Assembly (NCBI RefSeq): GCF_003577475.1
Contig: NZ_QPEP01000001.1
Location: forward strand, 81,830 to 113,829
From: Salinibius halmophilus
GTDB lineage: Bacteria > Pseudomonadota > Gammaproteobacteria > Pseudomonadales > Natronospirillaceae
DNA: 32,000 bases
Direction of reading: 5' to 3'
The position numbers were made by a program, and so were the translations under genes. Within the stretch, counting starts at the first letter, position 1, and the number at the start of each line of letters is the position of its first letter. The notes beneath the pieces are model-generated. The model was not told the origin of the DNA. It worked only from the letters and a program-made list of their open reading frames with translations, and searched no databases. Positions 1 to 32,000 of this stretch are shown here, one piece after another.

Positions 1-105
1 CACAACGCACGACGCGTGTATGCCAAACAAGACAAACTGGTCATAGCAGAGGGACATTGCGAACTAGTTGAAGGTGGACATGCAAGCGTACTGGAGCACC
101 TATGA
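1..105 (+). CDS. 3' end of an upstream gene entering from the window edge (possibly the alpha/beta-hydrolase, BioH-type slot of a bio operon)
   Basis: Frame 1 is open from base 1 to TGA at 103-105 (...VIAEGHCELVEGGHASVLEHL*). The stop overlaps the bioC ATG (ATGA). The C-terminal GGHxxxxEH is reminiscent of a catalytic-His region. Identity is a guess. Confidence 0.3.
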   Translation, partial: HNARRVYAKQDKLVIAEGHCELVEGGHASVLEHL

Positions 106-806
106 ACAAGACTGCGCAACAATTCGAACGAGCGGCAGAACATTATCACGAGCACGCCGTTATTCAGCAATGGGTTCGCGACGACATGCTGGCGCAACTG
201 GGTGCAACACAGGGCTTATGGTTAGATGTTGGCTGCGGCCCACAAGTACAAGCACTAGGCGATGACTGCATTGGCATCGACCTAGCCTATTACCGTGGCA
301 GCACCCGAGTGCAAGCCTGCACTGAAGCCATTCCTTTGCAAAACAAATCGGTGCACGGCATTTTTTCCAACATGGCATTGCAGTGGTGCGAGCAGCCGTT
401 AAATGCCATTGATGAATGGGCTCGTGTATGTAAGTTAGGCGCCAAAATAGCCTGCAGTGTTACCTGCGCTGGCAACTTCGCCGAACTTGTTCACGCCTAC
501 AATAAGGTTGGCTTACCCTGCCCAGTTCAACCAACGCTTCCGGCAACCGCCTGGGTGTCGTTATTTGGGGCAAAGTTTTCCTTAATTCATCATCATGTGC
601 ACAGCTACCAACTGCAGTTTGACAACATTCGCGACCTAATGCAGCACATAAAAGAAACCGGTGCCAATGCGCCTACACAAGACTCCGGCATTCGCAGCCA
701 AACGGCCTTAGAGCGCCTAGAAAACAGCATGCAACGCACCGAAACAGGCAAGCTGCCACTTACCTATAAAGTCGTTAGCCTTACTGCTATTAAATCTTAT
801 GACTAA
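102..806 (+). CDS. bioC: malonyl-ACP O-methyltransferase BioC-like SAM-dependent methyltransferase
   Basis: 234-aa ORF with N-terminal FERAAEHYHEHAVIQQWVRDDML and SAM motif I LDVGCGPQ. It is translationally coupled to the upstream gene and overlaps the bioD start, the usual bioC-bioD order. Confidence 0.7.
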   Translation: MNKTAQQFERAAEHYHEHAVIQQWVRDDMLAQLGATQGLWLDVGCGPQVQALGDDCIGIDLAYYRGSTRVQACTEAIPLQNKSVHGIFSNMALQWCEQPLNAIDEWARVCKLGAKIACSVTCAGNFAELVHAYNKVGLPCPVQPTLPATAWVSLFGAKFSLIHHHVHSYQLQFDNIRDLMQHIKETGANAPTQDSGIRSQTALERLENSMQRTETGKLPLTYKVVSLTAIKSYD

Positions 807-1431
807 ACGCTATTTCATAACCGGCACCGATACCGAAGTGGGAAAATCCTTTGTAACGGCTGCCCTGCTCGCTCGCGCCGCACAGCAAGGGCGCAGCGCC
901 TTTGGCTTTAAACCAATCGCCGCTGGTGCAACCTGGCACAACGGCGCCTTAGAAAATGAAGATGGCCAATTGCTCCAACAGTACAGCTCACCAAGTTACG
1001 ATTATTCTGTGCACAACCCCATAGTATTTGCTGACCCCCAGTCACCGCATTTATGCCAAGCCACCAGCCTACAAAGCCTTATAAACCTAAGCCAGCAAAT
1101 ACCGCCCGCCGACTACCAATTAATAGAAGGCGCTGGCGGCTGGTTTGTTCCCATCAACGAGCAACAAACCCTAGCCGATTACGCCAATGCATTAAATATA
1201 CCTGTGATACTGGTGGTGGATATCAAACTTGGTTGCATCAACCATGCGCTACTGAGCGCCCAGGCGATTGGCAGCAAGTTAGCAGGCTGGGTTGCGAATA
1301 ATCGCCATGGCAGCAACCAAAACATGATTGACTCGATTGCCACAAGACTCACCGCCCCCTGCCTAGGCACCTTAGGGCAAACAACCATTAACCACGCCGC
1401 AACACTTATCCAATTCCCAGACGAGCGTTAG
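799..1431 (+). CDS. bioD: dethiobiotin synthetase
   Basis: 210-aa ORF. The N-terminus MTKRYFITGTDTEVGKSFVTAALL is the classic BioD P-loop (GTDTxVGKT/S). EGAGGW and a later VV block are typical BioD motifs. Confidence 0.9.
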   Translation: MTKRYFITGTDTEVGKSFVTAALLARAAQQGRSAFGFKPIAAGATWHNGALENEDGQLLQQYSSPSYDYSVHNPIVFADPQSPHLCQATSLQSLINLSQQIPPADYQLIEGAGGWFVPINEQQTLADYANALNIPVILVVDIKLGCINHALLSAQAIGSKLAGWVANNRHGSNQNMIDSIATRLTAPCLGTLGQTTINHAATLIQFPDER

Positions 1432-1569
1432 GCTTATCATCTCCCCGTTTATTATTCGTTACTGGAACCGGTTCAAAAATAAATAATATAGTTGCGCCCC
1501 TCGCTAGCAGTTTTAACCGAACTGCGCTAGGTTAGCGATCAGTTTTTGATCAGTGATAGAGAGATTCTG

Positions 1570-3012
1570 GTGCGCGTTATTTTTTTATTGTTGATGGCAC
1601 TCCCGTTTAGTGCACTAGCCATGCAAGGGTTTATTGCTTATTCACAAGGCGAGAACGAGGTTATTTACGACCCGATAAACGGCGCTGCGTTCACGAATAC
1701 CTTGAACTGGAGCGTAGGTGTTTGTAAGGAGGCCAACGGCCAGCCCGTCCGACTGTTTGTCGACTTTGAATCACTTTCCACCAGTACCGGTGTGGTGATT
1801 AATCGCCAACGGTTTGCCCCCAGCCACCCTTTCGCCATAAATAACCTGCCCGACAACTTAGCCGACGCCATCACAAGCTGGCAGGCCGACATTTATTATG
1901 CTGGCTACAAAATGGGTACCTTCACCTCTGAAACAGTGAGCTCGGGCGACCATTGCGCTAACGCCCAAGGCGTGGCGCAGGCACAGCAAACACTTAACAC
2001 ACTGGTTGCCAATATTGAGCGCACCAGCAGCTTAGCCCAAGTGTCTTTGCGCAACGTTAAAGTTACTCAGAGCAATGTTGCCGACCGCTACTATAACGAA
2101 GCCAGGCTGCGCTACGACAATGCTCGCCAAAACCTTGCCAGCGAAGCCAAGCCTAGTGCTTCAGCGGAGCCAGTTGAACCCCCTGCTTCCTCAGTTGCGA
2201 GAGCATCAAATGCAGAAACTGTTGCTGTGGGCAATGTTGAACCAAATACTGTTGCAACACCACAAGCTAAACCAGTGCCCCCCATGCCACACAACATATT
2301 GCAACCAGTGCCATACAAACCACAACCCATCATGCAACCAATTTGGGCAGATACCAACCTAGCACACAACAGTTACACCGCCATGCTGGGTGCACTGACC
2401 GTGTTGGAAGGAATAGGCAACGATAGCTGGCAAGATGAACGCAACCGCAATGTGCTCACGCTGGCTGCCCTGGCCGGTGTTGCCACTGCAATACAGCAAC
2501 TAGATGGTGACCAACAAAACCTAATAGGGCTGACTACCTCTAGCCTTGACCCTTGGTTTTTTGAGGTTAGGCAAAGGTTCTACGGCATTGAGCTCACCAC
2601 TATGAAGCATTTACCTAGTAGCAGAGCATTTGGCGCAACCATCGTGCAAGACTTCAGCATGAACTGGAACCTTTCTGGGCTCAACTACCGCTATGTGAAC
2701 AATAATCAGCAAGTAGAAAGTGGCAGTAGCATGTTGAACTTGGCGGTGTCGGGCGATGTGGGCGTTTGGTATCAACCAAGTTGGCATAATATTGAACGGC
2801 TGTCGGTCACCACAGACGTAATAGCCTTCGAAGCGCTAGACAACCAAAATAACCTAGTTGTATTAGGCAAGCCGCTGGGCAAACAGCGCTTAGCGGGCAT
2901 TCCCTTGCCGATAGACAGCCTGCGCATTACCACCGACCTAACAAGCGGCCTAAGTATTGCCACGACAATTGGCGTAACAACGCCCCGCTGGGGCATTGCC
3001 TTAGAATGGTAA
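1570..3012 (+). CDS. secreted hypothetical protein, possible outer-membrane beta-barrel with Pro/Gln-rich linker
   Basis: The ORF is open from 1546 (TTG). GTG at 1570 gives a signal peptide (M)RVIFLLLMALPFSALA|MQG. There is a central linker PVPPMPHNILQPVPYKPQPIMQPIW. The C-terminal third has alternating hydrophobic strands and ends in ...GIALEW*, an aromatic terminal residue typical of OMP barrels. The start codon choice is uncertain. Confidence 0.6.
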   Translation: MRVIFLLLMALPFSALAMQGFIAYSQGENEVIYDPINGAAFTNTLNWSVGVCKEANGQPVRLFVDFESLSTSTGVVINRQRFAPSHPFAINNLPDNLADAITSWQADIYYAGYKMGTFTSETVSSGDHCANAQGVAQAQQTLNTLVANIERTSSLAQVSLRNVKVTQSNVADRYYNEARLRYDNARQNLASEAKPSASAEPVEPPASSVARASNAETVAVGNVEPNTVATPQAKPVPPMPHNILQPVPYKPQPIMQPIWADTNLAHNSYTAMLGALTVLEGIGNDSWQDERNRNVLTLAALAGVATAIQQLDGDQQNLIGLTTSSLDPWFFEVRQRFYGIELTTMKHLPSSRAFGATIVQDFSMNWNLSGLNYRYVNNNQQVESGSSMLNLAVSGDVGVWYQPSWHNIERLSVTTDVIAFEALDNQNNLVVLGKPLGKQRLAGIPLPIDSLRITTDLTSGLSIATTIGVTTPRWGIALEW

Positions 3013-3028
3013 CGCTAAAAAGTAAGCC

Positions 3029-4054
3029 CTAGCGCGGCGCAATAACAACCGTGATTTCTTCGCGGTCGTGATACAGCTGTTTAGCGCGCACCAACAAGCC
3101 TGGGCTGATGCCATTATTGATACGCGCCAGCGCATCTTCCACGGCTTGCCAGCGCTTTTTCATTGGTAGTTTTAGGTTAAACATAGCTCGGCGACACAGC
3201 TGATTGTCGATCCAGAAGGCCATTAAATCGGCCACGCGGCTCGGCTGCTCGACCATATCGCACACCAGCCACTCAATTTGCTTTGGTGGCTGCCACGAGA
3301 AACCGTCGGCTTTGACGTGCTCTACCTGACCGGTTTCCATTAATTCTGGATCCATTGGCCCGTTGTCGACGGCATATACCCGCGCACCTCGACGCACAAG
3401 CTGGTAGGTCCAACCACCCGGGGCCGCACCCAGATCAACACACCACTGACCGCCCATTGTTTGGGTGATATCTGGTGCTAATACGCGAAACGCTTCATCG
3501 AGCTTTAACGTACTGCGACTAGGCGCTTTATTTGGGAACTTTAAGCGCACTATGCCCATTGGCCATTCCGGCAACTGTGGCGACATGGCCACAACAGCAC
3601 TGGTTTCTGAGGTAAACACAAGGTGCAACCAAGGCAGGGAGGTATCTTCTTTATCACTCAGCCAACCGGCTTTGCGCAGCGCATTGCGCATTGGGTTGGT
3701 AAGCTTTTTACACAGCGTGCTTAGTGGGCGCAACGCATCGGCGTCGGAGGCCTCGATGCGCACACCACCGTATTGTTGTTTGCCTTTACCGGGCAATGCT
3801 GCCAGTACGGCCGATACTCGGTCTTCGCGCGGAAGCTCTGGTACATCGGCAAGAATCCACAAGGCTTGGCGAGCAAAGACTAGGTTGGCAATTGCATTTT
3901 GGTCGACATGAAATGGTTGAAACCCATACCAAAATACCTGCCCTGCCCCTGTTTTTGGATACCCAACTAAGCCATACTTAGGTAGCTTACTGGCAACCTC
4001 GGCAGCGAGGTCGGCCTCAAATCCGGGGCGTACATGAAAGATTAGGCCTTGCAC
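3029..4054 (-). CDS. rlmM: 23S rRNA (cytidine2498-2'-O)-methyltransferase RlmM
   Basis: Strong collinear similarity to E. coli RlmM/YgdE as I remember it: LIFHVRPGFE..., GIVRLKFPNKAPSRSTLKLDEAF, VDLGAAPGGWTYQLV, VCDMVEQP, FNLKLPMKKR, QLYHDREEITV. Homology begins at GTG 4054 (VQGLIFHVRPGFE against MNKVVLLCRPGFE), so I trimmed the 33-codon upstream extension of the 3029..4153 ORF. Confidence 0.8.
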   Translation of the reverse strand: MQGLIFHVRPGFEADLAAEVASKLPKYGLVGYPKTGAGQVFWYGFQPFHVDQNAIANLVFARQALWILADVPELPREDRVSAVLAALPGKGKQQYGGVRIEASDADALRPLSTLCKKLTNPMRNALRKAGWLSDKEDTSLPWLHLVFTSETSAVVAMSPQLPEWPMGIVRLKFPNKAPSRSTLKLDEAFRVLAPDITQTMGGQWCVDLGAAPGGWTYQLVRRGARVYAVDNGPMDPELMETGQVEHVKADGFSWQPPKQIEWLVCDMVEQPSRVADLMAFWIDNQLCRRAMFNLKLPMKKRWQAVEDALARINNGISPGLLVRAKQLYHDREEITVVIAPR

Positions 4055-4055
4055 A

Positions 4056-4244
4056 ATGACTCCTAATGGCAAAAACCACGCTTGTCCATTTTGCAAACGT
4101 GGCGAATTAACAATAAAACGAGATTTTATCTGGTTACAGGTAGGTTGCACCACCTGTTTAGCTCGTGGGCCTAGCGCTTACTCGCGCAAACGAGCAATGC
4201 ATCGCTGGCGAGCGCGATGCAAGCTCGCCAAACCTAGCCAATAA
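4056..4244 (+). CDS. small zinc-ribbon protein, Lar-family-like (restriction-alleviation-type fold)
   Basis: 62-aa ORF with CPFC-x17-CxxC followed by a basic helix AMHRWRAR. This pattern resembles Lar-type zinc ribbons (CPFCG...CxxC...AxxxWNRR). The SD is weak and there is no other support. Confidence 0.4.
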   Translation: MTPNGKNHACPFCKRGELTIKRDFIWLQVGCTTCLARGPSAYSRKRAMHRWRARCKLAKPSQ

Positions 4245-4266
4245 ACCTATCTAATAAACAGTGCAG

Positions 4267-5148
4267 CTAGTTTGCTGCTGGCGACTCTAACTGCAACTGT
4301 AAGGCGCTAATGCGCTGCGACAACTCAATACGTGAAGCATCCATCACACTAATCCATTGGCTTAATGTCATATCGCTACCGGCAGCCGCCGACAACCGAT
4401 TAATTTGCTCTTCTAGCGCTTCAACCGCCAACCTAAGCTCTAACACCTGTGCCTGCGCTGTTTGCTGCTGGGCGCTAATGTTGCTTAGCATTTCGGCATT
4501 AGGCAGGTTATTAATTTGCGCCTGCACTCGGTTAATGGCCTGATTTTGGGCCGACGTTTGCTCGTTAATTTGGCTTTGCAGCGTAGCCTGCGCGCTCGCA
4601 ACTCGGTTATCAATTTGGCCGCTAAGTGTGCTGGATAAACCATCTAAAGCCGTAACCTGCGCCGATAGGGTTTCGGCTGTGGCAGCAAGCGTGTTCACAT
4701 CGGTTTGCAGCGCTTCAATGTTTGGCCGGTTGCGCTTGTTGGATAGATCCCACAGTTTGCGAATTTCCGACAATAAAAATTCGTCTTGTTCTACCAACGC
4801 CTCTTGAGATTCCGATGTAGCAACCCCATTATTTTCTAAGTCAGCAATGACGCGGTCGATGCGCTCGGCAATTTGCGTTTGCTGATTGGTAAGCTGTGCT
4901 AGTGTTTGGGCTTGCAATTGTTGGCCCTGATACAGTAAAAAGCCACCGGCTGCAGTAGCAATTATGGCAATGATAGCCAATACTGTAGCCAGCTTACCTT
5001 GGCTGCTTTTCGGTGCCGGCTTTGTGCGACCAGGGCGTTGCACATTGGTAGGCCTTGGAGCAGAGCTACTAGGCGCTTGCTGCTTAACGGCTGGTTTGCG
5101 TGATGAAGGCGAAAAATCGCCTAAACCTGGTTCTCTGCGCTCAGGCAT
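4267..5148 (-). CDS. membrane-anchored coiled-coil protein (hypothetical)
   Basis: 293-aa ORF with a basic Pro/Ser-rich N-terminus and one TM helix (LATVLAIIAIIATAAGGFLLY). A long Gln/Ala/Leu-rich heptad-like region follows. Confidence 0.65.
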   Translation of the reverse strand: MPERREPGLGDFSPSSRKPAVKQQAPSSSAPRPTNVQRPGRTKPAPKSSQGKLATVLAIIAIIATAAGGFLLYQGQQLQAQTLAQLTNQQTQIAERIDRVIADLENNGVATSESQEALVEQDEFLLSEIRKLWDLSNKRNRPNIEALQTDVNTLAATAETLSAQVTALDGLSSTLSGQIDNRVASAQATLQSQINEQTSAQNQAINRVQAQINNLPNAEMLSNISAQQQTAQAQVLELRLAVEALEEQINRLSAAAGSDMTLSQWISVMDASRIELSQRISALQLQLESPAAN

Positions 5149-5428
5149 AAAAGGTACTCCGTATCGTTAATGCAGTTACGAAATATTAATAAGTGCCCCA
5201 ATTGAGAAGAGGGCGCGTACATGACGCAAAAAGCTAGCAATACGTCACTAAAACTTGCGGGAGTATACCCGTGTTCGAAGTTAACCATAACTTCAACCGA
5301 CATATTGTTACATGCGCAGAACATAATGCACAGAGCGTAAAGCTGACTTGGGCAAGGCTCTAGTAAGAGTTGATACAGCTTTTCGCAGCATATACGTATT
5401 TTTAAACGCAACCATCGAGGGATATATC

Positions 5429-6013
5429 ATGGCTTTTGAATTACCAGCACTGCCATATGCAAAAGACGCACTTGAGCCACACATCTCGGCCGAGACTTTA
5501 GACTTTCACCACGGCAAGCACCACAACACCTACGTGCAAAAGCTGAACGGTCTAATCCCTGGCACTGAGTTTGAAGGCAAAGAACTAGAAGAAATCATCA
5601 AAACGTCTTCTGGTGGTGTATTCAACAACGCTGCACAAATTTGGAACCACACGTTCTACTGGCACTGCCTAAGCCCTAATGGCGGCGGCGCACCAACTGG
5701 CGCAGTTGCTGATGCAATCAACGCCAAGTTTGGTTCTTTCGAAAAGTTCCAAGAAGAATTCAACACTGCAGCGGTTAACAACTTTGGTTCATCGTGGACT
5801 TGGTTAGTGAAAAACGCTGCTGGCGAACTAGAAATTGTAAACACTTCTAACGCTGGCTGCCCACTAACTGATGCAGGCGTAACCCCACTACTAACCGTAG
5901 ACCTATGGGAACACGCTTACTACATTGACTACCGCAACGCGCGCCCAACATACCTAGACGCGTTCTGGAAATTGGTTAACTGGGAATTTGTTAACCAAAA
6001 CCTAGCTGGCTAA
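5429..6013 (+). CDS. sodB: superoxide dismutase [Fe]
   Basis: [32 protein letters not shown]..., [11 protein letters not shown] (Fe-type signature) and [16 protein letters not shown] at 5429 follows GAGGGA. The 27 upstream codons of the track ORF were discarded. Confidence 0.92.
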
Positions 6014-6024
6014 TTTAGCCCGCC

Positions 6025-6050
6025 AAAGCTGGGGTTCGCCCCAGCTTTCT
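6025..6050 (+). terminator. stem-loop terminator candidate after sodB
   Basis: AAAGCTGGGG-TTCG-CCCCAGCTTT is a perfect 10-bp stem with a tetraloop, 12 nt after the sodB stop. It is followed by TTTCT, a short T tract. Confidence 0.7.
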
Positions 6051-6156
6051 GCCCTACCCGTGTAAACAGTTTTTCCAAATTCACCCACTGTTGTGGCTTG
6101 TTTGCTGCTAGCAAGTGCGTAGAGTATGCGCCACATTAATACTTCTCTGCCTGTGT

Positions 6157-7284
6157 ATGAGCCAACAAGACCTATTTGAAGACATTCGCCCGTATCGCGA
6201 CAACGAAGTGCGCGAAATTCTTATTCATTTAACCAATGACCCAGAATTTCACGACACCCTTGCCAAATGGGTAGCCGCCAAGGTTCATAGCACCGCACCA
6301 GGCCTAAGCCGCTGGGCCGTTAAACAGTTCTTGCGGTTTTATTTTCGGGGCGTGACCACAGTTGACCAGTTTCAAAGCAAGCTAGAGAAGCCACTAGGCA
6401 AAGTAATTAATAGCAGCTCGGCGGGGCTGAGCGTGAGTGGCTTAGACCAGCTCGACCCAAACAAACCTTACTTATTTGTGTCTAATCACCGCGACATTGT
6501 GATGGACCCAGCCATGGTAAACTGGACGCTTTACCAAAATGGCTTTCAAACCGTGCGCATAGCCATTGGCGATAACCTGCTGAGCAAACCCTTTGCCTCG
6601 CACCTAATGCGCCTAAACAAAAGCTTTATTGTGAAGCGCTCGGTGAAAGGCATGCGCGAGAAGCTCAAAGCCGCCAAGCAGCTGTCGCAATATATTCACC
6701 ACTGCGTAGTAGAAGAAAACGCCAACGTGTGGATTGCCCAACGCGAAGGGCGCGCCAAAGACGGCTACGACTCCACCAACCCAGCCGTAATTGGCATGTT
6801 TTCGCTGAGCAAACCCAAAGACCGCGAGTACGCCAGCTATATTAACGAGCTCAACATCGTACCAGTAACCATTAGCTACGAGCGCAACCCGTGCGACGTG
6901 CAACAAGCCAAAGAAATGTACACCAAGGCGTCGCAAGGCAGCTACAAAAAACGCGCCAACGAAGACCTGCGCAGCATTGCCCGAGGCATTACTGGTGACA
7001 AAGGCCGTATTCACGTAGCCTTTGGCGAAGTATTACAAGGCGACTTTGAAAACGACGCCGACGTGGCAAAAGCTATTGATCAACAAATACACGCCAACTA
7101 CCACCTATTCGAAACCAACGAATGGGCCGCCAAAACCGTAGCCGGCGAAGTACTAGACGCCAGCGAAAACATGACCAAAGCCCTAGCCGAAGCCGTTAGC
7201 ATACTAAACGACGACATCAAACCGTTTTTGCTCAAACAATACGCCAACGCCGTGCAAATGAAACAACAGCAACCACCGCTGTAA
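6157..7284 (+). CDS. PlsC-family (lysophospholipid/glycerol-phosphate) acyltransferase
   Basis: Contains the HX4D acyltransferase motif (SNHRDIVMDP) and a downstream block IAQREGRAKDG. ATG at 6157 (MSQQDLFEDIRPYRD) is preferred over GTG at 6115. Confidence 0.7.
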   Translation: MSQQDLFEDIRPYRDNEVREILIHLTNDPEFHDTLAKWVAAKVHSTAPGLSRWAVKQFLRFYFRGVTTVDQFQSKLEKPLGKVINSSSAGLSVSGLDQLDPNKPYLFVSNHRDIVMDPAMVNWTLYQNGFQTVRIAIGDNLLSKPFASHLMRLNKSFIVKRSVKGMREKLKAAKQLSQYIHHCVVEENANVWIAQREGRAKDGYDSTNPAVIGMFSLSKPKDREYASYINELNIVPVTISYERNPCDVQQAKEMYTKASQGSYKKRANEDLRSIARGITGDKGRIHVAFGEVLQGDFENDADVAKAIDQQIHANYHLFETNEWAAKTVAGEVLDASENMTKALAEAVSILNDDIKPFLLKQYANAVQMKQQQPPL

Positions 7285-7311
7285 CAAAGCTGCGTTAAAC
7301 GCGCATCTTAA

Positions 7312-7544
7312 CCGTCACACCCGCTACTACCGTCACACCCGCTACTACCGTCACACCCGCTTCTCATCCGTCACACCCGCGAAGGCGGGTGTCTAGTTAC
7401 ACGACCCTAATTACACTTCTCATCCGTCACACCCGCTACTACCGTCACACCCGCGAAGGCGGGTGTCTAGTTACACGACCCTAATTACACTTCTCATCCG
7501 TCACACCCGCTACTACCGTCACACCCGCGAAGGCGGGTGTCTAG
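7312..7544. repeat. array of REP-like 13-mers CCGTCACACCCGC (9 copies, 3 extended to the hairpin CACCCGC-GAAG-GCGGGTG)
   Basis: Read directly. There are direct 18-nt repeats CCGTCACACCCGCTACTA and a higher-order unit of roughly 60-75 nt (ttctcatCCGTCACACCCGCtactaCCGTCACACCCGCGAAGGCGGGTGtctagttacacgaccctaattacac) present about 2.5 times. Confidence 0.9.
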
Positions 7545-7633
7545 CCACATATACACCACCCTAATCTTACCCCCACCTACAAACCCTCGCCAAAATCATG
7601 CACAATTGCCGAAACCATCTAAAAGGAGTGACC

Positions 7634-8182
7634 ATGAGCCGCCATTTCGACCAAGCCGAAGGCCTATGCGAAAACCGCGATCCTGCCACCGAAGGCTTCG
7701 TATTCAACCAAACCATGCTGCGCATTGCCGACCCAAAACGCTCACTCGATTTTTACACCCGCGTAATGGGCATGACATTACTTAAGCGCCTAGACTTCGC
7801 AGACATGCGCTTTAGCTTGTATTTCCTCACCACAGGCGAAGACTTCAGCGACATCAGCCCAAACGACGCCGAGCGCACCGCGCAAACATTCGGCCGCCCA
7901 GCCATGTTAGAACTTACCCACAACTGGGACGACACCGCCGAAACCGCGCAATACCACAACGGTAACAGCGAGCCAAAAGGCTTTGGCCATATTGGCTTTC
8001 ACGTACCAGACGTAAACGCTGCCTGCGAGCGCTTCGACGAACTAGGCGTAGAATTCCAAAAACGCGCCGACGGCGGCGCCATGAAAGGCCTAGCCTTCAT
8101 CAAAGACCCAGACGGCTATTGGATTGAAATATTCACCGCCACCGACGTACACAGCATTTGCGAACCGCACTTAAAGAAATAA
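7634..8182 (+). CDS. gloA: lactoylglutathione lyase (glyoxalase I)
   Basis: [42 protein letters not shown] and [12 protein letters not shown] are typical of long-form glyoxalase I. ATG at 7634 follows AAGGAG. Confidence 0.85.
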
Positions 8183-8206
8183 ACAAAAGCCGCAAATGCA
8201 ACGACA

Positions 8207-8431
8207 CCGTCACACCCGCACCTTAACCGTCACACCCGCGTCTAATCCGTCACACCCGCGAAGGCGGGTGTCTAGTTACAACCTCCCTATTCGCACCTCT
8301 TACCCGTCACACCCGCACCTTAACCGTCACACCCGCGAAGGCGGGTGTCTAGTTACAGACTCCCCAATCACACCTCTTATCCGCCACACCCGCGAAGCAA
8401 GTAGGTCTGTAAATCATTCGCGAAGCGAATG
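8207..8431. repeat. second array of the same REP-like 13-mer (6 copies, 2 hairpin forms) plus a related hairpin CATTCGC-GAA-GCGAATG
   Basis: Read directly. It lies between the convergent gloA and hydrolase genes. Confidence 0.9.
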
Positions 8432-8452
8432 TTTGCAGACAAAACCTACCAA

Positions 8453-8950
8453 TCAGATCGCTTGGCTCCCACCTAGCCACCTATCAACAACACCCGCCAA
8501 ATCCTCAACAGCCTCATACATATGATCCTCACCGGGCACCTCAACAAACTCACAACTCGTATCCGCTAGCCAAGCTTTAACCTGCGCCATCGAAGCAGTT
8601 TTATCATTTGCTTGCTGAATGATGAGTGTTCGATGACGGGCAACAAACTGCTTCACAAAGTCGCGTTCCGCATCACTTAGCACATTCAGTGGCACGCCAA
8701 TTAACACCACTTTTTTAGCCCAAGGCTGCTCACTCACAAGTGCCGCCACCAAGCTGCCAATCGACTTAGCCACCACACAATCATAAGTATCCCCAGCAAA
8801 ACCAGCAGCGATATGTTTAGGATGAACCGCCTCATCACCCCGCCACCAAGGGTACTCAACCACCTCAAATGGCTGCGATAATAAGGACGCAAGCGCTTGC
8901 GCCCAAGGCAAATTAGACGCATGACGCCCAGGCAACAGCAGGTTTTTCAT
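8453..8950 (-). CDS. small alpha/beta-hydrolase-fold protein (hypothetical)
   Basis: 165 aa from ATG 8950 (MKNLLLPGRH...). It has a nucleophile-elbow-like VVAKSIGS, a later acidic residue and GEDHMY as a possible catalytic His. The family assignment is tentative. Confidence 0.55.
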   Translation of the reverse strand: MKNLLLPGRHASNLPWAQALASLLSQPFEVVEYPWWRGDEAVHPKHIAAGFAGDTYDCVVAKSIGSLVAALVSEQPWAKKVVLIGVPLNVLSDAERDFVKQFVARHRTLIIQQANDKTASMAQVKAWLADTSCEFVEVPGEDHMYEAVEDLAGVVDRWLGGSQAI

Positions 8951-9043
8951 TGGGTCGTCCTTTTGAGAGCTGGCGGAGATAAACATTCATCCACCGTATC
9001 GAATGGCCATTCTACGGACTGCCTTGCTAGAATAGCAAACGCG

Positions 9044-9117
9044 GTATGGTGCTAGCTGGAGCTGGTCATATTACCTCGGTAAACATTCATGGGTTCGAGT
9101 CCCATCCCATACGGCAC
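9044..9117 (+). pseudogene. tRNA-like relic (good T-arm and 3' acceptor, non-folding anticodon and D regions)
   Basis: ATGGG-TTCGAGT-CCCAT is a canonical T-arm (9089-9105). It is followed by CCCATAC, which pairs with GTATGGT at 9044-9050 in 6 of 7 positions. I could not fold a D-arm or anticodon arm. Confidence 0.3.
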
Positions 9118-9324
9118 CCCACACTATATCAACTGCACCATCACTCCAAGTCAATGCGCCATTCTTAAATGCTTAGGAATTATTGGTAGGCTTCTTCAGT
9201 GGAATGCCTGCAATGCGTTCGCAAAGCGATTTTTTTCCAACAATTGTCTGAAACCAGTTCAACAAACTCTCGTAGGTTTTCCGAAGCAACGCTTCGGGAA
9301 ACAAATTTAGATAACTGAAAAATA

Positions 9325-12300
9325 ATTCTAAGCCGCCTTTGTGGCGGTGAAGCTACTTCTGTAACATTGTCGCCTTCAGGGATTTTTCTAAGCCGCCTGT
9401 GTGGCGGTGAAGAATCCTGCGGGCTGCTAAGCTCTCCGGCCTACTTTCTAAGCCGCCTGTGCGGCGGTGAAGAGCTCGCCGCCGCACTTCTGGCATCTAA
9501 CCTCTTTCTAAGCCGCCTGTGCGGCGGTGAAGAAACCAAAGTGATTAACGTGCCTGAGTTGGGTTTTCTAAGCCGCCTGTGCGGCGGTGAAGATTTTGAT
9601 TCTGCTAGCTTTGTTCGATATAAGTTTCTAAGCCGCCTGTGCGGCGGTGAAGGTCAACTTCGATCTCGCGCCCTTTCTTAGTTCTTTCTAAGCCGCCTGT
9701 GCGGCGGTGAAGCAGAGCCAAATCAGGACTATCCGGTTGTCAATTTTCTAAGCCGCCTGTGCGGCGGTGAAGGAGCGATGCCGCTGAGTACCTGAGCCTC
9801 ACGCTTTCTAAGCCGCCTGTGCGGCGGTGAAGTAAAGTCTATTATTGAGGGTGGATGTCATAGTTTTCTAAGCCGCCTGTGCGGCGGTGAAGATGGCGTC
9901 CTGATGGATGTTGATCCTAATTTATTTCTAAGCCGCCTGTGCGGCGGTGAAGATTCGCGCAATGATTGACGATGTGGGCGTTTATTTCTAAGCCGCCTGT
10001 GCGGCGGTGAAGTACTTTGTTATTGTGCGCACGACAACGCGCAATTTCTAAGCCGCCTGTGCGGCGGTGAAGATTCTCACTCTCCTGCGTTGTTAAACTG
10101 GTGTTTTCTAAGCCGCCTGTGCGGCGGTGAAGCATGCTGGTCAACGTAACGATGGTCGATGGTATTTCTAAGCCGCCTGTGCGGCGGTGAAGATGGCTGA
10201 TCGCCGCCGCGCATTGGAAAGCAATTTCTAAGCCGCCTGTGCGGCGGTGAAGTATTCAACGCTTGCAAGCACTTGGCGAACGCTTTTCTAAGCCGCCTGT
10301 GCGGCGGTGAAGTAGCGATAGCTGTAGAAGCTTCTGTTTTTTCCTTTCTAAGCCGCCTGTGCGGCGGTGAAGCTTCTGTTACAAAATCATCTTGCCAGTT
10401 TTCATTTCTAAGCCGCCTGTGCGGCGGTGAAGTTGGCATTGGCCAAAAGAGATTGATTTAGAATTTTCTAAGCCGCCTGTGCGGCGGTGAAGTCGATCTG
10501 CTAGTTCTTTTAGTTGCGACTGCTTTTCTAAGCCGCCTGTGCGGCGGTGAAGAAGCTACCACCGAGCGAACGCAAGCAGCGCGATTTCTAAGCCGCCTGT
10601 GCGGCGGTGAAGTTGAACGCCTGGTGGAGTTTATGATTCGCGGTTTTCTAAGCCGCCTGTGCGGCGGTGAAGTTGAGAATGACGTACTTGCCAAATCTCG
10701 TTGTTTTCTAAGCCGCCTGTGCGGCGGTGAAGTCATCAAGAATACAATCATGGCAGCGCGTAGTTTTCTAAGCCGCCTGTGCGGCGGTGAAATTGCTCAG
10801 CAAGCCACGCCTGTGTTTTGTTGCTTTCTAAGCCGCCTGTGCGGCGGTGAAGCGGTAGTGTTTGACGCGGTATTCGATGGTTGCTTTCTAAGCCGCCTGT
10901 GCGGCGGTGAAGGTAGGCGCTGGGGTGCAATCGCTACATGTTGATTTCTAAGCCGCCTGTGCGGCGGTGAAGTGTAAATTCCTAGACTTGTTGTGTCGTT
11001 CACGTTTCTAAGCCGCCTGTGCGGCGGTGAAGGTGATCAATGTAAAATCACAACTACTAACTAATTTCTAAGCCGCCTGTGCGGCGGTGAAGCCCGTGTT
11101 TGTCCTTCTATAGTAGCAACTAGATTTCTAAGCCGCCTGTGCGGCGGTGAAGCTGGATTGACGGCCTTGGCGGTGACGCTAGTTTTTCTAAGCCGCCTGT
11201 GCGGCGGTGAAGCTATTAATATCAACAAAGTCATTGGCGCCATTTTTCTGAGCCGCCTGTGCGGCGGTGAAGTTAATTGTTAACCATAATAAGAAAAAAT
11301 ATCTTTTCTAAGCCGCCTGTGCGGCGGTGAAGTGAAAATGTTCGACCTGGTTCAAACATCAAAATTTCTAAGCCGCCTGTGCGGCGGTGAAGTGATCAAA
11401 CGGATTTAGGGGGCGAGAACTGGTTTTCTAAGCCGCCTGTGCGGCGGTGAAGAGGTAGTTGATTACGAAAGCGCTAGTCGTAACTTTCTAAGCCGCCTGT
11501 GCGGCGGTGAAGTTAACCGACGTTTTGGGCGAACGGTACGGCGTTTTCTAAGCCGCCTGTGCGGCGGTGAAGTAACTTCTGGCTGCGTGCTTCCGGTACG
11601 TAATTTTCTAAGCCGCCTGTGCGGCGGTGAAGAAATGGCTACACAGGTAGAGCTAAATCACATTTTTCTAAGCCGCCTGTGCGGCGGTGAAGTTAGCATG
11701 TGGTCCAGCACTTCATTGCGTGTTTTTCTAAGCCGCCTGTGCGGCGGTGAAGCCTGTACTTAGTGGCGCTCCATGTGGCCAAAATTTCTAAGCCGCCTGT
11801 GCGGCGGTGAAGGCAGGAATCAATTCTAGTCGAGCCTTGCGAACTTTCTAAGCCGCCTGTGCGGCGGTGAAGTTGCTGTCTCCCAGCTAATAATTCTGTC
11901 TTTTTTTCTAAGCCGCCTGTGCGGCGGTGAAGTGCTTACTGTTGTATGCTCCGTAACGTGGAGCTTTCTAAGCCGCCTGTGCGGCGGTGAAGACAACAGT
12001 AAGCAGTGCTGCGACCGACAAGAATTTCTAAGCCGCCTGTGCGGCGGTGAAGACAATTATTGCTGTATCGCTCGGCATTCTCACTTTCTAAGCCGCCTGT
12101 GCGGCGGTGAAGACGCAGCCAGCCGCTAACAATACTGACGGAAATTTCTAAGCCGCCTGTGCGGCGGTGAAGACCATGTACTGATAGTTCGTACCGTTTT
12201 CGATTTTCTAAGCCGCCTGTGCGGCGGTGAAGACTAGCGCCAATACCGAGCAAGAAGATAGCCATTTCTAAGCCGCCTGTGCGGCGGTGAAGATCCAGAC

Positions 12301-13373
12301 TCAAACACTAAGTTTTTTCATTTGTTTCTAAGCCGCCTGTGCGGCGGTGAAGATGACCGGCGGTTCATTGTGAACCAAATTTCATTTCTAAGCCGCCTGT
12401 GCGGCGGTGAAGCCATGCACGATACAAGCCTATCTCTTTGAGTCTTTCTAAGCCGCCTGTGCGGCGGTGAAGTTTGCGAAAGAGCTAAAAGGCTTGGTTA
12501 GCTTTTTCTAAGCCGCCTGTGCGGCGGTGAAGGCATCGGTTGTTGTGGCTGCTGGTACTGCTGCTTTCTAAGCCGCCTGTGCGGCGGTGAAGTTAAAGTA
12601 GAAGAAGCCATAGGGTACTGCCAATTTCTAAGCCGCCTGTGCGGCGGTGAAGTGTGATAGCCAGCTCTTTCTTGTTATCTCTTTTTTCTAAGCCGCCTGT
12701 GCGGCGGTGAAGTAGAATTTCTCGTGCTTGTTCTGGTTTCATTTTTTCTAAGCCGCCTGTGCGGCGGTGAAGGCTATGTAATCCCCAATGTAGTGAACGG
12801 TATTTTTCTAAGCCGCCTGTGCGGCGGTGAAGGCAAAGATGACCGTTATGCGGCGTATCTAGCTTTTCTAAGCCGCCTGTGCGGCGGTGAAGCGCCTCAT
12901 CAATCAGCTTTTCTTCTTCTGTGCTTTCTAAGCCGCCTGTGCGGCGGTGAAGCTACTTACCCTCCAATAGCCGATTGTCTTTCATTTCTAAGCCGCCTGT
13001 GCGGCGGTGAAGTAAATGACCTGGTAACAGAGTTGGGCGTAGGTTTTCTAAGCCGCCTGTGCGGCGGTGAAGAATCATTATGTAGCCGTAAGCTCCTTTG
13101 TATCTTTCTAAGCCGCCTGTGCGGCGGTGAAGACGACTACCAATTGGCCGTTGCACAAGCCTTGTTTCTAAGCCGCCTGTGCGGCGGTGAAGAGTGCTTG
13201 CCATCAAAATGCGTAGCCCCTTCAGTTTCTAAGCCGCCTGTGCGGCGGTGAAGCCGTCTATAGGCCAAGTCTTCCATTGGCTCAATTTCTAAGCCGCCTG
13301 TGCGGCGGTGAAGACTTTGCGCTAATGTCGAACACGGTCTGCCCTTTTCTAAGCCGCCTGTGCGGCGGTGAAG
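9325..13373 (-). CRISPR. type I-F CRISPR array, 68 repeats and 67 spacers
   Basis: The 28-nt repeat on the minus strand, CTTCACCGCCGCACAGGCGGCTTAGAAA, closely matches the I-F consensus GTTCACTGCCGTATAGGCAGCTAAGAAA. The period is a strict 60 nt (32-nt spacers) with one 33-nt spacer at 13193-13225. The two repeats farthest from cas are degenerate (9325-9352, 9385-9412). There are single-base variants at 11245-11272 (TTTCTG) and 10765-10792 (last base). Confidence 0.97.
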
Positions 13374-13502
13374 TGCAATTTTTGCACACAAAAATAAGCT
13401 ACGACAAGGGCTAAGCGCATTTTTTGCAAAAATACCCTTTTTCCAGCCCTAATCGTAACTTGTTGATTTAAAACAACTTTTTAAAGAGCGCTTAAAACAA
13501 GG
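13374..13502 (-). promoter_or_regulatory. CRISPR leader (AT-rich) between cas6f and the first repeat
   Basis: A 129-nt AT-rich noncoding stretch lies directly cas-proximal to the intact end of the array. Repeat decay at the opposite end fixes the polarity. Confidence 0.6.
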
Positions 13503-14123
13503 TTAAAAGTTCGGCACACTGGCAGGCTTGTTCACATCGGCCAAGCCATAGCAATTAAATATGCCTACTTGTTTACCTTCGCTTGCCAGTCGCTCGATAA
13601 ACAAGGGAAACCTTTGACTACCCGATTCCTTGGTTGTTTGACTTTCCACCCAAACAAACGGCAACTTGGAGCTGGCTTTCGGCTTGCTGGTTTCTAAAAC
13701 TTGCAAGCACTGCTCTAGAGTTTGCCCCGACTTTTCAGCCCAAAGCTTTGCCTTATTGTGCATATCTTTTTCGATACGTGTTTGGCCTTTTACGCGCTTG
13801 CGCTGAAACACTTCATGGTCACAATTGGCAGGCACCGGTTGAATCGACTTTATGTGTAAATAGTCCGTTAACCGATTGAGCCAGGTTGGCAAGTTCAGTG
13901 CTTCTAGTTGCTGTTGTTCAGGTGCAAATAGTCTTAGTTTGCTGCCCAGTGGAAAGCCACCTTTGGCTTGGTATTGCGGAAATCCTAGCCCTACAGCACT
14001 ATGGTTATCGGCCAGTTTGTTTGCAGCAAGTGCCAAGTGCACTTGCTGAAACAGCTTTTGCCATATGAAGCCCTCGGCCACTTCGGCGTCGGGCAACACA
14101 GTTACTTCAATGTAATAGTTCAT
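13503..14123 (-). CDS. cas6f: CRISPR endoribonuclease Cas6f (Csy4)
   Basis: MNYYIEVTVLPD... and the C-terminal FNCYGL...VPNF resemble P. aeruginosa Csy4 (MDHYLDIRLRPD...FTCYGL...VPWF). It is the last gene before the leader. ATG at 14123 avoids overlap with csy3. Confidence 0.85.
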   Translation of the reverse strand: MNYYIEVTVLPDAEVAEGFIWQKLFQQVHLALAANKLADNHSAVGLGFPQYQAKGGFPLGSKLRLFAPEQQQLEALNLPTWLNRLTDYLHIKSIQPVPANCDHEVFQRKRVKGQTRIEKDMHNKAKLWAEKSGQTLEQCLQVLETSKPKASSKLPFVWVESQTTKESGSQRFPLFIERLASEGKQVGIFNCYGLADVNKPASVPNF

Positions 14124-14130
14124 ACACCAC

Positions 14131-15114
14131 CTACTCGCCAAATACCCCACCACGAATCAGCATTGCCATCAGGTAGTGCTGCTGCTCGGCTTCAGGCTCT
14201 TTGTCTTTGATCATCCAGCCGTCTAACAGGTTGTAAAAATCTTGTTTCTGCTTTGGCTGGCGATATGCCGCACCACGGTTGGTTACCGAACCGTATGGCT
14301 CTACCGCAATCGGCCCCACTTCATCTGCGCCAGCATGCCAGGTATCAATGGTGCGCAGCGCATTGCCAATTTTTTGTGAGTGCATGGCTGCTTGGCCATC
14401 AAGCGCGTAAAGGTGCTTGCTTTTATCCCCTTTACCGCCACCCATTACGAGTTCTTGCGAAGGGTAAACTGGTTGGCCGCTACCAATTTTGGCAAAGGCT
14501 TTCACTTGAATCAGCACGTGTTTGTCTGAAAGCCCTTGTTCAATGTGCTGGGCTAGCTGCTCAATGTTATTCCCACTGAAATCACGCAAGCTGTAGTCAT
14601 AAGCGTCGAATTTAAAGGTATCTTCTCCTACCAAAACTTCAATTCGCAGTGCTTCGGCGCCAACACGGTTGCGCCATAGGAATCGACCATTGGCAATATT
14701 TTCTGCATAGCGTTTGGCAATTTCGCCAAAACCATGAGTGTTTTGGTAAGTGGTCACTTTTTCAGCCAACGCCAATTGATAATCCGGTGCATTACAGGTA
14801 CTTGGCTCATGTAACCCAGGTAACACACGCAGGCTAAAGTCTAAACGCAGTGTGTCGTGCGCATGGGGCAGTGCTGCCACATCAACAGTCTGCAAGTTAG
14901 GCTTGGCAACCTCAGCATCTACCTTTAATGGATCATTTGCTGTCGCGGCTTTTAGGCGGTTAGAAATAGTGCCGCGCACGGCTTTTTCGCCTACGGCAAT
15001 CGGTTGCCATTCATTGCCATCCCAGTTACCCGAGAACATTAAGGCATCAGATGGTACAAGTTTGGCTTCAAAGGCTAATACCGACGGTGTTTTTAGTTTT
15101 GCATTGCTCATCAT
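14131..15114 (-). CDS. csy3: Cascade backbone subunit Cas7f (Csy3)
   Basis: [84 protein letters not shown] and LIRGGVFGE all match Csy3. Confidence 0.95.
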
Positions 15115-15126
15115 TACTCTCCTTGC

Positions 15127-16071
15127 TTATACAGAAATTTCTTCTTCGTCTTCATCCGGTTCTATGGCTTGCTCGGCCTGAACCACTTGACTGGTTTTTG
15201 CGATATACCAAGGCGACTCATAGCTGTAACGCCATGCCATTTCATCAATGTTGTTGAACCTGTGTACGCTCTGCCATTGGCCAATGCTGTGCACGGCCTC
15301 CACGAAGGTAACAGGCGTTTGAGCATCGCGTGCGCCAGCTACGTTGCCTGGCTCATAAAGTGGTGATATGGCTTTGTAGCCCACAACAATTGGCACTAGG
15401 TAACCCGGTGCCGGTTTGGGCTGGTGCAGCCATTTGGCCTTGGTCTCGCCCTCTTCTAATGGCTCTGCCTTATACTGTAATTTGGCAAAATCTAGCCATG
15501 CATCCATAAGCGTTGTATTGGCATTTTCAGCTTTTAACGCTTCAAAGTGCTCGGCCAAATAGTCGCTTCGGTCTATCAGCGCAAAGGCCGGCATTAGCTT
15601 GTGTAACGCCTTTTTTTGCATGCTTGGTGCAACCACTTGGGCACTGGCTAAACCGGTAATCTGTCCACCTGCAAGGCGCATAAATGGCACATGCTGCATC
15701 GCCCAATCAACGAGTGCTTCATTGGTATCCCGATCACCTTGCGCAAGGCCTTCTATCTCGATTAATAAAGACACCTGCATATCCATGCGCCCCTCTTCAT
15801 TGATTGGCGCTGTTTTGGCATCTTTAGTTAGCGGGTTGCGGGTTAGCGCAAAGGTATAGTCTGCCCATTGGCTTGGGCGTTTGGCATGCACTTGGTGCTT
15901 GTGGCACACCACTGCTACGCCAGCAAAACTTACCCCCAACTGGCTTGGCGCTTTGCGCGATAGCGCATGCGCGAACCCTAGAAAGTTGGTGATACCAGGA
16001 AAACCGTAAGTTAGGCCGGAAATTGCATTGGCGTTTTGTACGGTAATGCGCTCTAGTAATAAAAATTGCAT
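15127..16071 (-). CDS. csy2: Cascade subunit Cas5f (Csy2)
   Basis: RITVQNANAISGLTYGFPG, FALTRNPL, MRLAGGQI and GYKAISPLYEPGNVAGARDAQTPVTFVE match Csy2. The start shares one base with the csy1 stop (TAATG). Confidence 0.93.
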   Translation of the reverse strand: MQFLLLERITVQNANAISGLTYGFPGITNFLGFAHALSRKAPSQLGVSFAGVAVVCHKHQVHAKRPSQWADYTFALTRNPLTKDAKTAPINEEGRMDMQVSLLIEIEGLAQGDRDTNEALVDWAMQHVPFMRLAGGQITGLASAQVVAPSMQKKALHKLMPAFALIDRSDYLAEHFEALKAENANTTLMDAWLDFAKLQYKAEPLEEGETKAKWLHQPKPAPGYLVPIVVGYKAISPLYEPGNVAGARDAQTPVTFVEAVHSIGQWQSVHRFNNIDEMAWRYSYESPWYIAKTSQVVQAEQAIEPDEDEEEISV

Positions 16072-17384
16072 TACTGACCTCCTTGCTCGGTTCTGCCAAG
16101 CTCCACCATAGTGAGCTCATGCTTGATCACTTTGTTGATGTAGCGATGCTCTACATCGGCAAGCTTATAGCTTTTGTCATTCTGTAGGCGTCGCACTAAC
16201 CAATCGGTTAACCATTGGCTGACTATTAGCAGCCAGTCTTTGTTTTGCCGTTGTGTTTCATGTGCATGCGGGTCTAACCATGCTTGTAATGGCGCAGGCA
16301 AGCTGGTACTAGTTGACCAACCCGGCTCAAAAGAGGCTTGCAGCAACGCTGCTTGCTGCAATACGCGTTCGCAAATAGGAATGAGATACTGGTAGTCACG
16401 TTTGTAGCGCGTTTTAAAGTTACTATCTCGGTCGGTCAAATTAACCAAAAAGCTTTTGAACTCAGTAACGTGCCACCATGTCGCTTGGTCAAAGCGGCGC
16501 AGCAGCTGCGTTTCATTTTCGGGCGGCTTGGCAACTGCTTCAAAGGTGGGGGGTTGGCTGTTTAGCAGGTAAACCTTGCCCCCACGTTCATTGTTTAGCT
16601 GCGAGATATTTTGCGGCTTAGAACCACCAAAGTTTTGTACCGCAACATGAGGAAAACGCACATCAGTACGCTCGTGGTAATGCTCGTTACGCCTCGCGTC
16701 CCGCACTTCTTTACTGTCACCATAGCGGGTCGTTTCAATCGCTGCGTTATGAACCCCCATCAAGGATGATGCACCAAGTGGGCATAGTAAGTGATAACTA
16801 CCCTCTGCTACGGGAAAGTATACTTGCTTTAGCAACGTGTGCGCTGTCGGGTCTTTCACAGTGACAGCCTGCTTAAAGCCATCAAACCATTCACGGCGGA
16901 GGTCGGCGTTATCTGTAAAGGTATCTAAGGCATTAATGTGCCCCTGATTTAGCTGGTTAACCAAACTTTCGCCGTCCGCTTCAAGCTTTAGCAGTCGCGC
17001 GACATCAAGTGCTGCCGCATTGCCCACAGCGTCAATTTTTCGGACAGGAAGCGATGCCGTTGTTAAATACCGGCTTTCGTGGGTGTCGACTTCATCATCC
17101 AAGAAGCTACTAGCTTTCGCATCACTGTGGGCAAACTTAGCTGCATGAGTCGCCATGGCAATTTGTTTGGCGCGCTTTGCAGCATCAGTTAACCAGCTCT
17201 CTGGCTTAAACTGCTCTTCGAGCGCTTGTGCCCCCTCGGCAAAGGCTTGCTCGGCTGCCTCAATTTGCTCACTTGTAGCCGCCTCTTTTAACGCCTTATC
17301 GCGCGCTTTTTCTAAAGGTTCAAGCTTGGCTAGCTTGCGCCCTTTTATATAGTCAGCAATCGCTTGTTCTAACGTATCCGTCAT
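16071..17384 (-). CDS. csy1: Cascade large subunit Cas8f (Csy1)
   Basis: VGNAAALDVARLLKL, LLKQVYFPVAEGSYHLLCPL and QNFGGSKPQNISQLNNERGG match Csy1. Confidence 0.93.
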   Translation of the reverse strand: MTDTLEQAIADYIKGRKLAKLEPLEKARDKALKEAATSEQIEAAEQAFAEGAQALEEQFKPESWLTDAAKRAKQIAMATHAAKFAHSDAKASSFLDDEVDTHESRYLTTASLPVRKIDAVGNAAALDVARLLKLEADGESLVNQLNQGHINALDTFTDNADLRREWFDGFKQAVTVKDPTAHTLLKQVYFPVAEGSYHLLCPLGASSLMGVHNAAIETTRYGDSKEVRDARRNEHYHERTDVRFPHVAVQNFGGSKPQNISQLNNERGGKVYLLNSQPPTFEAVAKPPENETQLLRRFDQATWWHVTEFKSFLVNLTDRDSNFKTRYKRDYQYLIPICERVLQQAALLQASFEPGWSTSTSLPAPLQAWLDPHAHETQRQNKDWLLIVSQWLTDWLVRRLQNDKSYKLADVEHRYINKVIKHELTMVELGRTEQGGQ

Positions 17385-20300
17385 GCTTGCTCCTTTTCTT
17401 TAATTCGTCTAAACACACCAAGTTGTTCATGCCAGTGCCAGCGAATGGGGTCTTCATTTTCTCTTGGCGCACGTAGGTTTAATTCGCCGAATCTTTTCGT
17501 GGTTGCAGGGCCAGCCATATCAAATTGATTGGCAAGGCGCGTCATCACCGCCTCTGCGCTGTCTGGCTGCCACCAATACACATCGGTCGCTAACTCAACC
17601 TGCTCTTCATTAAAGCGGGACTGGCCAGCAGGTAGGTAATAAGTCATCTCTGAGGTATCGTCCACAATATGCCAAGTTAATGGGTCACCGTCCTCTTCGC
17701 ACATATAAACGAAGGTTTCTTGTGGATCTGAGCGGCGAAACTGAGTTTGCCTGATAAACTCACCGGCCCAGGTACCATGGCATGTCCACCATAGGCTTGC
17801 TTCTTTCTTGGTGCGATATTTTTTGAGGACTTTTGGTTTATTTAGCGTGGCGGCTAGTGCGCGGTGCTCTTGCAGCCAAAAATCATCTATCTTTACGGCT
17901 TGCTCTATGGTTTGGCCAAGATTTAATGCTTGGCTGAGCGCTTCACTGTTTGGCCCCTGAATGCGCAGTTGGGCACTAATGGGCTGCAGTTGTTCGTTGG
18001 TCATTAGGTCGCTAACTTGGTGACTAACAAGCGGTAGGCCTTTGGTTTCAAAACCAGGCTTTTCGAATGCGAGAGGCTTACCGAGAAGTGCTTTAAAGTT
18101 CTGGTTTAAAATCGCAATATTGTTGTCTGCAACGGGCCATTTTCGATGGCGCTGAATGCGCCCTGCTAGCTGAATGATTGACCTAAGTGAGCTTGGCTCA
18201 ACCACCGCCCAGTCGTAGTCATGGTCTCGACCAACTTCTACCACTGAGGTACCAAGCACGACGTAAATTCTGTTCTGCTTGTCACTCGCCGACTTTAGCG
18301 CGTCATGTTGCCATATTGCTTCAGGGTCATGGCGATCAAGTACGCGATCCAGCATGGCCTCTTTGGCTGAACGCATAGCAAGCGGAAACTGCGAGTGATA
18401 AACACAGTAATGGATGGCTGTGTTTTCCCATGAAGGGAGCCGAACAAGTTCTTTTACAACCGCCACCATGTTGTCGATATTAGCAAAACGCACCACCCCG
18501 ATGGACAGTTTTTCACTTTTCGTTTGATGGTGCTTAGCGTGCAACTGATGTATTTGCTGGTGAATGGTTTCGGCTAACCTTCTAGCAACCGACGCGTCAC
18601 TTTCGATGACAGGCACGCAAGTTCCCAAGCGGTTTTTAACAAGCTTAGGGCCAAGTGCTTTTAGGCGCTTATCGATAAACTTTTGATGATGCTGGGCAAA
18701 CACAGCCTTTACACCTTCTTCCTCGGAAGCACGTTTAATTAGCTGCTCTTCGGCACTAAACTCATCGAACCAAGCACACTGCACTTGTAAGGGCTTACCA
18801 TCATTGAAGTTGGCCTCATCAAAGTATTTACGCCCCACGCAATATGATTCAAATAATGACTCGGCAAGTGCTGGTGGCATGGTGGCGGTAGATAGCAACA
18901 ACCGCGAACCCAACATGCCAGCCCAGTTCACCAAACGGCTGAGCGCTGGCATATCTGCTAGCGAGAAATCATCTGGCTCATCTAGCACTAGATCACTGGT
19001 TAATAAACGCAGCATTGGCGCTATTTGCTTGCCGCCGCGCAGGCTTTCGGTTGCTGGCATAAGGTGGTCAATAGTGCTGACCATAACTGGCGCACTAAGC
19101 ATTTTTTCAAGCTTGGGGTTGCCTGCAAGCCAGTGTTTTAAGCGGCCATCATAGATTTGCCCATCATATTGCACACTCAAGTGCGCCAGTGGGTCGTTCG
19201 CTGAATCACTGCCAGTTTTAGATTCCGTTTGTTTGCCAAGCTGGTGTAAGTCTTGAATTTTTTGCGAGCCAATTAATACCGCCAACGCGTCGTCGTCGAG
19301 TTTAAGCAAGTTGCGGTACGAGTCGCCTGTTTGCAGCGTGAGCGTGCGCAGCCCAAGTGCGACTGAGAACCTGCACCCCTCATTGGGGTCGGCTAGCGCA
19401 TACATAATTTTGGCATTAGCCACGGTTTTACCACAGCCGGTTGAAGCCATATTGATCCCAAAGAAACCTTGGCGCTCGGTTGTGCTGGCGACCTTTTTAG
19501 CTACTTGTGCAGCGGTGTTTTGCCATAAAAAATCTTTGTGATTAGTTTTCTTCTTTAAAAACTTATGGTCTGCCAGTGCTGGCAAGGTTAACTTTAGCGT
19601 TGGCAGGTTGCGGGCAAATTTGAGTGCATTAAGGCCCACCCCAATATTGTGCTCATCAAGCTGCTGCTTGGTTTTTCCGGTTTTTCGATCCGTATTAGCA
19701 ACTGCCGTATAGGTTGAATCACGCCATACGGCTTTGGACTGCTCTGGTGGCAACGAGGAATAGTAGTGGTCGGCGAGCATTAGTGACATGCGCGCAATGT
19801 GACTAACAAAGCGCTGATTTAGCCAGTTTTGCTCGTCAAACAAATCCACGCAGTTCAGTGCTTTCTGTGCCAGGTTGCTCGCATTGTGCTGCCAAATACT
19901 ACTTTTAAGCGGTGTACCATTGGGGAAATGCCAGTTATCTGCCAGCGCTTGTTCACTGCAGTCTTTTTCCCGGTTGGCCGAGTTCCAAGATTCATCCAGC
20001 AGCGATTTCCAGCCTTTCATCTTAGTAAGGTCAGGTGCGTCACCTGTAACGTGTACCAGCGGTAATCTATGGTGAGACAGAATTAACCAAGCAACTAGTT
20101 GTGCAAAAGAGGCAAGCTGGTCGAACTGCTCACCCACTTTTTGATTGTTTGGTAGTGCTTCACATAACTTCTGGTCAAGAAGCTGGCCGTTGTTCGCTTG
20201 GCTGATCTCAGCCAGCTGAGTTAGCCATTCTTTATCAGACTTGCCGTCCACCAACTGCAGAAATGCACAGAACGATACCCATTCATGGCGGTAAGGCTCC

Positions 20301-20731
20301 CATACCTGCTCTCCTTTACCGCTGAGCTTTTTCTGAAACAGTGCATTGGCTTTGCCAATATCATGAAACAGCCCACCAATGGCGGCAGCCAGTGATAGCA
20401 CCTGCGTATAGCGCCACCCATGCTCCCATTCGCCATGGGCTAGGTTGAGCTTTGTAGTGTTCACAGGCACTGTGCCATCTAGCGCAAACTTGCTGCGATT
20501 ACCAACAATCCAAATGAGCTCCGAGCGGCTGCGACTACGAAGCCAATGACAGCTCACTGCGGTACTGCGCGAGGCACTTTGGCGCAGCATTTTTTGCACA
20601 GTTTTCAGGCCATCTTCCGTAATAATGGTCTGCCAGGTGTTGTCCCCTATGCGGTTGGCAAAGGCATCCAGCACCCGCCTAGTTTTGGCAAGCGCCCGCT
20701 TTTCGCACTGGCTAACAAAGGTGACCATCAT
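17381..20731 (-). CDS. cas3: Cas2-Cas3 fusion nuclease/helicase (Cas2/3, type I-F)
   Basis: 1116 aa. It has a Cas2-like N-terminus (MMVTFVSQCEKRALAKTRRVLDAFA), an HD region (LFHDIGKAN...HH) and helicase motifs (ASTGCGKT, VLDEPDD, STATMP, RIQRH). It overlaps both cas1 and csy1 by 4 nt. Confidence 0.95.
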   Translation of the reverse strand: MMVTFVSQCEKRALAKTRRVLDAFANRIGDNTWQTIITEDGLKTVQKMLRQSASRSTAVSCHWLRSRSRSELIWIVGNRSKFALDGTVPVNTTKLNLAHGEWEHGWRYTQVLSLAAAIGGLFHDIGKANALFQKKLSGKGEQVWEPYRHEWVSFCAFLQLVDGKSDKEWLTQLAEISQANNGQLLDQKLCEALPNNQKVGEQFDQLASFAQLVAWLILSHHRLPLVHVTGDAPDLTKMKGWKSLLDESWNSANREKDCSEQALADNWHFPNGTPLKSSIWQHNASNLAQKALNCVDLFDEQNWLNQRFVSHIARMSLMLADHYYSSLPPEQSKAVWRDSTYTAVANTDRKTGKTKQQLDEHNIGVGLNALKFARNLPTLKLTLPALADHKFLKKKTNHKDFLWQNTAAQVAKKVASTTERQGFFGINMASTGCGKTVANAKIMYALADPNEGCRFSVALGLRTLTLQTGDSYRNLLKLDDDALAVLIGSQKIQDLHQLGKQTESKTGSDSANDPLAHLSVQYDGQIYDGRLKHWLAGNPKLEKMLSAPVMVSTIDHLMPATESLRGGKQIAPMLRLLTSDLVLDEPDDFSLADMPALSRLVNWAGMLGSRLLLSTATMPPALAESLFESYCVGRKYFDEANFNDGKPLQVQCAWFDEFSAEEQLIKRASEEEGVKAVFAQHHQKFIDKRLKALGPKLVKNRLGTCVPVIESDASVARRLAETIHQQIHQLHAKHHQTKSEKLSIGVVRFANIDNMVAVVKELVRLPSWENTAIHYCVYHSQFPLAMRSAKEAMLDRVLDRHDPEAIWQHDALKSASDKQNRIYVVLGTSVVEVGRDHDYDWAVVEPSSLRSIIQLAGRIQRHRKWPVADNNIAILNQNFKALLGKPLAFEKPGFETKGLPLVSHQVSDLMTNEQLQPISAQLRIQGPNSEALSQALNLGQTIEQAVKIDDFWLQEHRALAATLNKPKVLKKYRTKKEASLWWTCHGTWAGEFIRQTQFRRSDPQETFVYMCEEDGDPLTWHIVDDTSEMTYYLPAGQSRFNEEQVELATDVYWWQPDSAEAVMTRLANQFDMAGPATTKRFGELNLRAPRENEDPIRWHWHEQLGVFRRIKEKEQA

Positions 20732-21684
20732 GATTGGTAGTCCTCCAAGGCAATGCGTTTTACCGTATCAAACATAAAATCCAAGGCTTTGTGGTCAGCA
20801 AAGGCTTGCAGCACTTGCTGGCGAAATTCTTGCTCTGTCGCGCCTTCGCTGGCGCAAATGAAGGCCCATGGCAATACCAGTGCATCTTTAATAAGGTCCG
20901 CCACATCAAAAACCAAAGCACCGCGCCGAGTTTTACCGTGCATCACGGCAAAACCATGAGGAATGCCCAGCACCCATAAACAACTTGCTGCCAAACCGTA
21001 AGCTAAGTAATTGCCATGGTTTAAAAAATCATTAGCGGTATCGGCTGAGTCATGCTGGCGGGTGAATTCTTCGGTGCCTGTATTGTTAGCGGCATACTTG
21101 TAGATGGCTTTGGTGAATTGCGCTTCGCTGGTAAGCAAGTCGGTGGCTGAATTGGCGCGCTTGGTTTTTAGTTCCAGTTGCGCCAGTGCTTTCTCTACGG
21201 CGTGGTCATTGACATTAAAGCCCTGCTTTTTTAGCTCGCCATCTTTCGACCATACTTTTTGAATAAAGGCCATTCTGGCTTCTTGAAACTGGCGAGCAGC
21301 AACTAGGCGCAGTGCATCATCAAACCAGAATGACAGCCAGCCTTGCACATACTCGGTGGGGCGATATTCACTTTGTGGGCTAAGCCACTCTACTTCGGCA
21401 GCCATATGCAGCGGCGTTCCTCCGCCACCACAAAAGCCAACTAACACACCAGCCTTGGCAAGCATTCGCATGGCCGCCTGAGTAATGGAGGTACCTGTGC
21501 CGAGTAATATCACCGTGGTGTTTGCAATGGGGATATTGAAGTAATGATTTTCTTTTTTGCCCTCCGTGAGATACAAAACTCGGCCATCTTTTTGCATAAC
21601 ACGGCAATGCTCTAAGTAGAACAAATTGGCACGCTTAGAGTGCAAAATGGTCTTCATATCTAGCGATGAAAAATCATCCATCAC
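20728..21684 (-). CDS. cas1: CRISPR integrase Cas1 (type I-F)
   Basis: 318 aa. ILHSKRANLFYLEHCRV..., GTGTSITQAAMRMLAKAGV and LNHGNYLAYG fit I-F Cas1, as does its position first in the cas operon. Confidence 0.93.
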   Translation of the reverse strand: MMDDFSSLDMKTILHSKRANLFYLEHCRVMQKDGRVLYLTEGKKENHYFNIPIANTTVILLGTGTSITQAAMRMLAKAGVLVGFCGGGGTPLHMAAEVEWLSPQSEYRPTEYVQGWLSFWFDDALRLVAARQFQEARMAFIQKVWSKDGELKKQGFNVNDHAVEKALAQLELKTKRANSATDLLTSEAQFTKAIYKYAANNTGTEEFTRQHDSADTANDFLNHGNYLAYGLAASCLWVLGIPHGFAVMHGKTRRGALVFDVADLIKDALVLPWAFICASEGATEQEFRQQVLQAFADHKALDFMFDTVKRIALEDYQS

Positions 21685-21711
21685 TCAATCCCTCGTTATT
21701 TTTATCTAGAA

Positions 21712-21727
21712 TGGCATGCACATGCCA
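21712..21727. promoter_or_regulatory. inverted repeat TGGCATG-ca-CATGCCA in the 82-nt gap between the WYL gene and cas1 (operator or attenuator candidate)
   Basis: Perfect 7-bp arms read directly, 28 nt upstream of the cas1 ATG on the minus strand. No clear U tract follows, so it is not a canonical terminator. Confidence 0.25.
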
Positions 21728-21766
21728 CACTGCATACCCACTGATCATCCAACCAGTAAAACCGTT

Positions 21767-22609
21767 TTACCCCTTTGGCCAAAAAGAGTCTTTTATTCGC
21801 TCTCGGCATTTCGGCTCAAGCACTATCTGTTGCGCAAATGGATCTTCGTTGTAGCGGTCTACGCGTAATTCTTGCAGTGCATAGTTCAACAAGGCCTTGC
21901 GAGTGGTAAGCTCTAGCTGGCCGTTTTGCATTCCATATTCAAGTTCAACACATTTGCGGTTGTTTTCTGGTAGACGAGGATCTGAAATGATGGTTAGTAC
22001 TAACTTGTTGTGCCAGTCATCATCAAACTCGCCGGTGTGCTCAGGAAATCCTTCGCTGGTAATTTCGCCTTCCTCGGCAAAGCGCGCCAATACAAAATCG
22101 GCGAAACGTCGATTCTTCTCGCAATAGGCTCGTGTGTGATAACGTCCGCTGGCAAAAACAATACTATGGGGCTGAATGACTCTATGCTCATGCTGCCCGC
22201 TGGATACCGAGTAGTACTTGGCTTCGAATCTTGATTGAGTTTCGATGGCAAAAAGCAGCTTGCCAATAATTTCTGGCGCTTCACTTCGTTGGTAAGACAA
22301 TGGTGTTTGAATGCCACCTACCAACACAGGGTGCTTTTCAACAAAATCATTAAAGGTGGGAACACAATTACTAGTGATAGGCTGGCCAACAGGGGTATAT
22401 AAATTTACTTGGCCGAGTTTTTCTATCGCTACATACCCTGCATCAACGTAGGGTTGAAGCTTCTTTAGTGCAGTGGGCTTGGTAACATTAAAACGTTGCT
22501 CAATACCTTTTCTGGTAAAGGGTTTTCGCCAGTATAAGCAAGCCTCGATATAACTGGTAATACTGCAGTTGCCACCTTGCATAGCCATTTCCCATGTGAA
22601 CCAATTCAC
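21767..22609 (-). CDS. WYL-domain transcriptional regulator (wHTH-WYL-C-terminal extension)
   Basis: The N-terminus is HTH-like (FTRKGIEQRFNVTKPTALKKLQPYVDAGYV). The central segment FEAKYYSVSSGQHEHRVIQPHSIVFASGRYHTRAYCEKNRRFADFVLARF fits the WYL-domain pattern. It is co-oriented with, and immediately upstream of, cas1. The exact start (M1, M8 or M10) is uncertain. Confidence 0.75.
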   Translation of the reverse strand: MNWFTWEMAMQGGNCSITSYIEACLYWRKPFTRKGIEQRFNVTKPTALKKLQPYVDAGYVAIEKLGQVNLYTPVGQPITSNCVPTFNDFVEKHPVLVGGIQTPLSYQRSEAPEIIGKLLFAIETQSRFEAKYYSVSSGQHEHRVIQPHSIVFASGRYHTRAYCEKNRRFADFVLARFAEEGEITSEGFPEHTGEFDDDWHNKLVLTIISDPRLPENNRKCVELEYGMQNGQLELTTRKALLNYALQELRVDRYNEDPFAQQIVLEPKCRERIKDSFWPKG

Positions 22610-22834
22610 ACAATATTACAGAGTGGTTTCAGCTACTGCTACCCTATATTAAACGCATAACATTGACATATGTTTATAAATCGACCGATTTTTATTGCTA
22701 TACCTACCCTTTGGTATTGGCCATTATAAAACTAGCGCTCTTCGGGACTTTGAGTGGTAGCAAGGCTTGATACCCCACTGCTTTAGGTTGCCGGTGGCAA
22801 TGCAATAAACTGTCTTAACTGAACTGGCAATCAA

Positions 22835-22863
22835 AGCTCAAACAGTGTTACGTAGTTTGAGCT
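22835..22863 (+). promoter_or_regulatory. conserved leader palindrome, copy A1 (AGCTCAAAC-n11-GTTTGAGCT), start of a ~95-nt conserved 5' region
   Basis: The same element and downstream block (TAGACTTnTGnCC...TCTGCTATGnnTGAGTA...CAGCA-ATG) occur upstream of all four lipoprotein genes. Confidence 0.45.
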
Positions 22864-22930
22864 GTGAGGCGGTGGTAGACTTATGGCCAAATTAATCTGC
22901 TATGCGTGAGTAGACGATCAAGGACCAGCA

Positions 22931-23890
22931 ATGAAGAAGCACGGAATGTTCCTTGCCGCAGCAAGCGCCCTGTTGTTATCAGCCTGTCAATCCAACAAGT
23001 GCACACCATCCGAGACAAATGTTTGCATCGACAACAAAGAAGCTGCGGACATTATGCAAGAGATTTTGGATGGTATGGTGTTTATCCCCGCCGGTGAGTT
23101 TTACATGGGGTTAGTGCAAGGGCCTGAAGATGAAATGCCTGAGCGTAAAATCTACATGGATGACTACTTCATCTACCAAAGTGAGCACACTTGGAAGCAA
23201 ATTGATGCGTTTTATCGCCTATCTGGTTATGGCTATACCGATGGCGCCTGGCAGTGGGAGCCTGAGAGTGGCGTTGATTTGGGCGCAGAGCAACCAGCTT
23301 TCGCAGTTTACTATTATGACGCGCATAATTTTTGCCAATGGATTGGTGACTTGACCGGTTTGGATGCAGGATTACAAACTGAAGCACAGTATGAAAAAGC
23401 AGCAAAAAATGGTAACCGCAGTCATGTTTGGGCAACTGCAGATAACCAGTTTATTGAAGGGCGCGATTATCCAACAATGGAACAACGAACTGTCACGTCT
23501 CGAAGTGGTCACGGTGAGTCGGTATTATTGTATATACCCGTTACCAGCCAGCCTCCAAGCCCTAACGGCTTATATGGATTGCATACTAATGGTGAAGAAT
23601 GGACGGCGGATCTGTGGCGGTCTAAGTTTCTAGAGTTAGCGGCGGATAGAAACCCTACATTCCCTGTGCCATACGAAACTCGCCTAGCAGGCCGACAAAT
23701 CAACAATGATAAAGAACTCAAGGCTGGAGAGCGCTTTGGCGTTGCCGTTAGAGGTGGTGGGCCAGCGTGGGACAGATATAATATTCAGAATAGTTATATC
23801 CAACAACGCATTGCTCGAGACGGTAGGGGTACTAATTCACTGCGGTGTACTATCAACGCTAGTCAACTGCCTACCATTAATCAACCTTAG
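22931..23890 (+). CDS. lipoprotein with FGE-sulfatase/SUMF1-type domain, paralog A1
   Basis: Lipobox signal peptide MKKHGMFLAAASALLLSAC. Motifs of the FGE-sulfatase family: MVFIPAGEFYMG, LQTEAQYEKAAKNG, NGLYGLHTNGEEW, VRGGGPAW, SLRC. Confidence 0.85.
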   Translation: MKKHGMFLAAASALLLSACQSNKCTPSETNVCIDNKEAADIMQEILDGMVFIPAGEFYMGLVQGPEDEMPERKIYMDDYFIYQSEHTWKQIDAFYRLSGYGYTDGAWQWEPESGVDLGAEQPAFAVYYYDAHNFCQWIGDLTGLDAGLQTEAQYEKAAKNGNRSHVWATADNQFIEGRDYPTMEQRTVTSRSGHGESVLLYIPVTSQPPSPNGLYGLHTNGEEWTADLWRSKFLELAADRNPTFPVPYETRLAGRQINNDKELKAGERFGVAVRGGGPAWDRYNIQNSYIQQRIARDGRGTNSLRCTINASQLPTINQP

Positions 23891-23901
23891 TTTTTGCAGC
23901 T

Positions 23902-23936
23902 GAATACCTGCCGTAGCAGCGCTTCGACAGGTATTC
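23902..23936. terminator. bidirectional hairpin between the convergent A1 and mini-ORF genes
   Basis: GAATACCTG...CAGGTATTC has 9-bp arms. The paralogous copy at 27052-27085 is a perfect 15-bp stem. Confidence 0.55.
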
Positions 23937-23940
23937 GACT

Positions 23941-24081
23941 TTAAAATGCTCGGCTAACGCTTCGAATTTTGGGTTCTTGCAGCCAATTATCTGCCGGTAG
24001 AATAGGCTCAATGCCATCGTAAGGCTGTAATGACTCAAACCAAGTTGCAAGTTCGGCTTTATCGTCGCTATCACTGAGCAT
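23941..24081 (-). CDS. 46-aa micro-protein (MLSDSDDKAELATWFESLQPYDGIEPILPADNWLQEPKIRSVSRAF), copy 1
   Basis: Not in the ORF track because it is under 60 aa. Against the paralog at 27090-27230, 8 of the 10 differing codons are synonymous in this frame, and the overlapping 65-aa track ORF accumulates amino-acid changes. The SD is weak. Confidence 0.6.
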   Translation of the reverse strand: MLSDSDDKAELATWFESLQPYDGIEPILPADNWLQEPKIRSVSRAF

Positions 24082-24153
24082 GTTTGATTAAAACATACTG
24101 CTTTTGGTTACCAGTTACTACCCAATTCCCTACAAAAACAGTGTTAGTAATCA

Positions 24154-24184
24154 CAGCTCAAACAGTATTCCGTGATTAGAGCTG
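24154..24184 (+). promoter_or_regulatory. conserved leader palindrome, copy B1 (CAGCTC...GAGCTG, weaker stem), within a ~260-nt leader
   Basis: Homologous to the A leaders up to a vestigial ATG at 24251. This is followed by a 15-codon uORF (24251-24298) and about 55 more nt before the B1 start. Confidence 0.4.
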
Positions 24185-24353
24185 ACTGGCAATGTTAGAC
24201 TTGTGGCCCAACTATTCTGCTATGCGTGAGTATACGACCAAGTATCAGCAATGAGTACTGCTAGCCTTAGCATGTCATTAGCGACCACCGTTAAATAGAG
24301 CCAAACAACACAACATGGTAAAGTAATCAAAAATATCAGGGAGCGACTAGGTT

Positions 24354-25265
24354 ATGAAAAGAAATGCTCTGTTAATCGCGACTCTGCCACTGCTAGTAAG
24401 CGCCTGTTTTGGTGGTACGTCTTGTGAGCCAACCAAACAACAAATTTGTGTCGACGATGATGAATTTGCCGAATACCTTCAAGGTGTAATGGATAACATG
24501 GTATACGTTGAGCCTGGCGAGTTTATTATGGGTATTAACAACGGCATTCCCGAAGAAGGCCCGCCCATAGAAGTGTACCTAGACGGTTATTATTTATTTA
24601 ATACCAAACATTCGTGGCTAGGGTTTGAGTTTTTTGATCAGAGGTCTGGGGTAGAGCGAAAGAATAAAAAGTTCGCCTATAATCCCGACCCCGAATTTAA
24701 TCAGGGTCGCTACGGCGCTGACTTCGCTGGAGCATTGCTTTCTTGGAATGAAGCTGAGCAGTTTTGTCATTGGCTAGGCTCTGAGACAGGTTTGCCATTT
24801 GAATTGCCAAGCGAAGCGCAGTGGGAAAAGGCTGCTAAAGCGGGCAATGATGATTGGATTTATGCTACTGACAACGGCCAATTAGATTTTGGGCGGAATT
24901 TCTTTAGCAAAGAAGACCATCGCAAAGGGCTTTACCCTGGCCACGAACTACCTTCGAAGTATTTCCCTCCTAACCCATACGGCTTCTACGAGATGGCCTT
25001 CAATGGGGGCGAATGGATGCGAGATGGCTATGTGGATAACTACCATGAACTGGCCGAACGCGAAAACCCGGTTATGTTGCCTGAAGACTTTGGCCTAGAG
25101 CCGGGCCCGCATATTACAAGAGTATGGCGTAGTGATTGGTCACTGGCGCATGACCTTACATTGAACTACCTCCAGTCTAGAAAAACATCAAACCCAGTTA
25201 CCGGTACATTCAGTGTGCGTTGTGCCATTAATACAACGAAACCATTGCCAGACGTTAAGTACTAG
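24354..25265 (+). CDS. lipoprotein with FGE-sulfatase/SUMF1-type domain, paralog B1
   Basis: Lipobox MKRNALLIATLPLLVSAC. Motifs MVYVEPGEFIMG, LPSEAQWEKAAKAG, NPYGFYEMAFNGGEW, VWRSDW, VRCA. Confidence 0.85.
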   Translation: MKRNALLIATLPLLVSACFGGTSCEPTKQQICVDDDEFAEYLQGVMDNMVYVEPGEFIMGINNGIPEEGPPIEVYLDGYYLFNTKHSWLGFEFFDQRSGVERKNKKFAYNPDPEFNQGRYGADFAGALLSWNEAEQFCHWLGSETGLPFELPSEAQWEKAAKAGNDDWIYATDNGQLDFGRNFFSKEDHRKGLYPGHELPSKYFPPNPYGFYEMAFNGGEWMRDGYVDNYHELAERENPVMLPEDFGLEPGPHITRVWRSDWSLAHDLTLNYLQSRKTSNPVTGTFSVRCAINTTKPLPDVKY

Positions 25266-25285
25266 ATTACAGAACGATGGATAGC

Positions 25286-25693
25286 CTATTCGGCTATCCA
25301 ATCTACGATATAGTCTAATGGTCCATATAGCCAATCTTTCGGAGGATATACGTCGGCGTCAAAATCACCCTCCAACTCTTCAAACCAGCCTTTCAGTTCA
25401 TTAAGATACAACCCTAAGCCTAGTCTTATTTTGATCGCTTCTGCTGTTTCCTCAGCGAGTTGATACTTCACTTCTGTTGGGCGATTTGCATTCTGGGGGC
25501 CGTGGGGGCTTTCTAGAGTGTGTTCTAATACCTCATGAAATTCGCGACGCGTAGAGATACCATTAACTAAAAGGTACAGCATCGCTTTACGCTTCTTGCC
25601 AAACCAATCAATATCCCATGAGCCCGTGTCATCTATTAAAAACCATAGCCAATTACCAATTACTTCTGGCGGGGCGTTTTTCGCGCCGGGCAA
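25286..25693 (-). CDS. orphan copy of the C-terminal domain of the giant protein (135 codons, TTG start at best)
   Basis: Aligns end to end with the last 129 aa of the 28436..32000 protein, with about 83 of 129 identical by my manual count and the same ...DWIAE* terminus. Homology (NIDLWR against HIDFIR) continues about 12 codons upstream of the TTG to an in-frame TAG. There is no ATG and no visible SD. Confidence 0.5.
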   Translation of the reverse strand: MPGAKNAPPEVIGNWLWFLIDDTGSWDIDWFGKKRKAMLYLLVNGISTRREFHEVLEHTLESPHGPQNANRPTEVKYQLAEETAEAIKIRLGLGLYLNELKGWFEELEGDFDADVYPPKDWLYGPLDYIVDWIAE

Positions 25694-25838
25694 CGGGTAT
25701 CGCCACAGGTCAATGTTTCCCGAACCTTCGGTTCGAAAAACCTACCGGTTGCTACCGGATGTATGATTGCCTGTCGGTTGTACTGGGCGTTTTTTACCTC
25801 TCCTCTACAGTGCGGCCCTCTTTTTCTTCGCCGTGCGG

Positions 25839-25964
25839 TTATTCAAGGCAGTGTTCGAGCACTTCGTTGAACTCGCGCAGCGTAGAAATACCCTTGGCTA
25901 ATAACGACTGGTTAATCTGAACACCTGCTGTTATTGGTTGCCAATTACTCCCCAGCAACCTGCT
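25839..25964 (-). pseudogene. decayed third fragment of the same C-terminal domain (…LLGSNW…QSLLAKGISTLREFNEVLEHCLE*)
   Basis: The minus-strand translation matches LYLLKNGVSSRREFHEVLEHCLE of the giant protein. It is bounded by in-frame stops, and the region between the IGNW-like motif and the LLK motif is deleted. Confidence 0.55.
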
Positions 25965-25983
25965 TCAACATAGCCAGCAATCA

Positions 25984-26014
25984 CAGCTCAAACAGTGTTA
26001 CGTGGTTTGAGCTG
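25984..26014 (+). promoter_or_regulatory. conserved leader palindrome, copy A2 (CAGCTCAAAC-n11-GTTTGAGCTG)
   Basis: Perfect 10-bp arms. The 96-nt block up to the ATG differs from copy A1 at 6 positions. Confidence 0.45.
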
Positions 26015-26080
26015 TGAGGCGGTGGTAGACTTATGACCAAATTAATCTGCTATGTATGAGTAGACAATCAAGGATCAGCA

Positions 26081-27040
26081 ATGAAGAAGCATGGATTTTT
26101 GCTTGCCGCAGCAAGCGCCTTGTTGTTATCAGCCTGTCAATCCAACAAGTGCACACTATCCGAGACAAATGTTTGCATCGACAACAAAGAAGTTGCTGAC
26201 ATAATGCAAGAGATTTTGGATGGCATGGTGTTTATCCCAGCCGGTGAGTTTTACATGGGGTTGGTGCAAGGGCCTGAGAATCAAATGCCTGAGCGAAAAA
26301 TCTATATGGATGACTACTTCATCTACCAAAGTGAGCACACTTGGAAGCAAATCGATGCGTTTTATCGCCTATCTGGTTATGGCTATACCGATGGCGCAAA
26401 ACAATGGGAACCCGAACGCGGAGTCAACCTTGGCGCGAACCAGCCTGCCTATGCTGTTTACTATTACGACGCGCATAATTTTTGCCAATGGATTGGTGAC
26501 TTGACCGGTTTGGATGCAGGATTACAAACTGAAGCACAGTATGAAAAAGCAGCAAAAAATGGTAACCGCAGTCATGTTTGGGCAACTGCAGATAACCAGT
26601 TTATTGAAGGGCGCGATTATCCAACAATGGAACAACGAACTGTCACGTCTCGAAGTGGTCACGGTGAGTCGGTATTATTGTATATACCCGTTACCAGCCA
26701 GCCTCCAAGCCCTAACGGCTTATATGGCCTACATACCAATGGCGAGGAATGGACAGCGGATCTGTGGCGGTCTAAATATCTAGAGTTAGCGGCGGATAGA
26801 AACCCTACATTCCCTGTGCCATACGAAACTCGTCTAGCAGGCCGACAAATCAACAATGATAAAGAACTCAAGGCTGGAGAGCGCTATGGCGTTGCGGTTC
26901 GTGGTGGTGGGCCAGCATGGGACAGATACAATATTCAGAATAGTTATATCCAACAACGCATTGCTCGAGACGGCACTGGTAGCAACTCTCTTCGCTGCAC
27001 TATTAACGCCAGTGTGCTTCCTACCATTAATCAGCCTTAG
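26081..27040 (+). CDS. lipoprotein with FGE-sulfatase/SUMF1-type domain, paralog A2
   Basis: 319 aa. About 16 amino-acid differences from A1, clustered in a few patches. Confidence 0.85.
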   Translation: MKKHGFLLAAASALLLSACQSNKCTLSETNVCIDNKEVADIMQEILDGMVFIPAGEFYMGLVQGPENQMPERKIYMDDYFIYQSEHTWKQIDAFYRLSGYGYTDGAKQWEPERGVNLGANQPAYAVYYYDAHNFCQWIGDLTGLDAGLQTEAQYEKAAKNGNRSHVWATADNQFIEGRDYPTMEQRTVTSRSGHGESVLLYIPVTSQPPSPNGLYGLHTNGEEWTADLWRSKYLELAADRNPTFPVPYETRLAGRQINNDKELKAGERYGVAVRGGGPAWDRYNIQNSYIQQRIARDGTGSNSLRCTINASVLPTINQP

Positions 27041-27051
27041 TTTTTGCCGGT

Positions 27052-27085
27052 GAATACCTGTCGAAGTAAACTTCGACAGGTATTC
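27052..27085. terminator. bidirectional hairpin between the convergent A2 and mini-ORF genes
   Basis: GAATACCTGTCGAAG-TAAA-CTTCGACAGGTATTC is a perfect 15-bp stem. Confidence 0.6.
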
Positions 27086-27089
27086 AAGT

Positions 27090-27230
27090 TTAAAATGCTC
27101 TACTAACACTTCGAATTTTTGGCTCTTGCAGCCAATTATCTGCTGGTAGAATAGGCTCAATCCCATCGTAAGGCTGTAATGACTCAAACCAAGTTGCAAG
27201 TTCGGCTTTATCTTCTCTATCACTGAGCAT
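27090..27230 (-). CDS. 46-aa micro-protein, copy 2 (MLSDREDKAELATWFESLQPYDGIEPILPADNWLQEPKIRSVSRAF)
   Basis: See copy 1. Only 2 amino-acid changes despite 11 nucleotide differences. Confidence 0.6.
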   Translation of the reverse strand: MLSDREDKAELATWFESLQPYDGIEPILPADNWLQEPKIRSVSRAF

Positions 27231-27304
27231 GTTTGATTAGAACATCTACTGCTTTTGGTTACCAGTTACTACCCAATTCCCTACAAAAACAGTGTTAGTA
27301 ATAA

Positions 27305-27335
27305 CAGCTCAAACAGTATTCCGTGATTAGAGCTG
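27305..27335 (+). promoter_or_regulatory. conserved leader palindrome, copy B2
   Basis: The leader at 27248-27504 differs from the B1 leader at 24097-24353 at only 2 positions. Confidence 0.4.
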
Positions 27336-27504
27336 ACTGGCAATGTTAGACTTGTGGCCCAACTATTCTGCTATGCGTGAGTATACGACCAAGTATCAGC
27401 AATGAGTACTGCTAGCCTTAGCATGTCATTAGCGACCACCGTTAAATAGAGCCAAACAACACAACATGGTAAAGTAATCAAAAATATCAAGGAGCGACTA
27501 GGTT

Positions 27505-28458
27505 ATGAAAAGTAATGCTCTGTTAATCGCGACTCTGCCACTGCTAGTAAGTGCCTGTTTTGGTGGTACGTCTTGTGAGCCAAACGAACAACAAATTTGT
27601 GTCGACGACGAAGAGTTTGCCGAATATCTTCAAGGTGTAATGGATAACATGGTATACGTTGAGCCTGGCGAGTTTATCATGGGCATTAACAACGGCATTC
27701 CCGACGAAGGCCCGCCCATAGAAGTGTACCTAGACGGTTATTATTTATTTAATACCAAACACTCTTGGCTAGGGTTTGAGTTTTTTGATCAGAGGTCTGG
27801 AATTGAAAGACAAGAAAAAGGCCGATTTTCGTACAATCCCGATCCAGACTTCAACAATGGTCGATATGGTTCCGAGTTCCCAGGCGCCTTTTTGTCTTGG
27901 ACCGAAGCTAGTCAATTTTGTCGGTGGTTAGGCTCTGAGACAGGATTGCCATTCGTATTACCAAGTGAAGCGCAATGGGAAAAAGCAGCCAAGAGCGGTA
28001 ACAGTGACTGGATTTATGCGACGGATAACGGGCAACTGGAGTTTGGTCGAAACTTTTATAGTGAAGAAGACTACCGATCTGGCAAGTACCCTGGCGATCG
28101 CTTACCCTCCAAATACTTTCCGCCAAACCCTTATGGCTTTTACGAGATGGCTTTTAACGGTGGGGAATGGATGCGAGATGGCTATGTAGATAACTACCAT
28201 GAACTCGCCGAGCGCGATAATCCGGTTATGTTGCCTGAAGACTTTGGCTTAGAGCCGGGTCCACATATCACTCGAGTTTGGCGGAGTGACTGGTCTTTGG
28301 CACATGACCTTACATTAAATTACATACAGTCCAGAAAAACCGCAGATCCAAGCAGTGGAAGGCATGGAGTCAGGTGTGCGATTAACTCAAGCTCTCCATT
28401 GCCGCAAATCGTTTACCAGCAGTGGACTGGATTGCCTACTCGGCAATCCAATCACTAA
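27505..28458 (+). CDS. lipoprotein with FGE-sulfatase/SUMF1-type domain, paralog B2
   Basis: 317 aa with the same motifs as B1. The stop codon of B1 (TAG) is CAG here (28417-28419), giving a 13-aa tail that overlaps the 3' end of the convergent giant gene by 23 nt. Confidence 0.85.
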   Translation: MKSNALLIATLPLLVSACFGGTSCEPNEQQICVDDEEFAEYLQGVMDNMVYVEPGEFIMGINNGIPDEGPPIEVYLDGYYLFNTKHSWLGFEFFDQRSGIERQEKGRFSYNPDPDFNNGRYGSEFPGAFLSWTEASQFCRWLGSETGLPFVLPSEAQWEKAAKSGNSDWIYATDNGQLEFGRNFYSEEDYRSGKYPGDRLPSKYFPPNPYGFYEMAFNGGEWMRDGYVDNYHELAERDNPVMLPEDFGLEPGPHITRVWRSDWSLAHDLTLNYIQSRKTADPSSGRHGVRCAINSSSPLPQIVYQQWTGLPTRQSNH

Positions 28459-31400
28459 GGTACTCTAGAGGGTTGTATAGCCAATCATACTGTGGAAGCG
28501 TATCATCACTAAAATCGCCCTCAAGATTATTGAACCACTCTTTCAGCTCCAGTCGCAACACAACAGTGCTAAGCCTATTGCGTATAGCTTCAGCGGTTTC
28601 TTCAACTAAAGCCGATTTGACTTCAGCTGTTCGCGACTGGTGCTCGATGCTGTGTGGGCTTTCCAAGCAATGCTCAAGAACCTCATGAAATTCACGACGA
28701 GAGGATACTCCGTTTTTGAGCAAATATAATATTGCCTTTCGTTTTTTATTGAGGAAATCCCAATCAAAGAGCCCTGTTTCGCTAATCAAAAACCAAAGCC
28801 AATTACCAATGACTTCGGGGGGGGCACTTCTAATAAAGTCAATATGCTCTTCAGAGCAACGTTCTACGATTGTGAATACTAAATCGTCCGCTTTTGAGTC
28901 CTTCCACTCTGCATCCCACAATTGTACTTGATCAATAGCCGAGATTGACGCACGAACTAACTTTTGATTAGCTCGGTCGGTGAGCTCATCCCAGAATTCG
29001 GAGCCTCCCGATGCATACACTGCGGCATCGACGAGGTTGTAGCGACCTAAGGTCAAAAGCCCCCATACTGCAGCGCAATAGTATTCATAAACACGCTCGT
29101 CATCAAAAATGTCAGCAATACGAAACTCTGCTTTTTTAAGTTGTTCGTAAATAACTACGAAGAAGTTGTAAATCTGAGCGACATCCACAGCAGCGGTCAT
29201 TTCGCCGCCTCCGCCGACTTTCACTACGAGCTTGGCTTTAAAAGAAATTAAAAACTTACTGGAGCCTCGGTCAAACCCAATCTTCAAATCAAATGCAGCA
29301 CCTACCCCTAGCGCTGCTGTAACAATGTAGCCAAGACTTCCCAGTTCTTTAAACTCACTGTCTTTAATTGGCTCACTTGGCTTGGTTGGTTTATGCCACA
29401 TCAACTTGCCTGCTATACCTGCCGAGGCCTCAACACCGGCAAATACTTCACCGCCTAGGTTTGCACCACCACTTGGAAGGTTAAGGCCTTCTGGTGCGCT
29501 ACCAGCGTAGCTCATATATACGGTTTTAGAACGCGTGTCGCCGTTAGCATTCGTCACTGTTCGGGCCTGATTTACCGTTTCAGTTGCGCCGTTTGTTCTA
29601 ATGTTTGTCGTAGTCGTTGTTGTTTGATTATTTACGTGATCAAGTTGCTGCGAAGCTTGCTCTACCGAGCTTTTGCCCCAAGGCACCCCGGTATTTAAAT
29701 GCACCCCGCCACTTAGGCTTGCCTTTACACAAGCAGCCGCCGATAAAGTAAATTCAACGTCTACTCTTAGGTAGCCAAACTCAAACTCTTGCTCAACCTT
29801 TTGCCCAGTAAAACCATCAGGCTCTTTATCCACAACCGACAAAGCCAGTTGAGTACCAATCGTTTTGTTTGGATGCGGTGCGGCATCCGCTTCTGGACTC
29901 GCCTTTTTAGGTAAAACTCTATTAAAGTAAGAGGCTTGCGTACCTTGTGGGGTAGGCATTTTATAGTGGCTTAAATCGCGCGTATCAATTGCTGCATCCA
30001 GTAAACTACTGTCTACTTGCGGAACGTCTCGCTGCAACTTTGCCTTGAAGGCTGGGCGGTGCTGTAGGTTGAAATCAGCATATAGATTCGAAACCGAAGC
30101 GGGGGACGATGACGAGAACTCGATGTTCCGACATAAAAACTCCCGTACAACTTTGTACCTTAATTCGCGTAACTGTTTTTTAAACTCTCGCCCTAGCAAT
30201 TCTTCATCACCATGAATGGTTCGAAGTGATAGCGCAAAATGCCTATTTGTATCGTCGGCTGTTAACGACTGAAGCAAGGCATAGTTCAATTTATCTGTGC
30301 CAGCAAAACTATGTATGTCACTGAGCACAGAGTCATGCATTGCCTTTAATAAGCTCACGCCTGCGGGGGTCAGTTCAATACTGAACTTTTTAAACAATGG
30401 CGGCTCGTAATTGCTGCCGCCATGATTTGCGGGCATCATGTCGAACGGGGCAGGCACTAGGCTGTCGTTAAAGAACTTTTCATACCCTGTCACCATGGTT
30501 GAGCTGTCCACTGTGATCTCTACTCGCCGGTTAGTTGCCATGCCAACACTAGTGGAGTTGGTTGCTTTACTCAGGCTCTCACCATATGAAATAGTGCGAA
30601 TGGAACCAGCAAATAAGCCTTTATTCATCAACTTCGCTTTCACGGCCTCGGCACGTGCCAGCCCTAGCGCGACGTTATCGTTTTCTTGGCCTTCACTATC
30701 AGTAAATCCCTTTACTAATAGCTTGACACCAGGCTCACGAGATACTTGGTCTACAATCCCTTGCAGCATGGTGTCATATGAAGCGTCTACCAGTGCTGAG
30801 CTCGAAGCGAAGCGTATGTCCTCTGGCGTGCTTAACTCCCAATTACCAAGGCGCTTGAAAAGTCTAACCCCATGCGGGAAATAGCCTTCCATATGCTGGA
30901 AATCTTTCAGCGTACAAAAAACGTGAAGCACCTCAGTTTTGTACTTGAACTTGTGAGCTTTAAACTTAACCGAGGCGTCAAAGCCATTTGAGTTAGGCAA
31001 TTTACATCCGCCTCGCACGCTACCCTCTGCCAAAGCAGCTCTGGCTTTAAGCTCCCCAGCTAGAGCAAGGTTGCCATCTAGTGGGTTGAAATCTGCCTTG
31101 CCTGTGGCTGTGCCCATGTAGCGCAAAAAAGAACCGTTACCGGAGGCGTCCCACTGCATTGGCGGCAGGTTCGCATCTTTTACTGCCGACTTTAGCTCAC
31201 GCCAAGCTTTTTCTTGCCTTGAAGCGCTATCGCCGCTCATGGACATTGAACCACCTGTAGACTGCTGGCTTAGCCCCATTGGCCAGTAAGCCTTAACTGG
31301 GGATTCGCCAGCCCATAGCTCGTCACACTTTCGATCAATTCGGCCCCAATTTTCGTGAGTAATGAGCTGCTCGAGTGTTTCTTCAGATGGATTGTCTGGC

Positions 31401-32000
31401 CCGAATAAATCAACGATATGCTGTCGCTGCTCTGCCCGCGCATCGGTTTTGAAGTGCAAAGCCTGGTTTAGCTTTGTAATACCTCGATCCAGGCTATTCA
31501 AAAACTCAGAGTTATCAATCTTACCCTTCAGTGCCGGGTCGAAGCCATTTGCCGCATTCGCTATAAATTTCAAAGAAATTTGCCCAGATGCTGTGTACTC
31601 TTTCGCAACACTTAACGAAGCGATAGGCTCAGGCTCTTCAGCATTTATTCCTTGCTTACCGTACTTAAAGTTGGCTGGTGGCACGCTACTTTTTTCCGAG
31701 AAGTCCATCGTGCCGTCAGCGGCAAGTGCTCGCCAAAAACCCGAAATGTCAATTGTGCGATCGGCGGGCAACTGGCCATTTGCTAACTTACTAATTGGTA
31801 CAAGAAGCACATGCTCCTTGGGAATTTCAGTACCAAATAGAATGTCGTCGTCCCCTACCTGCTCCGCAGCACCGCTCGCTTTGGTGTTAAAGCATGTAAT
31901 GAAGTCTAGGGTTTCGGTGTTGCCAATCTTGACGCCTTGCGATTGCATTATGGCAAGGAGATTCCCTTTCTTTTCTTCAACATCAGCAGTTTTAGAGCCG
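28436..32000 (-). CDS. giant protein (>1170 aa, 5' end probably outside the window) with an internal OmpA-like peptidoglycan-binding domain and the exchangeable C-terminal domain
   Basis: The reading frame stays open upstream of the first ATG (31948) to the window edge (…GSKTADVEEKKGNLLAI-MQSQ…), and there is no SD before that ATG. OmpA_C-like segment: VKLLVKGFTDSEGQENDNVALGLARAEAVKAKLMNKG...NRRVEITV, at about 30510-30830. It also has a Thr/Asn-rich tract (QTTTTTTN) and Gly/Ala-rich amphipathic segments. Confidence 0.85.
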   Translation of the reverse strand, partial: GSKTADVEEKKGNLLAIMQSQGVKIGNTETLDFITCFNTKASGAAEQVGDDDILFGTEIPKEHVLLVPISKLANGQLPADRTIDISGFWRALAADGTMDFSEKSSVPPANFKYGKQGINAEEPEPIASLSVAKEYTASGQISLKFIANAANGFDPALKGKIDNSEFLNSLDRGITKLNQALHFKTDARAEQRQHIVDLFGPDNPSEETLEQLITHENWGRIDRKCDELWAGESPVKAYWPMGLSQQSTGGSMSMSGDSASRQEKAWRELKSAVKDANLPPMQWDASGNGSFLRYMGTATGKADFNPLDGNLALAGELKARAALAEGSVRGGCKLPNSNGFDASVKFKAHKFKYKTEVLHVFCTLKDFQHMEGYFPHGVRLFKRLGNWELSTPEDIRFASSSALVDASYDTMLQGIVDQVSREPGVKLLVKGFTDSEGQENDNVALGLARAEAVKAKLMNKGLFAGSIRTISYGESLSKATNSTSVGMATNRRVEITVDSSTMVTGYEKFFNDSLVPAPFDMMPANHGGSNYEPPLFKKFSIELTPAGVSLLKAMHDSVLSDIHSFAGTDKLNYALLQSLTADDTNRHFALSLRTIHGDEELLGREFKKQLRELRYKVVREFLCRNIEFSSSSPASVSNLYADFNLQHRPAFKAKLQRDVPQVDSSLLDAAIDTRDLSHYKMPTPQGTQASYFNRVLPKKASPEADAAPHPNKTIGTQLALSVVDKEPDGFTGQKVEQEFEFGYLRVDVEFTLSAAACVKASLSGGVHLNTGVPWGKSSVEQASQQLDHVNNQTTTTTTNIRTNGATETVNQARTVTNANGDTRSKTVYMSYAGSAPEGLNLPSGGANLGGEVFAGVEASAGIAGKLMWHKPTKPSEPIKDSEFKELGSLGYIVTAALGVGAAFDLKIGFDRGSSKFLISFKAKLVVKVGGGGEMTAAVDVAQIYNFFVVIYEQLKKAEFRIADIFDDERVYEYYCAAVWGLLTLGRYNLVDAAVYASGGSEFWDELTDRANQKLVRASISAIDQVQLWDAEWKDSKADDLVFTIVERCSEEHIDFIRSAPPEVIGNWLWFLISETGLFDWDFLNKKRKAILYLLKNGVSSRREFHEVLEHCLESPHSIEHQSRTAEVKSALVEETAEAIRNRLSTVVLRLELKEWFNNLEGDFSDDTLPQYDWLYNPLEYLSDWIAE
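30510..30830 (-). other. OmpA C-terminal-like (peptidoglycan-binding) domain inside the giant protein
   Basis: GFTDSxGxxxxNxxLxxxRAxAVxxxL...NRRVEI is the hallmark OmpA/MotB/Pal motif series. Confidence 0.7.

Follow-up and report, generated by a model that had tools for sequence, protein, structure and literature searches.

Lopez et al. (2021; J Bacteriol 203:e00281-21; bioRxiv 10.1101/2021.05.21.445229) showed that, in Acinetobacter baumannii ATCC 17978, the immunity protein Tsi3 has an FGE domain and binds Tse3 (reference proteins: Tse3, WP_001070510.1; Tsi3, WP_032046197.1). As described there, Tsi3 proteins, identified by RPS-BLAST at E < 1e-50 to a profile from WP_032046197.1, lack the FGE cysteines and have PvdO, FGE, and EgtB as their best structural matches, and it is binding, not a shared activity, that underlies protection. 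The tsi3 gene is oriented convergently with tse3 and is usually found as an array of several copies, mostly four, that are not identical. The assembly of these convergent arrays was explicitly left open, and the word "orphan" is absent from the text consulted. Orphan immunity arrays beside one active effector have been described for the T6SS of Vibrio cholerae (Kirchberger et al., 2017; Sci Rep 7:45133, PMC5361080), where the 3′ ends of displaced effectors stay behind; homology-facilitated illegitimate recombination and sequential displacement were offered as the explanation.

We analyzed a 32,000-nt stretch of Salinibius halmophilus DNA (hereafter, the window), part of which is very probably a T6SS effector-immunity locus of the Tse3/Tsi3 kind, as suggested by the architecture and domain content that the two have in common. 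Its principal genes and domains are the following.

28436..32000, minus strand: predicted Tse3-like T6SS cargo effector carrying an OmpA-like insert (WP_119393263.1)
30527..30811, minus strand: OmpA-like peptidoglycan-binding domain (PF00691, E 1.4e-14; residues 380-474 of the in-window ORF)
28439..28843, minus strand: CT2, the C-terminal helical domain of the effector, which also exists as an orphan duplicate
22931-23890, plus strand: A1, FGE-fold lipoprotein (PF03781, E 1.9e-24; closest solved structure, PvdO)
24354-25265, plus strand: B1, FGE-fold lipoprotein, putative orphan immunity protein paired with CT1 (PF03781, E 5e-20)
26081-27040, plus strand: A2, FGE-fold lipoprotein, putative second Tsi3-like type (PF03781, E 1.8e-24)
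27505-28458, plus strand: B2, FGE-fold lipoprotein, presumed cognate immunity protein, Tsi3-like (PF03781, E 1.9e-19; lipobox LVSAC)

The two systems share a large effector and PF03781 immunity proteins that lack the catalytic cysteines and have PvdO, FGE, and EgtB as nearest structures; the effector gene lies beside vgrG in the Tse3 system, a position seen for relatives of the Salinibius gene. In both, the immunity genes are on the strand opposite to the effector and form arrays of non-identical copies, and the four copies in the window are the commonest array size in Tsi3. The initial annotation treated a convergent partner and an FGE fold as unfamiliar for immunity, but FGE-fold immunity, the convergent layout, and arrays of mostly four genes have been known since Lopez et al. 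(2021). The Salinibius locus differs in that its effector has the OmpA-like insert and ~350 further residues (1274 aa, as compared with the ~700-830 aa typical of the family), and in that it contains effector-tail relics together with an intact orphan CT. With the proteobacterial homologues recovered, its immunity proteins share only ~25-32% identity. As in the V. cholerae arrays, immunity genes have accumulated by one active effector and 3′ effector ends are left; however, the V. cholerae modules are co-directional and belong to other protein families, whereas each Salinibius unit is convergent and carries a hairpin at its junction, and part of the array is an internal tandem duplication that gene conversion appears to have patched afterwards. 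What is new in the window is the intact orphan CT, a third, stop-riddled, paralogue-like relic, tail ORFs apparently under selection, and the junction hairpins.

The four plus-strand lipoprotein genes, the orphan CT, two mini-ORFs, and the large gene from 28436 had all been listed in the initial annotation, and each was recovered as an ORF in its place. The adjacency to CRISPR-Cas (type I-F) and a WYL regulator was likewise confirmed, and nothing found in the window ties these neighbors functionally to the locus. The public annotations read "OmpA family protein" for the large gene and "SUMF1/EgtB/PvdO family nonheme iron enzyme" for the FGE-like genes. WP_119393263.1 (a 100% match to P0001) has 87 N-terminal residues outside the window, and the in-window ORF has a first ATG with no in-frame stop upstream of it. 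The protein carries no signal peptide, and the family profile matched it along its whole length with 579 bits (profile positions 14-706). The OmpA-like domain was also found in P0002, P0003, and P0200, and most family members are without it. The AF2 model of the effector was of low overall confidence (pLDDT 56-63), the OmpA-like domain being the best-modelled part and CT2 being built of helices with pLDDT up to ~90; a comparison of the model with solved structures matched no fold. A glycine-rich beta region upstream of the CT, which is not duplicated, is likely to be the active core.

The effector family profile gathered 789 clusters at E<=1e-3, and two members, P0072 and P0180, have complete N-terminal VgrG domains. 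The family is one of VgrG-linked T6SS cargo effectors, and its VgrG-fused members lend indirect support to T6SS-dependent delivery of the window protein. In tblastn and blastp searches, the window effector matched the effectors of L002, L004, L006, L008, L010, L011, L014, L018, L020, L023, L033, and L071. The co-occurrence of a large-protein homologue with an FGE-like gene, looked for in other genomes at the suggestion of the initial annotation, was found: one to five FGE genes lie beside an effector homologue in 19 loci, convergently in 13 (the window, L001, L004, L006, L010, L013, L014, L016, L018, L019, L020, L023, and L033) and co-directionally in six (L002, L008, L011, L012, L015, and L071). 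A vgrG gene adjoins these loci wherever the contig extends far enough; in L002, for example, the order is vgrG, a 709-aa homologue, FGE, PAAR, and TssM. The closest foreign homologue, in L001, is 45% identical, also has the OmpA domain, sits after a gene that matches the VgrG C-terminus (E 8e-14), and faces a B-like FGE gene in convergent orientation. S. halmophilus itself has a second locus, in which effector, B, and A bear consecutive accessions.

All four lipoproteins matched PF03781 (FGE-sulfatase) with E values of 2e-19 to 2e-24 and 71-87 bits (cut-off 23.3), which bears out their earlier assignment to the FGE family, and the lipoboxes reported for them (LLSAC or LVSAC) are all present. 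The cysteine spacing needed correction: with the lipid Cys counted, it is C-x4/5-C-x7-C, not C-x6-7-C-x7-8-C. The only cysteines in A and B are the lipid Cys, two N-terminal Cys, and those in FC(Q/R)W and RC(A/T)I, and a profile alignment to human FGE showed that the catalytic pair (segment SYM[C]HRSY[C]) is missing in both types. PvdO, FGE, and PorK are the nearest solved relatives of A and B. A word-indexed search with B2 yielded only 18 relatives, with none from Acinetobacter, and therefore the Salinibius proteins form a divergent branch. TagR of the Pseudomonas aeruginosa H1-T6SS is an FGE/SUMF1-fold periplasmic protein with a non-enzymatic, T6SS-connected role; it acts in signalling, within the threonine-phosphorylation pathway, and is not known to be an immunity protein, to be arrayed, or to be paired with an effector.

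The uneven divergence of the copies that had been noticed earlier was upheld by the counts. A and B are 31% identical to each other, A1 and A2 agree at 303/319 residues (95%), B1 and B2 at 258/303 aligned residues (85%), and the CT copies at 83/135. A2 is 90% identical to the A copy of the second S. halmophilus locus, and over three loci the A copies are 88-95% identical, whereas the effectors of those loci are only 45-48% identical. A simple scheme of one effector and one immunity protein does not account for this conservation of A. For the A and B copies, omega is ~0.09 at a dS of 0.15-0.33; in the right-hand part, synonymous changes have reached saturation. By these substitution patterns, both copies of A and of B are kept by purifying selection, and a neutral, strain-specific duplication, which the initial annotation had considered, is ruled out because both units are under such selection.

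The array consists of two direct repeat units with a period of 3149-3154 nt, close to the ~3150 nt estimated before. In segments of 60 nt, the two units are ~80-100% identical up to ~24650 (mostly >90%, although one segment within A falls to 67%) and 53-92% identical beyond that point (~70% over B and ~60% over the CT). B1 and B2 have a recombination breakpoint near codon 95, with a dS of 0.15 before it and a pS of 0.80 after it. Every lipoprotein gene is met tail-to-tail by the 3′ end of the effector or by a relic of it, in agreement with the initial annotation. CT1, which lies with B1, and further relics support its proposal of an effector/immunity locus in which orphan modules of CT and immunity gene lie past the main gene.

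22790..25693, no strand: repeat unit 1 (A1, mini-ORF, B1, CT1), homologous to unit 2 at 25940-28843
25286..25693, minus strand: CT1, intact orphan ORF of 135 aa, a copy of the last 131 aa of the effector (WP_119393260.1)
23941..24081, minus strand: mini-ORF 1, 46 aa, effector-tail relic facing A1 (CT-HMM, E 0.007)
27090..27230, minus strand: mini-ORF 2, 46 aa, effector-tail relic facing A2 (CT-HMM, E 0.0065)
25788..25904, minus strand: degraded third CT relic with two in-frame stops, reading LLAKGISTLREFNEVLEHCLE*PHGEEKEGRTVEER*KT

CT1 begins at the conserved APPEVIGNWLWFL box and is 63% identical to CT2 (E 5e-47), with saturated synonymous sites (pS 0.90) and a pN of 0.29. When the window was translated in six frames and all 677 resulting segments were searched with an HMM built from four CT domains (CT-HMM), both mini-ORFs ranked directly after the true CT copies, so that the match to the CT tail, called weak in the initial annotation, is weak yet above chance. 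The mini-ORFs also occupy the position and orientation of true effector tails. They differ from each other by seven synonymous and two non-synonymous changes, which in sequence terms is a purifying-selection signature. The third relic, overlooked previously, is 79% identical to residues 1121-1159 of the paralogous effector P0003 (tblastn, E 1e-13). Orphan FGE genes are likewise accompanied by effector-tail relics in L004, L010, and L020, three unrelated genomes (Pseudomonas, Paraburkholderia, and a Thermodesulfobacteriota MAG), and in these relics the frame is preserved and the native stop is present.

Hairpins were found at all convergent junctions of the array.

23901..23937, no strand: hairpin lying between the A1 and mini-ORF 1 stops (dG -19.1 kcal/mol, z -3.1)
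25276..25303, no strand: hairpin over the CT1 stop codon, B1/CT1 junction (dG -15.8 kcal/mol, z -5.1)
27051..27086, no strand: hairpin lying between the A2 and mini-ORF 2 stops (dG -25.7 kcal/mol, z -6.6)
28421..28456, no strand: hairpin over the effector stop codon, B2/effector junction (dG -18.8 kcal/mol, z -5.7)

At the last of these junctions, the 3′ ends of B2 and the effector gene overlap by 23 nt, and the hairpin differs from its B1/CT1 copy by one compensatory change, A:T to T:A. Together, the relics and hairpins point to array growth by units that would each comprise an immunity gene and an effector tail. The tail relics beside orphan FGE genes in other genomes fit such unit-wise growth and the sequential-displacement model (PMC5361080).

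One could envision that the locus is instead a polymorphic toxin in the sense of Rhs or CdiA, with exchangeable last 135 residues and a silent CT1-B1 cassette that can recombine into the full-length gene through the APPEVIGNWLWFL box, so that toxin and immunity type change in concert. Rhs/CdiA loci, too, have an orphan C-terminal fragment that is accompanied by an immunity gene, is placed past the full-length gene, and opens with a conserved box; moreover, the CT1 ORF, whose start coincides exactly with its box, is intact despite saturated synonymous divergence, and the locus holds a stack of relics from several different alleles. The part of the repeat that diverges comprises the CT and the C-terminal two-thirds of B, and the effector tail and the immunity protein therefore diverge as one block. 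However, variability is not concentrated in the CT, whose identity between alleles is 51-63%, as compared with 45-48% for the remaining protein; the CT also aligns to distant family members, in which its motifs are conserved. It is probably not the toxic part either; the likely active core lies upstream and outside the duplication. The locus also lacks an Rhs/YD or FHA repeat scaffold, its immunity gene is convergent rather than downstream and encodes a lipoprotein, and there is no evidence of actual swaps. We consider a swappable toxin CT, as suggested by the initial annotation, quite unlikely.

A reading without interbacterial competition, in which the lipoproteins are enzymes (sulfatase-maturing FGE or PvdO-like oxidoreductases) or PorK/GldK-like ring parts that accompany a peptidoglycan-anchored giant surface protein, could draw on the strong PF03781 matches, the weak NCBIfam matches to PvdO and GldK/PorK, the PorK structures among the best solved relatives of B2, and the OmpA-like domain of the large protein. 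These NCBIfam matches reach 38-49 bits for PvdO (cut-off 500) and 38-45 bits for PorK/GldK (TIGR03525, cut-off 350), and the EgtB profile gave 15-19 bits (cut-off 360). The window contains no sulfatase, pyoverdine, or T9SS genes, and in other genomes the partners are flanked by vgrG and PAAR. Given the sub-cut-off scores and the loss of the catalytic cysteine pair, we rejected A and B as ordinary catalytic FGE, PvdO, or EgtB enzymes, a role that the initial annotation had kept in view; as T9SS ring lipoproteins, they fall below the TIGR03525 cut-off in a window devoid of T9SS genes. Protection in the Tse3 system is, according to Lopez et al. (2021), binding-dependent and not based on a shared activity. 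An enzymatic or structural role of this kind is extremely improbable.

According to the Tse3/Tsi3-like interpretation that we prefer, the 1274-aa effector would be loaded on a VgrG spike presumably encoded upstream, outside the window, and fired into neighboring Gram-negative cells, where it would act in the periplasm or envelope, assisted by its peptidoglycan-binding OmpA-like insertion, a subfamily trait. Both the OmpA-like insertion and the lipoprotein nature of the immunity proteins suggest that the effector family acts in the periplasm or cell wall. The four FGE-fold proteins would be non-enzymatic periplasmic lipoproteins that bind effectors of the family and thereby guard the producing cell and its kin, a mode of protection that we infer by analogy with Lopez et al. 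(2021). B2 would be the resident effector's cognate immunity protein, and B1 that of an allele that was displaced or duplicated and is now represented only by its C-terminal 135 aa (CT1). A1 and A2 may represent a second, far more conserved immunity type, its own effector reduced to a 46-aa tail. The array would have grown as units of one immunity gene, a junction hairpin, and a convergent effector 3′ tail were added or duplicated, and gene conversion may later have homogenized the left part of both large units. The locus and its many relatives are probably better read as T6SS toxin-antitoxin-like competition modules, and the nested relics, which have counterparts in three other lineages, offer a sequence-level picture of how a convergent Tsi3 array could be assembled.

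The 7:2 ratio of synonymous to non-synonymous changes in the mini-ORFs, the intact CT1, and the in-frame foreign relics raise the question of whether the tail pieces are perhaps more than debris. They might be maintained, expressed parts of the system, either as small proteins that mimic the effector C-terminus or as recombination cassettes that switch effector tail and immunity partner together, though we regard this as rather unlikely. If the tail pieces were maintained, immunity gene, terminator, and tail would form a modular unit defined by the junction hairpin.

The ORF list placed the four plus-strand lipoprotein genes, the orphan ORF, the two mini-ORFs and the large minus-strand gene where the initial annotation had put them:

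22931-23890, plus strand: A1, FGE-fold lipoprotein gene
23941-24081, minus strand: mini-ORF 1, 46 aa
24354-25265, plus strand: B1, FGE-fold lipoprotein gene
25286-25693, minus strand: CT1, intact 135-aa ORF, orphan copy of the C-terminal domain (CT) of the large protein
26081-27040, plus strand: A2, FGE-fold lipoprotein gene
27090-27230, minus strand: mini-ORF 2, 46 aa
27505-28458, plus strand: B2, FGE-fold lipoprotein gene
ending at 28436, minus strand: large gene, encoding the presumed effector P0001, whose own CT is CT2

Six genes of the locus are annotated, with accessions running without a gap from WP_119393258 to WP_119393263; CT1 among them is labelled a hypothetical protein, and the mini-ORFs are unannotated and absent from the protein collection. 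A repeat finder returned direct repeats in the window with a spacing of 3149-3154 nt, and a sliding comparison showed that 22790-25693 is homologous to 25940-28843. The previously reported identity counts were correct (303/319 for A1/A2 and 83/135 for the two CT copies), but the cysteine pattern of the lipoproteins is C-x4/5-C-x7-C, with the lipid Cys counted, and not the spacing first given.

The A1, B1, A2 and B2 proteins all match PF03781 (FGE-sulfatase; E 2e-19 to 2e-24), and none of them has a Cys facing the FGE catalytic pair. The best solved relatives are PvdO for A1, and PorK and FGE for B2; NCBIfam scores of A and B for PvdO, EgtB and GldK were far under the cut-offs. The FGE fold and the convergent partner gene had been thought to be without precedent as features of an immunity system, but all of these features are present in the published description of Tsi3, the immunity protein to the T6SS effector Tse3 of A. 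baumannii ATCC 17978 (Lopez et al. 2021, bioRxiv 10.1101/2021.05.21.445229; J Bacteriol 203:e00281-21). In that study, tsi3 and tse3 lie on opposite strands, Tsi3 homologues have an FGE domain without the catalytic cysteines (best models PvdO, FGE and EgtB), and protection requires binding of the cognate effector. Thousands of proteobacterial genomes carry such homologues, close to vgrG, hcp and PAAR genes, and 84% of the homologues are grouped in two or more, the commonest size being four and the members usually non-identical. A and B resemble Tsi3 in the FGE domain, the lack of catalytic Cys, and PvdO and FGE among the solved relatives. We conclude that the locus belongs to the Tse3/Tsi3 kind as a divergent member whose effector bears an OmpA domain, an assignment that rests on architecture and domain content and not on alignment to the Acinetobacter sequences (WP_001070510.1 for Tse3, WP_032046197.1 for Tsi3).

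Within the window, no in-frame stop precedes the first ATG of the large ORF, whose product matches a 1274-aa protein from Salinibius halmophilus (annotated "OmpA family protein") at 100% identity. The sole Pfam match is OmpA (PF00691, residues 380-474 of the in-window ORF). A second S. halmophilus contig encodes a paralogue, P0003 (43-46% identical). The accessions of this second locus are again consecutive (WP_119396436-439): after P0003 come the B-like P0005, an unknown protein (WP_119396438) and the A-like P0024. The large protein gave no match when searched against genomes and an OmpA match only against metagenomes. Among foreign proteins the one close relative is P0002, from Logan contig L001, which is 45% identical and also has an OmpA domain; a B-like FGE gene is convergent with the P0002 gene, and the product of the gene preceding the latter matches the last 300 residues of a VgrG (E 8e-14). 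A second contig, L002, has the order vgrG, a 709-aa protein, an FGE gene (P0009, 29% identical to B2), PAAR, further genes and TssM. The 709-aa protein shares two collinear homologous blocks with P0001 (residues 366-427 and 936-1072 of P0001).

Loci were gathered by a genome scan with an FGE alignment, after which homologues of the effector, VgrG, PAAR and FGE were mapped by script. Including the window, L001 and L002, 19 loci each pair one to five FGE-like genes with an adjacent effector homologue of 670-1080 aa (13 convergent, 6 co-directional). Pseudomonas, Serratia, Providencia, Paraburkholderia, Duganella, Vibrio, Marinomonas, Nevskia and Dechloromonas are among the genera represented, together with a Thermodesulfobacteriota MAG, and vgrG is adjacent wherever the contig extends far enough to show it. 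This recurrent, vgrG-linked pairing bears out the effector/immunity reading put forward initially. The effector was not found alongside the distant FGE matches (cyanobacteria, Planctomycetes, Chloroflexi and others). An exhaustive profile search enlarged the effector family to 789 clusters at E<=1e-3 (324 at E<=1e-30), for which no covering Pfam, NCBIfam or PADLOC model was found; a word-indexed search seeded with an alignment of effectors gave Burkholderiales relatives only and no named Acinetobacter protein. The window protein scores 579 bits over profile positions 14-706 and so counts as a full-length member of the family into which a segment is inserted. Few sequences form the OmpA-bearing subfamily (three plus P0200, a family member that also has an OmpA-like insertion), and two other members (P0072 and P0180) have complete VgrG spikes fused as their N-termini.

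The initial annotation had taken CT for a possible swappable toxin module. This reading proved largely wrong, as CT is not the variable part of the protein: among the four available alleles its identity is 51-63%, versus 45-48% for the rest of the effector, and an alignment showed that the motifs PPE..G and RK.A...L and the helical end are conserved in distant family members. These observations argue against a polymorphic toxin cassette. In addition, tblastn matches from other genera extend into CT, to residue 1195-1218. AF2 models of the effector had low overall confidence (pLDDT 56 and 63), the confident parts being the OmpA domain, three beta hairpins of about 26 residues in a glycine-rich conserved core, and the helical CT; Foldseek of the models against the PDB gave nothing below E 0.04. 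Because the immunity protein is a lipoprotein and the effector combines the lack of a signal peptide with a peptidoglycan-binding insertion, we infer that the effector would act in the periplasm or envelope.

The 3150-nt units are mosaic. From 22814 to about 24650 they are approximately 80-100% identical per 60-nt window (mostly >90%), as compared with 53-92% from about 24650 to 25693 (approximately 70% across B and 60% across CT).

Codon analysis of the paired copies
A1/A2: dS 0.33, dN 0.03, omega 0.09
B codons 1-95: dS 0.15, dN 0.02, omega 0.15
B remainder: pS 0.80 (saturated), dN 0.135, omega not computable
CT1/CT2: pS 0.90, pN 0.29, omega not computable

From these figures we conclude that the two units are old and kept by selection, that a recombination or conversion breakpoint lies inside B, and that CT1 diverged as coding sequence. 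The three copies of the A-type lipoprotein (22931-23890, 26081-27040 and P0024 of the second locus) share 88-95% identity, as compared with 57-85% for the neighbouring B proteins and only 45-48% for the effectors. The high conservation of A could reflect gene conversion or, alternatively, an immunity directed at a foreign effector that is itself conserved. The segment preceding B1 (24140-24260) shares ACTGTTTGAGCTGTGATT with the 5' flank and beginning of A2 (25965-26085), and the two are by eye about 75% similar; the A-units and B-units are for this reason regarded as old duplicates that include their flanks.

Searching all six-frame segments of the window with a CT profile recovered the mini-ORFs (E about 0.007) and a further relic, unnoticed previously. 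Tail relics also lie beside orphan FGE genes at three of the compared loci:

25788-25904, minus strand: third CT relic of the window, between CT1 and A2, LLAKGISTLREFNEVLEHCLE*PHGEEKEGRTVEER*KT, with two in-frame stops
L004 (Thermodesulfobacteriota MAG), 1016-1147: 44 aa, identical
L010 (Pseudomonas), 8211-8282 and 9468-9545: 24 and 26 aa
L020 (Paraburkholderia), 8560-8769: 70 aa, 86% identical

The relic at 25788-25904 is 79% identical to the paralogue P0003, which implies exchange between the two S. halmophilus loci. In L004, L010 and L020 every relic preserves the native frame and stop, and several start near a W[FY]xxL motif. Immunity arrays of V. cholerae likewise keep effector 3' ends; in the sequential-displacement model proposed for them (PMC5361080), the 3' ends of displaced effectors stay behind. 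The locus in the window fits this model, and also fits unit-wise growth of the array, in which each unit combines an immunity gene with a hairpin at the junction and the tail of an effector. The locus holds an unusually legible record of immunity array growth. The mini-ORFs may be real small genes and not just relics: in their own frame they differ by seven synonymous and two non-synonymous changes, a pattern missing in four of the five other frames (the fifth, an antisense frame, has a weaker 6:3), and these nine differences suggest selection on a translated product. A remnant of a PEVIGNW box upstream of the mini-ORFs was unsupported by multiple alignment and was dropped.

Strong hairpins lie over or beside the stop codons at all four convergent junctions (dG -16 to -26 kcal/mol, z -3.1 to -6.6):

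23901-23937: A1/mini-ORF 1 junction
25276-25303: B1/CT1 junction
27051-27086: A2/mini-ORF 2 junction
28421-28456: B2/CT2 junction

Between the two B/CT hairpins there is a single compensatory change, A:T to T:A, and in both of them the last residues of the effector, DWIAE*, are encoded by one arm. Judged from sequence, the hairpins are possible bidirectional terminators; a scan for promoter and terminator consensus sequences stayed at chance level and was given no weight. B2 is without the stop codon of B1 and has 13-14 extra residues (QQWTGLPTRQSNH) that read through the junction hairpin (window 28420-28458, plus strand), and its 3' end overlaps that of the effector gene by 23 nt.

The adjoining CRISPR-Cas system and WYL gene were confirmed:

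9325-13373 and 13503-21684: type I-F CRISPR-Cas, 68 repeats of TTTCTAAGCCGCCTGTGCGGCGGTGAAG with 60-nt spacing, followed by cas6f, csy3, csy2, csy1, cas2-3 and cas1 on the minus strand
21767-22609: WYL-domain gene

A functional link of the locus to either was dropped, as the relation is one of adjacency only. Among the housekeeping genes, the ORFs at 1546-3012 (plus strand, 488 aa) and 4267-5148 (minus strand, 293 aa) had no Pfam match. A short tandem array with 20-nt and 77-nt periods (8206-8393, unit CTTAACCGTCACACCCGC...) lies inside or beside the ORF at 8196-8525.

What the first reader, a model, noticed from the sequence alone, without database searches (positions are those of the whole stretch)
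25286..25735. Orphan C-terminal cassette keeps a 135-codon open frame at about one-third amino-acid divergence but has no ATG or SD
Seen:
- The minus-strand segment aligns without gaps to the terminal 129 aa of the giant protein and ends in the same DWIAE*.
- About 46 of 129 residues differ, yet there is no frameshift or stop.
- Similarity (NIDLWR against HIDFIR) continues upstream of the only possible start (TTG 25693) to an in-frame TAG at about 25736.
- No Shine-Dalgarno is visible.
- The N-terminal boundary motif APPEVIGNWLWFLI is the best conserved block, in the way VENN or PxxxxDPxGL junctions mark exchangeable tips in CdiA and Rhs.

Inference: this is either a silent cassette available for recombination into the full-length gene at the APPEVIGNW junction, or a displaced former tip still under selection. 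A neutrally decaying pseudogene at this divergence would normally have lost its frame.
Basis: partly seen in the sequence, partly recalled or inferred. Interest (0 to 1): 0.7.

Follow-up and report, generated by a model that had tools for sequence, protein, structure and literature searches.

The report
Leftover tail of a displaced toxin gene
The orphan fragment is the leftover 3' end of a bacterial-warfare (type VI secretion) toxin gene that a newer toxin gene pushed aside while its protective immunity genes were kept, which is a known way such gene arrays grow and not a new kind of switchable cassette.

Summary
On the minus strand, 25289-25681 aligns without gaps to the last 131 aa of the large OmpA-domain protein (83/131 identical, E 8e-55). 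The frame is open for 151 codons and has no Shine-Dalgarno.

The large gene (Salinibius halmophilus, 1274 aa) belongs to a rare family that sits in a conserved module: vgrG, then effector, then a convergent FGE-domain lipoprotein. This is the published Tse3/Tsi3-type type VI secretion effector-immunity layout. That layout includes immunity genes on the opposite strand, most often in arrays of four, and four are present here.

The orphan is part of a 3150-bp repeat unit (effector tail plus two immunity genes). The array also holds two older kinds of effector-tail relic:
- a P0004-type relic with stop codons;
- two copies of a 35-codon P0009-type relic, each next to its matching immunity type.

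This is the signature of sequential effector displacement.

The C-terminal domain is not polymorphic. Every detectable homologue (10 real hits among 1.84 billion representatives) has the same domain after APPEV. The low dN/dS (pN 0.27, pS 0.91, saturated) reflects divergence before displacement, and the orphan lineage shows no rate excess. So it is a recent, not yet decayed relic: a new member of a known kind, of modest interest.

The parts
25286..25741 (-). Orphan effector C-terminal fragment (CT'). The open frame is 151 codons plus a stop. Homology to the family C-terminal domain runs 25681->25289. The 5' 20 codons have no demonstrable homology.
   Evidence: NCBI annotates only 25582->25286 as a 98-aa protein (P0001).
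28436..32000 (-). Resident full-length effector gene (P0002, 1274 aa, 'OmpA family protein', Salinibius halmophilus). It runs off the right end of the window. Its C-terminal domain is at 28436-28831.
   Evidence: Homologues lie directly downstream of vgrG in L002, L003, L004 and L006.
27505..28458 (+). A: a Tsi3-like FGE-domain lipoprotein, presumed cognate immunity of the resident effector. It is convergent with the effector gene and overlaps its 3' end by 23 nt.
   Evidence: Pfam FGE-sulfatase E 1.9e-19. 64% identical to the gene after P0003 in L001. Signal peptide ending VSAC. Shine-Dalgarno duplex -7.7 kcal/mol.
26081..27040 (+). B: a second, different Tsi3-like lipoprotein (33% identical to A), an orphan immunity gene of the P0009 type.
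   Evidence: Pfam E 1.8e-24. 72% identical to the gene after P0009 in L002.
24354..25265 (+). A': the Tsi3-like lipoprotein paired with the orphan tail; its stop is 20 nt from the orphan's stop. It is 85% identical to A. Codons 1-100 are nearly identical to A, and codons 100-300 are anciently diverged.
   Evidence: pS 0.1-0.2 in the first part, then 0.5-1.0; pN stays at or below 0.2.
22931..23890 (+). B': a copy of B (95% aa identity) at the far end of the array.
25755..25965 (-). Decayed relic of a P0004-type effector tail, with two in-frame stops, a frameshift and an internal deletion. The core at 25788-25904 is 79% identical to the C-terminal domain of the paralogue P0004. It has no immunity gene of its own. 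It lies in the 241-nt stretch (25736-25976) that has no counterpart in the other repeat unit.
   Evidence: (E 7e-16), and reading.
27129..27233 (-). Relic of the last 35 codons of a P0009-type effector, lying between A and B and ending next to the 3' end of B.
   Evidence: tblastn of P0009 residues 1165-1199: 54% identity, E 4e-8.
23980..24084 (-). Second copy of the P0009-type 35-codon relic, between A' and B'.
   Evidence: tblastn: 51% identity, E 5e-8.
22827..25675 (.). Repeat unit 1 (B', relic, A', CT'). It aligns to unit 2 at 25977-28825 with a 3150-bp offset and 84.6% nucleotide identity overall. Identity is strongly mosaic, from 100% tracts down to 52-62% over the effector tail.
25735..25758 (-). 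Terminator-like hairpin (CCGGTAGCAACCGG) plus a T-run, immediately upstream of the orphan frame. The frame's upstream TAG lies within it.
   Evidence: This is a consensus match only.

Best explanation
The window holds a Tse3/Tsi3-type type VI secretion effector-immunity locus.

Layout:
- One full-length effector gene (P0002) is followed by an array of four convergently oriented FGE-domain lipoprotein genes: A, B, A' and B'.
- The orphan is the 3' end of the previously resident effector gene.

How it most likely arose (inferred):
- An incoming module (effector, A, relic, B) recombined into the locus. One end used homologous sequence upstream, and the other end joined illegitimately near 25740.
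- This cut off the old effector about 20 codons before APPEV and pushed its tail, together with its cognate immunity genes A' and B', further down the array.
- The immunity genes keep signal peptides, Shine-Dalgarno sites and a shared 5' region. They are probably retained because they protect against non-kin effectors.
- The orphan tail itself is most likely untranslated debris that is too young to have decayed.

Shown here:
- the homology and the repeat structure;
- the three relic classes and their pairing with cognate immunity types;
- the conserved vgrG-effector-immunity module in homologues;
- the constancy of the C-terminal domain;
- saturated dS with no rate excess in the orphan lineage.

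Inferred: secretion by the type VI system, the immunity function, the direction and mechanism of the displacement, and the lack of expression.
For: Module:
- In 7 of 7 contig loci the homologue is followed by a convergent FGE-sulfatase gene, often overlapping its 3' end.
- It is preceded by a Phage_GPD (VgrG) gene wherever the upstream gene has a Pfam record (L002, L003, L004, L006).

Literature:
- Lopez et al. 2021 show that A. baumannii Tsi3 is an FGE-domain immunity protein encoded on the strand opposite tse3.
- 84% of its homologues lie in groups of two or more adjacent copies, most often four. The copies are non-identical and do not cross-protect.
- Kirchberger et al. 2017 describe effector displacement that shifts old immunity genes and effector 3' ends downstream.

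Relics:
- P0004-type relic with stops (E 7e-16).
- P0009-type 35-codon relics beside the B-type genes (E 4e-8), with B 72% identical to the immunity gene partnered with P0009.

Orphan:
- pN 0.27 and pS 0.91; codon-position identity 69/76/34%.
- Relative-rate counts are 5-10 for the orphan against 7 for the resident.
- No Shine-Dalgarno, and a hairpin plus T-run directly upstream.

Not a simple duplication:
- dS is mosaic. A/A' codons 1-100 have pS of about 0.15, while codons 100-300 and the effector tail are saturated.
- A unique 241-nt spacer separates the two units.
Against: - Neither vgrG nor any type VI apparatus gene is visible in the window, because the effector gene runs off the edge.
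- Sequence homology to A. baumannii Tse3 could not be tested.
- No second Salinibius genome was available, so no intermediate or alternative array was seen.
- The P0004-type relic lacks an immunity gene, which needs an extra deletion or a donor-derived origin.
- An intact 151-codon frame is also what selection for an expressed product would give.
- The near-identical tracts show ongoing gene conversion between the units, so some exchange between copies does occur.
Confidence: 0.72

Rival explanations
1. Silent specificity cassette. CT' together with the diverged 3' two-thirds of A' is a stored alternative toxin-tail/immunity block. Gene conversion could copy it into the resident pair, using the APPEV patch on one side and the near-identical 5' part of A/A' on the other. 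Because the two genes are convergent, this would switch effector tail and immunity together.
For: - The anciently diverged block is contiguous (about 24640-25681) and spans both gene ends.
- Gene-conversion tracts of 100% identity exist elsewhere in the repeat.
- APPEV is the best-conserved nucleotide patch, at 27/30.
Against: - On the effector side the usable homology is a 41-nt patch at 88% identity, with a 14-nt longest exact match. There is no homology upstream of it.
- No homologue shows an unrelated domain after APPEV.
- The older relics in the same array are plainly decaying, which is not how a maintained cassette store should look.
- No recombinant allele is known.
Confidence: 0.08
2. 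Expressed stand-alone protein. The orphan is translated from TTG 25693, from ATG 25582 (as NCBI annotates) or from a non-canonical start. It is kept by selection, for example as a partner or decoy for the A' lipoprotein.
For: - The frame is open for 151 codons.
- The orphan lineage shows no excess of amino-acid change, and conserved family residues are retained. Among sites where both outgroups agree, only C->T in EVLEHC and one D->A are unique to the orphan.
- The AlphaFold model of the 149-aa product is confident (pLDDT 82).
- NCBI calls a 98-aa gene here.
Against: - The anti-SD duplex is at background level for both starts.
- A hairpin plus T-run lies immediately upstream, and no promoter-like site lies between it and the starts.
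- Either start removes part of the helical domain. The domain begins about 20 residues before APPEV, and the ATG lies inside a helix.
- No stand-alone homologue of this domain exists among 1.84 billion representatives other than this annotation itself.
- The product would have no signal peptide, whereas A' is a lipoprotein exported from the cytoplasm.
Confidence: 0.08
3. In-situ tandem duplication of a 3150-bp segment (effector tail plus A plus B). The copies then diverged, with partial homogenisation by gene conversion, and no horizontal transfer was involved.
For: - The offset is a regular 3150 bp and the gene order is identical in both units.
- Tracts of 95-100% identity are present.
Against: - Synonymous sites in the effector tail and the 3' part of A are saturated. 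That would require a very old duplication, yet an untranslated tail of that age should be riddled with stops, as the P0004-type relic is.
- The 241 nt between the units have no counterpart at the left end of unit 1.
- The orphan lineage shows no rate excess.
Confidence: 0.1

Closest known systems
Tse3-Tsi3 effector-immunity modules of Acinetobacter baumannii and relatives (Lopez et al. 2021, bioRxiv 10.1101/2021.05.21.445229; published in J Bacteriol 203:e0028121)
   Same: - The order is vgrG, then a large effector of unknown function (about 940-1300 aa), then an FGE-domain immunity gene on the opposite strand.
- The immunity genes form arrays of non-identical copies, most often four.
- The immunity proteins lack the catalytic cysteine pair of FGE.
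   Different: - The effector here carries a clear OmpA-like peptidoglycan-binding domain. Tse3 of A. baumannii (1001 aa) is reported with no conserved domain.
- Sequence homology between the two effectors was not tested.
- The paper does not describe effector-tail relics between the immunity genes.
Sequential displacement of T6SS effector genes creating immunity-gene arrays in Vibrio cholerae (Kirchberger et al. 2017, PMC5361080)
   Same: - A single intact effector is followed by several immunity genes.
- The 3' ends of displaced effectors are shifted downstream.
- The proposed mechanism is a homologous anchor upstream plus an illegitimate join downstream.
   Different: - The effector and immunity families are different.
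- The immunity genes here are convergent with the effector. The old effector tail therefore abuts the 3' end of its cognate immunity gene rather than preceding its 5' end.
- No strain series is available here to order the events.
Orphan CT/immunity modules of Rhs and CdiA polymorphic toxins (Jackson et al. 2009; Poole et al. 2011; Koskiniemi et al. 2014, as cited in PMC5361080)
   Same: Promoterless 3' fragments of toxin genes lie downstream of the full-length gene, each with its immunity gene. They arise by C-terminal displacement.
   Different: - In Rhs and CdiA the tips are unrelated in sequence after a junction motif (PxxxxDPxGL or VENN). The orphans keep a stretch of the conserved core that allows homologous recombination back into the main gene.
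- Here the C-terminal domain is one conserved family.
- No core sequence is retained upstream of APPEV.
- The immunity gene is on the other strand.

Membership tests
Tse3/Tsi3-type T6SS effector-immunity module | The immunity protein has an FGE (PF03781) domain | tested here: met
   A, A', B and B' all match FGE-sulfatase, E 2e-19 to 2e-24.
Tse3/Tsi3-type T6SS effector-immunity module | The immunity gene lies directly after the effector gene on the opposite strand | tested here: met
   A (27505-28458, +) overlaps the effector 3' end (28436, -) by 23 nt. The same layout is seen in L001-L008.
Tse3/Tsi3-type T6SS effector-immunity module | Immunity genes occur in arrays of adjacent, non-identical copies | tested here: met
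   Four copies are present. A against B is 33% identical, A against A' 85%, and B against B' 95%. Groups of four are the commonest class in Lopez et al..
Tse3/Tsi3-type T6SS effector-immunity module | The immunity protein lacks the two catalytic cysteines of true FGE | tested here: inconclusive
   None of the four proteins has a CxxxxC pair inside the FGE domain; the only such pair is in the N-terminal lipoprotein region of B and B'. No residue-by-residue alignment to a solved FGE was made.
Tse3/Tsi3-type T6SS effector-immunity module | vgrG lies immediately upstream of the effector, and the genome encodes a T6SS | not testable with these tools
   The effector gene runs off the window, and the genome could not be fetched. 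In homologue loci a Phage_GPD gene is adjacent in L002, L003, L004 and L006; there is a weak DUF2345 match in L001; none is adjacent in L008.
Tse3/Tsi3-type T6SS effector-immunity module | The effector is a sequence homologue of A. baumannii Tse3 (WP_001070510.1) | not tested
   The Tse3 sequence was not obtainable. Searches with P0002, with the family profile and against plasmids did not reach Acinetobacter Tse3.
Polymorphic toxin with exchangeable C-terminal tips (CdiA/Rhs type) | A conserved junction motif is followed by unrelated C-terminal sequences in different homologues | tested here: not met
   A profile search of 1.84 billion representatives gave 11 hits, one of them spurious. Every full-length hit is collinear, with the same domain after APPEV and an invariant EVLEH. 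The distant L008 homologue keeps the domain as well.
Polymorphic toxin with exchangeable C-terminal tips (CdiA/Rhs type) | The orphan retains conserved core sequence upstream of the junction that can drive homologous recombination | tested here: not met
   There is no nucleotide homology upstream of APPEV. The longest exact match to the resident copy is 14 nt.
Polymorphic toxin with exchangeable C-terminal tips (CdiA/Rhs type) | Rhs/YD repeats or CdiA FHA / pre-toxin domains are present, and the immunity gene is co-directional downstream | tested here: not met
   Pfam finds only OmpA in the effector. The immunity genes are convergent.
Immunity-gene array built by sequential effector displacement | 3' remnants of earlier effector genes lie beside their cognate immunity genes, downstream of one intact effector | tested here: met
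   CT' lies beside A'. P0009-type relics lie beside B and B', and B is 72% identical to the immunity gene partnered with P0009. A P0004-type relic with stops is also present.
Immunity-gene array built by sequential effector displacement | Related strains show the intermediate or alternative arrays | not testable with these tools
   No other Salinibius locus was retrievable. No orphan tails were found in L001-L008.

The most novel reading that the evidence does not exclude
Effector and immunity genes are convergent here, so the effector tail and the C-terminal two-thirds of its immunity protein form one contiguous, anciently diverged block of about 1 kb (about 24640-25681). The orphan CT'/A' block might be a stored alternative specificity module. 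Gene conversion between the tandem units could then swap toxin tail and immunity together, which would be a two-gene cassette switch not described for Tse3/Tsi3 systems.
Probability: 0.07. Interest if true: 0.65.

Novelty: new member of a known kind. Interest (0 to 1): 0.3.

Why it matters
Lopez et al. left open how arrays of Tsi3-type immunity genes are built. This locus gives a clear worked example. It shows three generations of effector-tail relics, each next to the immunity type that partners that effector type elsewhere. This supports displacement by incoming effector-immunity modules in this family as well.

The locus also documents a very rare effector subfamily (10 real hits in 1.84 billion protein representatives). 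The subfamily has an OmpA-like domain and a conserved helical C-terminal domain with no known fold relative.

The result corrects a tempting inference. Low dN/dS and an intact frame in an orphan fragment do not show selection on the orphan when the divergence predates displacement.

It does not reveal a new mechanism.

Tried and rejected
Searches that found nothing useful:
- Two scans of genome contigs, one with the C-terminal-domain profile and one with the full-length profile, found no relative. The Salinibius genome is apparently not in that collection.
- One scan of metagenome contigs also found nothing.
- Exact look-ups of P0001, P0002 and P0004 had no record. The paralogue's locus, and the region upstream of the effector where vgrG would lie, could therefore not be read.
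- The word-indexed protein search missed most of the family. The C-terminal-domain profile returned only the orphan annotation. The 9-sequence family profile returned only three proteins.
- tblastn of P0002 against plasmids hit only OmpA domains. P0010 gave one useful distant locus, L008.
- NCBIfam has no specific model for the effector or for the orphan.

Ideas considered and rejected:
- HEVLEH as a zinc-protease HExxH motif. The spacing is wrong, and the first His is not conserved (N, Q, L or K in other members).
- A simple recent tandem duplication, because dS is saturated.
- The NIDLWR/HIDFIR extension of homology, because it has no nucleotide support.

Full report
**1. Observation**

- The minus-strand frame 25741..25289 is open for 151 codons, with the stop at 25288-25286. 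The in-frame upstream stop is TAG at 25744-25742.
- BLASTP against the large minus-strand protein gives 83/131 identities, no gaps, E 8e-55. From APPEV onward it is 83/129. Both sequences end in DWIAE followed by a stop.
- Nucleotide homology begins at the APPEV codons (about 25681) and is not detectable upstream.
- Neither candidate start has a Shine-Dalgarno. The anti-SD duplex is -1.9 kcal/mol for TTG 25693 and -2.0 for ATG 25582, against a background of -1.7 +/- 2.3. The four neighbouring lipoprotein genes score -5.1 to -7.7.
- NCBI nevertheless annotates a 98-aa protein from ATG 25582 (P0001).
- A terminator-like hairpin and T-run lie directly upstream of the frame, at 25758-25735.

**2. 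Selection signal**

- By Nei-Gojobori counting over the 131 aligned codons, pS is 0.906 (saturated) and pN is 0.267. Identity by codon position is 69/76/34%. Most of the divergence therefore accumulated under purifying selection.
- Relative-rate counts used the two other full-length homologues as outgroups. The orphan has 5-10 unique changes and the resident tail has 7. At sites where both outgroups agree, the orphan has 2 derived states and the resident has 5.
- So the orphan lineage shows no relaxed-constraint excess. This fits a fragment that was part of a working gene until recently. It does not by itself show selection on the orphan.
- My rough estimate is that an excess of at most about 3 changes over about 310 non-synonymous sites bounds any neutral period to roughly 0.01-0.03 substitutions per site. 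At that level an intact 151-codon frame is unsurprising (inference).

**3. Local anatomy**

- The orphan is one end of a 3150-bp repeat. Positions 22827-25675 align to 25977-28825 at 84.6% identity.
- Each unit holds an effector tail and two plus-strand lipoprotein genes: A (27505-28458) or A' (24354-25265), and B (26081-27040) or B' (22931-23890). All four match Pfam FGE-sulfatase.
- The genes are convergent with the effector. A overlaps the effector 3' end by 23 nt, and A' stops 20 nt from the orphan's stop.
- Identity along the unit is mosaic. There are 100% tracts at 23344-23543 and 24192-24341, but only 52-62% identity over the effector tail.
- Synonymous divergence is mosaic too. In A/A', pS is 0.1-0.2 over codons 1-100 and 0.5-1.0 over codons 100-300. 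In B/B', pS ranges from 0 to 0.76 and includes a zero-divergence tract.
- The anciently diverged segment is thus one contiguous block of about 1 kb, spanning the orphan tail and the 3' two-thirds of A'.
- The 241 nt between the units (25736-25976) have no counterpart at the left end of unit 1.

**4. Older relics**

- tblastn finds a second tail relic at 25788-25904 on the minus strand, LLAKGISTLREFNEVLEHCLE*PHGEEKEGRTVEER*KT. It is 79% identical to the tail of the paralogue P0004 and has two in-frame stops (E 7e-16). A decayed APPEVIGNW-like string lies upstream of it in another frame.
- Between A and B, and again between A' and B', lie relics of the last 35 codons of a P0009-type effector: 27129-27233 and 23980-24084, E about 4e-8.
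- B and B' are 72% identical to the lipoprotein encoded after P0009 in locus L002. A and A' are 59-64% identical to the one after P0003 in L001.
- So each relic type sits beside the immunity type that partners that effector type elsewhere. The three relic classes are at three stages of decay.

**5. The family**

- The large gene is P0002, a 1274-aa 'OmpA family protein' of Salinibius halmophilus. It runs off the window.
- A profile of the C-terminal domain was searched with HMMER against 1.84 billion representative proteins. It found 11 hits at E <= 0.001, one of them a spurious repeat protein.
- Nine members (938-1299 aa, one of them a 715-aa partial sequence) align collinearly over their whole length. 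The domain is at the C-terminus in each, and APPEV and EVLEH are invariant.
- A still more distant homologue on a Pseudoalteromonas piscicida chromid keeps a diverged version of the domain (VPEAKG...DEVLQH) and is followed by two convergent FGE genes.
- AlphaFold2 models the tail as an all-helical domain (orphan model pLDDT 82, pTM 0.78). In the longer construct the helical domain starts about 20 residues before APPEV.
- APPEVIGNW is therefore the first strongly conserved motif inside a constant domain, preceded by a variable linker. It is not a junction between a constant body and exchangeable tips.
- Foldseek found no PDB relative.

**6. The system**

- In all seven contig loci of homologues the order is: upstream gene, effector, then a convergent FGE-sulfatase gene.
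- The upstream gene is Phage_GPD (VgrG) in L002, L003, L004 and L006. It is a weak DUF2345 match in L001. It is truncated and unannotated in L005 and L007.
- This matches the published vgrG3-tse3-tsi3 module of A. baumannii:
  - Tsi3 is an FGE-domain immunity protein encoded on the strand opposite tse3.
  - It binds Tse3, and non-cognate homologues do not cross-protect.
  - 84% of Tsi3 homologues occur in groups of two or more adjacent, non-identical copies, most often four (Lopez et al. 2021).
- For how such arrays form, those authors point to the V. cholerae model. In that model an incoming effector-immunity module displaces the resident effector by homology-facilitated illegitimate recombination. 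This shifts the old immunity gene, and sometimes the old effector's 3' end, downstream (Kirchberger et al. 2017).

**7. Best explanation**

- The orphan is the tail of the most recently displaced effector at this locus. It was left with its cognate immunity gene A' and the older B' when a module carrying P0002, A, a P0009-type relic and B arrived. That module may also have carried the P0004-type relic.
- The immunity genes are probably functional. They keep lipoprotein signal peptides, Shine-Dalgarno sites and a conserved 5' region of about 180 nt shared by all four.
- The orphan tail is probably not expressed.
- A plain tandem duplication does not fit. A recent one cannot give saturated dS, and an old one should have destroyed an untranslated frame.
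- Gene conversion between the units is evident, so the silent-cassette reading cannot be excluded. However, usable homology on the effector side is only a 41-nt patch with a 14-nt longest exact match.

**8. Limits**

- The window ends inside the effector gene, and the genome could not be retrieved. vgrG linkage and presence of a T6SS in this organism are therefore inferred from homologues.
- Homology to Acinetobacter Tse3 itself was not tested.
- Secretion, toxicity, immunity and expression all remain untested.

**9. Verdict**

This is a real feature with a good eye-level description. It is an ordinary product of a known process: a new member of a known kind, in a rare and uncharacterised effector subfamily.

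Noticed in passing
window 9865-21684: A complete type I-F CRISPR-Cas system lies next to the array: cas1 (20728-21684), cas2-3 (17381-20731) and csy1-4 (13503-17384), all on the minus strand. There is also a long array of the 28-nt repeat TTTCTAAGCCGCCTGTGCGGCGGTGAAG with a 60-nt period, spanning at least 9865-12772.
   Followed up: partly
window 21767-22609 (-): A WYL-domain protein gene sits between cas1 and the immunity-gene array. Whether it regulates either neighbour is unknown.
   Followed up: no
window 22760-22940, 25910-26090, 24080-24260, 27229-27411: All four Tsi3-like genes share a conserved 5' segment of about 180 nt. A perfect 9-bp palindrome, AGCTCAAAC-N11-GTTTGAGCT, occurs only upstream of B and B' (22835-22863 and 25985-26013; none expected by chance). 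In A and A' the segment ends about 100 nt before the real start codon. This could be a shared promoter or operator. The antisense strand carries a decayed APPEVIGNW-like string, so part of the segment may itself derive from an effector tail.
   Followed up: partly
window 28436-28458 and 25265-25286: A (317 aa) has a 14-aa C-terminal extension relative to A' (303 aa) and overlaps the effector's last codons by 23 nt. Overlap of the convergent 3' ends recurs in homologue loci: 36 nt in L003, 39 nt in L004 and L005, and 4 nt in L007.
   Followed up: partly
P0002 residues about 830-1030 (window about 29170-29770, -): The AlphaFold model of the effector's C-terminal 459 aa predicts four very long (about 26-residue) beta strands before the helical tail. 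Confidence is only 50-67 pLDDT. The region is rich in G/A/S and includes KVGGGGE. This may be a membrane-inserting or pore-forming element; no fold match was found.
   Followed up: partly
window 28436-32000: The ORF lister reports the large gene as 1170 aa starting at ATG 31948. The gene actually continues beyond the window, and the database protein P0002 is 1274 aa.
   Followed up: yes
L008 7345-12289 (Pseudoalteromonas piscicida NZ_CP074588.1): A distant 980-aa homologue with a diverged tail domain is followed by two convergent FGE-domain genes. It has no adjacent vgrG; PPK2 and DUF2252 genes lie upstream. The record carries almost no annotation.
   Followed up: partly
L003 (Gynuella sunshinyii CP007142.1, 6386659-6409493): The P0010 module lies in a cluster with four Phage_GPD (VgrG-type) ORFs in all and a VasX_N-domain protein. 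This suggests a multi-effector T6SS island.
   Followed up: no
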